From Candidatus Latescibacterota bacterium (GTDB lineage Bacteria; Latescibacterota; UBA2968), in the NCBI GenBank assembly GCA_965205975.1, contig OZ242195.1:1632001-1696000 (forward strand): a stretch of DNA of 64,000 nucleotides. Direction: 5' to 3'. The notes below the pieces were generated by a model. That model did no database searches and was not told where the DNA came from. It saw nothing but the letters and a program-made list of their open reading frames with translations. Both the position numbers and the translations under genes were made by a program. This document shows, piece after piece, positions 1 through 64,000 of this stretch (positions are counted from its first letter, which is position 1; each line of letters starts with the position of its first letter).

Positions 1-21
1 CGGTATTGATCATTCCCTCTA

Positions 22-2511
22 ATGGGTGATCTCACCACTTTACACATGCCAAAAATTCAAACCATCGCGATATGTCTATCCATCCTGTTGACCTCTACAG
101 ACCTGCTGGCGAATGAAGGCACAGTGCAGCAAGTCTCGGGGGATCTCGTTTACGTCACCGGCATGAACGGTTTGGCTCCGCTCTGGTCAAATCTCACAGT
201 GCAAAACGGACAGGACACCGGCGCAAAACTCGAAGTCATCAAAGAATTGTCAGAACTGGTCATAGCAAGAGTCGTAGAGGCCAACGGAACAGCGGTGAAT
301 ACCGGCGATGCAGTGGTGCTGAGTACCGCACAACCAGACGTATCGGCGCGAAAAGCCAGGCGGACTGTTTACGCCACCCGCGTTGGCGAAAATCCAAATG
401 TAGATGGCGTACTGGACGACCCCGTATGGTCGCAGGCAACGCCGATCAGGGGTTTTGTACAGCGCGATCCAAACTACTGGATGCCAAGCCCCGAACAAAC
501 AATCGTGCGGATTATCTACACGGACAAAAGCATCTACTTTGGCTTTGAATGCCTCGTCCCGGACTCCTCTCAATTTATCGCAAACAACATGCGACGAGAT
601 TCCGAAATCCGCGGCGATGACAATATTCAAATCCTGCTCGACACGTACAATGATCGGCAAAATGGCTTCTTTTTCTCTGTCAATCCCCTGGGGGCGCAAA
701 GCGATTTGATGCTCTCCAACGAGGGGCGAACCTATAACCGCGATTGGGATTGCAATTGGACCGCACGCACCAAACACTATCCCGACCGATGGACAGTCGA
801 AATCGAAATCCCGTTCAGCCAACTGCGGTTTAAGCAAGCAGCCGACGTCACCTGGGGCATCAACCTCGCGCGTTATCTTGCCCGAAAAAATGTGGCGACC
901 CAACTCGTCGTTGGCCTGCAAAGTTCCTCATCCACAGAGCGGTATCGCATGGCGGACATCGGAGAACTGCACGGTCTCCAACACATTCGCGCCAGACGTC
1001 CGATTTATCTCAAACCCTACGCCTTGCCGGGCACGACCATTGACGATCAGGCAACCAATCCCACTGAAAGCCGCACCATTGAAACGGGCCTCGATCTGCG
1101 CTATGGCATCACGTCAAACATCTCGCTCGACCTATCCTACAACACGGACTTCGCACAGGTAGAAGGCGACCAGGAACAAACCAACCTGACGCAGTTCCGC
1201 CTCTTCTTTCCCGAAAAACGCGAGTTCTTCCTCGAAGGCGCCAACCTCTTCCAATTTGGAGAACTGGCGCGAGTAACCGGCAGTGGTACCAGACCCCCCA
1301 CCCTCCTTTTTTATACCAGACGCATCGGTCTTGAACAAGGAAAAAAAATTCCGATTATCGTCGGATCAAAAATTGCCGGAAAAGAAGGGCGAACCAGTAT
1401 TGGCGGCCTCAATGTACTGACCGACGCGGCATTGTTTGAAGACGAGGATGACACAATCCAGGTACACCGCACCAACTACTCGGTCCTCAGCATAAGACGC
1501 GACATCTTCGCGCGGTCAAACTTTGGTCTCATCATGGTCAACAAACAAATCGATGATCCTCACGCGGGATGGAACCAGTACAACCGCGCGGGCGGTATTG
1601 ATTTCAACTATTCCCCAACGTCAACCTTGAATTTCCAGGCTTTTGCAGCGCGAACATGGGATTCACAGGTTGAAAATGCAGACGATGCGCGATTTGTATC
1701 TATGAACTATCGCGGCACCAAGTACTGGGCGCGTTTCAAAGTGCTCGATGTCGAGGAACAATTCGACCCCGCCGTGGGATTCATCAATAGCAGGAGTGGA
1801 TTGGAAGGTTTCAGACGCTATGACCTCTATGCGCGCTATCGCCCCAGACCGAAATTCGGCAATATTCGCTACATGTCGATCGGTCCCGAAGCGCAAATCT
1901 TTACAGACCGCAATAACAATGTGAAATACTGGACAGTCGAACTCTCGACATTTGCCATCTTTAATACCGGTGACTATTGGCGGTTCGAATTAAAGCGTAC
2001 TTACGATGTGGTCGATGAGGCATTCGAGCCATCCACACGCCGCGAAGATGTGAGCATTCCCGCCGGGACCTATACCTTCACGTCAATTGCCACGGGACCG
2101 CGTCCCAGCCGGGCCAGAAAATTGCGCCCCGGCATCGTCTTCGAGGCAGGGACATACTACACTGGAAGACGCTATACCATACGCTCGGAAAGCGCTTTTC
2201 GCCCCTCTGGCCAACTGTCTTATGAAGTGGAATATCAGGGCGACTGGGTCCGACTTCCCCAGGGTAATTTTAACATCCACACACTCAGCAATCGCCTGCA
2301 ATACTCCTTTTCCACAGACTTTTTTGTCAAACTCTTCGTACAGTGGAACAACGACAAAGAGTTCGCAAGCGCGAATTTTCTCCTCAACTACCGGTATCGC
2401 CCCGGCAGCGACATTTTTCTCGTCTTCGACAGCGCTTATGGCACCGATCCGACCTTAACCCGACGAAACCGCTCGGTGCTCCTCAAACTCTCCTATCTCC
2501 TGGGTCTGTGA
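22..2511 (+). CDS. DUF5916 / CBM9-like domain outer-membrane protein
   Basis: Signal peptide; CBM9-like segment (PNVDGVLDDPVW...DNIQILLDTYND...WTVEIEIPFSQLRF); DUF5916 motifs NTDFAQVEGD, FFPEKREFFLEG, LFYTRRIG; barrel-like C-terminus KLSYLLGL. Start may be ATG 46. Confidence 0.85.
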   Translation: MGDLTTLHMPKIQTIAICLSILLTSTDLLANEGTVQQVSGDLVYVTGMNGLAPLWSNLTVQNGQDTGAKLEVIKELSELVIARVVEANGTAVNTGDAVVLSTAQPDVSARKARRTVYATRVGENPNVDGVLDDPVWSQATPIRGFVQRDPNYWMPSPEQTIVRIIYTDKSIYFGFECLVPDSSQFIANNMRRDSEIRGDDNIQILLDTYNDRQNGFFFSVNPLGAQSDLMLSNEGRTYNRDWDCNWTARTKHYPDRWTVEIEIPFSQLRFKQAADVTWGINLARYLARKNVATQLVVGLQSSSSTERYRMADIGELHGLQHIRARRPIYLKPYALPGTTIDDQATNPTESRTIETGLDLRYGITSNISLDLSYNTDFAQVEGDQEQTNLTQFRLFFPEKREFFLEGANLFQFGELARVTGSGTRPPTLLFYTRRIGLEQGKKIPIIVGSKIAGKEGRTSIGGLNVLTDAALFEDEDDTIQVHRTNYSVLSIRRDIFARSNFGLIMVNKQIDDPHAGWNQYNRAGGIDFNYSPTSTLNFQAFAARTWDSQVENADDARFVSMNYRGTKYWARFKVLDVEEQFDPAVGFINSRSGLEGFRRYDLYARYRPRPKFGNIRYMSIGPEAQIFTDRNNNVKYWTVELSTFAIFNTGDYWRFELKRTYDVVDEAFEPSTRREDVSIPAGTYTFTSIATGPRPSRARKLRPGIVFEAGTYYTGRRYTIRSESAFRPSGQLSYEVEYQGDWVRLPQGNFNIHTLSNRLQYSFSTDFFVKLFVQWNNDKEFASANFLLNYRYRPGSDIFLVFDSAYGTDPTLTRRNRSVLLKLSYLLGL

Positions 2512-2512
2512 A

Positions 2513-3700
2513 TTACATCTCGCATTTCACATTCTCGACCGCCAGCGCGACGGCCTCGCCTCCGCCAATGCAGAGTGCGGCAATACCAATGCGCTTGTCG
2601 GCGCATTTTAAGGCGTGAATAAGAGTTACGAGAATGCGCGTGCCGCTCGCTCCAATGGGATGTCCCAGCGCGACAGCACCGCCATTGACATTGAGTTTTT
2701 CCGCCGGGATGCCCAGATCATGAGCAGCCGCCATTGGAACCCCGGAAAAGGCCTCGTTGATTTCAAACAGATCGATATCCGAAACCTTAAGGGAGAGTTT
2801 GGACAAAAGTTTGGAGATGGCGCCAATAGGCGCGAGCGTGAACCATTCCGGCTCCTGTGCGTGTGTGGCATAACCCAAAATCTCAACTTCGGGTGCAATA
2901 CCGCAATCTTCTGCTTTTTCACCTGAAAGGACAATAACAGACGCCGCGCCATCGTTGATACTCGACGCATTTCCGGGCGTCACAGTGCCATCTTTTGAAA
3001 ATGCAGGGCGCAGTTGGCGGAGTTTGTCCTCGTCAAATCTCAGGGGTTCTTCATCCCTGTCCATCGTTGTAATTGTCTTGCCAGAGGATACTTTTACGGG
3101 TACAATCTCGCTGCGGAATCGGCCTTCACTATCGGCGCGAAGTGCTCTTTTATAACTGTTGATGGCAAAATCATCCTGATCTTCGCGCGAAAAATCGTAG
3201 CGCTCAGCACATCGGTCGCCACAGGTTCCCATGTGCAGGTCATTGTACACATCCCATAAGCCATCGCGGATCATTGAGTCAACGAGTTCGCCTGTCCCCA
3301 GTCTGTAACCCGTTCGCGCATTTTCGAGAAGATAGGGTGCGCGGCTCATGTTTTCTGCACCTCCAGCGAGAACCAAATCGGCATCGCCGCACTGGATGGC
3401 CTGAGCGGCAAGCATAACGGATTTGAGGCCCGAACCGCAAACTTTGTTGACCGTTGTCGCTCCCACCGACGTATCGAGACCCGCGCCAATGGCAACTTGA
3501 CGCGCGACATTTTGACCCAGCCCCGCACTGAGCACATTGCCAAAAATCACTTCATCGACATCATCGCCGATTATGCCCGCCTGTGCTATCGAAGCAGCCG
3601 CAACAGCACTGCCCAATTCAGGCGCAGATACTTCGGCAAAGCCCCCCATAAATCCACCAATCGCTGTGCGCTTGCTCCCGGTGATATAAATGTGTTTCAT
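2513..3700 (-). CDS. atoB: Acetyl-CoA C-acetyltransferase (thiolase)
   Basis: NKVCGSG, EINEAF, GHPIGASG and LCIGGG thiolase motifs; ATG 3700 has a GGAGG RBS. Confidence 0.95.
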   Translation of the reverse strand: MKHIYITGSKRTAIGGFMGGFAEVSAPELGSAVAAASIAQAGIIGDDVDEVIFGNVLSAGLGQNVARQVAIGAGLDTSVGATTVNKVCGSGLKSVMLAAQAIQCGDADLVLAGGAENMSRAPYLLENARTGYRLGTGELVDSMIRDGLWDVYNDLHMGTCGDRCAERYDFSREDQDDFAINSYKRALRADSEGRFRSEIVPVKVSSGKTITTMDRDEEPLRFDEDKLRQLRPAFSKDGTVTPGNASSINDGAASVIVLSGEKAEDCGIAPEVEILGYATHAQEPEWFTLAPIGAISKLLSKLSLKVSDIDLFEINEAFSGVPMAAAHDLGIPAEKLNVNGGAVALGHPIGASGTRILVTLIHALKCADKRIGIAALCIGGGEAVALAVENVKCEM

Positions 3701-3775
3701 AGTCATTCCTCCATTTTGTAAGACTATCAAGATATATCCAAACCGGGAAATGATGCAAGAAATAAGAGGTAATAG

Positions 3776-4126
3776 GTGAAATATTTAATCGCCATTGCCC
3801 TGTGTAGCATTCTGTGTGTATTGATCCTCATGATGGCCTGTTCTGCCCCCCCCAATGGCAAAACCGTATTTATCGAATCGGGTTGTGCAAGATGCCATGA
3901 AATCAACGGCTCTGGCGGATCTCAGGCACCGCGACTACAGGGCTTACAGAGCCAGTGGACACCCGAATCACTGGAAAAATTTCTGACTGATCCCCCTGCT
4001 TATGCAAAAAACAATCCCCGATTACAGGCATATCAAAAAAAATATCCAACACCAATGCCCAGACTTGAAATCGCACCTGCACGGCGAAAAATACTCGTCC
4101 AATATCTACTTAAAAGGTATCCATGA
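3776..4126 (+). CDS. Small monoheme c-type cytochrome, probable lipoprotein
   Basis: CARCH heme-binding motif, distal PMP Met ligand, hydrophobic N-terminus ending MMAC. Confidence 0.8.
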   Translation: MKYLIAIALCSILCVLILMMACSAPPNGKTVFIESGCARCHEINGSGGSQAPRLQGLQSQWTPESLEKFLTDPPAYAKNNPRLQAYQKKYPTPMPRLEIAPARRKILVQYLLKRYP

Positions 4127-4443
4127 AAAATCAGATCGACAAAAAATACGAGCGGATATACAGAGAAGTTGCCAAAATCCCCGAAGGCACTGTGGCAACT
4201 TATGGGCAAATTGCCGACCAGGTTGGGTGCGGCCCGCGCGAAGTGGGCAGAGCACTATCGGAATTGCCGCCGCATACATCCTGTCCCTGGCACCGAGTTA
4301 TCAATGCGCGGGGAATGGTGTCCATTCGCAGCGGAAATCACCTAGCACATCACGACCAGGAAGCCCGCCTCGAACGAGAAGGCATTGTATTTGTCAATGG
4401 CCGCGTCGATCTCGAAATTTACAGGTGGGAAGCAGATCTTTAA
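4123..4443 (+). CDS. Alkyltransferase-like protein (MGMT family, ATL/YbaZ type)
   Basis: IPEGTVATYGQIA, REVGRAL, PWHRVIN (Trp replaces the catalytic Cys of PCHRV). Confidence 0.9.
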   Translation: MKNQIDKKYERIYREVAKIPEGTVATYGQIADQVGCGPREVGRALSELPPHTSCPWHRVINARGMVSIRSGNHLAHHDQEARLEREGIVFVNGRVDLEIYRWEADL

Positions 4444-4487
4444 GGCCTGAATGCAATATCACTGGCATGAGCATGCAAATTTGTGTA

Positions 4488-4516
4488 TTGACAAGGATAA
4501 TCGGTTTTTTTATCAT
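4488..4516 (+). promoter_or_regulatory. Sigma70-type promoter for hup
   Basis: TTGACA (4488-4493), 17 bp spacer, TATCAT (4511-4516). Confidence 0.7.
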
Positions 4517-4567
4517 TCACGCGCTTAGGGGAGAAGTACGTCTGTAAATACTGAGAAAGGGGATGCA

Positions 4568-4864
4568 GTGACCAAAGCTGATATTGTCAATCAGATTGCC
4601 GACGCTACGGGGTTGACCAAAACAGATACCTCTGTCGTTGTAGAGGGCTTTCTCACTTCGATCATTGCGGCAATGGAGCAGGGTGAACACATCGAAATTC
4701 GTGGCTTTGGCACGTTTAAAGTCGTTCATCGCGCACCGCGCACAGGTCGCAATCCCAAAACAGGTGAAGTGGTCAAAATTCCCTCGCGCGCAATGCCCGT
4801 GTTCAAACCCTCACGTGAATTGCGTAATTCTATTTCTGAGGTTTCTGTTCTTCCATCCAGTTAA
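4568..4864 (+). CDS. hup: HU/IHF family DNA-binding protein
   Basis: MTKADIV...IEIRGFGTF...GRNPKTGE...PVFKPS. Confidence 0.93.
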   Translation: MTKADIVNQIADATGLTKTDTSVVVEGFLTSIIAAMEQGEHIEIRGFGTFKVVHRAPRTGRNPKTGEVVKIPSRAMPVFKPSRELRNSISEVSVLPSS

Positions 4865-4885
4865 TGCACCCACAGGAGGTAGCTC

Positions 4886-4978
4886 TTGCCCAGCGGAAAA
4901 AAGCGCAAACGCGCAAAAATCGCAACGCACAAGCGAAAAAAAAGGCGCCGAAGAGACCGACATAAAAAGAAGATCTAA
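4886..4978 (+). CDS. 30S ribosomal protein bS22 (AURKAIP1/COX24 family), 30 aa, absent from the ORF track
   Basis: AGGAGG RBS at 4874-4879, TTG start; reads MPSGKKRKRAKIATHKRKKRRRRDRHKKKI*. Confidence 0.9.
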   Translation: MPSGKKRKRAKIATHKRKKRRRRDRHKKKI

Positions 4979-4983
4979 AGACG

Positions 4984-5113
4984 AGATACTACACTGGTGT
5001 TATGGGTTTAGCCCCTGATCCTGGATATACCGACGTTTTCAGCCCAAAACGGCTGTGGTATAGACCATGAGGGCAGGGGCCTATCCGCAGTCTGCCCATC
5101 AGAGAGATCATCT
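4984..5113 (+). ncRNA. Candidate rod-like structured RNA (6S RNA-like)
   Basis: Nested helices CTGGTG/CATCAG, GCCCCTG/CAGGGGC, TATACC/GGTATA, CGTTTT/AAAACG with a central bubble; folded by eye only. Confidence 0.4.
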
Positions 5114-5190
5114 GCGGCATTAGCTCAGTTGGATAGAGCACTGGTCTCCGGAACCAGAGGTCACAGGTTCGAATCCTGTATGTCGCACCA
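5114..5190 (+). tRNA. tRNA-Arg(CCG)
   Basis: GCGGCAT/ATGTCGC acceptor stem, TAGCTCAGTTGGATAGAGC D-arm, CTGGT-CTCCGGA-ACCAG anticodon arm, GGTTCGAATCC, encoded CCA. Confidence 0.97.
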
Positions 5191-5195
5191 CAACC

Positions 5196-5236
5196 AATGG
5201 GGCGAGAGTCACAAACGACTCTCGCCCCATTTTTTT
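5196..5236 (+). terminator. Rho-independent terminator after the tRNA
   Basis: ATGGGGCGAGAGTC-acaaac-GACTCTCGCCCCAT followed by a T-tract. Confidence 0.85.
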
Positions 5237-5257
5237 GCGTCTCACTTTTTGCTACGC

Positions 5258-6238
5258 CTATGCGTCTATCTGCCTTATCAGATCCCGCAACTTCTGAATA
5301 AGCGCGTCCAAACCCTGACCTGTGACAGAGGAAATTCCCATATCTGTTTGACCTTGAAAAAATGGACCCTTGCGTTGTTCCGGCGGCAACAAGTCCAGTT
5401 TGGTGGCAATAAGCATCGCGGGTTTCTCGCGCAATTTGGGACTGAAACGGTCGAGTTCTTCTTTGAGAACAGCCAAATCGTATTCGGGATTGGGGCTGGC
5501 GACATCAACCATAAAAAGGAGAACGCGCGTGCGTTCGATATGGCGCAAAAATTGAAACCCAAGCCCTTTACCGCGATGTGCCCCTTCAATCAAGCCGGGA
5601 ATATCTGCCATAACAAAGCTATCGTAATCGCCGCATTTGACAATGCCCAGATTGGGTTGCAGGGTCGTAAAGGGATAATCGGCAATTTTGGGTTGCGCCG
5701 CAGAAACTCTGGAAAGAAGGGTCGATTTGCCTGCATTTGGGTGGCCGACCAGACCGACATCGGCGATGAGTTTAAGCTCGAGTTCCAACTGGCGTTCTCG
5801 CCCCGCTTCTCCGGGCTGAACATACTCTGGTGCTCTATTTGTCGCCGTGGCAAAACGCGCGTTGCCACGACCGCCACGCCCCCCCTCAATCAAAACAATG
5901 CGCTGACCGGGTTCGGTCAAATCCGCGAGGATTTCGCCTGTCTCTGTATCCTTGATGAGCGTGCCAACCGGTACGGGAATTTCAGCGTCTTCACCCCGTC
6001 GTCCCGCTTTCTTTTGGCCCGCCCCATGTTCTCCATGACCTGCACTCAAGTGTTGTCGATACCGGTAATCGAGCAGTGTGGAAAGGCGCGGGTCTGATAT
6101 AAAAACGACATCTCCCCCATTGCCGCCATCGCCGCCATCTGGCCCTCCTCGCGGCACATGCTTTTCTCGGCGAAAGCTTTTGCATCCAGTGCCGCCGTTG
6201 CCCGAACGGGCATAAATTCTGGTTAGATCGACAAACAT
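5258..6238 (-). CDS. obgE: GTPase ObgE/CgtA
   Basis: FRREKHVPRGGPDGGDGG, GHPNAGKST, YPFTT, DIPG, TKLD. Confidence 0.97.
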   Translation of the reverse strand: MFVDLTRIYARSGNGGTGCKSFRREKHVPRGGPDGGDGGNGGDVVFISDPRLSTLLDYRYRQHLSAGHGEHGAGQKKAGRRGEDAEIPVPVGTLIKDTETGEILADLTEPGQRIVLIEGGRGGRGNARFATATNRAPEYVQPGEAGRERQLELELKLIADVGLVGHPNAGKSTLLSRVSAAQPKIADYPFTTLQPNLGIVKCGDYDSFVMADIPGLIEGAHRGKGLGFQFLRHIERTRVLLFMVDVASPNPEYDLAVLKEELDRFSPKLREKPAMLIATKLDLLPPEQRKGPFFQGQTDMGISSVTGQGLDALIQKLRDLIRQIDA

Positions 6239-6249
6239 GGGAAAATTCG

Positions 6250-7008
6250 CTATGTTGCGGACTCTGCCTGTGCGCTATTTTTCAAAAGCAGGGCCTCTTC
6301 AATGGGGATATGCTCATCTGCGCTGTTGATGAGATCCCGCGCCGTATTGTAGGTAAAAGAAATGACTTCAACACGCGGTCCCAGGGTTTTAACGAGTTCG
6401 ACCAGAGGTACAAAATCACCATCGCCACTCACGAGAACCACGACATCGAGTTTATTGACAAATCTCATAATGTCAATGGCCATGCCCATGTCCCAATCGC
6501 CTTTTGCCGATCCATCACTGCGCTGCCGCAAATCTTTTCTTCTCACTTCGTAGCTCTTTTGTTGGAGCATCGAGATAAAATTACTCTGGTCAACATCTGG
6601 CGATTGCACGACATAGGCGATAGCGCGGATCAAGCGGCGTTTGCCCACACTGAGTTCCAGCAGTTTTTCAAAATCGAGACGCGCATTAAATGGTTTTGCG
6701 GCATAAAAGATATTCTGCACATCGACAAATATCCCAACCCGCAATTCGGTCGAGGGAATGGTTGTTCGCCGATCCAATCGGGTGCTGGCCTTGGCCTGTA
6801 GATCGGCGATACTTTTCTGGATGTTATCGAGAATAGAAAAAATTTCCCGGCGTTCTCGCGCACCGCTGATAGCTTCTTTATAGACTCTGTTCTTAATCTC
6901 GCGAAGGTCTCGAATAGCAGCCTGCGCTATGGTCATCTGATCTAATTTTTGCTCGATACGCGCTATGGTTTCTTGCATTTGTTTAATCTGATCGTTAAAG
7001 TCTGACAT
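6250..7008 (-). CDS. NYN (LabA/DUF88, PIN-like) domain protein with N-terminal coiled coil
   Basis: IFVDVQNIFY, KGDWDMGMAID, LVSGDGDFVPLV, SADEHIPI. Confidence 0.88.
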   Translation of the reverse strand: MSDFNDQIKQMQETIARIEQKLDQMTIAQAAIRDLREIKNRVYKEAISGARERREIFSILDNIQKSIADLQAKASTRLDRRTTIPSTELRVGIFVDVQNIFYAAKPFNARLDFEKLLELSVGKRRLIRAIAYVVQSPDVDQSNFISMLQQKSYEVRRKDLRQRSDGSAKGDWDMGMAIDIMRFVNKLDVVVLVSGDGDFVPLVELVKTLGPRVEVISFTYNTARDLINSADEHIPIEEALLLKNSAQAESAT

Positions 7009-7011
7009 TTG

Positions 7012-7869
7012 TTATGAGGTCTCCGATATCATTAGTTTGTGCAACCCTGCGCCAAAGGCAAGGGCAAATCTGCTCGCGTGTCCAAGTTTTGCGCGATCTC
7101 GTTTAGGCAATTGCGCAGTATCTATACCGCGAAATATTGGATATTCTGTAAGGCTGAGGTCATCTGGCGGATCAATGGGCGGTATATCCCCCGATAGATA
7201 AACCTGTTTGCAGGTGCGGTGTGGAGAACAGGCGAGAGAGAGCCAGCGTTTTAAATTTGAAGAATCAGGGCCTGCGGTTTCAACGCCGATTAAAATACCA
7301 TTTTCAACGGAAATGTAAAAAGATCCATCGGGGTCTCTGTGAACGGCCATCTGCCTACCCGACTTCCATACGCCAGCGGGTAGTCCCGTACAAAATAAGG
7401 CCAGCGGAGCGACAGAGAGATGCAGGCGGGTTTCTCCCAGTGCAGAGCACAGGGTTTCGTATGCGTCAATCACCCCGTTGCGTACTGCGGTCCAAAAAGC
7501 CACGCGCCCTACCGGAATAATATCGATTGCGCTATTGTCAACAGGAGAAATGAGTGCCTGCGATGCTTCCCACAAAATCTGCTCGCGGAGGTCTTCTTTG
7601 CCCGCGACTTCGAGAGGAACTTTTTGCATGTGATACAGGCTACCTGAAAGACAAAAAGAAAGTGTGCCGCGCGGTTTTGACAAAATTCCAAGCACTTTTC
7701 CCAATTCCTCAACAAAGGATTCAGGTACTTCTTTTTGGGGATCAAAATCAAACGCCTCCGATACACGTTGGTTAATCAGACCCCTGAGATAGTACGCATT
7801 GTCCAATTTTTCAATGTGAGCCACGCGTAGTGTATTGCCCAAAATATGAATGCCCGTAGCTGTACTCAT
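7012..7869 (-). CDS. Hypothetical protein, divergent PilM-like (actin fold)
   Basis: GIHILGNTLRVAHI, EQILWEASQ, VAPLAL, VYLSG and FALAFGAGL follow the PilM pattern; nucleotide-binding Asp residues not evident. Confidence 0.5.
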   Translation of the reverse strand: MSTATGIHILGNTLRVAHIEKLDNAYYLRGLINQRVSEAFDFDPQKEVPESFVEELGKVLGILSKPRGTLSFCLSGSLYHMQKVPLEVAGKEDLREQILWEASQALISPVDNSAIDIIPVGRVAFWTAVRNGVIDAYETLCSALGETRLHLSVAPLALFCTGLPAGVWKSGRQMAVHRDPDGSFYISVENGILIGVETAGPDSSNLKRWLSLACSPHRTCKQVYLSGDIPPIDPPDDLSLTEYPIFRGIDTAQLPKRDRAKLGHASRFALAFGAGLHKLMISETS

Positions 7870-8309
7870 GGCGTACTCATCGTAAGGTGCGGACGCAAGC
7901 GCTCGAGGGTTTTGGGACCAATCCCCCTGACCTTTGTAATATCGTCAACGCGCTTAAATGCCCCATTTTTTTCGCGATAGGCCACAATACGCCCTGCAAT
8001 TTGAGGCCCAATACCGTGCAAGCGTTCAAACTCTTTTGCCGTTGCAGAGTTGATATTGATCAATTCCCTCACCTGGGGAACATTTTCTTTCGGTGAAGGG
8101 ACTGGACTTTGCCTCTGTGTTAGAGATGTAACCTGTGGAACTTCTGTCTTTTCTTCTGGCGATGGAACTTCCACGGCATTTTTATGCACCTCAAAATCGG
8201 GAATGTGATCCGGATTTTTACTATCGAGATAACGGATGACAATCCCTATAATAAGAACGCCGCAAAGCAGCAATAAGATAATTTGTTCGTTGCGGTTAAA
8301 AGTAAACAT
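7866..8309 (-). CDS. comEA: ComEA family helix-hairpin-helix DNA-binding protein
   Basis: N-terminal TM; ININSATAKEFERLHGIGPQIAGRIVAYR...VRGIGPKTLE. Confidence 0.92.
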   Translation of the reverse strand: MFTFNRNEQIILLLLCGVLIIGIVIRYLDSKNPDHIPDFEVHKNAVEVPSPEEKTEVPQVTSLTQRQSPVPSPKENVPQVRELININSATAKEFERLHGIGPQIAGRIVAYREKNGAFKRVDDITKVRGIGPKTLERLRPHLTMSTP

Positions 8310-8321
8310 AGAAAAGTCCAA

Positions 8322-11300
8322 TTATTGAAATCCGATTTCACCCCAGAATCGAAAATCCCAGGTCACATTTGTGAGTTCACGCAGGTGGTCTTTGCGCCGT
8401 TCATGGCGAAACGTCGTACCGCCTGTAAATCGCGAGCTAAAGGCATATTGCGTCCCCAGGCTTACAGACCAGGATGTCGAGTTTTGGCGGATAATGGGGT
8501 CGGCTGGCACATCTGGTTCGGCACTTCGGGGCATTTCGGTTTGCGTATTCGAGGTACGCGAAAAGGAAAGCGTGAGGTCGAGAGTGCCTTGAAATTTTCC
8601 GCGCAGCGAATAGCGCATATCTGCTTGCAATGTACCGTTTTCCGTCAAAGTGGTTGAAAGCAGGCGGTCGGCAAGGGTCGGTTGGACAGAAGCGGTATCG
8701 ACAGTCACATTGCGCTGGTAGCGGATTTCATCTGTGCTCGTTTGTCGGCGGCTAAATGTCGTCTTCACATCGCCTTTCCAGCTCGCGCTCCACTGAAAAA
8801 GTGGATTGTAGGATATTTCTTTGGCATCGCTTGTCAGATAAAGCGGCGAGAGACTGAGGCTGCCATCGCCCCGTCGGGTGCGCGATTCCTGGTATCCAAA
8901 AGTGGCATTGGAACTGACCCATAACCAGCCGATCAAAGGCACGCGATCAAGGCCGCGCCAACTCGCGTCAAATTTGGGAAAGATGACCTGATCGTCTTTC
9001 CCGAGTGTACTGCCCGTGCGTTCGTTTTCAGAATAATTGGCAGAGGTGTTGAAATTCAGGCCCAGAGGCAGTCGAATACCGCTGGATACCTGAGCCTGTC
9101 TTCGCACATTGATAGCATTGGTTCTCGTTCCCGAACCCGTGATTACAATGGGGACCTGCACCGTATCTTGAAAGCCAAATTGATAGGCCAATGAAGGACG
9201 GGCTGTGAGGCCAAATAAATTATTTGATTTATTTTGAGAAACACTGCTCGTCACATTTTGAAGACGACCGCCTACTTTTCCAATCCATTGCAAAATGGAA
9301 AAGCCACCATCTTTGCCGGATCTGCGCGTCCAGCGTTGAAACAACCCGGGCAAGTTGAGATTGACACGCGCATTCGCCGTCTGCTGGTTATTGACAGTAA
9401 GGCCGCGCCGGATACTGCCGTACTGCACGCGCTCCCCACCGATTTCAAAGCGATCCGTGTACGTGGCCGAATACGACGGGTTCACGGTAATCCAGTTGGA
9501 AAAGCGCGGTGTAAATCTGAAATTGAGCGATTGGTTACGCGATATTTCGCGTCCAAATTGGAGTTGGGTCAGGGCATATCCATTTCGCAAATCGCGGTTG
9601 ATCGTGAGCGAATAATCGGCATTTAGACTGCGAAATGGCGAGAGTTTTATAGCGTAACTTTCGGTCAGATTGAATGTTTCTCGCACCGTATCAATCACAT
9701 TTGAAGTGTCGCCAGCGATGGCGCGAAATGAGGTTTGGTCCGACACGCCACGATTAAAACGCAGGTTGTAATTGATACTGGTGGGCAGGTAAAAAAATTG
9801 TGCTTCTTTGAGCGGCTTGTAAAAGGGCAACCACTTAAAAATAGCCAGAGTCTTGCGCTGAGACCACGCCTGATTATAGGTCATGTTGCCGTTTAAGTTC
9901 TGGTTCTGGCTTCGCCTGCGCTGTGTAATCGCACCCGTTGTCGATGCATCAGAACTATAGTTGAGCGACGTGGAGGCTTTGTCAAAAAAAATGCGAGACA
10001 GCAAGCTCGGATCTTCGCGGGCAGGCCGCTTTCTCAGCGAAATGGTAAAGCGCGCCTGAGAGCGCACATCGCTTTCGTTTATTTTTTGTTCGGGAGTGAG
10101 CACAATGTCCGATCCCGGGCGTATGCGAGGGCTTGATGTAAAGCGGTTATAGCTAAATCGGGCGGGTATAGAAGTATTCCATTCTTTAGGGAAAAATTTG
10201 TCGATATTGAGCTGGCTGTCAAAGTTGAAGCGCGTAGTGGTATTGCCCGAAGCTCTGCCTTGCAGGTCTTGAAAATCGCCGCTTCGGCGTTCCAGATTGA
10301 CCGTCAAATTGCCCAGATCGGCGAGGGTTATGCGTGTATCAGCCAGAGCAGATAAAGCTGGTTTTTTGCGGATTTCATCAACGCGCAATTCATCTATCCA
10401 TATCTCGTTCTCACCCAGGAGAATCTCATCACCGCGGTTGCGGATCCCCACAGTAAATGCTCTAATCGAAGACAACGCGGGATTGCCGCGCACAATATAG
10501 GTACGGCCATCCACGTCGGTCTCTATGCGATTGCCCACCTTGTCGTAGCGAGCGAGAAAATCGCCACGGCGAAGCGAAACACTAACGGTATCAGATGCTT
10601 GCTCAATGGATTGAAGGTCCAGTAATTGACCTTTGAGTTGCGACATGATCTCGAGGTCTAAGCGCACGGTATTGGTTTCTTCTGCCCAGCCGCGATAAAC
10701 CCGTGACCGATATTCGTAAAAGTTGAGAGAATCGTCATTGATGGGGGAAAATCGCATGAAAAATTCGATGGGACTGGGGCCAGTGCTCACGGAATCTGCT
10801 GCGTCTGAAAAATTGGTATTATACGTTGGATCAGCCGGGTTTCCGCCGTGTAAAAACAGCGTCATAATGCCGTATTCCGTATAGTCATCACCATCGACGA
10901 AGTTGCGAGACGCAGAGATGGATTCGCCCGGGTAGAGATCGACAAATTCGAGCACCAGAGAATTTTCCGACAAGCGGATACCAGTGGTGGGATCAATTTC
11001 TCGCTCGAGTCCCGGGGGGGACTCGTAAAAGGAATTGTTGGTGCCAATAGTCGAAACCTGAAAATCGCCAGAAGACTGCCCGAAAGCGACCGGGTCTTCC
11101 TGCCATTCGCTACCGGTTGCGCTAAAAGTATAGATTTCGACAGAGGTGGTATCGTTGTGTTCGAACCAGACGCGTACAAAGTCAAGCGCGCTGGCAAATG
11201 TGGTGTCGGGATTACCTTCAAAGGTGCGGGGCGCGTCTTGTCCTTTGAGGGGAATGCGCAATAAACGCCACGGGGGATCCGCAACACCACCCAATTCGGG

Positions 11301-14300
11301 GAAGAGATCGGATTCAGTGCCGGGTACAAGCGTAGATGAGCCGGTAAATGTGCCCGATACAGAGGATAGGCCCCGATTGCTGGACAAATCAACACTGTAT
11401 CGGATAAAACTTTCTCGCTGGTCGAGAAAACCATTGCCGTTGAGATCTTCGGTATCTGGTCGAGATTGGCGCTCTGCCCTGTTGCCCTCTGTTCCGTTTA
11501 GGCCAGAGGGATAGCGGCGCAGGATATCTGTCGTGTTTTGATCTACATCTTCAAAATTATCTCCCGAAGGATCGTTGGGCACAGTTACACCTGGAAATAT
11601 TTGTCGAAAAACCTCGGCTTCTTCGGCATCGGTCAATCCATCCAGACCTATATCCTCTTCTTCGACAACGATATCGTCTCCTGTGGGCAAGCCGCCGATG
11701 GGTTTGTCCTCTGTGCGAAAGCCACTCTGAAATCGCTCTCGATCGCCTGGATCATTGTACAGGGGATGATCGAGGGGCAGAAGGACGCGCTCAGATATGT
11801 CGCCCAAATCGATGTGCAGATGCCCGTCGTCTCCCCGAATCCAGAGTTCGAGAAATTTAGACCGCGACAAATCGAGGCCATTGACATAGCGCATAATACC
11901 CGCCCATGATTGTTGGGGAATGCCACTTTCGCTATTCTGCGAGCGAATGGGAAAGCCATTGCTACGCGCGGGATCAAACCGCAGTTTGAGAACATCGACA
12001 ATGTCTTGTTCCGCGGTTATGTCATCGCGGGTGGGCTGAATTCGGGAAAGAGATGCCCTATCGCGGTCAATGGGATTATACCACGTAAGCCGCCCTTGTG
12101 GCAATGTGAGCGATCTGTTGTTGCGAATGGGAACACTTGCGCGATTCCACCCAATTTTTCCAATTGCAAATGCCGTACTATTCAGAGCGCCTTCAAAATC
12201 ATCGATGTACGCCACATTTTTGGTATTGGGATTTGGCAAACTCTGCGCGATTTCAAAGTCCATGTCGATAGAAGACGGAGCCTGTGTATTCACAAGAGGA
12301 ATGGAGTTGACGAGGTCACTCAATAGTTTGGGTTGCATCCGAAAGCGGGCATTGGCATCCCACAAAATAGTACGCGTGGGTTCCTGCCCCACCCGAACGC
12401 GCGGCGTGGCGGTACTTTGACTGCCGTATAGCAAGGTCATGCCAATAAGTGAATACTGATCTTCAAAAGGCCGCTCGAGGCGCAAGCCCAAAAGGCTTTT
12501 AGACGATTGCCCCAAACCCAATAGATCTTTGGTTTGATACGATATGTCCAATTCGGCCGTGGGGTCTGCAACCTCGTTTTCTGCCTCGCCAATAAATTTC
12601 AAACGGCCTATCTCGTAATTTATTGTGTAGTCTTCATCGCGTCTTAAGGTTCGGCTGTTCAGACGCACGACTTCGCTGTCCTTAACCAGTCCACCAAATC
12701 CGCCGAGGTTGAATTCGGTCGATTGACTCGTCGAACGCACCCGAATAACATACCGCCCTGCGTCCTGGCGGTTGGACACATTGGTTTCGTTGTAAATGCC
12801 CGGCACGCGCACCTCGAGGTCGGGTGCCCCCAAACCCTCCTCGCCAAAAGGCTCGAGAAAGGGAAAAACGAGATGCCCTCTGGGGAGACTCAGGCCGGGG
12901 ATCTCATTCCCCGTGCCAATATCGATGAGCCGATCTGGTGGAGAAGATTCAGAAGAGCCGTTGGTGCGTCGGTCAAGACCAAAAATTTCCAGGAATGGCG
13001 TACCTGCCTGATTATCCTGTTCACTTTCACCCGGCACCTTGCGAAAGATGCCGACGAACAGACCAATTTGATCGATGTTGCGCCCGCCAAGGTAATAGAC
13101 ATTGCGCCACGCGAGTTTCCAGGTCGGGTCTGTGGGGCGTTGTTGTCTGGCTTTGATGAGCTTGAGTTGAATTTTTTTGTCGGGATTTCCCGGCTCGGGA
13201 ATAAATTGTATATCACCAAAATTTTCACCCGACGCGGTTTGATAAGCCACCGCAAGCGTGTAGCCCCTCGATATCCGACCTCGGTCATGGATGAGATAGC
13301 CTTCGGGTAAGGTCGTAAATTCGGAGGGGGCGAGTTCGTGAAACATACCTTCTTCAACGCCCTTATCAAAACCACGCGATGCCTCTTCATCGGGCGATCC
13401 ATTGTTCCACGCGAGGTATGCAACGCCGGGAATGGCCGAGTCTTCGAGGTCGTTTTGCGCGTTGTAGTCGTTTATGAATACGCGCACGCTCTGTTCATTG
13501 ACGCGATCGCCCGGCGCGGGGAACAAGCTGTTGCGGAAATTTTCTCGATAAGTATTATCGAGAAAAAAGTAGGTGTTTTCGACGTACTCGTAATCGTGGA
13601 TTTGATCGGATCTTTCTTGCCCTTGCCCCGTAAAGGTCTGGCGATCGCTCGACGATTTGTCCTGAGATGTGACAACCGTAAAATTGATGGCGCCAACCCG
13701 CCCCCGCGTTTTGATGCCAAATAGCCCACCTCTGTTGCCGCCGCTAAATCCAATCAGGCGGGTACCGGGTAATGCCAGCGACGTGTTGCCCGCTTCTATG
13801 GTTTCAATAATGCCGTCTTCATCGCCTGTGTATTGCAGGCGCAGGCCCTCGGCCAGATCAAAGCCCTGTCGCTCGCTATTTTGCTCCAACGAAACCATGA
13901 TCCGATCACCAATGGTGCCTTCAACAGCGAGTTGGGCCTCTTGCTCAAAATTGATAGTGGGAAAGCGAGATGTGCTCAGGTGAGCCGCTTGCGCCTGTCC
14001 CAAAGTGTATTGCGAGAGACCCGACAATTCGATGCGGCGATGTCCCCTGATGGTAAGATTGGCGGCCCCTTCCCCAGTAATAGCACTCAAACGCTGGGGA
14101 ACGCGAATCGGTATTTTGACATCAATCAATCCATCGCCTTCTTCATCGTCATCCATGCGGCCTCCCAATCGCTCCAGTGCAAGGCGATGGGTATCATGGT
14201 GGAACTTGTAACGCATAAAGTCGCTTAGACTGATAATCACCGGAAGGCCATAAGGCGCGCCCCCCAGGTCGCGGAACACCATCAGTGTATATTCGGCGGT

Positions 14301-14519
14301 TTCTGTTTCTATCAGTTGCGCCGTAGGGGACGCATAAGGGCGTCTTTGAGGAAAATAAGAAGTGGATCCAGGCGTATCGCGCAAAAAGGCTTCAAGCGTT
14401 GACACACCTATTTGCGGGCGCAAACCCGGCGTGGCAAGAGCAATACTCGGGCAGAGAAACGCGAGAAAAAACAAAACACTGAGGTTGCGTGGCCACAGGT
14501 GAATGTGAATAAACTTCAT
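8322..14519 (-). CDS. sprA: Cell surface protein SprA (T9SS outer-membrane translocon family)
   Basis: About 2070 aa; IEAGNTSLAL...GLFGIK, AYIDDFEG, PDTEDLNGNG, IWIDELRV, C-terminal barrel strands ending IGFQ. Start chosen at ATG 14519. Confidence 0.88.
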   Translation of the reverse strand: MKFIHIHLWPRNLSVLFFLAFLCPSIALATPGLRPQIGVSTLEAFLRDTPGSTSYFPQRRPYASPTAQLIETETAEYTLMVFRDLGGAPYGLPVIISLSDFMRYKFHHDTHRLALERLGGRMDDDEEGDGLIDVKIPIRVPQRLSAITGEGAANLTIRGHRRIELSGLSQYTLGQAQAAHLSTSRFPTINFEQEAQLAVEGTIGDRIMVSLEQNSERQGFDLAEGLRLQYTGDEDGIIETIEAGNTSLALPGTRLIGFSGGNRGGLFGIKTRGRVGAINFTVVTSQDKSSSDRQTFTGQGQERSDQIHDYEYVENTYFFLDNTYRENFRNSLFPAPGDRVNEQSVRVFINDYNAQNDLEDSAIPGVAYLAWNNGSPDEEASRGFDKGVEEGMFHELAPSEFTTLPEGYLIHDRGRISRGYTLAVAYQTASGENFGDIQFIPEPGNPDKKIQLKLIKARQQRPTDPTWKLAWRNVYYLGGRNIDQIGLFVGIFRKVPGESEQDNQAGTPFLEIFGLDRRTNGSSESSPPDRLIDIGTGNEIPGLSLPRGHLVFPFLEPFGEEGLGAPDLEVRVPGIYNETNVSNRQDAGRYVIRVRSTSQSTEFNLGGFGGLVKDSEVVRLNSRTLRRDEDYTINYEIGRLKFIGEAENEVADPTAELDISYQTKDLLGLGQSSKSLLGLRLERPFEDQYSLIGMTLLYGSQSTATPRVRVGQEPTRTILWDANARFRMQPKLLSDLVNSIPLVNTQAPSSIDMDFEIAQSLPNPNTKNVAYIDDFEGALNSTAFAIGKIGWNRASVPIRNNRSLTLPQGRLTWYNPIDRDRASLSRIQPTRDDITAEQDIVDVLKLRFDPARSNGFPIRSQNSESGIPQQSWAGIMRYVNGLDLSRSKFLELWIRGDDGHLHIDLGDISERVLLPLDHPLYNDPGDRERFQSGFRTEDKPIGGLPTGDDIVVEEEDIGLDGLTDAEEAEVFRQIFPGVTVPNDPSGDNFEDVDQNTTDILRRYPSGLNGTEGNRAERQSRPDTEDLNGNGFLDQRESFIRYSVDLSSNRGLSSVSGTFTGSSTLVPGTESDLFPELGGVADPPWRLLRIPLKGQDAPRTFEGNPDTTFASALDFVRVWFEHNDTTSVEIYTFSATGSEWQEDPVAFGQSSGDFQVSTIGTNNSFYESPPGLEREIDPTTGIRLSENSLVLEFVDLYPGESISASRNFVDGDDYTEYGIMTLFLHGGNPADPTYNTNFSDAADSVSTGPSPIEFFMRFSPINDDSLNFYEYRSRVYRGWAEETNTVRLDLEIMSQLKGQLLDLQSIEQASDTVSVSLRRGDFLARYDKVGNRIETDVDGRTYIVRGNPALSSIRAFTVGIRNRGDEILLGENEIWIDELRVDEIRKKPALSALADTRITLADLGNLTVNLERRSGDFQDLQGRASGNTTTRFNFDSQLNIDKFFPKEWNTSIPARFSYNRFTSSPRIRPGSDIVLTPEQKINESDVRSQARFTISLRKRPAREDPSLLSRIFFDKASTSLNYSSDASTTGAITQRRRSQNQNLNGNMTYNQAWSQRKTLAIFKWLPFYKPLKEAQFFYLPTSINYNLRFNRGVSDQTSFRAIAGDTSNVIDTVRETFNLTESYAIKLSPFRSLNADYSLTINRDLRNGYALTQLQFGREISRNQSLNFRFTPRFSNWITVNPSYSATYTDRFEIGGERVQYGSIRRGLTVNNQQTANARVNLNLPGLFQRWTRRSGKDGGFSILQWIGKVGGRLQNVTSSVSQNKSNNLFGLTARPSLAYQFGFQDTVQVPIVITGSGTRTNAINVRRQAQVSSGIRLPLGLNFNTSANYSENERTGSTLGKDDQVIFPKFDASWRGLDRVPLIGWLWVSSNATFGYQESRTRRGDGSLSLSPLYLTSDAKEISYNPLFQWSASWKGDVKTTFSRRQTSTDEIRYQRNVTVDTASVQPTLADRLLSTTLTENGTLQADMRYSLRGKFQGTLDLTLSFSRTSNTQTEMPRSAEPDVPADPIIRQNSTSWSVSLGTQYAFSSRFTGGTTFRHERRKDHLRELTNVTWDFRFWGEIGFQ

Positions 14520-14729
14520 AAGGGCTTTGGGTAACAGTCGGAAAGTTGTATTAAGGAGCCGGTGATAGGTCATTGAACAAAGTACATAATAGCACAAGCC
14601 ACATGAAAGTCAAGGTAAAATCCTCAGAAATTGGCGGGGAATAAACATCGGTAAGCGCGTCTTTTTTTTGGAGGAAAAAAGCCGTATATTTCGTTGTCGT
14701 TAAACTCATTTTTTAAAAAAAGGTTCCTC

Positions 14730-16004
14730 ATGCGCTTGCGTCGGTATGTGCTATCCGAACTGATGATGCCATTTTTATTTAGTTTTTCGGTTATCATCTT
14801 TCTCCTGATCATCGATCTCATTTTGCAAATGCTCGATCGAATTCTGGGAAAAGGCGTCCCCATAAGTGTGGTTTTTGAGTTGTTTTTTTTAAACACAGCC
14901 TGGATGATTGCCCTCGCCGTTCCAATGGCCGTGTTGGTCAGTACCCTGCTGGCATTTGGGCGATTAAGTGCCGCAGGCGAAATTGTGGCCATGCGCGCAT
15001 TGGGCATTGGAATTCACCAGGTTGTAGGACCGGTACTACTCGTCGCCGTACTGCTGGGAATTGGGCTGGTGGTTTTTAATGACCGCGTGTTGCCCGAATT
15101 TAATCACCGCGCCCGCGTGTTGATGACAGACATTCACCGCAAACGCCCCGCAGTCGCGCTGGCCGACAAGGCCGGAGTAATGATTGGCGATTTCAAAAAT
15201 TATCAGATCTTGTTTGATCGCGCCAATACAGGTGGCAATATTCTTTACGACTTGCTGGTATATAGCTTTAATAGCAATGGGTTCCCCGAAACAGCGGTTG
15301 CCGATTCGGGCGTTGTCGAATTTGATGAAGCGCGAGACGAGGCTCTGCTCTATCTTTTTAGTGGGGAAATGCACCGCATTGATCCAGATGATCCCACAGT
15401 CTATGCACTCACGACATTTGCCAAAGCCAGATTGCGGCTCGGAGATGCGGGCCAACAGTTGTCGAGGTCTTCATCGGCATATCGCAATGATCGAGAAATG
15501 GATATCGCCACCATGCGGCATAAAATTTCTCAGTATGAAAGCGAATTGCATCAGGCGAAGGTCAAAAGGGCGAACCTTTTAGATGCGTTTGTGCGTGAAG
15601 TATTAATAGATTCCGCAGATGCAAAACCCGTGCAGTCGCTGCGCGCTGTATTGGGGCGTGGAGCAGCCGATACGCGGATTGCACGCCATAAGTCGAGAGC
15701 CGCAGATCGATTGCGCGTGGAAGTACACAAAAAATTTTCAATCCCCGCAGCCTGTGTTGCATTTGTACTGGTGGGCGCGCCTATCGGCGTGTGGGCGCGC
15801 AGCAGCAGTGCGGCAATTGGCGCGGCGATTAGCATTGGCTTTTTTTTAATCTGGTGGATCTTTCTTATCGGTGGTGAAAAATTGGCTGACCGAGGTGTAC
15901 TCATGCCCTGGTTAGCGATGTGGATGCCCAATGTATTGACCGCCCTTATAGGTGCTATCCTATCTGCGCGAATTATATGCGAGTGGGGCGCAAAAAGGAA
16001 ATAA
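14730..16004 (+). CDS. lptF: LPS export ABC transporter permease LptF
   Basis: LRRYVLSEL, FGRLSAAGEIVAMRALG, HKKFSIPAAC, MWMPN. Confidence 0.88.
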   Translation: MRLRRYVLSELMMPFLFSFSVIIFLLIIDLILQMLDRILGKGVPISVVFELFFLNTAWMIALAVPMAVLVSTLLAFGRLSAAGEIVAMRALGIGIHQVVGPVLLVAVLLGIGLVVFNDRVLPEFNHRARVLMTDIHRKRPAVALADKAGVMIGDFKNYQILFDRANTGGNILYDLLVYSFNSNGFPETAVADSGVVEFDEARDEALLYLFSGEMHRIDPDDPTVYALTTFAKARLRLGDAGQQLSRSSSAYRNDREMDIATMRHKISQYESELHQAKVKRANLLDAFVREVLIDSADAKPVQSLRAVLGRGAADTRIARHKSRAADRLRVEVHKKFSIPAACVAFVLVGAPIGVWARSSSAAIGAAISIGFFLIWWIFLIGGEKLADRGVLMPWLAMWMPNVLTALIGAILSARIICEWGAKRK

Positions 16005-16006
16005 CT

Positions 16007-17077
16007 GTGCGTATTTTGAGCCGCTATGTCGTCGTCCAATTTGCAATGCCCCTTGGCGTCAGTTTGATGGCTTTTGCCGTTGTTTTTGTCGTCATTGACC
16101 TGGTAGATCGCCTCAGCGCATTTATAGACCGCGAAGTGGGCCTGGGAACAATTCTATCTTATTATCTCTGTTATTTGCCATATATTGTCGTCCTCGTGCT
16201 TCCAATGGCGGTCTTGCTCGCGGGGTTGTTCTGTATGGGCGGGCTGATACAGCGCGGAGAATTGCTGGCAATGAAAAGTGCCGGCATAAGTCTTTATCAA
16301 GTCGTGATTCCATTGCAAATGCTGGCTCTTGGAATCAGTCTTTTGGCTGCTGCGATGGCCGATCAAGTCGTACCGCGAGCAAATCGGGCACGATCGAAAA
16401 TTGAACAACCGCGTCAATCGGCAATCGGGCCTCAGTCCGTCCGCGTACAGGTCGCGCTGCGAGATACGGGCAGACGCGTTTTCTCAATGGTAGAATACGA
16501 CGCCACGGCTATGAAAGGGCGGCAGGTCGTCCTCGACAAACATGAAGGCGGGGTGCTCACAGAGCGCATTCGCGCCGAAGAAGCTATTTGGGCCACCTCA
16601 GAATGGCATTTTATGAATGGAGATCGGCGCGTATTTTTAGATGGAAAAGAATTTTATCGCGCATTTCGCGTGTGGGCGGCAAAAGATGTAACCCTGACGC
16701 CCGAAGACCTCGTCCGCGATGTCGTGCCCGAAGATCAGATGACGTATTCCGAACTGACGGACTTTATCCATCGCAAAGCGCGCAACGGCAGTCAGACGCT
16801 TCGAGAATCTGTGGCGCTCCACATGCGATTGGCCTTTCCATTTGCGAACTTCGTTATTGCCCTTTTTGGCCTGCCTCTGGCCTCTCGTATGCGACGAACA
16901 GGACGCCCCATTCAAATTGGCATGTGCTTGCTTATCTGCTTTGCATTTTACGGATGTATTCAACTCGGGCGCGCCATGGGTTGGAACGATGTGCTATCCC
17001 CTGCCTGGAGCGCGTGGGGCGCAAATGCGATCTTTGGCACAATCGGGATAATCACGCTTCTCACAACGCGCAAATAG
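16007..17077 (+). CDS. lptG: LPS export ABC transporter permease LptG
   Basis: GTG start, ILSRYV, GELLAMKSAGIS, RLAFPF, AWGANAIF. Confidence 0.88.
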   Translation: MRILSRYVVVQFAMPLGVSLMAFAVVFVVIDLVDRLSAFIDREVGLGTILSYYLCYLPYIVVLVLPMAVLLAGLFCMGGLIQRGELLAMKSAGISLYQVVIPLQMLALGISLLAAAMADQVVPRANRARSKIEQPRQSAIGPQSVRVQVALRDTGRRVFSMVEYDATAMKGRQVVLDKHEGGVLTERIRAEEAIWATSEWHFMNGDRRVFLDGKEFYRAFRVWAAKDVTLTPEDLVRDVVPEDQMTYSELTDFIHRKARNGSQTLRESVALHMRLAFPFANFVIALFGLPLASRMRRTGRPIQIGMCLLICFAFYGCIQLGRAMGWNDVLSPAWSAWGANAIFGTIGIITLLTTRK

Positions 17078-17103
17078 TTAATACCTCAACATCTGAGGAC
17101 CAC

Positions 17104-18561
17104 ATGTCTGAAAAATACAATATTCTCTTGATGATCTCCGATCAGCACAGCAAATATCACATTGGTGCTTATGGAGACCCTCTCGTGCGTACGCCCAATC
17201 TCAACCAACTCGCAGAAAACGGTACGCGCTTTACCAGCGCGTACTGCGCCTCACCCGTTTGCGTACCCAGTCGCATGTCATTTATGACGTGTCGCACACC
17301 TTCGGCCAATCGCGTGTGGAATAACAATCATTTGCTACACTCGGGCATTCCCACCTGGGCACATGCCATGGGACTGGCCGGGTATGAAACATCGCTTATT
17401 GGGCGGATGCACTTCAACGGCCACGACCAGCGACACGGCTTTGAAAATCGGCCTTTCGGAGAATACGGTGCCATACATCCGGGTGCAAACAGGCGGGGCG
17501 TACCCCTCTTTAAAAGCATTTCAACGGCGACCACCGGACAAAATCGCACAGCCGTCGAAATAGCCGGACGAGGATATGGCTCGTACCATGTCTTTGATGA
17601 AATGGTCGCGGAAAGAACCAGCTCGTATCTGCGCCACAAAGCGAAAAATCCAGGCAATCGTCCCTTTGCTGCTGTGGCGGGATTTCTTTTACCTCACTGT
17701 CCCTTCATCGCGCACAAAGAGCTTTTTGATTATTACTACGACCGCGTCGATATCCCTCAACACACGCCCAATGAACCCGGACCTATTCGCAAATTCAAAC
17801 AGATTCGCGGCCTCTATCCCCCCCTCGACGAAGAACGCATCCGCGTTGCCCGCGCCGCTTATTTTGGCATGTGCGAATACCTCGACCTGCAAATCGGGCA
17901 CATCCTTCAGACCCTGCGGGAAACGGGCCTCGATCGCAACACTCTGGTCATTTATTGCTCGGACCACGGCGAAATGGCCGGGGAACACGGCTGCTGGTGG
18001 AAAAGCAGCTACTACGAAGGATCTGTTGGCGTCCCCCTCATCGCAAGTCTCCCCGGCGTGATCGCACCAAATGCGGAAAGCAACCAGATATGTAATCTGA
18101 TGGACATTGGCCCTACCCTGCTCGACATGGCAGATGGCGATCCCATGCCAGACATTCACGGATACTCACTCTGGTCACTACTTACAGGGCGAGGGGCAGG
18201 CGACCATCCCAACGAAACCTACAGCGAACACCTGGGGCAAGAAGGCATACCCTCGCGTATGATTCGAACGGGGCCCTGGAAATGTTACACATACCACGAC
18301 AATACCGCGCCCGTCCTCTACAACCTCGAAGACGATCCAGATGAAATGCGCGACCTGGGCAGCGATCCCAATTACGAACCCATCCGCGACCACCTCCTAT
18401 CCCGCATTTTTGAACACTGGGACCCCGAGTACGTACTCAAAGAAAGCGCGGATGCTGACCGCGATATACGCCTGATTACCCGCTGGGGACAGGCCATTCA
18501 ACCCACCTTGCCCGACAGCGTTCCAGTGCCCGATGACGCCGAAGATATTGAATGTCTGTGA
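17104..18561 (+). CDS. Sulfatase (choline-sulfatase-like), no signal peptide
   Basis: NILLMISDQH, CVPSR formylglycine motif, GRMH, SDHGEM, WWKS; ATG 17104 with GAGG RBS. Confidence 0.92.
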   Translation: MSEKYNILLMISDQHSKYHIGAYGDPLVRTPNLNQLAENGTRFTSAYCASPVCVPSRMSFMTCRTPSANRVWNNNHLLHSGIPTWAHAMGLAGYETSLIGRMHFNGHDQRHGFENRPFGEYGAIHPGANRRGVPLFKSISTATTGQNRTAVEIAGRGYGSYHVFDEMVAERTSSYLRHKAKNPGNRPFAAVAGFLLPHCPFIAHKELFDYYYDRVDIPQHTPNEPGPIRKFKQIRGLYPPLDEERIRVARAAYFGMCEYLDLQIGHILQTLRETGLDRNTLVIYCSDHGEMAGEHGCWWKSSYYEGSVGVPLIASLPGVIAPNAESNQICNLMDIGPTLLDMADGDPMPDIHGYSLWSLLTGRGAGDHPNETYSEHLGQEGIPSRMIRTGPWKCYTYHDNTAPVLYNLEDDPDEMRDLGSDPNYEPIRDHLLSRIFEHWDPEYVLKESADADRDIRLITRWGQAIQPTLPDSVPVPDDAEDIECL

Positions 18562-18565
18562 AGCG

Positions 18566-18628
18566 AGTTGTCGGTTGTCAGCCCCAACCGCCCAACCCCG
18601 GTATGGCGGTGCGGGGTAACTGACTACT
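18566..18628. repeat. Palindromic intergenic element (REP-like hairpin or terminator)
   Basis: AGTTGTCGGTTG/TAACTGACTACT outer stem, CCCC/GGGG and ACCGCC/GGCGGT inner stems, then a T-rich tail. Confidence 0.55.
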
Positions 18629-18761
18629 TTTATTTTAAGTGACAAATGATTCTTTTTTACTTTACTTAACATCCCGAAATTATTCGCTACCGCATTATAC
18701 ACCTTTTGACTGAACAGTTCTGCGAGATGTCTCGGTCATTATTTTTTTCGAGGGCATATTT

Positions 18762-21569
18762 ATGCAACGCAAGTTTTTAATCCCAACAATATTTGTCATT
18801 GTCATTGGGTTTGGGTGGTTATCATCGTATTACACCGATTGGCTGTGGTTCTCGAGTCTCGATTTTCAGGCTGTCTTCTGGACCACCCTGAAAGCGCGTT
18901 TCCTGTCTGGCATATTTTTCGGTCTGATTGCCGCTGTGGTCATTGGAATCAATCTCCACTATGTCGGTCGATTCACCCGCTCCGCGCTCGAAGCAGACGC
19001 CTCACTTTATGAAGGTGAAATGCCCGGCGCAAGCCTGTTGCGCTCAAATACTGGCTATTTGTTAATCGCCGCCGTTCTCGTCCTCATTATGGGCAATGTC
19101 GGATCCTCACAATGGCCCACCCTGTTGCGTTACTGGTACGGTGGTTCATTTGGCACTTCCGATCCCATTTTTGGACGCGATGTTGGATTTTATGTCTTTG
19201 AATTGCCCTTTTACCAGTTTACAGTCGGTTTCCTCATCGGCACAGTAATCGTATCAGCCCTGGCATCAGGGGTTATTTACATGGCCACAGGCGGTATTCG
19301 CTTGCAGGAACGCATTCAGGTCATGCCGCGTCCCGTCGCACACCTGTCTGCCCTTGCCGGGCTATTCTTACTGTTTTCGGCTATCAATTATTACCTCAAA
19401 ATTTATGGCTTGCTCTATTCTCCAGGCGATGTCTTTTTCGGTGCTGGATTTGTCGATGTCAACGTTCAACGCTGGATATACTGGCTCCTCATCATTGCTT
19501 TTGTCGCAACTGGCATCATGCTCTTGCGAAACATCAAAGCACGTGAAGCACGCCCGCTTCTCATCGGTGTTGGCGTCTTTCTCATTGGAACCATCGGACT
19601 GGGCAGTATCCCGGGTGCAATTGTGCAAAAACTCATCGTAGATCCCACCGAACTTCAGCGCGAAAGCCCCTACATCAAGAATAACATCGAATTCACGCGA
19701 AAAGCTTACGCGCTCGACAGAATTGTGGAACAACCCTTTGAAGCATCCGAGAACCTCACCGCAGCAGACATCGCCGCCAATCCTTTGACCATTCGCAACA
19801 TCCGCATCTGGGATGAACGCCCAATGGTGCAAACCTATCAGCAGGTTCAAGAAATCCGTCCCTATTATGTTTTTCCCAGTGTTGACGTGGACCGCTACAC
19901 CGTTGACGGCGTGTATCGACAAGTCATGCTCTCGGGCCGTGAACTCGACACCAATCGCCTGCCTGCCCAGGCGCGCAACTGGGTCAATGAAACCCTGCAA
20001 TACACACACGGGTACGGCGTTGCCATGAGCCCGGTTACGCAAGTCACTCCCGAGGGCTTGCCAGAGTTTATGGTCAAAGATATCCCCCCGGTATCCGAAT
20101 GGGCAGAGCTACAGATTTCCCGTCCGGAAATCTACTATGGCGAACGCACCTACGGCAACGTAGTCGTCAAAACCAGCGCCGAAGAATTTGACTATCCCAA
20201 GCGCGATGGCAATGCATTTACCACTTATGAAGGCAATGGCGGAGTCCCCATGGGAAATTTCATCAACCGCCTGGCATTCACCATTCGCATGATGGATCCC
20301 AATTTGCTCTTGAGTAGCTACATCCTATCCGAAAGCAAAATCATGTACCACCGGCAGATCGCCCAACGCGCCCGCGAGATCGCGCCCTTCCTCTTCTTCG
20401 ACTCCGATCCCTATCTCGTTATCTCCGAAGGCCGTCTGTACTGGATCTTAGATGCGTACACAACCACCAACATGTATCCCTATTCCAAACGCATGGGTCG
20501 GTCGCAGATCAACTACATCCGCAATTCGGTCAAGGTCGTCATGGATGCCTATCACGGTTCTGTCACCTTTTACCAGGCTGAAGATGAACCCGTGATTGCC
20601 GCTTATGCCGCGATATTCCCCACCCTGTTCAAATCAATTGACACCATGCCTGCTGATTTGCGCGCCCATGTGCGGTATCCCGTTGACCTCTTCCGCATTC
20701 AAGCGACGATGTATCGCGAATATCACATGCAGGAAGTGCAGGTGTTTTACAACCAGGAAGACCTGTGGGAAATCCCAAATGAAATCTATGGCCAAAACGA
20801 CCGCACACAGCCGATGGAACCGTACTATATCATCGTCAAATTCCCCGGCGAACAACGCGAAGAATTTCTGCTGCTCGTGCCCTTCACACCCGCCCAAAAG
20901 GACAACATGATCGGCTGGCTTGCCGCGCGATGCGACGGGGAAAACTACGGCGACTTGCTGGTCTATACCTTGCCCAAAGAAAAACTCATCTTCGGTCCCA
21001 TGCAACTCGAAGCCCGCATTGACCAGCAACCAGATATATCGAGTCAACTCACCCTGTGGGGACAGGGCGGCTCCGAAGTCATTCGCGGCAACCTTCTCGC
21101 CGTGCCCATCGAATCATCTTTCCTATACGTTGAACCCATCTACCTCCAAGCCCGCCAGGAATCCGAGCAATTCCAACAACAGGGTTTTGAGGGCGAAGGC
21201 GGTGGACAGCCTCAGCAAGGACAACCACCGCGTCAACTCCAGCAAAGCACAGCCATCCCCGAACTCAAGCAGGTGATCGTTGCATTTGGTGGACAGGTCA
21301 TCATGCGCGATACATTTGAAGAGGCTCTCAACGAACTGTTTGGCTCTGGCGCGGGGAAAACCCTGGAATCCCCAGGTTCCGAAGAAACACCCGCGACCAC
21401 ATCAGAACAGCCCGCTGAACGCACCGCAGTAGCGTTGGCCTCAGAAGCTGATATGCAATTCCAGCGCGTGCGGGAATCGCTTCAAAAGTGGGATTGGACA
21501 ACCGCGGGCGAAGCGATGAAACAGTTGGAACAATCGATTCTCGAATTGAAAAAAACACTGGAGCAATAA
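18762..21569 (+). CDS. UPF0182 family membrane protein
   Basis: YTDWLWF, DPIFGRDVGFYVFELPF, NIRIWD, YTHGYG, NYIRNSVK, YVEPIYLQA. Confidence 0.95.
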   Translation: MQRKFLIPTIFVIVIGFGWLSSYYTDWLWFSSLDFQAVFWTTLKARFLSGIFFGLIAAVVIGINLHYVGRFTRSALEADASLYEGEMPGASLLRSNTGYLLIAAVLVLIMGNVGSSQWPTLLRYWYGGSFGTSDPIFGRDVGFYVFELPFYQFTVGFLIGTVIVSALASGVIYMATGGIRLQERIQVMPRPVAHLSALAGLFLLFSAINYYLKIYGLLYSPGDVFFGAGFVDVNVQRWIYWLLIIAFVATGIMLLRNIKAREARPLLIGVGVFLIGTIGLGSIPGAIVQKLIVDPTELQRESPYIKNNIEFTRKAYALDRIVEQPFEASENLTAADIAANPLTIRNIRIWDERPMVQTYQQVQEIRPYYVFPSVDVDRYTVDGVYRQVMLSGRELDTNRLPAQARNWVNETLQYTHGYGVAMSPVTQVTPEGLPEFMVKDIPPVSEWAELQISRPEIYYGERTYGNVVVKTSAEEFDYPKRDGNAFTTYEGNGGVPMGNFINRLAFTIRMMDPNLLLSSYILSESKIMYHRQIAQRAREIAPFLFFDSDPYLVISEGRLYWILDAYTTTNMYPYSKRMGRSQINYIRNSVKVVMDAYHGSVTFYQAEDEPVIAAYAAIFPTLFKSIDTMPADLRAHVRYPVDLFRIQATMYREYHMQEVQVFYNQEDLWEIPNEIYGQNDRTQPMEPYYIIVKFPGEQREEFLLLVPFTPAQKDNMIGWLAARCDGENYGDLLVYTLPKEKLIFGPMQLEARIDQQPDISSQLTLWGQGGSEVIRGNLLAVPIESSFLYVEPIYLQARQESEQFQQQGFEGEGGGQPQQGQPPRQLQQSTAIPELKQVIVAFGGQVIMRDTFEEALNELFGSGAGKTLESPGSEETPATTSEQPAERTAVALASEADMQFQRVRESLQKWDWTTAGEAMKQLEQSILELKKTLEQ

Positions 21570-21591
21570 TCGCTCCCCATTTTCTCAGTTC

Positions 21592-21633
21592 AAACATGGA
21601 TAGACGGGATTATTCTGTCTATCCATGTTTTTT
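21592..21633 (+). terminator. Rho-independent terminator
   Basis: AAACATGGATAGAC...GTCTATCCATGTTT plus T-tract. Confidence 0.8.
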
Positions 21634-21656
21634 ACAACTTCACAGAAAGGAAAAAA

Positions 21657-22634
21657 ATGGCTGTAAAAATCGGATTTATCGGAACTGGCGGCATTTCGCG
21701 CCCCCACCGGAAACATCTCAAAAATATGGATGACGTGGAAGTGGTGGCAATGTGCGATTTGGAAGAAGACCGCGTCGCAGAAGCCGCCGAAGAATGGAAT
21801 GCAGTTGTCTATACAGATTACAAAACAATGCTCGAAAACGAAGAAATGGACGCGCTATACGTATGCATTCCGCCCTTTGCACACGAAGACCAGGAAATCA
21901 TGGCCGCCGAAAAAGGCATTGCCCTCTTCGTAGAAAAACCCGTGTCTGTCACAATGGAAAAAGCCCGCGAAGTCGATGCGGCCATTCGAAAAAACAATGT
22001 GGTATCGTGTGTTGGATTTCAAGGGCGCTATTTAGATATTATCGCTCAGACAAAAGATCTGCTCAAAGATCGCCCCGTTGGCATGGCAATGGGATACTGG
22101 ATGGGCGGCATGCCGCAAGTGCCCTGGTGGCGGCGCAAAGAAATGTCGGGTGGGCAGGCCGTTGAGCAAACCATTCACGTCACCGATACGGCGCGGTATC
22201 TCTTTGGCGACGTAAAATCCGTCTATGCGGCAGGGCGCACGGGGTTAATGACCGACGTGCCCGACTACAACATCGAAGACAGCAGTGCAGCCACACTCGT
22301 CTTTGAAAATGGCCTGGCCGCCACCATCTTCTCCGCGTGTTTTCTATCAGGAGGACGGGGCAGAGGCGGCATTGACATCTTCACCAAAGACATGAACATC
22401 GAATATCGAGAGCGCAGATCCATTACCATCATTCAAGATGGCAATTCAGAACTGGTCGAAGTGCAAAACGATTACTGGCAAGAAATGGACAATGACTTTA
22501 TAGATGCCGTGCGAAAAGGCGACGACTCATCACTCAAAACCACCTATTCCGATGCCGTCAAAACACAAGAAGTCGTCATGGCCGTAAATCGTTCAATAGA
22601 AACGGGTGAAGTCGTTCAAATATCGGATATGTGA
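21657..22634 (+). CDS. Gfo/Idh/MocA family oxidoreductase
   Basis: IGFIGTGGI, VEKP, SGGQAVEQTIH. Confidence 0.93.
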   Translation: MAVKIGFIGTGGISRPHRKHLKNMDDVEVVAMCDLEEDRVAEAAEEWNAVVYTDYKTMLENEEMDALYVCIPPFAHEDQEIMAAEKGIALFVEKPVSVTMEKAREVDAAIRKNNVVSCVGFQGRYLDIIAQTKDLLKDRPVGMAMGYWMGGMPQVPWWRRKEMSGGQAVEQTIHVTDTARYLFGDVKSVYAAGRTGLMTDVPDYNIEDSSAATLVFENGLAATIFSACFLSGGRGRGGIDIFTKDMNIEYRERRSITIIQDGNSELVEVQNDYWQEMDNDFIDAVRKGDDSSLKTTYSDAVKTQEVVMAVNRSIETGEVVQISDM

Positions 22635-22638
22635 GGCA

Positions 22639-23778
22639 TCACTGTAAAAACCGCTCGAGGCGATATCGTCTCAAAAAATCTATCCGAGCGCCATCCAAAA
22701 TCTCAATCGCCGCGCATTCGCCAATTAAAGGCGCGAGCGTCACCCCGCTGTGGGTCACAGACAAATAGAGATTTGGAATCCGCTGAGAAAATCCGAGAAT
22801 CGGGTGACCGTCCTTTGGAATTGGCCGTCGCCCGCGTCGGACCTCGCGCACGGGCACGCCTTCAATTGCAGGTAAAAAACGCGCCACCGCATCGACCACT
22901 CGCTGCACTTCTCGATCATCCTGCCCAAGCGAACCGCCATCGTACACCCGACCGTGTGCCCCGCCGTGAAGCATCACCGAACCATTGGGCAACTGCCTGA
23001 CATTGGTCTGCGGGGGACAATCTCGCGGCGAATGCACCACCGATACATTTTCAAAAACAGGTGGCACAGGCTCTGTCAAAATCGTACATCCAAATGTGTA
23101 ATACATAGGCACATCAACATCTGCCATTGCCGCGAGATCTGCCGTATCTGCTCCCCCTGCAAGCACAACCGCATCACACGCAATCTCTCCCCCATCAGTC
23201 ACCACAGCCGCTATATCCGACCCCGAACGCGCCAGCCCTGTGACGCGCGTTTCAAAAAAAATATCCGCATCCCATTCCTTTAACCGTTCAACACATGCCC
23301 CAACAACAGCCCCCGTATCCGCGTGTCCTTCTATATCCGTATAAGAAGTTGCCGTCACAACGCCGGGTGTCAAACGCGGCTCTAATGATTCAACATCCTC
23401 CCCATTCAACAGACGGATGGGATATCCCCACGACTGCAAAATGCCCGCGCGATTCACAATTTCCCGCGCGCCATCATCCGTAGATGCCCACCGCAATTCA
23501 CCACCCCATGTCGCACTTTGCGGGATACCCAGTCGCTCGACAAACCGCGTCCACATATCCAGCGAGCGCCGGTTGAAAAGGTGATAATGTCTGGGATTTT
23601 TGTCGCGTGCGTTCATCCAGGCAAAAGATACAGCAGTTGCCGGTTGAATAGTTGATCCCTTCCCGGGTTCACCCGCATCGATCAACGTGACCTTTGCGCC
23701 GCGTCTCGCCAGATGAAATGCGATTGATACCCCCACGATACCCGCACCAATCACAGCGATATTTGAAAAATTGTTCAC
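22639..23778 (-). CDS. FAD-dependent oxidoreductase (DAO/glycine oxidase family)
   Basis: VIGAGIVG, RPIPKDGHPILG, THSGVTLAP; probable GTG start at 23778. Confidence 0.9.
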   Translation of the reverse strand: MNNFSNIAVIGAGIVGVSIAFHLARRGAKVTLIDAGEPGKGSTIQPATAVSFAWMNARDKNPRHYHLFNRRSLDMWTRFVERLGIPQSATWGGELRWASTDDGAREIVNRAGILQSWGYPIRLLNGEDVESLEPRLTPGVVTATSYTDIEGHADTGAVVGACVERLKEWDADIFFETRVTGLARSGSDIAAVVTDGGEIACDAVVLAGGADTADLAAMADVDVPMYYTFGCTILTEPVPPVFENVSVVHSPRDCPPQTNVRQLPNGSVMLHGGAHGRVYDGGSLGQDDREVQRVVDAVARFLPAIEGVPVREVRRGRRPIPKDGHPILGFSQRIPNLYLSVTHSGVTLAPLIGECAAIEILDGARIDFLRRYRLERFLQ

Positions 23779-23875
23779 TCGCCTCTCCCCTTTAACCATA
23801 CAGAAAACGGGTTCGCCTTTTGTGGTAAACCCGTGTTATTCAGCTATTTAATACTTATAAATGAACAAAACTCAA

Positions 23876-24223
23876 TTAAAGAAATTGAATATTGTTTTTC
23901 ATTTCTTCAGCAGATATTATCTGTATTAAATTTATTACGCGCCTTATTTGTTCTCCAATAGAGTAGCGTTGCCGATAAACCACGATAATGCCCGCATGGT
24001 TTTTCCCTTGAGCGATAAATTCTGTGTGAAGCTGACAAAAATGACCGACATTAAATGTATAGATTACTCGCCCTTGCTGTGTTGCATATTCAAGTTGAGC
24101 CTCATCACTTTGTCCCAACATTCCTTCTTCAAATACGGTCTTTAAATCCACATTCCGAGCGCGAAGCCCGCTGACAAATGCACGAGCCATCGCATCTTCA
24201 TCTATATACAACCTGATGGGCAT
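23876..24223 (-). CDS. DUF5615 family PIN-like protein (VapC45-like toxin)
   Basis: LYIDED, SDEAQLEYA, IYTFNVGHF, HAGII. Confidence 0.85.
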   Translation of the reverse strand: MPIRLYIDEDAMARAFVSGLRARNVDLKTVFEEGMLGQSDEAQLEYATQQGRVIYTFNVGHFCQLHTEFIAQGKNHAGIIVVYRQRYSIGEQIRRVINLIQIISAEEMKNNIQFL

Positions 24224-24514
24224 TTAAACCGGCCTTGATATTTGCTTGTGTGCTTGTTCAAGCTGGTCAGATTTTTTTTCCTCAGTCGCCAAAGACGCTT
24301 CTACTTCTTCTTTGTTTGCGTGGTAATACGCCAATGCCGTATAGACTTGCGATAGCGTCAAATGTGGATATTGATCTGCTATTTCTTCCGGGCTATACCC
24401 TTGTTTATACCACACGACGAGTTGATTTACTGTCATGCGCGTACCATCTATGCGTAAATGTCCACCACATATATCCGGGTCTTTAACCAGTAAAGTGCCA
24501 ATTTCTATACTCAT
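24224..24514 (-). CDS. DUF433 protein (antitoxin)
   Basis: DPDICGG.LRIDGTRMTV, SPEEIADQYPHLTLSQVYTALAYY. Confidence 0.92.
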   Translation of the reverse strand: MSIEIGTLLVKDPDICGGHLRIDGTRMTVNQLVVWYKQGYSPEEIADQYPHLTLSQVYTALAYYHANKEEVEASLATEEKKSDQLEQAHKQISRPV

Positions 24515-24681
24515 AGTGCTAACCTGTATTTTTTCTTGCCGACACGATTATGATAGTATGACGTAATAGACAACAGGAGGTTCCTGTGTTATTTGATATT
24601 AGTCCAAACAAAAGGAACCTCCCATGTGCATGATAGATCAAAATACATTTACATGTATTGAAATATCAAAAAATCAACCGG

Positions 24682-26229
24682 TTATTTATACACCGTCAAC
24701 TCCCCCGCCTTGTAACGCGCCCAGTATTCTTTGAGCACAGCCTTGATCTGTGGACTCAAGATAACGCCGCCAATAATATTCGGGAACGCCATGCCCAAAA
24801 TCATCATGTCTGAAAAATCGAGAACATTCTTTAACGCAGTGACCGATCCAATGAACACAAAGCAAACAAAAATAATGCGATACGCCAGAATAGATTTCAT
24901 ACCAAAAAGATATTCCCATGCACGCTCGCCGTAATAGGACCAGGAGATCATCGTCGAATACGCAAAAAGCATCACGGCAACCGCGAGCACATAACGCGCC
25001 CCGGGAATAAACGAATCAAATGCCGCAGCCGTCATTTTGGCACCAACTACCCAGTCTGACTGACCTTGAAACTCTGCAAGCTGATATGCACCAGTGATCA
25101 TACAAACCAATGCCGTCATCAAACATATAATAATGGTATCGATAAAAGGCCCGATCATCGCGACCATACCTTCACGCGCGGGTTCATCAGTTTTGGCTGC
25201 TGCGTGGGCAAATGCCGCAGAACCCAGACCAGCCTCATTGGAAAAAGCCGCCCGCTTAACCCCGTTAACCAATACCCCAATAAATCCACCATACATAGCC
25301 TCTGGGGTAAATGCCTGTGAAATAATAGTCGCAATAAGAGCGGGAACTTCTGTAATGTGGGATAAAATAACCAGAATAGCTGTAAGAACGTATAACCCGC
25401 ACATAAAAGGTACGATGCGCGATGTTACATTGCCAATGCGCTTGATGCCACCAATGATGACAATGGCTACAAATGACGCCATAATAATACCCATCAGCCA
25501 GTTATATGTTATAAAGCTCTCTGATACTGTGCTGAGAATTTCAAGGGTCTGGTTGGCTTGAAACATATTGCCGCCACCCAGAGAACCGCCAATCGTCAGA
25601 ATCGCAAAAATCACAGCGAATGTGCGCCCCAATGGCCTGAGGCCTTTTTCGCCAAGACCGTGTTCCAGATAATACATCGGGCCACCCGACACGCGACCAT
25701 CGGGATGGATTTTCCTGTGCATCACCGCCAGCGTACAGGACGCCAGCTTTGAAGCCATGCCAAAAAACGCCATGCCAATCATCCAGAAAACCGCACCAGG
25801 TCCCCCCAGACTTATCGCAATTGCAACCCCAGCGATATTTCCCAACCCCACTGTCGCAGACAGCGCACTGGTCAGTGCCTTAAAGTGCGAAATTTCACCC
25901 GGGTGATCGGGATGGTCATACCTCCCGCGAATCACGTCAACCGAATGTTTGAAACCGCGCAGCGTAATCCATCCAAAATAAAAAGAGTAATAGACGCCAC
26001 CACCAAACAAGACAACGACAATGAGAGGAATATTTGTACCGAAATCCTGAAATAAAACATTGCCCAAAAACCCGACAACCGTACCCAGGTGTTCATTCAA
26101 AGCCATTGTAAATGCTTTAATTCCTCCCGGCGATTCACCCGACGATGCTTCCTGTGCAAATGCATAACCGACTACAGACAGACCCAGAAGCCAGGCAAAC
26201 CAAAAAAACGTGCGATTCTTGAAAGACAT
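24682..26229 (-). CDS. Alanine/glycine:cation symporter (AGCS)
   Basis: ALSATVGLGNIAGVA, GGPGAVFWM, GGPMYY, FSNEAGLGS, IDTIIIC; ATG 26229 with AAGGAG RBS. Confidence 0.95.
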   Translation of the reverse strand: MSFKNRTFFWFAWLLGLSVVGYAFAQEASSGESPGGIKAFTMALNEHLGTVVGFLGNVLFQDFGTNIPLIVVVLFGGGVYYSFYFGWITLRGFKHSVDVIRGRYDHPDHPGEISHFKALTSALSATVGLGNIAGVAIAISLGGPGAVFWMIGMAFFGMASKLASCTLAVMHRKIHPDGRVSGGPMYYLEHGLGEKGLRPLGRTFAVIFAILTIGGSLGGGNMFQANQTLEILSTVSESFITYNWLMGIIMASFVAIVIIGGIKRIGNVTSRIVPFMCGLYVLTAILVILSHITEVPALIATIISQAFTPEAMYGGFIGVLVNGVKRAAFSNEAGLGSAAFAHAAAKTDEPAREGMVAMIGPFIDTIIICLMTALVCMITGAYQLAEFQGQSDWVVGAKMTAAAFDSFIPGARYVLAVAVMLFAYSTMISWSYYGERAWEYLFGMKSILAYRIIFVCFVFIGSVTALKNVLDFSDMMILGMAFPNIIGGVILSPQIKAVLKEYWARYKAGELTVYK

Positions 26230-26319
26230 GTAAACTCCTTTGTTTGGTAAGGCACCTGTAAATGGACTTTCTCGCTTGCACAAACATTAAATAAACAATG
26301 CAACCTTAACCCTCTTAGC

Positions 26320-26721
26320 CTATATGCAGAATGTGTAAGTGCCGTTGAAGTTCATCGTGAAGACGCCCCGACACAGCACATCGCGCCCCAACAACATTTG
26401 ATAGGGAGACTGTATAGCCTGAGCAAATTCCAGCATTTGCAGACTGGGCAACACTATCGGTGGATTAAATGGCAGCAACAAATCCACGATATATTGATTA
26501 ACTGGCTCTGCGCCGGTAGCCGACACCATAGGTTGCTTGCCCACAGGCTGTACACCTATCGCTGTGGCCGCCGAGGCTGCTATACACGTACAGGATGCAC
26601 CGGTATCCATCAAGGCGGCGAACCATCTAACCTGCCCTTGGACAGCCGTACCGGGGAGGGCTATCCCCACATTTGCCATCGGCCCCAACTCGGTTTTATA
26701 TTCCCCGGTGAAACACGGCAT
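26320..26721 (-). CDS. Retropepsin-like (clan AA) aspartic protease
   Basis: ALMDTGASCTCI and LLGRDVL motifs; probable ATG at 26721. Confidence 0.85.
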   Translation of the reverse strand: MPCFTGEYKTELGPMANVGIALPGTAVQGQVRWFAALMDTGASCTCIAASAATAIGVQPVGKQPMVSATGAEPVNQYIVDLLLPFNPPIVLPSLQMLEFAQAIQSPYQMLLGRDVLCRGVFTMNFNGTYTFCI

Positions 26722-26956
26722 GCGAATAAAACCCCAATTCAATTGGTCCCTGTACAACTTCCTGAACAGAGAAGTAAGAATCCTGCTTATACAACGCCTG
26801 TCCAGCTACATAAGCATCGCGGGCAGTGTCGAAGAACGCTACAATTTCACCATCGCGCATCAAGGCAAATTTGCCTCCGTGGCTCTGCATCAACTCGGGC
26901 AACCGCTTCACAAAAGCATTGTAATTGCGATCCACCTGGTCTTGTTGTTTGGACAT
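26696..26956 (-). CDS. Small DUF5678-like protein
   Basis: NYNAF..LPEL...GKFALMRDGEIV.FFDT..DAY..G; AGGAGG RBS; overlaps the protease start. Confidence 0.65.
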   Translation of the reverse strand: MSKQQDQVDRNYNAFVKRLPELMQSHGGKFALMRDGEIVAFFDTARDAYVAGQALYKQDSYFSVQEVVQGPIELGFYSHAVFHRGI

Positions 26957-27103
26957 AATAGCCTCCTTCTTTTTTCAATAATACAAACAAATTGAAGGGA
27001 TGTATAGCACTTTTATACCCTCCGTGACTTTATCCTTGCACTTTCCCCTCGCGTTGAGCAGATTAAATATCTGGATAGAACAACCATACAGTATGGAATA
27101 CAC

Positions 27104-28876
27104 ATGTCAAATTCACTACTCCATCGCTACCTGCCTTTTCTCAACTGGATTGGAGAACTCAAAGATCGGCACATCCTGCGCGCCGATATTATTGCGGGCA
27201 TCACCCTCTCGCTGGTATTGATCCCACAGGCCATGGCCAATGCCCAACTGGCTGAGATGCCCCCCTACTACGGCTTCTATGCGTCATTTGTCCCCATCAT
27301 CGTCAGTGCCCTCTTCGGATCCTCTCGCCAACTCTCCACAGGACCCGTCGCGCTCGTCGCCTTGATGGTCGCTTCTGAATTGGGACAACTCGCAGTTGAT
27401 GAACAGGCGTATATCGCCTATGCCATTCTGCTGGCTCTCATGGTTGGCCTCTTGCAATTCGGACTGGGTGTATTGCGCCTGGGCGTATTGGTGAACTTTC
27501 TCTCCCATCCGGTGGTACTCGGCTTTACCAATGCCGCAGCCATCATCATCGGCACATCGCAAATCGACAAATTATTCGGCGTCACCGTAGAACGCGGCGG
27601 CGCACATTACGAACGCATGATACGCATGTGGGACGTGATCTCTGCTGGCTTTCACACCCCCACCCTGATCATGGGCCTCTCTGCCATCGCATTATTATTT
27701 ATTTTGCGCCGCATCAACCCGCAAATTCCGGGTGTGCTAATTGTCGCCATCACAACAACAAGCGTTTCGTGGCTCATCGGATTTGAACAAAATTACGGCG
27801 GACAGGTCGTGGGCAACATCCCCGAGGGCATCCCCGCATTTGCACTGCCAATAATTGATTGGGGTATCGTACCACACATTATCAGCGCCACCATAACCAT
27901 CGCACTCATTGGATATCTGGAAACCATTTCAATTGCCAAAGCCATTGCCACGCAGACCCGTCAACGCATTGACGCCAATCAGGAATTGCTCGCACAGGGC
28001 TTGAGCAATATCGCCGGTAGTTTTTTTCAGAGCTTTCCCGTCTCCGGCTCTTTTGTCCGTTCAACCGTTACATTGCGCGCTGGCGGACAAACCGGCTTTG
28101 CATCCGTCATTGCGGGGCTGGTGGTCATCCTGCTACTCCTTTTCTTTACCCAACTCTTATACCACATGCCCCTATCCACCCTGGCGGCAATTGTCATCGT
28201 CTCTGTCACCGCGCTGATTAACGTCAAACCCATTGTAAGCGCGTGGAAAGTACACAAACACGATGGCATTGTCGCCATATCGTCATTTGCGCTCACCCTC
28301 ATCTTCGCGCCACACCTGGACCAGGGCATATTAATCGGCGCATCCTTATCAATCGCCCTCTATCTCTATCGCACGATGAAACCGCGCGTGGCCTTCCTCG
28401 CCCGCCACCCCGATGGCGCGTTTCGAGACGCAGTAGAACACGATCTGGAATTGTGCGATGCAATTGCCACCATCCGATTTGATGGCTCATTGTATTTTGG
28501 CAGCGCAGGAGCTTTTGAAGACACGGTATTGGAACGGATTCGCGATCCCAAATTGCGCTATGTGATTGTCGATGCAGAAGGGGTGAATGAGATTGATGCG
28601 ACTGGAAAAGAAATGCTGGTCGGCGTGGTGCAGCGGCTACATGAGGCTGGCATTGAGGTACTATTTACACGGACCAAAAAACAGATCATGGACGCACTCA
28701 ATCGCGCAGGCGTACTCGAAGAAATTGGTCCTGACCGATTTCACGCTACTCTTGACCGCGCAGTGGCTCATGTTTGGGAGGCCCTGGAAGATCAGTATCC
28801 CTGTACCAGATCGTGTCCCGCCGAGTGTCCACTCCACCGCCCCAGACCAAATGGGGACGTATTTTATCGCGTGTAG
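27104..28876 (+). CDS. SulP family anion transporter with STAS domain
   Basis: DIIAGIT, GSSRQLSTGP, DANQEL.AQG, RFDGSLYFG, EIDATG. Confidence 0.95.
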   Translation: MSNSLLHRYLPFLNWIGELKDRHILRADIIAGITLSLVLIPQAMANAQLAEMPPYYGFYASFVPIIVSALFGSSRQLSTGPVALVALMVASELGQLAVDEQAYIAYAILLALMVGLLQFGLGVLRLGVLVNFLSHPVVLGFTNAAAIIIGTSQIDKLFGVTVERGGAHYERMIRMWDVISAGFHTPTLIMGLSAIALLFILRRINPQIPGVLIVAITTTSVSWLIGFEQNYGGQVVGNIPEGIPAFALPIIDWGIVPHIISATITIALIGYLETISIAKAIATQTRQRIDANQELLAQGLSNIAGSFFQSFPVSGSFVRSTVTLRAGGQTGFASVIAGLVVILLLLFFTQLLYHMPLSTLAAIVIVSVTALINVKPIVSAWKVHKHDGIVAISSFALTLIFAPHLDQGILIGASLSIALYLYRTMKPRVAFLARHPDGAFRDAVEHDLELCDAIATIRFDGSLYFGSAGAFEDTVLERIRDPKLRYVIVDAEGVNEIDATGKEMLVGVVQRLHEAGIEVLFTRTKKQIMDALNRAGVLEEIGPDRFHATLDRAVAHVWEALEDQYPCTRSCPAECPLHRPRPNGDVFYRV

Positions 28877-29012
28877 AAAATCCGATCCTTTTGAGTGTAC
28901 AAACCATAAAAATTTTAACACTTTATTATAGTTTCATGGGAACAAAAATAATCTGTCGCTTATCTAAAATATTGTAATTGTAAATGAGACTAACTGCTGT
29001 TCGCTGGTCAAT

Positions 29013-29123
29013 AAATAATAATTATCATAAATTGTATTGATTTTTTAAAAAAATTTGATAACTTACGGCAGTATGGCTTTTGTACCGTAACAGATTGTCT
29101 CCCTTCAATTTCAGACAATCTGA
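29013..29123 (+). promoter_or_regulatory. Candidate operators upstream of the TonB-dependent receptor (Fur-like box plus inverted repeat)
   Basis: AAATAAT-A-ATTATCA at 29013-29027 resembles the 7-1-7 Fur box; CAGATTGTCT-N12-AGACAATCTG at 29091-29122. Confidence 0.4.
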
Positions 29124-29177
29124 TTCAGTTCTAATACGAAACAGCGCAACTGTCCCTTTCACCACAGGAGGAAGTCT

Positions 29178-32100
29178 ATGAGACGGACGAGTCTGTTTTT
29201 ATTTTTATTCATAGCCCTGGCATTCTCAGCCAGTGCTGTTTTTGCCGGATCGACCGGTAAAATTTCGGGCAAGGTCGTGGAGAAATCCACGGGCGAAACC
29301 CTGCCCGGTGCTAATGTCGTCATCGAAGGCACCACATTGGGCGCAGTAACAGATTCCGATGGCAATTATTTCATCATCAATGTGCCGCCAGGTACTTATA
29401 CCGTCAGCGCGAGTATGGTCGGTTATCACAAAACAACACAGATCAATGTGCGGGTCTTTATCGACCTGACCACGACGATGAATTTCTCCGGTGACTTCGG
29501 CCTCGTCGAAGAGACCATTGAACTGGCAGAGATCACAGTGGTTGCCGAACTCCCGGTGGTGCAACCCGATATTTCCGCCAATGTCGCCAATATCTCCGCA
29601 CAAGATGTCGAAACCCTGCCAGTGACCAGCGTGAACGAAGTCGTGCGATTAGAGGCAGGGGTTCTCTCCTCTGCCAATGGCGAACTGTCGATTCGAGGCA
29701 GTGCTTTTAATGAGATCGCCTTTTCGGTCGATGGTATGTCCATGCGCGATGGGCGCAATAACGAACCGTATTCAACGGTGAGTTATACCTCAATCAAAGA
29801 AATGAGCGTGCAGTCGGGTGGGTTTAACGCCGAATATGGCAACGTGCGCTCGGGCCTGGTCAATATCGTGACCAAAGAAGGCGACAGGCGGCGCTACAAC
29901 GGCGATGTGTTGTTGCGACACAGCGGCGCACAGCGCGATTATTTTGGCCCGTTGCCGAACCACTCCAATGGCTTTTTTTGGCGGCCATTTACAGATCCCG
30001 CTGTGAAGAACGTGGGCACCCATTCGCCCGAAAGCCCCTGGGATGTGTACACGCGGCGTCAATATCGCGTCTGGACCGGGTGGAATACCATTGTACAAAG
30101 ATGGGCTGCCACCCCTACTGATCCGTATCACGGCGTGGGTGTGAGAGACACGGGTGCAGATGAATCGACTCTACCAGCCAGTGAACTGCAAGTTGATGAC
30201 GCAGTGATTGCGGAATTGTTCGAGTGGTATCGCCGCAAAGACCTGGAAGTTCGCAATGCGGATTTCGATATCGACCTGGGTTTTGGCGGTCCGTTGATTC
30301 CGGGATTGAGCGAAAAACTGGGCGGTCTGAGGTTTTTTGCTTCGGGCAAGCGGGAGCGCAGGGCCTATATGATGCCTCGCGTGATTGATGAATATGAGAA
30401 CGACTGGGGCCGTGTAAAGCTCACGTCGGATATTCGCAACAGCATGAAATTGAGTGTCGAGGCGATGTCGGGTGAAGAATTTGGTTTGAATCCAAACAAG
30501 AGTGGTTTTCCCAACATGTGGCGCGGCAATCAGGAAATGGGGCTTAATGGACTCGCTGCTATTTGGGGAAATCACAACGATAACACACTTTCGATCAAGC
30601 GCAATAATATTGGTCTGAGTTTTTCACATGTGTTGAGTCCCCAGACATTTTACGAGTTTCGCTTTCAGAGGATGCAATCGGACTTTTTGACCGAAAAGTA
30701 TCCAGACCGAGATTTGACGGCTGTTGAAAAGACTATTCCCCGCAATCCGGACTTCGCGCCTCCCAGTCCGTCTTTACAGGTTTCAGAGGTCACGCAGAAC
30801 CACATCGGGTTGACTGCTGCCCCTGATGAATATTTTATGAAAAATGAAGTCTTTGTTGACGGCCTGTATTTTGGGGGGCACTGGGCCAATGGACGCGATA
30901 ATTCTGAAGTCGTAGCCTATACGACGCGCTTTGACATTACCAGCCAGCGCAATCAGGTCGCGCAGTTTAAGGCGGGTTTTGAATGGATCGCCAGTGATTA
31001 CGATGTCAATCACGAAAATGCACAGCCTTTCTTCAAAAACAATGCGGCACCCAAATACATCTGGCAACGCGATCCGAACCAGTTTGCCGGATACGTGCAG
31101 ACCAAGCTCGAATTCAATGCGATGATCGCAAACCTGGGGGTGCGTTGGGATCGCTGGAATGGGAGTGGCGAATGGTGGGTTTATGAGGATTTCTCCGGTG
31201 CGTTTGGGCCTAAAATTGGCAAAGACAATCTCGAGGAAGCACTCGACCAGGCGCCTGTTAAGACCCTGTCTTATTTAAGCCCGCGCCTGGGTATTTCGTT
31301 CCCGGTAACAGCAGATAGCAAATTGTTTTTTAACTACGGGCACTTCCGCCAGATGCTGAACCCGCACAATCTCTTTCTCGTAGATGAAATAAATACGGGC
31401 GCAGTCTCGCGGATTGGCAACCCCAATCACCCCATGCCGCGCACGATCAATTACGAACTCGGCTTTGAGCAGAATTTGTTCGACCGGTATTTGCTGCGCC
31501 TGACCGGATATTACAAAGCCAACAACGACCAGTCAATTGGTGTGCGCTACACCAATCTGGACCAAACCGTATCTTACAACCTTTTTGAACCCCTCAACTA
31601 CGACGATATCCGGGGCTTTGAAATAACCATTAGAAAGCGCAGGGGCAAGTGGTTTAGCGGATCAGTCAACTATACGTATCTGCAAACTAAGGACGGCAAT
31701 TTTGGTCGGCGCCAGATGTACGAGAACCGCTTAGAGCAAGCCACTTATGACGCGACCTCAACACAGCACTATCAAAGCCGACCCGCCAGCAGACCCTTCG
31801 CCAGATTGTCGCTGGAATTTTACACGCCGCGCGACTTTGGGCCCCAGGTCTCAGGGTTTTATCCCCTGAGTAAATGGGATATGTCTTTCGTGGGCAACTG
31901 GCGAACGGGTCAGTACAGCAACTGGTATGGGCCAGAAGGTGGAGATATCCCCGGTTTGATCAGAAATGTCCAGTACAAGAGTATCAGGAATATGGACCTG
32001 CGCCTGACCAGGCAATTTGCGATGATGGGCGTCAGGGCCATGTTCTTTTTAGACGTGGATAATGTGTTTAATCTCAAGCGACTCAATAGCAGTTCTGCCA

Positions 32101-32534
32101 ACCCGGGGCTCGAAGACTGGGAATTCTATATGGTATCCCTGCATTTGCCAGAAGACACATTTGGCGAGTTCGAACCGCCCTATCAGTTCATTCCCGGCAA
32201 TGACTCACCCGGCAGTTTCAGAGATTACGGCACGCAATTTGTGCCCATTGAAATTGTCAATGCAGCTGGCGATTTGCCCGCCAATGGATTGCCCGGCGAT
32301 GCGGAAATCACGGCTGTACTGCCCACGGGCCTCGAACCCGACCGCCGCGTGTTGTGGTATGTGCAGGAAACCGGGCAATATCACGAATATCAAAACGGAA
32401 ACTGGGCGCAGGCCAATCAGGACTTTGTAGATGAAGTCCTGGACAATAAGCTGTATATCGACATGCCCAACAACGACACTATCTGGTTCTTGAACCCGCG
32501 CCGCGTGAACCTGGGCTTGCGGTTCTCGTTCTAA
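29178..32534 (+). CDS. TonB-dependent receptor with N-terminal carboxypeptidase-regulatory-like domain
   Basis: Signal peptide; GKISGKV..TGETLPGANV..G.YFIINVPPGTY; plug IRGS..VDGM..GGFNAEYG..SGLVNIVTK; SPRLGISFP; ends NPRRVNLGLRFSF. Confidence 0.93.
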   Translation: MRRTSLFLFLFIALAFSASAVFAGSTGKISGKVVEKSTGETLPGANVVIEGTTLGAVTDSDGNYFIINVPPGTYTVSASMVGYHKTTQINVRVFIDLTTTMNFSGDFGLVEETIELAEITVVAELPVVQPDISANVANISAQDVETLPVTSVNEVVRLEAGVLSSANGELSIRGSAFNEIAFSVDGMSMRDGRNNEPYSTVSYTSIKEMSVQSGGFNAEYGNVRSGLVNIVTKEGDRRRYNGDVLLRHSGAQRDYFGPLPNHSNGFFWRPFTDPAVKNVGTHSPESPWDVYTRRQYRVWTGWNTIVQRWAATPTDPYHGVGVRDTGADESTLPASELQVDDAVIAELFEWYRRKDLEVRNADFDIDLGFGGPLIPGLSEKLGGLRFFASGKRERRAYMMPRVIDEYENDWGRVKLTSDIRNSMKLSVEAMSGEEFGLNPNKSGFPNMWRGNQEMGLNGLAAIWGNHNDNTLSIKRNNIGLSFSHVLSPQTFYEFRFQRMQSDFLTEKYPDRDLTAVEKTIPRNPDFAPPSPSLQVSEVTQNHIGLTAAPDEYFMKNEVFVDGLYFGGHWANGRDNSEVVAYTTRFDITSQRNQVAQFKAGFEWIASDYDVNHENAQPFFKNNAAPKYIWQRDPNQFAGYVQTKLEFNAMIANLGVRWDRWNGSGEWWVYEDFSGAFGPKIGKDNLEEALDQAPVKTLSYLSPRLGISFPVTADSKLFFNYGHFRQMLNPHNLFLVDEINTGAVSRIGNPNHPMPRTINYELGFEQNLFDRYLLRLTGYYKANNDQSIGVRYTNLDQTVSYNLFEPLNYDDIRGFEITIRKRRGKWFSGSVNYTYLQTKDGNFGRRQMYENRLEQATYDATSTQHYQSRPASRPFARLSLEFYTPRDFGPQVSGFYPLSKWDMSFVGNWRTGQYSNWYGPEGGDIPGLIRNVQYKSIRNMDLRLTRQFAMMGVRAMFFLDVDNVFNLKRLNSSSANPGLEDWEFYMVSLHLPEDTFGEFEPPYQFIPGNDSPGSFRDYGTQFVPIEIVNAAGDLPANGLPGDAEITAVLPTGLEPDRRVLWYVQETGQYHEYQNGNWAQANQDFVDEVLDNKLYIDMPNNDTIWFLNPRRVNLGLRFSF

Positions 32535-32584
32535 ATTCAAATGCAACCACAGAGTTTATCTCTGGTTTCAACAGGAGAAGTATA

Positions 32585-34759
32585 ATGAACAGATTGTTAA
32601 AACCGCTGGTTGGAGCAGCTTTTGCACTTGTGGCTCTGGTGTTCTGGGGCCAGCCAGCCAAAGTACAGGCGCAGGCTGACCTGGCGTGGTTGGATGTGGG
32701 CGATTATCACTATCGATACGCCTCGACAGGCACAGAGCCTTCAATCACAAGCCCTCCGTTCCGGGCACGTGTGAAATACTGGCCCGGTATTTATTTTCGA
32801 GAGGGTGGAACCCATGTGCGTTCGCGTCACTATATTGGTGTGAGAGATTTTATAGATGAAAATGGCCAACCCTGGCCATTTAAGGTCGCCCGTGCGGGAC
32901 CGCGCGTATTTGACCTGGGCGAACACTTTGCCCTGCAAATGGAACTGATCGGCAAATTTGACAAACCCGACGTGTTTGTCGATGGGTTTCAATCTTTTCC
33001 CAGGCCCACAGTATTGACCCGCGTCGATCCTTCTATTCCATCAGATCGAATGATCATTCGCGGTGCCCATACCAATGTAGGCATTACCTGGGAAGAGAGG
33101 ATCTACGCATTTTCCAATCCCTATCACGATGACTACCACATCCGGGAAATAACCTGGACAAATACGGGCAATGTCGATGCCGATGAAGAGATCGAATTGC
33201 CCGATCAAACCGCGAACGAGGTGATGTTGTCCTTTGCCGCCAAAGAGCACCTATGGGGACCTCGCGGAGTTACGGGTGCGGGTGTCTCCGGCACAATGTG
33301 GGATTATGTGGGCGACGGCAAGGAGCCTCTGGGCAAATGGGAAGGCATACGCGCCACGCTCGGCTGGATGGGCAATGGTACGAATGTGTCCTTCCTGAAC
33401 CGCCTTGGAGGTCCTACCTGGAGAGGTGGGCGCGGAAATGCTAACTATCGGATTACAGAAGGCGATTCCATTGGTCGGCTCGGCGGTGCTTATATGCTGA
33501 CCCGCGCGATCTTGCACGCAGATACAAGCCCAGCAGATCCGACAAATGATCCTGGACAGCCCAGAACTACGGGCTTCACCCGAGGCGGCGAATCGAATAC
33601 CAACCCGTCGTTTGGCGATGCCGAACAGATGGCAGACACCTACCATTTTATGCACCCGGACCTGAGCTATGCCGAATATGGCAACCCGGGTGACGATGGG
33701 CACTTTTTCCCGCACGAAGCCGACCGTTCAGCGCCGACAGAGCCTGCGGGTCCTTTCGATTCGGAATCGTGGTACGAACGCATGGGGGCACAAACTGATG
33801 TCTCTCGCATGAGAAGTGGAGGTATGGTGCCAGTGTTTGCCTTTGGTCCCTACACACTGGCTCCGGGCGAAAGTGTCAGTGCGGTCTGGATTGAAGGTAT
33901 GCACGGACTGAACCGGGATGTGGCTGTTGCAGTGGGCACGGCTTACAAAAATTCGGGTTATGACGATACACTGCCCATTACCTATGAAGGCCAGACCCAC
34001 ACGAAAAATCGCTGGGTACTGGGCTCCCGGGATTCGATCTATCACATGATCCGAAGAGCAACGGCAAACTGGCAATCGGGGTATAATATTCCACATCCCC
34101 CACTACCGCCCAGAGTTTTCAATGTGCAGTCCGGCTCTGATCAAATTGTGCTTTCGTGGGAGACCTTTGCCAATGCCAATCACACGGGTTTTGAGATCTG
34201 GCGCACGCGCAACTTGTTCGAAGGCAATGTGCAAGACCTCTGGGAATACCAGTTGATCGCCACCCTGGGGGCAGGGGACCGCGAATACGTAGATACGGAC
34301 GTGGTGCGCGGCATCAGTTATTTCTACTATATCCAATCCGTAGGACAGGTGAACAGCGATGGAACTGGACTCACGCCCACCGGCATGGTGATGAAAAGCA
34401 GCCGGTATTATACGCAGACCTATGATCCCGCGTTTTTGAAGCGTCCGCCCGGCGGCGTAATGAGTGACGTGCGCGTTGTGCCCAATCCTTATGTACTGGA
34501 AGCCGATCAGAATATTCGATTCCCAGACCAGCAGGACAAGCTGGCATTCTTCGAAATTCCGGGTGAATGTACCATCCAGATTTTCAGCGAACTGGGAGAA
34601 TCGATTTTCACCATCGAGCACACAGATGGCACAGGGGATGAATTTTGGAACCTGACCACAGAATCGAATCAGGTGATTACAAGCGGCATTTATTTTGCGG
34701 TGATCACAGACCTTCAGACCGGCGAAAAGATAATCAAAAAATTCGTCGTTATTCGTTAA
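32585..34759 (+). CDS. Secreted protein with FN3-like domain and T9SS type A-like C-terminal sorting domain
   Basis: Sec signal ending AQA, no lipobox; PPLPP..SGSDQIVLSW..GFEIWR..YVDTDV..YFYYI; VRVVPNPY..IQIFSELGE..WN..SGIYF..KKFVVIR. Confidence 0.8.
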   Translation: MNRLLKPLVGAAFALVALVFWGQPAKVQAQADLAWLDVGDYHYRYASTGTEPSITSPPFRARVKYWPGIYFREGGTHVRSRHYIGVRDFIDENGQPWPFKVARAGPRVFDLGEHFALQMELIGKFDKPDVFVDGFQSFPRPTVLTRVDPSIPSDRMIIRGAHTNVGITWEERIYAFSNPYHDDYHIREITWTNTGNVDADEEIELPDQTANEVMLSFAAKEHLWGPRGVTGAGVSGTMWDYVGDGKEPLGKWEGIRATLGWMGNGTNVSFLNRLGGPTWRGGRGNANYRITEGDSIGRLGGAYMLTRAILHADTSPADPTNDPGQPRTTGFTRGGESNTNPSFGDAEQMADTYHFMHPDLSYAEYGNPGDDGHFFPHEADRSAPTEPAGPFDSESWYERMGAQTDVSRMRSGGMVPVFAFGPYTLAPGESVSAVWIEGMHGLNRDVAVAVGTAYKNSGYDDTLPITYEGQTHTKNRWVLGSRDSIYHMIRRATANWQSGYNIPHPPLPPRVFNVQSGSDQIVLSWETFANANHTGFEIWRTRNLFEGNVQDLWEYQLIATLGAGDREYVDTDVVRGISYFYYIQSVGQVNSDGTGLTPTGMVMKSSRYYTQTYDPAFLKRPPGGVMSDVRVVPNPYVLEADQNIRFPDQQDKLAFFEIPGECTIQIFSELGESIFTIEHTDGTGDEFWNLTTESNQVITSGIYFAVITDLQTGEKIIKKFVVIR

Positions 34760-34774
34760 GAATGGAGTATTTCA

Positions 34775-35830
34775 ATGACCAGAAAATTTCTTACACTTGT
34801 CGCGCTGAGTCTGATGTGTCTGACGCCGCTCTATGCACAGGACCCTGTGGATACGACAGATCCAGACGATCTTCCCGTGCCCGAACCGGGACAGGATCTT
34901 CCGCGCGAACGCCGCGCACAAGCGGGCTTTAAGTTTTTGAGCGTATCGCCCGATGCGCGCGCCGCCGCCATGGGCGATGCGTATTCCGCATTGAGAGTGG
35001 GGGCATCGGCGATGTTTTACAACCCCGCATCAATGGCGTATGCCACTCGCAAATTTCAACTCGCCGCCGGTCAGATCCAGTGGATCGCAGATGTGACCTA
35101 CAACATGGGTAGTGTCGCATTGAATACGGATTGGGGCGTTTTCGGATTGTCAATGATTTCCGTCAATTACGGCGATTTTGAGCGCACCATCCGCGCAGAC
35201 AACGAAAAGGGATTCCTCGACGTGGGTACGTATAGCCCATCTGCCTGGGCAATCGGACTCGGTTATGCCCGCGCAATTACTGACCGATTTTCTGTGGGCG
35301 GCAATATACGCATCGCCAAGCAATCCTTCGGCAATGTTCCCGTGGGGCTTGAAGGCGCATCACCTGTAAACAAAACTTTTGACGAGCGCTCGACCATTGT
35401 CGATTTTGGCGTGCTCTACTGGACGGGATATAAGAGCCTGACATTGGCGCTGAACACGCGAAATTTCTCTCAGGAAAACAAGTATAGCGAAGAGAGTTTT
35501 GAATTGCCGCTGACATTCCGCATGGGGTTGGCGATGGATTTGATCGATTTCACGGATATGGACAAGGATACCCATTCCATCATTCTATCGCTGGACACCG
35601 AGCGCCCGCGCGACTTTTCCGAGCAAGTCAAAATCGGGGTGGATTATACGATTATGAAAACCCTGTCTTTGCGCGCCGGATATATAACGCCAACCGATGA
35701 ACAGGGCATCTCTCTGGGCGTCGGCTTTGGCCGCGACCTGGGCAGCCTCGCTTTGCGCGTGGATTATGCGTACACCGATTTTGGCGTATTTGACGGTGTC
35801 AACCGCTTGACGCTTCAGGCGGGCTTTTAG
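34775..35830 (+). CDS. PorV/PorQ family outer-membrane beta-barrel
   Basis: FLSVSPDARAAAMGDA, FYNPA, ELPLTFRMG, LRAGY, VDYAY. Confidence 0.88.
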   Translation: MTRKFLTLVALSLMCLTPLYAQDPVDTTDPDDLPVPEPGQDLPRERRAQAGFKFLSVSPDARAAAMGDAYSALRVGASAMFYNPASMAYATRKFQLAAGQIQWIADVTYNMGSVALNTDWGVFGLSMISVNYGDFERTIRADNEKGFLDVGTYSPSAWAIGLGYARAITDRFSVGGNIRIAKQSFGNVPVGLEGASPVNKTFDERSTIVDFGVLYWTGYKSLTLALNTRNFSQENKYSEESFELPLTFRMGLAMDLIDFTDMDKDTHSIILSLDTERPRDFSEQVKIGVDYTIMKTLSLRAGYITPTDEQGISLGVGFGRDLGSLALRVDYAYTDFGVFDGVNRLTLQAGF

Positions 35831-35851
35831 ACTCTATTCCCCGCCATTTTG

Positions 35852-35886
35852 AAAAGGGAGCCAGTTTTTGACCGGCTCCCTTTTTT
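35852..35886 (+). terminator. Rho-independent terminator after the PorV-family gene
   Basis: AAAAGGGAGCC...GGCTCCCTTTTTT. Confidence 0.8.
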
Positions 35887-35921
35887 ACGTGAAGTCCACA
35901 GGCTAATCTCTGACTCCTACC

Positions 35922-37892
35922 ATGGCAGAATCCACACAAAATATTCAGACCCAAAAGCTGAGTAGCAGGAGTTTACGCACGTATCGAACCGCCCTTGCAT
36001 CGGTCGCCATGATCCTGGTCAGTGTGCTGTGGAATGAGTGGATGCCGTATTACACATCGGGATCCAATATCAGCCGCAGCCATTTTCCCGTAGCGCTCTA
36101 CTATCCCTTTTTGATTTTGTGTATATGTAACTTGCTGGCAAATCATCGGCAGTTGACCTGGGCATTGACGCGATCGGAATTGCTGGTGGTCCTGGCTTCT
36201 GGACTGGTCGGCATCTCGGTGTCTTACGACGGGGTCAGTGGGCATCTGGTCGGCGTGGTAGCCGCGCCCTATTATTTCGCCTCAACGGAAAACGGCTGGA
36301 CGACGTACTTGCTCGAACATATCCCGCACTGGCAGGTGCCGACCAATGCGGGCGGAGAGATGACGCGGTTTTACGAGGGCGGACAGGGAACATTCCCCTG
36401 GCGCGTATGGGTCGCACCGATATTCTGGTGGATGTGCTTCCTGGGCGCGATGGGATTTGCGGTATTCAGCGTGGTGGTGATTTTGCGAAAGCAATGGGTG
36501 GATTACGAGCGGTTGGCATATCCGCTTGTCGAGGTGGGAAGCCTACTGACCGAGACTGAGCCGGGTGGCACGCTGGAAAAAATGCTTCGATCCCCATTGT
36601 TCTGGATAGCGTTTGGCCTGGTGATGGCGTTAAAGATGTGGAATATTGGATCTTATTTTTCTCCTGCTTTCCCGCATATTTCTATTGAGGGAATGAACTG
36701 GCGGGCTTTTCCCGATTTTCCAGCATTGCCCTTTCGCCTCAGTTTTTACGCCATAGGTTTTGGCTATTTTGCGCGATTAGATGTATTGTTCAGCGTGTGG
36801 TTTTTTATCGTCTTGACGGCATTTCAGATCTATGCCTCGAATATTTTCGGATACCCTCTCGGTTCATCCAGTCTGCACTGGGAAAATGAGCTATTAAACT
36901 GGCAGAGCATGGGCGCACTCATTTTTCTCGCAGTATGGGGTTTGTGGATGGCGCGCGCACACTTGAAGGCCGTGTGGCGCAAAGCGTGGGATCCGAGTTG
37001 TGAAATAGATGACCGCGGAGAGTTATTGTCATATCGCACGGCTGTATTTGGCCTTGTGCTCTCGCTCGTATTTGCAACGTGCTGGCTGGTTGCAACCGGC
37101 ATGGCGTTATGGGTCGCGATAGTATTTCTGATTCTGGCAATGTTGTTATTCTTGGGCCTGGCACGCGCTGTTTCCGAACTGGGTCTGGTCTATGCCTATT
37201 ATCGGTTGGAACCAAATGACGCGGTCGTGCAGGCATTTGGCTCGGCGTCAATCATGGGGGTTTCGAGCATCATCGCGCTGGCATTTATGCGGGTATTCAA
37301 TTTTTTTCCCGACATCGGCAAAGGCTTTTTGATGCCGTCGTTTTCGCAGGCGGTGAAAGCAGTGGATAAGACCGTAACACCCCGGCGGATTACAGGCGTG
37401 ATCTGGGCATCGCTCGCCGTGGGCTTTGTGATTTCGATTGTCAACACGCTCTACTTGAGTTATGAATACGGGGCGTACAATCTGGGAAATATGGGCCTCA
37501 AACACGTTGGCCCGCGGGCATTTGATTTTGCGATGAACGCGATCCGCAATCCCCTGGGGCTCGGAGGTGATGGCCGCGTGATGTGGGCGGGAGTTGGCGC
37601 CAGTGCGATGGCGATTTTGACTGTAGTTCGCTACTGGATCCCTGCCTGGCCGCTGCATCCAATTGGCCTGGCCATGCAAGGGAACTACGGCGTGAGTAAA
37701 ACCGTATTCTCAGTATTTATTGTGTGGTCAATCAAAGTTGTTGTGATGAAGATGGGCGGTGTACAGCTATACGAAAAAGGAAAACCGTTTTTCATCGGCC
37801 TGCTGGCAGCGCAAGCATTCAGCACCGGGCTGGTATTTGTCATAGATTGCATCTGGTTCCCCTTGCAGGGACACAATGTACACAATTTCTAA
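35922..37892 (+). CDS. DUF6785/DUF6784 polytopic membrane protein (putative transporter), copy 1
   Basis: LTRSELLVV, PWRVW..P, ILRKQWVDYERLAYPL, DVLFSVWFF, ELLSYR, WPLHPIG, KPFFIGL. Confidence 0.8.
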   Translation: MAESTQNIQTQKLSSRSLRTYRTALASVAMILVSVLWNEWMPYYTSGSNISRSHFPVALYYPFLILCICNLLANHRQLTWALTRSELLVVLASGLVGISVSYDGVSGHLVGVVAAPYYFASTENGWTTYLLEHIPHWQVPTNAGGEMTRFYEGGQGTFPWRVWVAPIFWWMCFLGAMGFAVFSVVVILRKQWVDYERLAYPLVEVGSLLTETEPGGTLEKMLRSPLFWIAFGLVMALKMWNIGSYFSPAFPHISIEGMNWRAFPDFPALPFRLSFYAIGFGYFARLDVLFSVWFFIVLTAFQIYASNIFGYPLGSSSLHWENELLNWQSMGALIFLAVWGLWMARAHLKAVWRKAWDPSCEIDDRGELLSYRTAVFGLVLSLVFATCWLVATGMALWVAIVFLILAMLLFLGLARAVSELGLVYAYYRLEPNDAVVQAFGSASIMGVSSIIALAFMRVFNFFPDIGKGFLMPSFSQAVKAVDKTVTPRRITGVIWASLAVGFVISIVNTLYLSYEYGAYNLGNMGLKHVGPRAFDFAMNAIRNPLGLGGDGRVMWAGVGASAMAILTVVRYWIPAWPLHPIGLAMQGNYGVSKTVFSVFIVWSIKVVVMKMGGVQLYEKGKPFFIGLLAAQAFSTGLVFVIDCIWFPLQGHNVHNF

Positions 37893-37898
37893 AGCACA

Positions 37899-38945
37899 AT
37901 GATTACGAGAAGAACATTTATACAGCAAAGCCTCGCAACTGCAGGCGCACTGGCAATTGCACCGTCGGCTTTTGCATCAGCGCCACAGGTGATGACTGTA
38001 ACCGGACCGATAGCTCCCGAGCAAATGGGGTTCACCCTCCCCCACGAACACATCATGTCCATTTTTGGTGGGCAACCGGTCAAAGTGGCGCAATACGACG
38101 AAGAAAAATTATTCGCTAAGGTTATCCCCTATCTCAAAATGTTAAAAGTATTTGGCGTGCAAACGCTTTGTGAATGCACGGGGGCTTATTTTGGACGTCG
38201 CGTGGATTTGCTCCGGCGCATCTCACAAGAAACCGGGATGCAAATACTGACCAATACCGGATACTTTGGCGCAGCGCACGATCGCTATGTGCCAGCGCAC
38301 GCCTTTGAAGAAACAGTTGATCAAATTGCCCAACGCTGGATTGATGAATGGGAAAACGGGATTGACGGGACAGATATTCGCCCGGGATTTATCAAAATTG
38401 GCGTTGACCCCGGCATGCCCTCTGACATAGACAAAAAACTCATTTTGGCAGCGGGCAAAACCCATCTCAAAACGGGCCTGACAATTGTCTCGCACACAAG
38501 TGGCAGTACGGATGCGGCTGTCGAGCAGGTTGCGATGCTCGAACAAATGGGCGTCCATCCCGAGGCATGGATCTGGGCACACGCACAACGCGTCAAAGAT
38601 CCCGCCGACTTACCTCCGGTTGCACAGGCAGGTGCGTGGATCGGACTGGATAGCATTCGCGACGAAACCCTCAATCAGCATCTCGATATGCTGCGCCACC
38701 TGAGAAGATTTGGCGTTTTGCACCGGGTTTTGCTTTCTCACGACGGCAATTCATTTGGATATGGCGACCGTCCCTTTAAGCCTTATAACGCCATTTTTGA
38801 TCAATTTATTCCACTGATGCGAAAAGCGAATTTTACCGATGAAGAAATCCACCGGATCACAGTAGAAAATCCGCAAGAAGCTTATGCCATTCGAGTTCGG
38901 AAAAGTCAAGTGCAACCACAGATGAACACAGATGAACACAGATAA
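37899..38945 (+). CDS. Phosphotriesterase-family metallohydrolase, Tat signal
   Basis: TRRTFI; TVTGPI, TLPHEH, GFIKIG, SHT, AH, LLSHD. Confidence 0.9.
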   Translation: MITRRTFIQQSLATAGALAIAPSAFASAPQVMTVTGPIAPEQMGFTLPHEHIMSIFGGQPVKVAQYDEEKLFAKVIPYLKMLKVFGVQTLCECTGAYFGRRVDLLRRISQETGMQILTNTGYFGAAHDRYVPAHAFEETVDQIAQRWIDEWENGIDGTDIRPGFIKIGVDPGMPSDIDKKLILAAGKTHLKTGLTIVSHTSGSTDAAVEQVAMLEQMGVHPEAWIWAHAQRVKDPADLPPVAQAGAWIGLDSIRDETLNQHLDMLRHLRRFGVLHRVLLSHDGNSFGYGDRPFKPYNAIFDQFIPLMRKANFTDEEIHRITVENPQEAYAIRVRKSQVQPQMNTDEHR

Positions 38946-39033
38946 AAAGCAAAAGAGCGGGAGGTTGAGGGGTTGGGTCTAATAGCTGACTGCTGATAGC
39001 CTGGGCTGCTGGGGGTTGGGCGGCCTAACCAAC
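38912..39033. repeat. Short tandem-repeat element: CACAGATGAA decamers followed by GCTGACT/GCTGATA heptamers
   Basis: caaccacagatgaacacagatgaacacagat; agctgactgctgatagc; GGGGTTGG twice. Confidence 0.6.
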
Positions 39034-39044
39034 CGGAGATAATC

Positions 39045-40487
39045 ATGAACAGACGCGAATTTATCAAACAAACTGCCGTCGCGACCGTTGCAATGCCATC
39101 GCTCCTTCGGGCGCAGGCAGATGATCGCCCCAATATTGTATTGTTTTTAGCCGACGATATGACGTGGCGAGACTGCGGCGTATATGGCAATGCAGAAGTG
39201 CAAACGCCAAATCTGGATCGCTTGGCGCGTGAAGGCAGGCGTTTTGATGGCTGTTTTACCTCCACGTCCATTTGCGCGCCCACGCGGCAGCAGTTGTACA
39301 CGGGAATGTTTCCAGTACGCAATGGCGCGTATCCCCAGGGGGGATTTGTGCGTACGGGCGTTAAGAGCATGGCACATCATTTCAAAACACTGGGCTATCG
39401 CATTGGAATCATTGGCAAGCAACACTACGGACCGCCCGAATCGTTTCCATTTGAAGTATTGAAAACAACCAGCACCAATGAATTGCTGGACACCGATGCG
39501 TCAATCCGCGTTATTCAAGAATTCATCAATCGAGAACCGGGACAGCCCTATTGTCTGGTCGTCGCATCGCGCAACCCCCATTTGCCATATACAAAGGGAC
39601 CGCAGGATCTGTACGATCCAGACAAAGTGACCATTCCACCGTATTTAATCGACACCCCGGAAACGCGAAAACGATTGGCGGCGTATTATGCAGAAATTAC
39701 CGCACTGGACGCCGAGTTAGGCCGATGTATGCAAGTCATATCGGATAACACCCTCGTAGTTTTCTCAACAGAACAGGGATCGGCATTCCCCTATGGCGGC
39801 AAGTGGACGTGTTATGAAAACGGATTGCACACCGGATTAATCATGCGATGGCCGGGCAAAATTGAGGCGGGTTCTTCCTGCGATGCCCTCGTGCAATATG
39901 TGGATATATTGCCAACGCTCCTACAAGTTGCAGGTGGCGATCCCACGCAAGTCGATACGGGCAGGGCAGGCGCGCCAGACGGGGGTTCTGGATTTGACGG
40001 GAAAAGTTTTTGGCATCTCGCCATGGGAAATGGCAATCACCACCGGGATTACGTATATGGCACTTATACAAATCGCGGTGTTCGAGACGGAACAGATTAT
40101 CCGATTCGCTCGGTGCGCTCCAACAGATACAAATATATTGCAAATCTCAATCACGAAGGTGTGTTTCAGTGCAATGTGACGCGATTTATGGACGAAATGG
40201 GATGGGCAGAGGCAGCCGAAAAAAATCCAGCCCTCGCCCCCCGGGTACACGCCTTGAGGCATCGCCCGGCAGTGGAATTTTACGACCTAAAAAACGATCC
40301 CTACGAGTTGAAAAACTTATCTGAAGATGCACAATACGCAGATATCATGAAAGAACTGCGAACCGAACTCGATACGTGGATGGCGCAACAAAATGACCGC
40401 GGTATGGAGACAGAATTGGAAGCGTATGCCCACGTAAATCCGGCATCGGCAAAGTACAAGCAATATCGTGAATCCCAAGATCAATAA
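39045..40487 (+). CDS. Sulfatase (sulfamidase-like), Tat signal
   Basis: NRREFI; PNIVLFLADD, CAPTR, GKQH, PH, GGKW. Confidence 0.92.
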   Translation: MNRREFIKQTAVATVAMPSLLRAQADDRPNIVLFLADDMTWRDCGVYGNAEVQTPNLDRLAREGRRFDGCFTSTSICAPTRQQLYTGMFPVRNGAYPQGGFVRTGVKSMAHHFKTLGYRIGIIGKQHYGPPESFPFEVLKTTSTNELLDTDASIRVIQEFINREPGQPYCLVVASRNPHLPYTKGPQDLYDPDKVTIPPYLIDTPETRKRLAAYYAEITALDAELGRCMQVISDNTLVVFSTEQGSAFPYGGKWTCYENGLHTGLIMRWPGKIEAGSSCDALVQYVDILPTLLQVAGGDPTQVDTGRAGAPDGGSGFDGKSFWHLAMGNGNHHRDYVYGTYTNRGVRDGTDYPIRSVRSNRYKYIANLNHEGVFQCNVTRFMDEMGWAEAAEKNPALAPRVHALRHRPAVEFYDLKNDPYELKNLSEDAQYADIMKELRTELDTWMAQQNDRGMETELEAYAHVNPASAKYKQYRESQDQ

Positions 40488-40503
40488 AAAACAGGAGTAT
40501 TTT

Positions 40504-41940
40504 GTGTCCACAGATAGAACAGATCAAAAAGCAGCACCCTGGGGCGAGGGCGAACCCATTGGACGTGAGTATCCGTCGATACCACTGCTCGAAAAAATCG
40601 CTTATGGCGTCGGCGTCTTGCCGATGAATACAAGTGTCAATTCGATCAAAAAGCTCTCAGGCCCCATTTTTAATATTACACTGGGCATGCATCCATCTAA
40701 GGTTGGCACTGTCCTGTTGCTCTCCCGAGGCTGGGATGCGATTACCGATCCCTTTATGGGATGGCTTTCGGACAACACAAAATCTCGCTGGGGCCGGCGC
40801 AGACCCTATCTCTTGTTGGGCGCGATTTTGACAGCCATTGGCTACTCACTCATCTTGAACGTGCCCCAAGGACTGAATCAAGACGCACTGTTTGCGTATT
40901 TTCTAATTGGCAGCCTGGCACTCTATACCTGTGTCACCATTTTACAGGTATCCTACAACAGCCTGGGCTTTGAACTGAGCCACAATTATCACGAGCGGAC
41001 AAATATCTTTGCGTACCGCTCGTTTTTCCAGCAGATCAGCACCATTCTCGTGGGCTATCTCTTTTATTTTTGTACGCTCGATATTTTTGGCGACACCATG
41101 ACAGGAGCCAAATATGTCGGCATTGGCGTTGGACTGGTCATTTTTATATTTCTGTTGCCCACTATTTTCCTCGTGCGCGAAGGCCACTCAGAACAGGCGG
41201 CCAAACAGGAAAAAGTACCCGTCTGGTGGGCTATTAAAACAACCATGAAGACCAAACCATTTCTGGTTCTCAGCGGTTTGACAGTCGTAACCATTTTTGG
41301 TGGTAATTTCACACTGGCATTGGGACCTTATGTCAACATTTATCACGTTGCTCAGGGCGATGTAAAATTTGGAGCCGAGATACAGGGGCACGCAATTCTC
41401 ATCGGAACTATCGTGTCCTTCGCCGCCATTCCCGTATTGGCCTATTTGTCTCCTCGGATCGGAAAGGTCAAAACCCTTGGGATTTCAATCTCCTCCCTTC
41501 TCCTCGGTTCTATCTTAAAGTGGTTTTGCTATACGCCAGCAATGCCCTATTTGCAACTTATCGTACAGCCTTTTATCCGCATCGGCGAGATGGGCTTCTG
41601 GCTTATTATTACGTCGATGAAAGCCGATATCTGCGATTGGGACGAGTGGAAAACCGGCTTTCGGCGAGAAGGCATGTACGGCGCGGCAACGGGCTGGTTT
41701 CAAAAAGTAACACAGGCGACGACATTCGCGCTCGGGCAGGGATATATTCTGGCAATCATCGGATTTGACGCTACAAAAGGCGTGGCGCAGGATCCGGGCG
41801 TAATGTTCTGGATGCGCTTTCTCTTTGCCGTATTGCCCGCGGTCCTGGCCGTGGCGGGATTGATCTTATTGAAATTTTATGAAATCGACGACGAAAAAGC
41901 CAAAGAGATTAAGGCAGATTTGGATAAACGAAATAACTAA
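40504..41940 (+). CDS. MFS transporter, glycoside-pentoside-hexuronide (MelB-like) family
   Basis: EKIAYGVG, WDAITDPFMGWLSDNTKSRWGRRRPY, ERT, ADICDWDE...RREG; GTG 40504 with AGGAG RBS. Confidence 0.92.
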   Translation: MSTDRTDQKAAPWGEGEPIGREYPSIPLLEKIAYGVGVLPMNTSVNSIKKLSGPIFNITLGMHPSKVGTVLLLSRGWDAITDPFMGWLSDNTKSRWGRRRPYLLLGAILTAIGYSLILNVPQGLNQDALFAYFLIGSLALYTCVTILQVSYNSLGFELSHNYHERTNIFAYRSFFQQISTILVGYLFYFCTLDIFGDTMTGAKYVGIGVGLVIFIFLLPTIFLVREGHSEQAAKQEKVPVWWAIKTTMKTKPFLVLSGLTVVTIFGGNFTLALGPYVNIYHVAQGDVKFGAEIQGHAILIGTIVSFAAIPVLAYLSPRIGKVKTLGISISSLLLGSILKWFCYTPAMPYLQLIVQPFIRIGEMGFWLIITSMKADICDWDEWKTGFRREGMYGAATGWFQKVTQATTFALGQGYILAIIGFDATKGVAQDPGVMFWMRFLFAVLPAVLAVAGLILLKFYEIDDEKAKEIKADLDKRNN

Positions 41941-41949
41941 GTGAAAATC

Positions 41950-43908
41950 ATGGCAGAACAATTCAAACAACTCTCAGAAACAACGCCCGTGCGAGCGGTG
42001 ACAACGCGGTCGGTAATTGCATCGGTAGTGGTGATTACTGCAAGCGTGTTGTGGAACGAGTGGATGCCGTACTATACGTCGGGATCGAATATCAGCCGCA
42101 GCCATTTCCCCATGGCGTTTTTCTTCCCATTTTTGATCGCGTGTACTCTCAACCTGACATTGAATCACTTGCGAGCGGGATGGGGGCTTTCGCGTTCGGA
42201 ATTGCTGGTGGTTCTGGGATCGGGTTTTGTGGGAATCGCGCTGGCTTACGACGGGTTGACCGGCCACTTCTTCGGCGTTCTGGCAGCCCCTTATTATTTC
42301 GCATCTGTGGAAAATGGATGGGGTTTTATACACAACACCATCCCCACATGGCTCGCGCCGTCGAATGCCACTGGCGAAATGACGCGGTTTTTTGAAGGCG
42401 GAGGCGGATCTCCCCCGTGGCGCGTATGGGCAGTACCCGTTTTCTGGTGGATGTGCTTTTTCGGCGCAATGGGCTTTGGGGTATTTTGCCTGGTCGTAAT
42501 TTTGCGAAAGCAATGGGTGGATTACGAGCGCTTGGCTTATCCACTTGTCGAAGTCGCACAATCTCTGGCAGAAACAGAGAAAGGCGGCGGACTGGAGAAA
42601 ACATTTCGCTCTCCCCTATTCTGGATCGCATTCTCCCTCGTCATGCTCTTGAAATTGTGGAATATCGCGTCTTATTTCACCCCGGCATTTCCACATATAG
42701 ACATTGAACAAACACAGTGGCAACCGATTCCCGATTTTCCCTGGATGGTAAATCGCCTGAGTTTTTACGCCATTGGATTCGGGTATTTTGCGCGCCTGGA
42801 CGTTCTGTTCAGCGTGTGGTTCTTCATTATTTTGACCGCGTTTCAGGTATATGTATTCAATATCTTTGGGTACCAAATCGGCGCAGCAACCCACCACTGG
42901 ACAAGCGATGCCCTGGGCTGGCAGAGCATGGGCGCATTGATCTTTTTGTCTGCCTGGGGATTGTGGATGGCGCGAGCGCACTTGAAAGCCGTGGTGCGAA
43001 AAGCCCTATATCCCAACTGCGAGGTGGATGATAGCGGCGAGTTATTGTCCTATCGCATGGCAGTATTCGGCTTATTGGGCGCATTTGCATTTGTCTCGGC
43101 CTGGCTATATACGGCGGGCATGCCCTTGTGGGTGGTATTCTGCTTTCTCATTTTGGCGATGTTGTTATTTTTGGGCCTTGCCCGCGCCATTGCGGAATTG
43201 GGATTGGTCTATGTGTATTATCGCATTCAGCCCCACGATGCCGTGGTGCAGGCATTTGGCTCGAATATGGTAGGGCTTTCCGGTGTGGTGGTGCTCGGAT
43301 TTATGCATGTATTTAATCAGTGGCCCGATATTGGCAAAGGATTTTTAATGCCGCCGTTTACGCAGGCGGTAAAAGCGGTGGATAAGGTCGTCAGTCCGCG
43401 GCGAATTACACCCGTGCTGTGGCTGGCACTCGCACTGGGTTTCACCATTTCAATAGTGGATACCCTGTATTTGAGTTATGAATACGGAGCCTATAATCTG
43501 GGCAACATGGGGATGAAGAAGACGGGACCCGTGGCGTTTGATTTCGTAATTACAGAAATACGAAATCCCCTGGCGCCCGGCGGCAATGGCAGGGTCATGT
43601 GGGCATTTATCGGGATGGGACTGATGGCGGTTTTGACGACCGTTCGCTACTGGGTGCCGTGGTGGCCCCTGCACCCGATTGGCCTGGCCATGCAGGGGAA
43701 TTACGGCGTGAGTAAGACGGTCTTTTCGATTTTTATTGTCTGGTCAATCAAAGCGGTCGTCATGAAAATGGGCGGCGTACAATTATACGAAAAGGGAAAA
43801 CCATTTTTCATCGGCTTGCTCGCAGCACAGGCGGTCAGCACGGGCCTGGTATTTATCATAGATTGGTTCTGGTTCCCTCTGCAAGGGCATAATGTGCACA
43901 ATTTTTAG
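41950..43908 (+). CDS. DUF6785/DUF6784 polytopic membrane protein, copy 2
   Basis: Colinear paralog of 35922..37892; shares WNEWMPYYTSGSNISRSHFP and the C-terminal WFPLQGHNVHNF. Confidence 0.8.
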   Translation: MAEQFKQLSETTPVRAVTTRSVIASVVVITASVLWNEWMPYYTSGSNISRSHFPMAFFFPFLIACTLNLTLNHLRAGWGLSRSELLVVLGSGFVGIALAYDGLTGHFFGVLAAPYYFASVENGWGFIHNTIPTWLAPSNATGEMTRFFEGGGGSPPWRVWAVPVFWWMCFFGAMGFGVFCLVVILRKQWVDYERLAYPLVEVAQSLAETEKGGGLEKTFRSPLFWIAFSLVMLLKLWNIASYFTPAFPHIDIEQTQWQPIPDFPWMVNRLSFYAIGFGYFARLDVLFSVWFFIILTAFQVYVFNIFGYQIGAATHHWTSDALGWQSMGALIFLSAWGLWMARAHLKAVVRKALYPNCEVDDSGELLSYRMAVFGLLGAFAFVSAWLYTAGMPLWVVFCFLILAMLLFLGLARAIAELGLVYVYYRIQPHDAVVQAFGSNMVGLSGVVVLGFMHVFNQWPDIGKGFLMPPFTQAVKAVDKVVSPRRITPVLWLALALGFTISIVDTLYLSYEYGAYNLGNMGMKKTGPVAFDFVITEIRNPLAPGGNGRVMWAFIGMGLMAVLTTVRYWVPWWPLHPIGLAMQGNYGVSKTVFSIFIVWSIKAVVMKMGGVQLYEKGKPFFIGLLAAQAVSTGLVFIIDWFWFPLQGHNVHNF

Positions 43909-43925
43909 AAAATGCCCGCACCGCC

Positions 43926-46448
43926 CTATAGCCACTCGTCCATCCCCGCGTCTTGCAGAGCACCCAACAAATGGGGCACGCCAAAAAACAGCAGACTCAA
44001 GTACATAGGGCTCATGCCCACTGCGCCGCGCCTTTTGGGATCGTCGCTCCAATCCTGCGATTCGGCCAGGCGGCGTAGCAGTTGTCGCCCCACCTCCAAA
44101 TAGCCCCGCTCGCCTGTCAGCCTGTACGCATAGCTCAGGTGGCGACACAGCACCCCGCCGTAGCGCTGCTTCCATGCCATTTCGGGATCGAAAACGCCAG
44201 GCCCACCGCAAAACCAATCCACAGCCCGCAGATAACACTTTGCCACATCGGTCCGGCCGGTCAGCCGGTGCAGCAATTCGAGACCGATCATTAAATAATG
44301 AGTCTGGTAGCCCTTTTGGTCGGCGTAGGACAGCACTTGCTTGCCCGCGGCAGAAGCCCCGCCCAGAGCCTTGTGCTCAGCCGGGGTAAAAGGTGCTGCG
44401 GTACCCATTTCCACGGCCAGGGTCGTGCCTTCGGTGGCCATGCCGTAGGGCGCCTGGTCCGGCAGCCGATCGGGGGTGGAAACCTGAAAGCGCTTGTGCC
44501 AACTGCCGTCGTCGTTCTGACCCCGGGCGATGACCTGAAAAATTTCTTCGGCGCGCTGTTTGAAACGCGCTTTGCCCGTTAGTTCCCACAAGTACAGCAG
44601 GCCGCGCAAGGTGTTGGCAATGCTGCGCAAACTAAAGGAGAAACGGGGATCTTCGCTCCAGCGATAGCGCAGAAAAAATTCGCCAGCTTCCCCGAGTACC
44701 TCCAATGTCCGGTGGTCGCCCGTCAAGTAGTAATAGTCGATCCAGTTGTCGATAAAGGTGTGCGAAGCGCAAGGCTCGTCGCCAAAGTGGTCGATGCTGT
44801 GCCGGAAACAACCGCCGACCCAATACGACCTGAGCGGGTGGTAGTGGCAGGTATCGACATCCATCGAGTGCCGGGTCATGGCCTCACCGAGACGGAACCA
44901 ACGCCCTGACCCGCTGCGCAAATACTGGATCCACACCCCGTGGCGCGGGTCCCACTCGCTGTTGCACCAGCCCCACCGCCCCCGGAAGCGCCAGTCGCCG
45001 GTCGATTCCTCCCATGCTACGAGCACATCACCCCAGTCAAAAAAACCGCGCCAGCGGTTGACTTCAATGCTGCGCGCCATCCACTCGAGAAAGCCGTCGA
45101 GCATGCGCTCGGAATGCGGGAAGGCATCTACCGCACGGACCGCAAAGCCGCCAGTAACCTGGCAGTGAGCCATCCAGCCAGGATCAACCGCGACGTGTGG
45201 CCAATCGAGCAAAGCCGTCAGCCGTTGGGGGGCTTCTTCGCTGGTATTGCGTTGGAAATAATCGATGAAAAATTCCGAAGTTTTAGCCGTGCCCAGGCCA
45301 TCGCTGTACACGCCTTCTCCCTCGTGCCAGGCCACTTCCTCGGCATAGCGCCTGAAATGCAGTCGCCCACCGTCCGGATCTTTCCACAAAAAGACGTCGA
45401 TTCCCCCTCGATCCACACCTATGGCTTTGGGGTATTCCTCAGCCATATAGCGCAACGCCACCCCAACCCCGGCTTCCTCGCCCTCCAACACGGCCCACCC
45501 ACTGGCCCGTTCGCCTTCTGCCATCCTCTCTGAGCGTCCGCCGCGCCGCCGTTCCAGGCGGAAGTGGCGATCCTGACGCTGGGCCAAAAGCAGGCCTTCG
45601 TCCTCACCCAAAACACCTTCCATCCATCGTTTTCCACCCAGCCGGTAGCGCCGTTTTCCCTCCCACGCCACGGGAATCCGCACAGCCAATTCCCGCAATT
45701 CGGTCTGATTTGGATCGCAGGCCACCACTACGGTGTGCAGGACTCGCAAAAAGGCGTGACCGGCAAAGGCGTATATCCGCGTCACGAAACGAAAGGGTTG
45801 GTAGCCGACGTAGTGGTGCATGGGTGCCTCGGATTCCAGGGCGCCTTCGCAGCGGATCACCGCCCGCAAAGGCCCGGATTCTTCCACCTGGACTCGGTAC
45901 GCACTTTCCCCCAGCGATGCCCGGCACATCCCGCCCATGCCGTAAATTCGCCGCTGGGTCTCCCCGACTTCAAAAGCCTCGCAAATATCGGCCCAACTGT
46001 CACCGCCTTGCGAACTCACAGCGACTTCTTCGACAAAACCATCGGCCTCCTGCCTCCCCAATGATACCGCGTGTATCAATCCATAGCATCGCCGACTCAC
46101 GGCAAAGCGCAGGGGGCCGGTACACACGACAATGCGCTCGTCGCTCTCGCTTATTTGCAGTCGATTCGCTGGAACAGCGCGAGGGGCTTCACCGGCATAA
46201 CACAAGTGGTAAACCGCCGATCCGACCACGTCGGCTTGAAAATCGACCAGGACCCACTTGATACTGCCGTCGGGCCAGTGACTCAGGGAACGACTTTGCA
46301 GGGGTACAGACCGTCCCCGAGCATCCTCTAACCACAAATCGGCGCATTCGGCTACATCCCCTTGTGGCAGGGGCACGCCCCGGGTCACAGGCCACGCGCG
46401 GCGTTCGATCCCGCTCTCTTCCTGGACAGTCAATGCTATACGTTGCAT
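43926..46448 (-). CDS. YetA/PcRGLX-like (exo-rhamnogalacturonan lyase-like) protein
   Basis: WPVTRGVPLPQG, WPDGSIKWVLVDF, ESGPLRAVI, GFFDWGD, WCNSE, RHSMDVD, YYLTGD; ATG 46448 with GGAGG RBS. Confidence 0.75.
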   Translation of the reverse strand: MQRIALTVQEESGIERRAWPVTRGVPLPQGDVAECADLWLEDARGRSVPLQSRSLSHWPDGSIKWVLVDFQADVVGSAVYHLCYAGEAPRAVPANRLQISESDERIVVCTGPLRFAVSRRCYGLIHAVSLGRQEADGFVEEVAVSSQGGDSWADICEAFEVGETQRRIYGMGGMCRASLGESAYRVQVEESGPLRAVIRCEGALESEAPMHHYVGYQPFRFVTRIYAFAGHAFLRVLHTVVVACDPNQTELRELAVRIPVAWEGKRRYRLGGKRWMEGVLGEDEGLLLAQRQDRHFRLERRRGGRSERMAEGERASGWAVLEGEEAGVGVALRYMAEEYPKAIGVDRGGIDVFLWKDPDGGRLHFRRYAEEVAWHEGEGVYSDGLGTAKTSEFFIDYFQRNTSEEAPQRLTALLDWPHVAVDPGWMAHCQVTGGFAVRAVDAFPHSERMLDGFLEWMARSIEVNRWRGFFDWGDVLVAWEESTGDWRFRGRWGWCNSEWDPRHGVWIQYLRSGSGRWFRLGEAMTRHSMDVDTCHYHPLRSYWVGGCFRHSIDHFGDEPCASHTFIDNWIDYYYLTGDHRTLEVLGEAGEFFLRYRWSEDPRFSFSLRSIANTLRGLLYLWELTGKARFKQRAEEIFQVIARGQNDDGSWHKRFQVSTPDRLPDQAPYGMATEGTTLAVEMGTAAPFTPAEHKALGGASAAGKQVLSYADQKGYQTHYLMIGLELLHRLTGRTDVAKCYLRAVDWFCGGPGVFDPEMAWKQRYGGVLCRHLSYAYRLTGERGYLEVGRQLLRRLAESQDWSDDPKRRGAVGMSPMYLSLLFFGVPHLLGALQDAGMDEWL

Positions 46449-46566
46449 ATCTTCCTCCGCTTGTGAACACACTGGATATTTTAAAACAGCTACTCAAAAA
46501 ATGCCAACATTTTACGCACTGCATTTGGACAAATTGACAATGCACAAACGCAAACCTTTCTTGTAC

Positions 46567-46595
46567 TTGACTCACAGCCCAAAAGCTGGTATTGT
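46567..46595 (+). promoter_or_regulatory. Sigma70-type promoter for cyoE
   Basis: TTGACT, 17 bp spacer, TGgTATTGT extended -10. Confidence 0.55.
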
Positions 46596-46654
46596 TATGG
46601 CTTCTGAAAATAAGTGGTGCTTTTGATCAAACCCTTTTTTTGAGAATATCCTTT

Positions 46655-47536
46655 ATGAACGCCGAACTGGTACATGCAAAAACATTTGTGAATGACTTAT
46701 TTGTTTTAATTAAATTTCGGATTGGACTAATGGTCGTGTTCAGCACTTCTGTGGGATATGTGCTGGGCATGGGATATGTCCCCGATCCAATTCACATCTT
46801 CCATGTGCTATTCGCCACATTTTTGACCACTTCTGGCACAGGTGTTTTGAACCAGTTTATGGAGCGCGAGCGCGATGCGAGAATGGGACGCACGGCTGAC
46901 CGACCCCTGCCTGCGGGACGCATTGCGCCAGAATTGGCCTGTTGGTTCGGGCTAATTTTAAGTGGTATGGGCATTGTCTATCTGGGAGTACTCGTCAATG
47001 TTTTGACCGCGCTGATGGGCTTATTAACCGTAGTGATATATTTGCTTCTCTATACGCCCTTAAAGCCCAAAACACCGCACAATACAGCTATTGGGGCCAT
47101 CGCTGGTGCACTCCCGCCAGTGGGTGGATGGACCGCAGCAACAGGCGTTTTGAGTGGCGAAGCACTGGCACTGTTTGGCATTTTGTTTTTGTGGCAATTT
47201 CCCCATTTTTTGTCTATTGCCTGGCTTCACCGAGAAGATTACGCACGAGGTGGGTTTCGCATGCTGCCCATAGAAGACCCACAAGGCCATAGAACCGCCC
47301 ATCAAGTGGTGCTTTATACCCTGGTCTTGTTGTCGTGCAGCCTGATGCCAGCGCTATTGGGTATGGCTGGTGTGGCGTATTTTGGGGTTGCCGTATTACT
47401 CGGCCTTGGCCTGTTGTACGCCAGTTTGACCTTCGCGCAGTCGCGCACAGATATGCAAGCACGCCGCCTGATGCGGGCAACGCTCATATATCTGCCGGTG
47501 TTGTGGACAGTAATGATGTTGGACAAAATTGCGTAA
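46655..47536 (+). CDS. cyoE: Protoheme IX farnesyltransferase (heme o synthase)
   Basis: ERERDARMGRTADRPLP, YTPLK, GALPP, WQFPHF, EDYARGG. Confidence 0.95.
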   Translation: MNAELVHAKTFVNDLFVLIKFRIGLMVVFSTSVGYVLGMGYVPDPIHIFHVLFATFLTTSGTGVLNQFMERERDARMGRTADRPLPAGRIAPELACWFGLILSGMGIVYLGVLVNVLTALMGLLTVVIYLLLYTPLKPKTPHNTAIGAIAGALPPVGGWTAATGVLSGEALALFGILFLWQFPHFLSIAWLHREDYARGGFRMLPIEDPQGHRTAHQVVLYTLVLLSCSLMPALLGMAGVAYFGVAVLLGLGLLYASLTFAQSRTDMQARRLMRATLIYLPVLWTVMMLDKIA

Positions 47537-47569
47537 CAAAAAAATGTGTATCCGACCTGAAAAAAACAG

Positions 47570-47600
47570 GAGGTGATAGGCTGACCTATCACCTCTCTTT
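47570..47600 (+). terminator. Hairpin or weak terminator between cyoE and the ABC ATPase
   Basis: GAGGTGATAGG-ctga-CCTATCACCTC then tcttt. Confidence 0.6.
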
Positions 47601-47620
47601 GTATGTGCAGGAGCGGTCAA

Positions 47621-48538
47621 GTGCAAGCAGCAATATATGTCGAAAATGTAAGCCACAAATTTGGCGAGCGCATTGCCTTAGATGACATTACGTTACAGGT
47701 AATGCCCGGAGAAATGTACGGCCTTTTAGGCCCAAATGGCAGTGGAAAAACCACCTTATTCCGCATGTTGTGTACGATGCTGCCCCCCGATCAGGGCAGG
47801 ATTTGCCTGCTGGATAAAAACGCCGGTGCTGTACGCGCACACATAGGGGTGGTTTTTCAGCATCCCAGCTTGGACGCGCGTTTGACCGTACTGGAAAATC
47901 TGCGCCATCAAGGTCATCTCTACGGTTTGAAAGGCCGCCCGCTCTCGCAACGCATCGAAGAAGTACTGGACATGATGACTCTCACAGACCGCGCAAAAGA
48001 CCGGGTGGAAGTACTATCTGGCGGATTACAGCGACGCGTTGAACTGTGCAAAAGTTTGTTGCACCACCCAGAAGTATTGATCTTTGATGAACCCTGCACC
48101 GGGCTTGATCCCGGCGCACGCCGAAGGTTTTGGGATGATCTGGATATTTTGCGGCGAACCTACGGCACGACACTCGTGCTCACAACCCATTTTATGGAAG
48201 AGGCCGAGCGCTGTGATCGCATTGGCATTTTAGATCGCGGACGGCTAATTGCCGAAGGCTCGCCCGAGGAATTGAAGCGTACAGTGGGACGCGAGGTGAT
48301 CACCCTCGAGACGCGTGATCCCAAAGGCTTGCAATTGCAAATCGAAAAAATTGTACGCCGCGATATCCAGATAATTGACGGACAGGTGCGTATTGCCTGC
48401 GATGATGGGCAAAGGCTGTTGGCACAGTTGTATCCCCTTCTGCGAGAAGAGGTTCAAGCCATGACCTTGAGTGTCCCCACACTTGAGGATGTTTTTGTGC
48501 AGCGAACAGGACACGGATTTCAAGTGGAGGATCTATAG
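47621..48538 (+). CDS. ABC-2 type exporter ATP-binding protein
   Basis: GPNGSGKTT, LSGG, IFDEP, TTH, PTLEDVF; probable GTG start with AGGAG RBS. Confidence 0.93.
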   Translation: MQAAIYVENVSHKFGERIALDDITLQVMPGEMYGLLGPNGSGKTTLFRMLCTMLPPDQGRICLLDKNAGAVRAHIGVVFQHPSLDARLTVLENLRHQGHLYGLKGRPLSQRIEEVLDMMTLTDRAKDRVEVLSGGLQRRVELCKSLLHHPEVLIFDEPCTGLDPGARRRFWDDLDILRRTYGTTLVLTTHFMEEAERCDRIGILDRGRLIAEGSPEELKRTVGREVITLETRDPKGLQLQIEKIVRRDIQIIDGQVRIACDDGQRLLAQLYPLLREEVQAMTLSVPTLEDVFVQRTGHGFQVEDL

Positions 48539-49308
48539 TGCGAATGGCTTTCTGGTTGCCTGTCGTGTCGCTGTGGCGGCGCGAGTTGGTGCGCTTTGCT
48601 CGAGACCGCAATCGATTATTCGGTGCAATAGGCCAGCCTCTCGTGTTCTGGTTGCTATTGGGCGCTGGTTTTGAAAAGTCTTTCGCATCCCAGGGAATTG
48701 CCAGTGGATATCTGGAATATATTTATCCGGGAATATTGTTGCTGATTCTATTATTTACAGCGATCTTTTCAACCATTTCTGTAATTGAAGACCGGCGCGA
48801 AGGATTTATGCAATCGGTGCTGGTCGCACCTGTATCGCGGATCGGATTGGTTCTCGGCAAGGTCCTGGGCGGGGGAACCCTGGCATTTTTGGAAAGCCTG
48901 ATATTTCTGGTATTTTTGGTATTTTTGGATATTCCCATCAGCATTGCGTCTTTGGGCCTGACCCTCATTTTTTTAGCTGTAATGGGCATTGCCCTCACAG
49001 CTTTGGGATTTGCGATAGCCTGGCAGGCTTCATCTACTGCAGGATTTCACGCGGTAATGAATTTGCTTTTATTCCCTATGTGGGTACTATCCGGCGCGTT
49101 TTTTCCCGCAGAAGGCGCGGCGCGTTGGCTGGCATATCTGATGGCAATAAATCCATTGACTTATGGTATGGATGGTTTGCGCCAATCTCTTTATCTAACA
49201 ACATCCGGTACTAATACCCATTTGTGGTTTTGTGTTATAATAAGTGTGGCATTTGCAGCCCTGACCCTCAGTGCAGCCGTATGGCAGGTATATCGGAAAG
49301 AGAAATAA
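48538..49308 (+). CDS. ABC-2 type exporter permease
   Basis: LWRRELVRF, EDRREGF, LSGAFFP, NPLTY. Confidence 0.93.
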   Translation: MRMAFWLPVVSLWRRELVRFARDRNRLFGAIGQPLVFWLLLGAGFEKSFASQGIASGYLEYIYPGILLLILLFTAIFSTISVIEDRREGFMQSVLVAPVSRIGLVLGKVLGGGTLAFLESLIFLVFLVFLDIPISIASLGLTLIFLAVMGIALTALGFAIAWQASSTAGFHAVMNLLLFPMWVLSGAFFPAEGAARWLAYLMAINPLTYGMDGLRQSLYLTTSGTNTHLWFCVIISVAFAALTLSAAVWQVYRKEK

Positions 49309-49406
49309 GTGAAGACTGGGGAACTTCACAAATTTCTGGAACAGATGCTTTATTTAGTTGTTGGATATTGTATTGACAAAATGAATCCTTTGCGTATGGT
49401 CTTGCC

Positions 49407-50141
49407 ATGCAGAAACTAACGCATCTATTATTTTTTACCTGTGTCTGTATGTCCTGCCTTGGTGGCTGTAGCTTACTCGACCGTCAACAAGGTCCCAAAT
49501 TGCTGGATTTGCGTACAGATCGCGGGTCTGACCCATCGGTGGGGCGCGGGCAGGAAGTGCAAATTACCATCGTGACGGATGATCCAGACAATGACGAGTT
49601 GGATTTTCGCTGGATTGCGACCGGAGGCGAATTTGAAGCCAGCCGTGCGGATACACTGATTGATCTGTTTCAAGATTCGGTAACAGTTGTATGGAAAGCA
49701 CCCATTGAACCCGGCGTTTATGAGTTATTTTTAGAATTGGGTGACGGCCAATCTGAGACACTGGTGACCTCAGGGATGCGTATTGCCGTAACACAAGCCC
49801 CTCCCATTGCTGTTGTCGGTCCAGATCGGGAATTGGATTTCCGCGATGAGTTGCGCGTGGTTTTAGATGGCACTGGTAGTTCGGATCCAGATCAAGATGC
49901 ACTGATGTATTTTTGGAAACAGACTGCCGGACCGCGTGTGGGATTGCAAAATAGCAGTGGACCATCGCCCGAGTTTCCTGTGCCTGCACCGGCGGATTAC
50001 ATTTTTGAATTGCGCGTGGCGGACTTGATACAAGGTGTGGGCGATACGAGCAATGTGGCAGTAACGCGTGTTCGCGTAACAGACCGCACTGGGCGCGTGA
50101 CCGAAACAGGCCTGGCTCGGTTATTGGAGCAAGGGCAGTAA
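49407..50141 (+). CDS. Lipoprotein with Ig-like/PKD domains
   Basis: Lipobox LGGC; DPDNDELDFRW; LDGTGSSDPDQDALMYFWKQTAGP. Confidence 0.75.
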   Translation: MQKLTHLLFFTCVCMSCLGGCSLLDRQQGPKLLDLRTDRGSDPSVGRGQEVQITIVTDDPDNDELDFRWIATGGEFEASRADTLIDLFQDSVTVVWKAPIEPGVYELFLELGDGQSETLVTSGMRIAVTQAPPIAVVGPDRELDFRDELRVVLDGTGSSDPDQDALMYFWKQTAGPRVGLQNSSGPSPEFPVPAPADYIFELRVADLIQGVGDTSNVAVTRVRVTDRTGRVTETGLARLLEQGQ

Positions 50142-50169
50142 AAGAAAGTGCGAGCCTCTACATAGGGAC

Positions 50170-50201
50170 AAAAAAGAGCAGGTAATTACCTGCTCTTTTT
50201 T
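50170..50201. terminator. Bidirectional terminator (perfect 32-bp palindrome)
   Basis: AAAAAAGAGCAGGTAATTACCTGCTCTTTTTT between convergent genes. Confidence 0.85.
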
Positions 50202-50202
50202 A

Positions 50203-52329
50203 TTAGAACAGGCGGAGTTGATCGCGTGCGACGGGTTGGATCAAGGGAAACAGGCGGCGAAATTCGCCATCGGGAAATAGAACGCGAAAACGCTCGGCCA
50301 TATCGTGCAATCGGCGCAGCAAGTAGCCCCGATCTTCGTCGTGAGTAAAAAATTCTGCGCGGGACAGGGAGCCATCCTGACACTGGTAAACCGCGATGCG
50401 CTCGCCAATGCGACAGCCTTCGGCAGCCCTGGCAAGCCGCCTTAGATTCGGGTTGGAAAAGGTTTTTTTCGTAATGCGCTCAAACCGACAAAAATCTTCG
50501 GGATCAATCTTGCCGTCTTGCAACTTGCGTCCAAGGGATAGATATGCGCGAGAAACGGCTTCTGTGTCGCCATCGATGAGCAAGGGTGCGAGCTGTGCAA
50601 TAAATTGGCGAAAAATGCGTTCATCGCGACGGCTTCGCAGGCTACTGCCCACAAGCGATATACCGCCATCGTAATCGACGAGAATATAATTTTTTGCCTT
50701 GAGACTGATCATCCCTTTAAAGCGACCATCGTGCGAAAGATGAATGCCACGGGGCAAAGTAGCTGAAATCTCTTCAATGAGCTGTTTCTCATCAACCTCT
50801 GTTTTGACATGCGGCGGCGCGACAAAATAAGCCCCATCGGTATCCACTTCTATAATTTCCCCACCGGCATCGCGCAACTCAGATACGAGTTGGCGGGCGA
50901 TTTGCTGCCCGATTACAGTAATTTTTTCCGCGGCGTGGTAGTCATTAAAACACGCGCGTCCGTATCCCAGGTATCCGTAAAAAGAATTGATGAGAATTTT
51001 GTAGCTGCTCTGCAACCCATTCCAGTATGCGCGATCAGTTTCGTCATGCGCGCTTTGATAATTGTTTTTTGCCTCAAGGCGTCGCTGCGTGAGATGTTCG
51101 AGCATGGGCAAAAAAGCATTTTCAGTGTCAGTCGCCGGGCGGATCTGTTGGGTTAACATAATCGATGGATAAAGACTTTCCACATCGGCTTTGACCACAC
51201 GCTTAAAAATGCCCGAAGCCACGAGTCGCGTATAGCCTCCGCTAAAGCCCTTTGAGGGACGCGGTTTGGGAATGGCGAGATTGCGCCGCAGATAAAGCCC
51301 AACCATCAGGGCGTTGATTTTCTCTCCTGGCCCGCTGAGTGCGGCGTCTTGAAAGCCATAAGGCAAGATCTGTGTCTGATAAAATTCGGTGGGAACAACC
51401 ACCTCGCTCAGTGCTTTGACATCGCGCACATCGTCGAGTGCGTAGTTGATGAGACGTTGCGGATTGGTGCGCCAGGTGCGGGCAATATCTTCCCCATCGA
51501 CAAACGTGCGCCCCGCCCGTTCAAGCCCGAGTGCATGGATGACCTGCTTGAGGCCATAGCGCTCCAGCTTACCCCCGGTATCATAACGCTGCACTTGCTG
51601 TAGAGTATCGATGATATGTCGCCCGTGAACATAAGCCGGGCGAAAACCCGGGATTTGTGCCCCAACTTTGAAGACGCGCTGCCCGTTTCCCGCGCGCAAT
51701 GCCGACCCGTCTCTCCCCCATGTGAGGGCAATACCATAGTGCTGGGCGCGCGCGACGAGATAGGGCAAGTCAAACTCAAAAATATTGTGGCCTTCAATCG
51801 TATCGGGGTTGCGCGCGTCAATCACTTTGTTGAGGTTGCGAAGCAGATCTGCCTCGCTCATATCCGTAGCACTCAGCACGGTTTCAAAGCCACGCGAATC
51901 GGAAATTGAGATGAGAATGATTTGTGCATCGGGTGCCTGGGGATCAAGCGTGAGGGTCTCGATATCGAGTTGCAATCGGTGGAGATCACCGTAGCGCATG
52001 CCGCGAAATAGAGTTTGGCCCGAAAGCGTCAGATGCTGCCGCACGGGATTATTGAAGTTAAAATGCGGTATGCCATCCTGGGCGAGGCGGTCGCGTGCGT
52101 TAAGAAAATGAGACCAGTTGTGAAAGTGTATCCGCGCGCGAAATTCGCCGCCGCCTTTTAGACGCATGCAATCTGAAACCCCTGAAAAGCCAGATCGAGC
52201 GAACTCTTCGGGTGTCTCAACGAGCAACCACGGGGAAAAGGGTTGCAGGTCACAATGATCGCGCGTGTAGAGCGCCATCTGATTCCCGCCGACGAGTTCG
52301 GCAGCGAGAACACCGGGGAGATAAGCCAT
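50203..52329 (-). CDS. polB: Family B DNA polymerase with 3'-5' exonuclease
   Basis: Exonuclease motifs LDIET, HNIFEFDLPYL, YALDD; polymerase motifs DVESLYPS, KILINSFYG, DTDG; ATG 52329 with GGAG RBS. Confidence 0.93.
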   Translation of the reverse strand: MAYLPGVLAAELVGGNQMALYTRDHCDLQPFSPWLLVETPEEFARSGFSGVSDCMRLKGGGEFRARIHFHNWSHFLNARDRLAQDGIPHFNFNNPVRQHLTLSGQTLFRGMRYGDLHRLQLDIETLTLDPQAPDAQIILISISDSRGFETVLSATDMSEADLLRNLNKVIDARNPDTIEGHNIFEFDLPYLVARAQHYGIALTWGRDGSALRAGNGQRVFKVGAQIPGFRPAYVHGRHIIDTLQQVQRYDTGGKLERYGLKQVIHALGLERAGRTFVDGEDIARTWRTNPQRLINYALDDVRDVKALSEVVVPTEFYQTQILPYGFQDAALSGPGEKINALMVGLYLRRNLAIPKPRPSKGFSGGYTRLVASGIFKRVVKADVESLYPSIMLTQQIRPATDTENAFLPMLEHLTQRRLEAKNNYQSAHDETDRAYWNGLQSSYKILINSFYGYLGYGRACFNDYHAAEKITVIGQQIARQLVSELRDAGGEIIEVDTDGAYFVAPPHVKTEVDEKQLIEEISATLPRGIHLSHDGRFKGMISLKAKNYILVDYDGGISLVGSSLRSRRDERIFRQFIAQLAPLLIDGDTEAVSRAYLSLGRKLQDGKIDPEDFCRFERITKKTFSNPNLRRLARAAEGCRIGERIAVYQCQDGSLSRAEFFTHDEDRGYLLRRLHDMAERFRVLFPDGEFRRLFPLIQPVARDQLRLF

Positions 52330-52538
52330 TGTGTTGCTCCAATTTGTTGCGGGAGAAGGGGAAAGCAACTTGTTTAAATATAGCCAATTTTTTCCTGCCT
52401 TGCAATGTGACGGGTTCGCAAACTACGAAGTCACGCATTTCTCAAGCCTTTTGATTGACGTATAAATCTGTAAAGGCTATGTTATATGGAACCTGGAAGA
52501 CGTGATTGCGTAAAAAGGTTCAGGAGAGGAGATTTATC

Positions 52539-55526
52539 ATGAATAACACACTGTTCAACATCGCGGTGATGTTTATTGCAGGAACAATGGCTATTGGCTG
52601 TACTGCTAATAACCAAACACCTGCTGATCACACCGTATTCGAGGGCGGCATTGCCATAACCGATACCAGTAAAGTGTCGCGCCAAATGCTTCCGTGGAAA
52701 ATGCGCGATGGGCGCTTGTGGTGGCATGGTAGCGATGGGCTTTATTTGCAAGATGGAGATATGTGGCAAAAATTCACATTGCCAGAAGGTGGTTCATTGA
52801 ATTACATCAATGCCTTTATGCAAGCACGCAATGGCTCAGTGTGGTTTGCTGGCTCGTATAAAGGTCGCCCGATTATCGCGAATTTTATTGGAAAAACCTG
52901 GCGTATATGGGATAGCAAAACGGGTTTGGGAAAACACGGAGTTGGATTTAAATTTGCCGAAGATCTGAACGGCGGTATATGGATACGCACGAGCAATAAA
53001 GATATTAAAGCTCGCGGTGGCGCTGATCGCGTCAAGGGTGGAAACGGGGTTTTGCACTTTGATGGCAAAACGTGGCACAACTATACTGTGGCAGATGGAT
53101 TGATTCACAATAGAGTTTACGATGTGGAAGCCGATCCCAATGGCGGGATGTGGATCGCAACCCTTCGCGGACTGAGCCATTACAAAGATGGCAAATGGAC
53201 ATCTCACCTTGTCGATAATATTCCCGTTGAAGAGATACGCAGCACCCATGTGTACGAGGGACGCAAAACCTATAAGCTATTTTACGATCAAAAAGGCACG
53301 CTTTGGGCCGTACATGGATCGGTTATTGGGCGCACCATAACGCGGTGCAGAGGAGGTATATCCAGCTTCGACGGCACAGCCTGGACACACTACGATGCAC
53401 ATGATGGACTGCCTATAAATGCGTCTCGAAATATCTGGCAAACAGAAAATGGCGATCTGTGGTTTGGTACACATCGAGATGATCAAACAGTGGTAGAAGC
53501 CAGAGGCTTGATGCGGTATAAAGATGGGATGTGGTTGCGATTGACGCGCAAACACGGTATTCCCCGCGATTCTGTATGGGGTCTGGTTGAAAAAGGCGAT
53601 GGGTCTTTTTATCTGGGTGTTTCTGGTATTGTATCTTATAAGCCACCTATCGATCATCTGACAACAATATCTGGTAAAGTGACCGACCAGCGCGATGGCC
53701 AACCCGTAGCAAATATGGGCATATGGGTTGAATACGACGATGGCGAGGTGCATGCCGGAACCATGACAGATGAAGATGGCCGCTATCGCGTCGAAGTCAC
53801 CCCGGGCGTATATCGCGTACGGATCGCGTCTAAGAATGCAACTGAACCCGCGACTGTTGACGCTGAATCTGATCGTGAAATTGACAATGTCGATCTGATC
53901 TTGCTCAACTCGCGCCGCGTATCAGGTTTCGTACGCGACACCTCTGATAATCCGATTGCCAATGCCGTTGTAGTGATTTCCGATGATACTTCAAATGATC
54001 GGCGATTGTCCCCTCAAGTTGTAACCACAGATGCCAATGGGAAGTTTGAAGGCTGGCAGGTCGCTGGCCCACAAGCTACTTTCGAGGTTACCGCAGAAGG
54101 ATATGCACAAACCGCGCTAACAGTTGAAAATGCAGCCACAGGCCTGATAGCAATTGCCCTAAAAGAAGGAATAACCTTACGCGGTCGCATTGTCGATGAA
54201 TCTGACCAACCCGTTGTCGAGGCGCGCGTAGCCCAGGGACGATCCCCGGTTCCCGGTGCTAAATATACAGCAGCACCTCCCCTTCCCTTTCACCGCAATA
54301 CCTATACCGATACATCGGGTTTATTTACCCTTCAGAATATAGATGCGTTCAAAGGTCATATATGGGTAACCCACCCCGAGATTGAAATCGCGAATCAAAA
54401 AATTGTACCTGTCGATAATACAATAAAACTCAAAATTGACGATGCAGGGCAGGCTGCGATGGACATAGATATCCCCGTGAAACGTATCCGTGTGTATTCT
54501 GTTGCAGGCGTGGTATCGCTAAATGAAGGTTCTATGGAAGGGCTGGAAATCACGGCTTTTTCATTTGAAAGATCAAGTGGTCCTATTTATCCGGAAACGG
54601 ACCATACAGATGCTAATGGTGCATATCGTTTAGACGATCTGGAGCCAGGGGAATATCATATTTCCGTGAGAGCGCCTGAAGAAATGGAAATAGACGGGCG
54701 CAAGATGACAATACATCGCCCAATTCAAGCTCAGACACTGGTCGTTGAAGATCGCGATGTGACGCTGAACTTTGAACCCCTGGGCGATGCGCGAATCACC
54801 GGTGTTGTAACTTACAACGACCAGCCTATTTCAGATGTTTATGTAAATACCCATATTGTAGCCGATAGCCCTGATAATTTTGTCGCACTAAGCGGTGCGA
54901 AAACGGATAAAGACGGGCGGTTTGAGTTGCGAGATCTACCTTCCGGACGGATTGCCATTTCTCTTCACAAAATGGACAACCCCGATTCTGGAGGAAAACG
55001 ATGGAGCAAAGTCGATACTATTGATCTGACAAATAAGAAAGAATTGAGTTATATGGCGACATTGGAAATGGAGGAACGCCCGACTTTGAGCGTGGGAGAT
55101 ATAGCCCCTGAATTTGAGGCTAAGCGACTAAATGGTTCAACCTTCCGACTCGCAGATTACCGGGGCAAAAAAGCCGTGTTGATCGACTTTTGGGCAACGT
55201 GGTGTCCTCCGTGCGTCGATGAAATTCCAGCAATTAAAAGCATTGCCGAAACCTATCGGGATCAGGGCCTGGAAGTCGTAGGCGTGAGTTTGGATCACGA
55301 TGAGCAAGCACTGCGAGATTTTGTAAAAGAAAAAAAGTTGAGCTATGTGCAGGTATTTGACGAAGAAAAGGCGCGGACAATAGCAAAATCCTACGGCGTA
55401 TGGGGCATCCCATCGGTATTTCTGGTAGATAAAAACGGCGTCCTCAACGCGCTGAAGCTGCGTGGTGATCGCACAGAAGCGGCTGTGAAGGCGTTATTGA
55501 CCAGTGGATCTATTTCGGCTAATTGA
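52539..55526 (+). CDS. Lipoprotein: beta-propeller + carboxypeptidase-regulatory-like repeats + TlpA/redoxin domain
   Basis: Lipobox AIGC; propeller repeats (D..GG.WI, FDG..W..Y...DGL); repeated ISG.V.D...P..TD..G.Y; LIDFWATWCPPC. Confidence 0.85.
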   Translation: MNNTLFNIAVMFIAGTMAIGCTANNQTPADHTVFEGGIAITDTSKVSRQMLPWKMRDGRLWWHGSDGLYLQDGDMWQKFTLPEGGSLNYINAFMQARNGSVWFAGSYKGRPIIANFIGKTWRIWDSKTGLGKHGVGFKFAEDLNGGIWIRTSNKDIKARGGADRVKGGNGVLHFDGKTWHNYTVADGLIHNRVYDVEADPNGGMWIATLRGLSHYKDGKWTSHLVDNIPVEEIRSTHVYEGRKTYKLFYDQKGTLWAVHGSVIGRTITRCRGGISSFDGTAWTHYDAHDGLPINASRNIWQTENGDLWFGTHRDDQTVVEARGLMRYKDGMWLRLTRKHGIPRDSVWGLVEKGDGSFYLGVSGIVSYKPPIDHLTTISGKVTDQRDGQPVANMGIWVEYDDGEVHAGTMTDEDGRYRVEVTPGVYRVRIASKNATEPATVDAESDREIDNVDLILLNSRRVSGFVRDTSDNPIANAVVVISDDTSNDRRLSPQVVTTDANGKFEGWQVAGPQATFEVTAEGYAQTALTVENAATGLIAIALKEGITLRGRIVDESDQPVVEARVAQGRSPVPGAKYTAAPPLPFHRNTYTDTSGLFTLQNIDAFKGHIWVTHPEIEIANQKIVPVDNTIKLKIDDAGQAAMDIDIPVKRIRVYSVAGVVSLNEGSMEGLEITAFSFERSSGPIYPETDHTDANGAYRLDDLEPGEYHISVRAPEEMEIDGRKMTIHRPIQAQTLVVEDRDVTLNFEPLGDARITGVVTYNDQPISDVYVNTHIVADSPDNFVALSGAKTDKDGRFELRDLPSGRIAISLHKMDNPDSGGKRWSKVDTIDLTNKKELSYMATLEMEERPTLSVGDIAPEFEAKRLNGSTFRLADYRGKKAVLIDFWATWCPPCVDEIPAIKSIAETYRDQGLEVVGVSLDHDEQALRDFVKEKKLSYVQVFDEEKARTIAKSYGVWGIPSVFLVDKNGVLNALKLRGDRTEAAVKALLTSGSISAN

Positions 55527-55587
55527 TCATATCAATCAAATTGTGACGTATGGTTTTCTACCATACTGAGCTTCTGATATGCGTCCC

Positions 55588-55624
55588 AAACCGCCCAGCA
55601 ACAACGGGCGGTTTATTTTTTTTT
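55588..55624 (+). terminator. Rho-independent terminator
   Basis: AAACCGCCC...GGGCGGTTT plus T-tract. Confidence 0.8.
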
Positions 55625-55651
55625 AACTTCAATCCCCTGTATAAAAAATAT

Positions 55652-55735
55652 TGCTAATTATTTCGCATTTTAGGCTTGACAACGAATTTTTAATCAGCTA
55701 TCTTTCTCAAAATTAATATGCTAATTATTTCGCAT
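55652..55735 (+). promoter_or_regulatory. blaI promoter flanked by two identical 17-bp operator-like sites
   Basis: TGCTAATTATTTCGCAT at 55652 and 55719; TTGACA (55676) - 17 bp - TATCTT (55699) lies between them. Confidence 0.75.
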
Positions 55736-55757
55736 AATAAATAAAAAGGAGCTAAAA

Positions 55758-56141
55758 ATGGCAAGACTGCGACAAGAGGGATTGACCACTCGCGAAATGG
55801 AACTCATACAGGTACTCTGGCAACAGAAAGAAGCAACCGTCGAGGTGATCCAGGCAAAATTACCCAACCGATTAGAAGGATCAACCATTCGCACACTCCT
55901 GCAAATCATGGAAGACAAAGACTATGTGACGCATGAAAAGCAAGGACGTGCCAATGTGTACCGCCCCATAATCGAACAACATCGGGTCCAATCCTCTGCA
56001 ATGAAACACATCATTCAAAAACTATTTGGCGGATCAACCGAACTCTTGTTGGCACGGCTGGTTGAAGACGAAGAGATAGACATGGACGACGTAGCGCGAT
56101 TGCGTGAAAAACTCAAGCGTCGCAAAGGAGGCACATCATGA
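55758..56141 (+). CDS. blaI: BlaI/MecI/CopY family transcriptional repressor
   Basis: LTTREMELIQVLW, STIRTLL..MEDK, GRANVYRP, KLFGGS. Confidence 0.92.
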   Translation: MARLRQEGLTTREMELIQVLWQQKEATVEVIQAKLPNRLEGSTIRTLLQIMEDKDYVTHEKQGRANVYRPIIEQHRVQSSAMKHIIQKLFGGSTELLLARLVEDEEIDMDDVARLREKLKRRKGGTS

Positions 56142-56491
56142 TCGGCACATTGGTCAATGTCCTGGACCCGATTGCCATCTTTCTCCTTGATGCGACTGTA
56201 AAGACCACGCTCTTTATGGGTCTTGTTCTACTTGCCGTATGGCTCCTAAGCACGCGCCAGGCAGCAAAGCGCAGTTTGCTTTTGAACTGGTGTCTTATTG
56301 GCGTACTCGTCATTCCCATCGCGTCTTTGTGTATGCCTTCACTGCGATTTCAATTTGATTCGCCATCGTCACCTTCGGAACCAGCAGTACCGCCCGCCGA
56401 ACGTGTTGTTGCGCCCGATACACCTCTGGCAAAATCCACACCTGCCCAGCAACAAAGGGTATCTACCAAAGGGAATTATATACTAAAGTGA
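56138..56491 (+). pseudogene. Truncated BlaR1/M56-family protein (N-terminal membrane part only)
   Basis: ATGA overlap with blaI; LLDATVKTT..AAKRSLL..LVIP then a Pro-rich linker; last codons and stop come from the inverted repeat at 56471; no HExxH. Confidence 0.7.
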
Positions 56492-56499
56492 CCAAATTT

Positions 56500-56535
56500 A
56501 GAAGGCGTGTGGTTTAGGTTCACACGTCTTTTTTC
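56500..56535 (+). terminator. Terminator just inside the left inverted repeat
   Basis: AGAAGGCGTGTG...CACACGTCTTTT plus T-tract. Confidence 0.6.
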
Positions 56536-56676
56536 TTTTCAGGGCTTTGATTGGAACGCTTGGAATACAATAAAACTGGTTGCCTGTCAAGTGTATTTTG
56601 TTATATTGTTGACAAGTTACGAGTTCTCTGTAATGCTCATTTGTTCAGCTTAAGATTATCGGTAAGGAAATAAGAT

Positions 56677-57069
56677 ATGGCTATCACAGAAGAAACGAAC
56701 CCAATAGACAAACGTCTTGACAAAGTAGAGAGTGCCTGTATTGAATTGAAGAATGGACAAACAGAGATAAAGGGGCGATTGGACAAAATAGACGGACGCT
56801 TAGAGGGGGTAGAGGGTACGTGTATTCGATTGCAAAAAGGCATTGCCGATTTACAGAGAGGGCAGGCAAGATTAGAAAAAGGACAAGAAAAGTTAGAAAA
56901 AGGACAAGTAGAAATAAATAAGCGTTTGGACGGAATGGATAAGAGATTTGACGGAATGGATAAGAGATTTGACAGAATGGATAAGAGATTTGACAGAATG
57001 GATAAAAGATTTGACAGAATGGAAAATGATATATCCGAGATAAAGGATTTACTCAAGAAATCTCGCTAA
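56677..57069 (+). CDS. Heptad-repeat coiled-coil protein (cassette passenger)
   Basis: AAGGA RBS, TTGACA upstream; DKRFDRM-type heptads; no recognisable catalytic domain. Confidence 0.75.
   Translation: MAITEETNPIDKRLDKVESACIELKNGQTEIKGRLDKIDGRLEGVEGTCIRLQKGIADLQRGQARLEKGQEKLEKGQVEINKRLDGMDKRFDGMDKRFDRMDKRFDRMDKRFDRMENDISEIKDLLKKSR
56917..57021 (+). repeat. In-frame 21-nt tandem repeat, 5 units
   Basis: GATAAGAGATTTGAC(G/A)GAATG units. Confidence 0.9.
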
Positions 57070-57155
57070 AAGCGACAAACAATGGGTAGGTAAATTGACC
57101 GATGGGACATGGGGATTATCTCTATGTCCCACCTGTTTTTTAGACGAGGTGTGTC

Positions 57156-57368
57156 ATGTTTAATGGCGTCATAAACTGTGTATTTCTCTTGCTGGTGTCT
57201 ATATCGGTGTCCCATGCCGACCATATCGCTCAGGGCGATTTTGACCAAGACGGCGATGTAGATTTCGCCGATTTTCTGGTCTTTGCAAACAACTTCAACA
57301 AGCCAATATCCGAACAGACGCTTGTTCAGCACAGCCCCGATACGGTAGTCGTCAGGGACTGGACTTGA
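57156..57368 (+). pseudogene. Truncated secreted protein with dockerin/EF-hand-like motif
   Basis: GAGG RBS, signal peptide ending SHA, GDFDQDGDVDFADFLVFANNF; cut at 57360 by an IS end. Confidence 0.65.
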
Positions 57369-57825
57369 CCCGTTTCGGTGGGTACCTTAAAGACCTGATG
57401 GATATGGGTATCCTTGTAGGTAAGAAGCGCGTAGCGCGTCTGATGCGTGAGATGGGCATTTGTGGCGTTTCTCGCCGCAAGAGCACGCAAACGACGCGTA
57501 AGGCGCAACGGTCTGATAAGGCTCCTGATCTGGTAAAGCGCGACTTTACTGTGCCAACGGTCAATAAACTCACTGTGGCTGACATCACTTATGTACCCAC
57601 TTGGTCGGGCTTCTTGTATCTATCTGTTGTCGTGGATGCCTTCTCCCGCCGCGTCGTGGGCTGGGCAATGGCAACACGCTTGCAAAGTGAGTTGGTCGTC
57701 TCAGCTTTAAATATGGCCCTGTACCAGCGCCGTCCCGAAGACGTGATCCACCACTCTGACCAGGGGGCACAATATACCTCGATAGCGTTTGGAAAGCGTT
57801 GCCGTGAAGCTGGCGTGCGTCCCTA
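57360..57825 (+). mobile_element. IS3-family remnant (terminal IR joined to an internal orfB fragment)
   Basis: TGGACTTGACCCGTTTCGGTGG resembles IS3-family ends; KRVARLMREMG, DLVKRDF, ADITYV, VVDAFSRRVVGW, HHSDQGAQY; orfA and the third catalytic residue are missing. Confidence 0.85.
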
Positions 57826-57851
57826 TGTTAAACGGCCAAGAATAATATAAC

Positions 57852-57875
57852 GGGCAGTGGCTTAAGCTACTGCCC
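57852..57875. terminator. Hairpin inside the cassette
   Basis: GGGCAGTGGC-ttaa-GCTACTGCCC. Confidence 0.5.
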
Positions 57876-57999
57876 CTAAACACACAATATTTCCCCTAAT
57901 CTTTCTACCAGTGCTTTTTCAATGTTCAACAGCCTTTCCTTGTCGCAGTTCTATCCAAAATCTTTATTCAAGTTTTGGTCACTTTAGTATATAATTCCC

Positions 58000-59460
58000 A
58001 AAATTTGAAGGCTGGCAGGTCGCGGGACCACGAGCTACTTTTGAAGTCGCTGCAAAAGGATATGCACAAACCGCGCTAACAGTTGAAAACGCAGTCGAAG
58101 GCCGGATAGATATAGCTTTGAAAAAGGGAATAACCCTGCGCGGTCGCATTGTCGATGAATCCGACCAACCCGTTGTAAGGGCACGTGTGGCCTTTGGCCG
58201 CCCTCCGATTCCTCGTGCTAAATATACAGCACCACCTCCCCTCCCCTTTCACCACAATACCTATACCGATACATCGGGTTTATTTACCCTTGAAAATATA
58301 GATGTGTTCAAAGGTCATATATGGGTAACCCATCCCGATATCGGAATTATGAATCAGCAAATTGTATCTGCCGATACAATAAAGCTCGAAATTGACGACG
58401 AAGGTCAAGCAGTGATGGATATAGATATCCCGGTGAAGCGTTTCCGTGTGTATTCTGTTTCAGGCGTGGTATCCCTCAAAGAAGACGTCGTAGAAGGGCT
58501 GGAAATCAGAGCTTTTCCAGTTGAAAGATCAAATGAGCCTGCGTATCCAATCGTTTAGAGGATCTGGAGCCTGGGGAATATGGCATTTTCATGAGCGTAC
58601 CCAGGCCCGAAGAAATGGAAATAGATGGTCACACGATAACAATACATCACTCTGGTCAATCTCGGACAGTGGTAATCGAAGACCGCGATGTGACACTAAA
58701 CTTTGAGCCTCTGGGAGACGTGCGACTTACAGGTATTGCAACTTATAACGGACAGCCTGTCTCAGATGTCTATGTAAGCACCCATATTTTAGCGGATGAT
58801 CCTGAAAATTTTGTCTCATTAGGCGGTACTGAAACAGACAAAGAGGGACAATTTGGATTGCGCGGTCTGCCTTCTACGCGGATTGCCATCAGGTTTCGCA
58901 AAACAGACCACCTCGGTTCTGGTAGAAAATACTGGAGCAAAGTAGATACAATTGATCTAACGAATAAAAAAGAATTGCGTTATAGGGCGGAATTGGAAAC
59001 GGAGGAACGCCCGACCTTGAGCCTGGGAGATATGGCACCTGAATTTGAGGCCAAACGGTTGGATGGATCAACATTCCGACTATCAGATTACCGGAACAAA
59101 AAAGCCGTGTTGATCGACTTTTGGGCAACGTGGTGTGGTCCCTGCATTGATGAAATTCCGACAATTAAAAGAATTGCTGAAACCTATCGCAATCAGGGCC
59201 TGGAAGTCGTAGGCGTGAGTTTGGATCGCGATGAGAAGGCACTACGAGACTTTGTCAAAAAAGAACAGTTAAGCTATGTGCAGGTATTTGACAAAGAAAA
59301 GGCGCAAGCAATTGCAAAATCCTACGGTGTATGGGGTATTCCATCGGCATTTCTGGTAAACCAAAATGGTCTCATCAATGCGCCGAATCTGCGCGGAGAC
59401 CGCGTTGAAATTGCTGTGAAGGCATTATTGACCAATGGGCCTATTCCAGCTAAAAACTGA
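58000..59460 (+). pseudogene. C-terminal remnant of a carboxypeptidase-regulatory-repeat/TlpA protein, frameshifted paralog of about 54040-55526
   Basis: Colinear with 52539..55526 from KFEGWQVAGP onward; about 31-nt deletion near 58550 splits it into ORFs 58118..58558 and 58591..59460; WATWCGPC retained. Confidence 0.85.
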
Positions 59461-59499
59461 ACTGACAAAAACTATTTACAGTATTGGCACAAAAAAAGG

Positions 59500-61887
59500 A
59501 TGAGAATGCGGTTCACAATTTATATCGGATTGATCGCGTTGATCAGTTTCTTTAGTACTGGCTCGTCCAGGGGCGCAACGGCAATAGACTCGCTATTTCA
59601 CGCAGCAGAGCAGCAAATCGGCAAGGTGAGCCGTGAAGAAAGCATTGCGACATTTCGCGACATTCTTTCACGCGATGATGCGTATGCCCCTGCATACAAC
59701 GCATTGGCGAACCTGTATTTACAAGCCAATACCGTGAATGACCGACAGCGCGCAATGCGGATGATACAGCATGCTATCGCGATTGACCCTGATAATACTG
59801 AATATCGGCTGACACGCGGGAAAATCTGGTGGGCACAGGGCTTTCGCTCACGAGCATTGGGTCAATACGAAAATGTGAGCGAAAAACATCCGGACAATGC
59901 AGAAGCTCTCAATAGTGTGGGTATGTATTGGGTATATGATTTTCTGGTACAAACTGATAGAAGAAGTCAACATCATTCAAAAGATTTCAAGATATTTGCC
60001 CAGGAAGCCAAAAGAGAAGCAGAACAAACGCTGAGAAAAAGCATCCAATTGGATGCGATGAATCAGAAATCTTATTATTTACTGGGCATACTTTACTTTG
60101 AAGATGAGGATTGGAGTTCCTTTCAAGCCTTGATGCAAGATCTCCACACCCAATATCCAGATGACAAAAATGTGTTGCTATTTTGTGGTCTTGCTCACTA
60201 TCAGCTTGGTGAATACAATGAATCGCATGAATGCTATCAGCGCGCTTATGACTTGATGAGTATTGAGGAGCGCGAGTTGCTCGATTCTATTGATCTGCTT
60301 GTCCTTATAGAAGATCATGCACCCCGCGATACGATGCAGACGGTTGATGAGCAATTGGAACGTGCGATGTTTTGGAAGAGCCAGGACCCGCTCTATTTAT
60401 CAGACTTTAACGAAAGGAAAATGGAACACTTTGGCCGTCTGGCTTATTCAAATCTGCGGTTTAAACGATTTTCTGCTAATGTCGAGGGGTGGCAGACGGA
60501 CATGGGAAAGACCTATATCAAATTTGGAAGATATAGACGACGGATATCCGGTTATGGCAGTTGTGGAAAGACGGCCAATCTGATGGAAACCTGGTTTTAC
60601 GAAACTTTCAAGATCCAATTTTGTGGTGATGGTACTGATCGTTGGAGTTTTGGTGGCGGTGATGAGGTCGGCGGTGTCAGTTTTATTCCCCCAAATAGTA
60701 GTCTCTTTGACTACTGGGACGAAGCACCTGAAAATGCTTTTAGACAGCGAACATTTTCTTTTCCCAGTACACCTCAAGAAGCCTCACATCATACCTTTCG
60801 AAAAATAGCCCAACGCTTTGTCGATCCGTATTTGAAACGAAAATACACCCTACCCTATCAGGTCGCTGCCTTTGAAGAACGAGATAGCGTGCGCGTGGAA
60901 CTCAGCTATATGATTCCCAAAAACCGATTAGAATCAAATCCCGAGACTGGCGAGGTGAGCTTTTGGGATGGCGTGTTCTTCTTTGATGAGCAGTGGCAGG
61001 ACATTTATACGTATCGCAAAGCCGTAAACTTCAAACGCAAATCCGTGAATTCCACAGTGTCGCCTCAGAAGCCGACCCAAAATGCCGCCGCGCAGCATCG
61101 CAATGATCACTTGCTGGTCTCGCGCATGTTATCCGTCCCTCAAGGCAATTATCATTTTTCAGTAGAATTATTGGATCAGACATCCGGTGCAATTGGCATA
61201 GCACGCGATGAGGAGCAGTATGTCTATGACGATGAGACCTTTCATCTGAGTGATTTGCTGGTCGGTAGTAATATCCAAGCGAGGAATGCATTGCCTGAAG
61301 GTCGTGATGACCTGATCATCACACCCAATCCCGTCCGCACGTTTTCACCGTCTGAATCGGTCTTTATCTATCTGGAACTGTACGATCTCAAACGCGATGA
61401 CTTTGGTAGTACGCAGTATGAGATCTCCTACACCATCGGCAAGCCAGAGGTAGATACCCTGTCTCCTACCTTATTCGCGTCTCAAAACCTGATTGATACG
61501 ATGGGTAAAACGGAGATTGATCTGCGGAGTGGACAAGGATATTACACCGCTTCCGAGGGTTTGCAAACCGGGCGTTCGCAGGATAGCGATGGGGTTGGTA
61601 GTATATTCGCCGATAGCAATATATGGGGCGAGACGAAGGTTTATACGAGTGGTGGGCAGGTCCATCACATTGCCGCTGAGGGCTTGAAGATCGAGCGATC
61701 ACAAGATGGGGATTTGACCCGCACAGTGACAGCCGATTATGAAGGTAGTCGGGAAAATGATTTCACGTATTTGCAGATCGATGTAAACCAGGTACCTGAA
61801 GGGATTTATCAATTGACGGTGCTGGCGAGGGATAAGAGAACTGAGCAGACGGATAGAAAATACGTTTATTTTCGCATTGTAGAGTAA
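59500..61887 (+). CDS. GWxTD domain protein with N-terminal TPR repeats
   Basis: Signal peptide, TPR-like helices, FWKSQDP..NER..EH..R..YSNLRF, GWQTDMGKTYIKFG, C-terminal Ig-like region. Confidence 0.88.
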   Translation: MRMRFTIYIGLIALISFFSTGSSRGATAIDSLFHAAEQQIGKVSREESIATFRDILSRDDAYAPAYNALANLYLQANTVNDRQRAMRMIQHAIAIDPDNTEYRLTRGKIWWAQGFRSRALGQYENVSEKHPDNAEALNSVGMYWVYDFLVQTDRRSQHHSKDFKIFAQEAKREAEQTLRKSIQLDAMNQKSYYLLGILYFEDEDWSSFQALMQDLHTQYPDDKNVLLFCGLAHYQLGEYNESHECYQRAYDLMSIEERELLDSIDLLVLIEDHAPRDTMQTVDEQLERAMFWKSQDPLYLSDFNERKMEHFGRLAYSNLRFKRFSANVEGWQTDMGKTYIKFGRYRRRISGYGSCGKTANLMETWFYETFKIQFCGDGTDRWSFGGGDEVGGVSFIPPNSSLFDYWDEAPENAFRQRTFSFPSTPQEASHHTFRKIAQRFVDPYLKRKYTLPYQVAAFEERDSVRVELSYMIPKNRLESNPETGEVSFWDGVFFFDEQWQDIYTYRKAVNFKRKSVNSTVSPQKPTQNAAAQHRNDHLLVSRMLSVPQGNYHFSVELLDQTSGAIGIARDEEQYVYDDETFHLSDLLVGSNIQARNALPEGRDDLIITPNPVRTFSPSESVFIYLELYDLKRDDFGSTQYEISYTIGKPEVDTLSPTLFASQNLIDTMGKTEIDLRSGQGYYTASEGLQTGRSQDSDGVGSIFADSNIWGETKVYTSGGQVHHIAAEGLKIERSQDGDLTRTVTADYEGSRENDFTYLQIDVNQVPEGIYQLTVLARDKRTEQTDRKYVYFRIVE

Positions 61888-61922
61888 AGAGCGGATACTA
61901 CTCTCGAATTATATCCTGATCT

Positions 61923-63089
61923 TCACCCCACCTGTTCTGCGCCATTGACCGCTGAACAAACGTAAATCTCAGGCGTCAAACCCGTTGTCCGGGGATACCG
62001 CTCATTTATCGCATCTGTCAGGGCTGGTACAGCATCGCGTTCGACGATATTCACAGTACATCCTCCAAAACCCGCGCCAGTCATCCGCGCGCCGAACACC
62101 CCCGGCACATTTAGAGCGATTTCTACCAGCAGATCGAGTTCTTTACCACTCACTTCATAATCACCTCGCAAACTCTCGTGAGATGCGACCATCAACTGTC
62201 CAAACCCCGACAAATCCCCATCCTTGAGCAATGCGACCGCCCGTTGCGTGCGTTCATTTTCCGTTATCACATGGCGACACCGCTTCAGCACTGTCTCCGA
62301 CAACGCACCACCGTACACATCCAGAATTTTCATCGACACATCGCGCAGTGCCCTTAAATCTGCCTCCATCGCCCGCGCGAGAAGCGAAACCCCACTTTCA
62401 CAGGCAGACCGCCGATCATTATATGCCGAATCCGTCAGACCTCGCGTCACGCCCGAGTTGCAAATTACAATCTGCACATCATCGCCAAAAAGAGGGACAA
62501 GCTCAAACAAGAGATCGCGGCAATCGAGAAACAGCGCGTGACCTGCCCGACCATTTGCCGAGATAAACTGATCCATGATCCCGCAATTAACACCCACAAA
62601 ATGATTTTCTGCGCGCTGTCCCAAAAGAGCCAGATCAGGCCCGCTTATTTCAATGCAGTTTAACACAACCAACCCCATGCCCACCGCCATCTCCACAGCA
62701 GCCGAACTGCTCAACCCCGCTCCCATAGGCACATTGCCCACAATCGCCGCATCAAAACCACACAGCGAATACCCGAGCTTTTGAAACTCGCGTACCACGC
62801 CCTTTGGATAATCTGCCCAATTGCCCTGTGCCTCCAACACATCATCGGCCCGGAACTCAGCCAACTCGTCGTGCATCGCCGAGTAAATCCGCACCCGCGA
62901 ATCAACTCTCGACCGCGCAGCAACAACCGCCCAGCGGTCAATTGCCGCGGGAAACACAAAGCCCTCATTGTAATCCGTGTGTTCCCCAATCAAATTGACG
63001 CGCCCCGGTGCCTGCACGGTGACATCCGCCTGCCCCTCAAAAACCGATTCAAAAGCGTCCCTCGCCTGTGTGATAATAGGATGCAACAT
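61923..63089 (-). CDS. galK: Galactokinase
   Basis: APGRVNLIGEHTDYN, GAGLSSSA, CGIMDQ, GARMTGAGFGG. Confidence 0.97.
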   Translation of the reverse strand: MLHPIITQARDAFESVFEGQADVTVQAPGRVNLIGEHTDYNEGFVFPAAIDRWAVVAARSRVDSRVRIYSAMHDELAEFRADDVLEAQGNWADYPKGVVREFQKLGYSLCGFDAAIVGNVPMGAGLSSSAAVEMAVGMGLVVLNCIEISGPDLALLGQRAENHFVGVNCGIMDQFISANGRAGHALFLDCRDLLFELVPLFGDDVQIVICNSGVTRGLTDSAYNDRRSACESGVSLLARAMEADLRALRDVSMKILDVYGGALSETVLKRCRHVITENERTQRAVALLKDGDLSGFGQLMVASHESLRGDYEVSGKELDLLVEIALNVPGVFGARMTGAGFGGCTVNIVERDAVPALTDAINERYPRTTGLTPEIYVCSAVNGAEQVG

Positions 63090-63094
63090 CGAAA

Positions 63095-64000
63095 TTAATC
63101 CTTCTCAACTTTTCGTATCGCCCACCGGATCTCCTCTGCCGTCATATCCGGATCTGAGGGATTGATGAGATTGCCAAAAATATCTGCCCCCACCACATGT
63201 TTCCGCAAACCAGGTCCCCGCAAAAGCGACGTAATGTGAATTTGCATGTGATAGCCGCGATCTACGCCATCTGTTGGTGCTTGCATCAATGCCAGGCTAT
63301 AGTGATACGGCGCACCAAACAACTCGTCTAACCCGCCGAGAACATCGCGCAACCCCACTGCCAGATCGCGCCGACCTTCCCTTTCCAAATCCAGCAAACT
63401 CGCAACATGTGCCTTTGGTACAATAATTACATCATAGGGAAATTGCGCGGCAAACGGAACATAAGCCATTACATGAGGGCGATCAACAATAACTCGCCGG
63501 CCATCTCCGGCTTCCAGACGATTGGCATCGCACACAAAACAGCGTCCCGTTTTCTCGCGATGAGATTTAAACATAGCCAATTGCGGTTTTACCATCAAAT
63601 CCGGAATCTCGCAATACGCATAAACCTGTCCGTGCGGATGCGGTTGAGAATTGCCCATCACCGTGCCCCGGTTCTCAAAAATCAGCGGATACACAACATC
63701 AGGCTCCTTCCCCAACCGATCGTAAATCTCTGCCCATGCGTCAATCACCTGAACGAACGCGTCCAAAGATAGCGTTGACAAACGCTGTGCGTGATTCGGT
63801 GTATAGACCACCACCTCGCACACACCCCGAGATGTACGCGAGAGATATGGACCCAATTGCGCCTGCGTTTGATAGGCGTCCAATACCAACGTGGGAAAAT
63901 CGTTCTCGAATGTCCACACGCCCTTGTAATTGGGATTTACATCGCCCGTCGCGCGCATATTCCCGGGGCAGAGATAGCATTCGGGATCATAAGCCTTATC
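63095..64000 (-). CDS. galT: Galactose-1-phosphate uridylyltransferase (5' end outside the window)
   Basis: YDPECYLCPGN at the window edge, FENDFP, FENRG..MGNSQPHPHGQ. Confidence 0.95.
   Translation of the reverse strand, partial: DKAYDPECYLCPGNMRATGDVNPNYKGVWTFENDFPTLVLDAYQTQAQLGPYLSRTSRGVCEVVVYTPNHAQRLSTLSLDAFVQVIDAWAEIYDRLGKEPDVVYPLIFENRGTVMGNSQPHPHGQVYAYCEIPDLMVKPQLAMFKSHREKTGRCFVCDANRLEAGDGRRVIVDRPHVMAYVPFAAQFPYDVIIVPKAHVASLLDLEREGRRDLAVGLRDVLGGLDELFGAPYHYSLALMQAPTDGVDRGYHMQIHITSLLRGPGLRKHVVGADIFGNLINPSDPDMTAEEIRWAIRKVEKD

Follow-up and report, generated by a model that had tools for sequence, protein, structure and literature searches.

A TonB-dependent transporter, a T9SS-tailed partner and a private PorV/PorQ-family barrel: a candidate capture-and-import unit in Latescibacterota

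Organization of the locus

The window (64,000 nt of contig OZ242195.1 from a Candidatus Latescibacterota bacterium) contains three plus-strand genes separated by gaps of 50 and 15 nt, encoding a non-SusC TonB-dependent transporter (TBDT, 29178..32534, 1118 aa), a secreted partner with a Sec-type signal lacking a lipobox (hereafter the cargo, 32585..34759, 724 aa), and a PorV/PorQ-family barrel private to the operon (34775..35830, 351 aa). This triad is followed on the same strand by a probable intrinsic terminator hairpin (35852..35886) with an 11-bp stem, an 11-nt loop, an A-run on its 5' side and a T-run on its 3' side (z -2.61; 3 of 200 shuffles equally stable). The hairpin is absent from the list of a terminator scanner, whose loop limit is 8 nt, and is kept in five of the seven closest loci folded (L001, L002, L009, L012 and L018, not L003 or L005). 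Four studies have RNA contigs that cover the triad in a single stretch, beginning at 29081-29135 and ending at 35837-35897, a weak hint of an operon; in the other direction, the RNA run X16 is flat and has one contig spanning the hairpin. The arrangement described in the earlier note, three co-oriented genes with short gaps and a closing terminator, was recovered in the form of the ORFs and the hairpin with its U-tract.

The adjacent catabolic genes (35922..46472, both strands, assigned by Pfam) encode a DUF6785/6784 membrane protein, a phosphotriesterase-family protein, a sulfatase, an MFS sugar transporter and a second DUF6785/6784 protein on the plus strand, and a PcRGLX-like lyase on the minus strand. 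The first of these genes are conserved within the genus only. Such neighbors suggest a glycan substrate, which at this locus would, on this loose guide, probably be a sulfated or uronic-acid glycan.

The transporter

The TBDT contains Pfam CarbopepD_reg_2 and Plug domains above cut-off (Plug 38.4 bits, cut-off 23.9), and the Foldseek matches listed for its AF2 model (pLDDT 86.6) all come from TBDTs or their complexes, the best at E 3e-23. The model comprises a CarboxypepD-like N-terminal extension, a plug and a barrel whose first (~aa 250-360) and last (~aa 962-1108) long loops carry large helical inserts. From TBDT topology, the inserts are expected to face outward, and they could serve as a built-in lid. 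Membership of the SusC/RagA family was rejected (TIGR04056 55 bits, cut-off 368, compared with 544 for the true SusC of this genome). TonB is encoded in the genome, with 10 TonB_C matches above cut-off.

The secreted partner

The cargo signal peptide, read by eye, ends in VQA before a Q and is free of Cys, in agreement with the earlier note, which had proposed a Sec signal without a lipobox. A lipobox-like Cys occurs in 6 of 118 homologues, each time within the hydrophobic stretch before an AxA site (also by eye). The Cys-free signal region and the lack of a SusD match exclude a SusD-family lipoprotein.

The AF2 model of the cargo (pLDDT 90.1) contains an N-domain (aa 30-497, 32672..34075, plus strand), an FN3 domain (~aa 509-604, 34109..34396, plus strand; PDB Fn3 match, E 6e-6) and a terminal beta-sandwich (aa 630-724). 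The N-domain has no Pfam or NCBIfam match, and both this unrecognized region and the FN3-like domain had been noticed correctly from the sequence. It represents an unnamed family, predicted to form a beta-supersandwich with closing helices, and its model resembles the non-catalytic N-terminal part of GH94/GH15/GH65/GH116 enzymes, the matches being confined to that part (Z 13-18 over ~230-285 residues, 6-12% identity). Against 2cqs residues 22-410, the predicted model gives Z 18.1, rmsd 4.0, 269 aligned residues and 9% identity. A GH94/GH15/GH65-type enzyme was rejected, since FN3 and the tail stand where the (alpha/alpha)6 catalytic barrel would follow. The structure comparison suggested in the earlier note returned a supersandwich of carbohydrate enzymes, with no known catalytic domain; its fold and gene context make binding rather than catalysis the better-favored function. 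At E 1e-30 the cargo family comprises 1,674 cluster representatives, a count that takes in some FN3-repeat proteins.

Tail, barrel and secretion system

The cargo ends in a variant T9SS-type C-terminal domain (34472..34756, plus strand, ending KFVVIR), assigned from its fold and from its separate tail class. It falls under the profile cut-offs (TIGR04183 16.5 bits, cut-off 23; CHU_C 21.8 bits, cut-off 27), while TIGR04183 has 12 further matches above its cut-off in the genome. In the model, it is an Ig-like beta-sandwich at the extreme C-terminus, similar to the PorZ CTD (Z 11.9, rmsd 2.4, 88 residues). The proposed type A-like CTD was thus supported by fold and not by profile score. PorZ was rejected as the identity of the cargo (NF052228 15.9 bits, in the tail region only). 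When tails were classified with profiles derived from other genomes, all 12 triad-type cargos of this genome fell in the variant class and the remaining 14 tail-like matches in the canonical one. The variant tail is found here only in proteins encoded beside triad-type barrels.

The barrel belongs to the PorV/PorQ family, as had been proposed (NF033709 190 bits, cut-off 90), and a profile search of the PDB matched only PorV (6h3i_F, E 8.5e-17). It fails the orthologue models for both PorV and PorQ (NF033710 70.6 bits, cut-off 250; NF033711 76.2 bits, cut-off 220). A PorP/SprF barrel with a type B tail was also rejected, from the lack of a TIGR03519 match and the CHU_C score of the tail. A stand-alone barrel elsewhere in the genome scores 161 bits (sub-cut-off) with the PorV orthologue model, compared with 37-74 bits for the triad barrels. 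Rather than a single housekeeping porV with non-conserved neighbors, the genome holds multiple barrels with conserved neighbors plus a separate, more canonical PorV, consistent with a private barrel.

The T9SS outer-membrane translocon gene sprA lies outside the operon on the minus strand (8322..14597, TIGR04189 637 bits), and is the sole full-length SprA match in the genome. It is in the window, as the earlier note stated, although in some genomes of the genus it does not lie close to the triad. SprA is present in 56/56 genomes of the class and SusD in 20/56, never in more than one copy. 'SusD-free' holds for the operon, which has no SusD match, and fails for the genome, which has one SusC/SusD pair. 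A search for the remaining components named in that note gave a mixed result. No GldK, GldL, GldM or GldN match in the genome is above cut-off (best GldK match 103 bits, cut-off 350), where the GldL/M/N models matched no control genome either, and no PorZ match is above cut-off. A PorU-like C25 peptidase of 1903 aa is present (PorU model 338 bits, cut-off 420), and cleavage of the cargo tail is therefore possible.

Duplication and conservation

The genome holds 11 triads, with pairwise identities of 16-68% depending on the region. For the 10 intact triads, the distance matrices agree, with the highest correlation between TBDT and N-domain (rho 0.71, p 0.0003) and a tail-barrel value of rho 0.65 (p 0.0004); the paralogue count and co-phylogeny thus indicate that the three genes were duplicated together. 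A 95% identical copy of one cargo and barrel lies elsewhere in the genome, lacks a TBDT and may be an assembly artefact. In 4 of 14 close relatives, the tail is 99-100% and the barrel 95-97% identical to those in the window, compared with 84-85% for the TBDT barrel and 88-90% for the N-domain, so that the TBDT/N-domain and tail/barrel pairs assort separately. Because TBDT and N-domain, and likewise tail and barrel, are adjacent in gene order, both congruent trees and mosaic pattern would also be expected from linkage.

Synteny was scored at 96 cargo loci, 22 from genomes and 74 from metagenomes (the metagenome set being drawn from the best 80 of 361). Of the 79 loci judgeable on the upstream side, 78 have a TBDT there (directly 76, one gene away 2, absent 1, not judgeable 17), and of the 88 judgeable downstream, 87 have a PorV-like gene (directly 83, one gene away 4, absent 1, not judgeable 8); these counts are not independent, because the loci were chosen by cargo likeness and include ~19 close kin. 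Close relatives are from Ca. Latescibacterota, and the named relatives also include Rhodothermales and Calditrichia. In many relatives the operon additionally encodes lipoproteins, one of ~410 aa with a TIG domain and another of ~305 aa, and these may be the actual lids in such operons; operon 29178..35830 has no lipoprotein gene.

The N-domain and FN3 module also occurs outside triads. Among 29 long homologues that were scanned, 24 have it fused to other repeats (LRR, BNR, beta-helix, FG-GAP or dockerin domains) and carry a canonical tail, and the one locus seen of its kind (L095) has three tandem copies of the canonical-tail form with neither TBDT nor barrel. Docking on a TBDT is therefore not obligatory for the N-domain fold, and the canonical-tail occurrences would speak against a strict 'SusD replacement', which the earlier note had envisaged.

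Relation to known systems

The SusC/SusD pair is the means by which Bacteroidota feed on polymers, with SusD serving as the lid in gut Bacteroides. Loci of this kind carry catabolic enzymes and inner-membrane transporters, comparable to the sulfatase, MFS transporter and PcRGLX-like lyase found here, which are not shared outside the genus. Other lipoproteins, BtuG and XusB among them, also serve as lids on Bacteroides TBDTs, and all lids in the portion of Price et al. consulted (10.1101/2023.03.17.533168) are lipoproteins. Like SusC/SusD (RagA/RagB) and the BtuG and XusB systems, the triad combines a TBDT with an adjacent extracellular partner in a nutrient locus. By contrast, its TBDT fails the SusC model, its partner is a non-lipoprotein unrelated to SusD, and unlike other lids this partner bears a T9SS-type tail and has its own barrel.

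Retention of a tail by a PorV-family barrel is seen in PorZ-PorQ and PorU-PorV, pairs belonging to the attachment complex of the T9SS, where one tail-keeping protein is paired with the barrel (PMC10202324 and PMC11285876, from the available parts), PorZ keeping its tail on PorQ; for the triad, retention is predicted. The triad cargo is neither PorZ nor PorU, its pair is 11-fold and TBDT-linked, and its host genome lacks recognizable GldKLMN. According to the same part of PMC10202324, type B cargo genes cluster with their cognate PorP/SprF barrels (e.g. SprB-SprF), tying tail class to barrel class as in the triad. The triad barrel is instead of the PorV/PorQ family, its tail is under the type B cut-off, its cargo is no motility adhesin, and the TBDT belongs to the unit.

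A precedent in gene order is the characterized alginate locus of Rhodothermus marinus, headed by tonB-hypA-hypB, whose hypA and hypB are listed as hypothetical and given no role in the sections of PMC9530828 seen. Order and annotation are as here, with a TonB receptor, a T9SS type A sorting protein of 2,181 nt and a PorV/PorQ protein of 1,056 nt (2,175 and 1,056 nt in the triad), a likeness at the level of annotation. All parts of the triad have precedent, and a functional description of the triad was not found in the literature searched.

Proposed function and alternatives

The best explanation, which we regard as an even call, is that the triad is a conserved operon making one outer-membrane capture-and-import unit, with a lid-like partner in the place of SusD and a private barrel. 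In this mechanism, the cargo would be exported through SprA and held at the cell surface by its variant tail in the PorV-like barrel, so that the beta-supersandwich domain, which probably binds sugar without catalysis, would sit above the cognate TBDT or next to it. Export through SprA with retention of an uncleaved tail is quite likely, by analogy with PorZ-PorQ and with type B cargo on PorP/SprF in Bacteroidota. Stable docking on the TBDT, for which SusD and other lids are the models, is only slightly favored. The explanation is built on the layout of the operon, its conservation, the joint duplication of its genes, a tail class of its own and the folds predicted for its products.

An unlikely alternative is that the cargo is barrel-held and substrate-binding, like a SusE/SusF-type surface glycan-binding protein that does not dock as a lid, the pore being closed by the TBDT loop inserts or by an accessory lipoprotein. 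The portability of the module to proteins without a TBDT, the cargo and barrel duplication lacking one, the large inserts and the accessory lipoproteins of relatives all fit this reading, which has more difficulty with the one-to-one fixed gene order in nearly all judgeable loci, with the TBDT distances following the N-domain best, and with an operon that has no lipoprotein.

Also rather improbable is an enzymatic role for the N-domain, as a surface-located lyase, hydrolase or anomer epimerase that would cleave or convert substrate at the transporter mouth. Mutarotase-like proteins (Z 11-13) and a GH174 fucanase (Z 12.9) share its fold, and within the N-domain subfamily an H-D-x-Y motif is invariant and many acids are conserved. 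The non-catalytic matches are however better (Z 15-18), the His of H-D-x-Y is lost in most paralogues, across which the subfamily-conserved His residues are not kept, and the nearly invariant His of VHxGPR is missing from the present cargo (32585..34759). The loci, moreover, encode separate enzymes with canonical tails.

A structural or adhesive unit (surface coat, host attachment or envelope scaffold), with import secondary, is very unlikely. Adhesin-type repeats occur among the fusion partners, the records of the holders give sponge and coral samples, and RNA contigs cover the triad more fully than its catabolic neighbors, although they cannot rank expression; against this, plug and barrel are intact, eleven divergent copies lie beside transporters and catabolic genes, and the triad is present, by annotation, in the R. 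marinus alginate locus. Least probable is a barrel that acts as a dedicated shuttle only, the cargo being exported, losing its tail to the PorU-like C25 peptidase and then leaving the cell or becoming linked to a surface glycolipid: such a peptidase exists and PorV is described as a shuttle in PMC10202324 (available part), but giving every cargo its own barrel would be an expensive way to run a recycling shuttle, the genome has a more canonical PorV besides, PorZ is missing above cut-off, and cognate barrels are proposed in that same part to protect tails from cleavage.

Implications

The triad defines a large unnamed family, and offers a concrete candidate for the capture machinery missing where SusD is scarce, in related phyla that break down polymers but have hardly any SusD genes, or none (as in this class, where 20/56 genomes have SusD, in at most one copy). 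Because the R. marinus alginate locus (PMC9530828) begins with three genes annotated in this way, the idea is testable in a cultured organism. If the capture-and-import explanation is true, the T9SS would be directly involved in building importers, and the dozen PorV paralogues in these genomes would be explained. More tentatively, and at somewhat less than an even chance, much of the FCB superphylum outside Bacteroidia may use a second, undescribed uptake design, in which the transporter is capped by a protein lid that a SprA-based T9SS without a motor exports and that is anchored by a matched tail and barrel rather than by a lipid. Each operon would then have its own tail-barrel address, directing about a dozen lids to as many transporters.

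Operon anatomy and expression

The triad comprises a TonB-dependent transporter (TBDT; gene 1, 29178-32534, +), a secreted cargo (gene 2, 32585-34759, +) and a PorV/PorQ-family barrel (gene 3, 34775-35830, +). The earlier note's description of three co-oriented genes with short gaps, closed by a single terminator, is borne out: the gaps measure 50 and 15 nt, and the probable terminator is a hairpin with an 11-bp stem followed by a T-run 3' of the triad (35852-35886; z -2.61, 3/200 shuffles equally stable), which was absent from the terminator scanner output because of its 11-nt loop. Promoter-like sites were no commoner than chance (12 found vs. 12.0 expected). Expression was examined in 8 of the 23 runs listed (7 RNA runs from 7 studies and 1 run of unrecorded kind). 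All runs consist of contigs from strains with about 90-95% likeness and were chosen because they contain the stretch, so that depth does not rank genes. RNA contigs cover the whole triad, from 29081-29135 to 35837-35897, in 4 runs, and the same block is present in pieces in 2 further runs. Run X16 is flat, with a contig across the hairpin, run X23 is also flat, and in runs X1 and X8 the block shows loose ends at its edges. Because the contigs stem from related strains, they give a weak hint that the triad is transcribed as one unit.

Elsewhere in the window, two DUF6785/DUF6784 membrane proteins are encoded at 35922-37892 and 41941-43908, and look-alikes (by length and C-terminal motif) lie behind five other triads; these are candidates for an inner-membrane transporter for the same substrates. 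The window also contains a short ORF (26320-26757, -) with an LMDTGAS motif, presumably resembling retropepsin-type aspartic proteases, and a family B DNA polymerase-like gene (50203-52368, -; 721 aa).

The transporter

Gene 1 is a TBDT, as proposed earlier, with Pfam matches to the plug and N-terminal extension, a confident model (pLDDT 86.6), and TBDTs throughout the Foldseek matches listed. TonB is encoded in the genome. Gene 1 is not a SusC (55 bits vs. 368, SusC model). Its first and last long loops are predicted to hold large helical inserts, which we take from TBDT topology to lie side by side on the outer face. The label ‘SusD-free’ did not survive at the level of the genome, which holds one true SusC/SusD pair; SusD occurs in 20/56 genomes of the class, at most one copy each. 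A separate region (G000:1247791-1256179, in this genome) contains an apparent BCCT-type transporter (by eye) between two large TBDT-like genes, with no SusD or cargo.

The secreted cargo

The closest relatives of the cargo are 85-94% identical and found in Candidatus Latescibacterota genomes, which makes it very likely that the window comes from this phylum. Its signal is of the Sec type and without a Cys (by eye), in keeping with the earlier reading of a Sec signal without lipobox; among 118 full-length homologues (2/120 dropped as short), a lipobox-like Cys occurs in 6, each ahead of a later AxA site. The model of the cargo (pLDDT 90.1, pTM 0.88) predicts three parts, with the FN3 domain sitting, as anticipated, between the N-domain and the tail; only the FN3 part was matched in a PDB sequence search. 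The N-domain matched no Pfam family, either in the window cargo, consistent with the ‘unrecognised sequence’ of the earlier note, or in any of 10 paralogous cargos. The ESM Atlas gave no named match; it returned unnamed clusters only (0.93-0.94), for which taxon records were few (Fidelibacterota, Zixiibacteriota, Gemmatimonadota). The N-domain is modelled as a beta-supersandwich, and its best structural matches, in agreement with Foldseek, are the N-terminal parts of GH94, GH15, GH65 and GH116 enzymes (top match Z 18.1, rmsd 4.0, 269 aligned, 9% identity), parts that are non-catalytic in those enzymes. Matches to mutarotase-like proteins (Z 11-13) and a GH174 fucanase (Z 12.9) were also found. 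The catalytic (alpha/alpha)6 barrel is absent after the N-domain in the cargo model. The type A-like C-terminal domain (CTD) claimed for the cargo holds in fold, with the modelled tail superposing on the PorZ CTD (Z 11.9), and fails in score, falling below both type A and type B cut-offs.

Private barrels and the secretion system

Gene 3 belongs to the PorV/PorQ family, as claimed (190 bits, cut-off 90), and is neither a PorV nor a PorQ orthologue by model cut-offs; PorV was the sole match of its family profile in the PDB. The genome contains 15 PorV-like genes, of which 11 close a TBDT-cargo-barrel triad, 1 lies in a TBDT-less, 95% identical copy of cargo and barrel, and 3 stand alone. One stand-alone barrel is likely the housekeeping PorV, because the PorV orthologue model gives it 161 bits vs. 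37-74 for the 11 triad barrels. A single housekeeping porV is ruled out by the 11 triad barrels and this separate barrel, and each triad has its own barrel, as the earlier note had it. The TBDT of one triad is frameshift-split in the assembly, and the cargo and barrel of that triad recur elsewhere at 95% DNA identity without a TBDT (L103 and L104, G000:3026897-3034123 and 5091821-5095534), either by recent duplication or as an assembly artefact. Among 26 tail-like matches in the genome, classified with profiles built from other genomes' tails, all 12 triad-type cargos have the variant tail, and the other 14 are canonical.

SprA is encoded in this genome and in 56/56 genomes of the class. Linkage of sprA (8322..14597, - in the window) to the operon was ruled out; it lies about 20 kb off in several genomes of the genus and is distant in others. 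Of porU and porZ, a PorU-like C25 peptidase was found below cut-off (338 bits vs. 420), and no PorZ over cut-off. GldKLMN gave no match over cut-off in the genome, and no control matched GldL/M/N either; the T9SS, with SprA, PorV and tail-bearing proteins, is possibly motor-less or divergent. The C25 peptidase (1903 aa; L110:2336-8047, G000:2040336-2046047) lies amid an apparent surface-polysaccharide cluster, a setting that may hint at canonical cargos being anchored to glycans. One gene beyond the most canonical PorV come a T9SS-tailed inactivated-M6-like protein (367 bits, below cut-off) and a propeller-containing 1013-aa protein (L108:2741-11275, G000:2747741-2756278); this is a possible core T9SS locus of the lineage.

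Conservation and co-variation

In 96 loci selected for likeness to the cargo, about 19 of them close kin, a TBDT lies upstream in 78/79 judgeable loci and a barrel downstream in 87/88. A match to the cargo occurs in 125/125 genomes; this figure does not count triads, since the weak matches involve tail or FN3 only and just a few candidates were scored in each genome. The proposed co-phylogeny of paralogs is seen in distance matrices across 10 intact triads, where agreement is highest for TBDT/N-domain (0.71) and tail/barrel (0.65), and lower for TBDT/tail (0.44) and N-domain/tail (0.32). In 4 of 14 close relatives (3/17 omitted as incomplete in ORF calls), tail and barrel are near-identical to those of the window, with TBDT and N-domain divergent. 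Both patterns fit two interacting pairs, and are also explained by gene-order linkage.

In 6/11 triads, the gene directly upstream of the TBDT encodes a small outer-membrane barrel of 232-272 aa (G000 TBDTs 1963826, 1995424, 3030849, 3251077, 3541111, 4530975); 5 were scanned and all match OMP_b-brl, 3 over cut-off. The five intact triads with this gene form one clade in TBDT and barrel trees, which is therefore a four-gene unit. Lipoproteins are added to the operon in many relatives; lipoprotein-like genes within or behind the triad (L062:9007-12217, L021:10103-11329 and many others) encode two kinds of protein, one of about 410 aa with a TIG domain and one of about 305 aa with a weak RskA_C match.

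Relation to known systems

The triad is similar in predicted working to SusC/SusD and to the alternative TBDT lids of Price et al., all lipoproteins in the available text (10.1101/2023.03.17.533168), but its proteins belong to neither the SusC nor the SusD family. The predicted anchoring of the cargo resembles PorZ-PorQ and type B cargo with PorP/SprF, as far as the accessible part describes them (PMC10202324), but cargo and barrel are members of neither pair. T9SS beyond Bacteroidota is raised only as a possibility in the part available of PMC11285876. The triad is already in print as annotation in an R. marinus alginate locus, where the Fig. 2 legend gives a TonB receptor alongside hypA, annotated as a T9SS type A sorting protein, and hypB, annotated as a PorV/PorQ protein, with no role stated in the accessible text (PMC9530828). 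It is unmentioned in the available portions of PMC4454575, PMC3534657 and 10.1101/2025.02.17.638638. No functional account was found in the literature searched; paywalled papers and supplements, outside this scope, may mention the triad. The triad is real, conserved and functionally undescribed in that literature, and is assembled from parts with precedent, its key interactions being predicted.

Proposed mechanism and implications

In the proposed mechanism, the cargo would be exported via Sec and then SprA, its variant tail would remain bound to the private barrel, and its N-domain would bind substrate at the transporter. We give this whole chain an even chance. Among 29 long homologues, picked by length from the best 150 cargo matches, 24 carry the canonical tail and have N-domain and FN3 fused to other parts, either unnamed or consisting of LRR, BNR, beta-helix, FG-GAP or dockerin domains; 5 retain the variant tail. 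One locus (L095:2586-12478) encodes three tandem secreted proteins with LRR, cargo N-domain, FN3 and canonical tail, and no TBDT or barrel was found nearby in the locus searched. Such canonical-tailed fusions, including the TBDT-less ones, support both the link of variant tail to private barrel and a binding role, but show that the N-domain fold can function without a transporter. Among the alternatives, a cargo acting as a loose surface binder is unlikely, a surface enzyme slightly less probable still, and a structural or adhesive unit improbable. Shuttling of the cargo by the barrel followed by release is the least probable.

Much of the FCB superphylum outside Bacteroidia may use T9SS-exported, tail/barrel-anchored lids that would cap transporters, a generalization that we regard as plausible, if somewhat short of an even chance.
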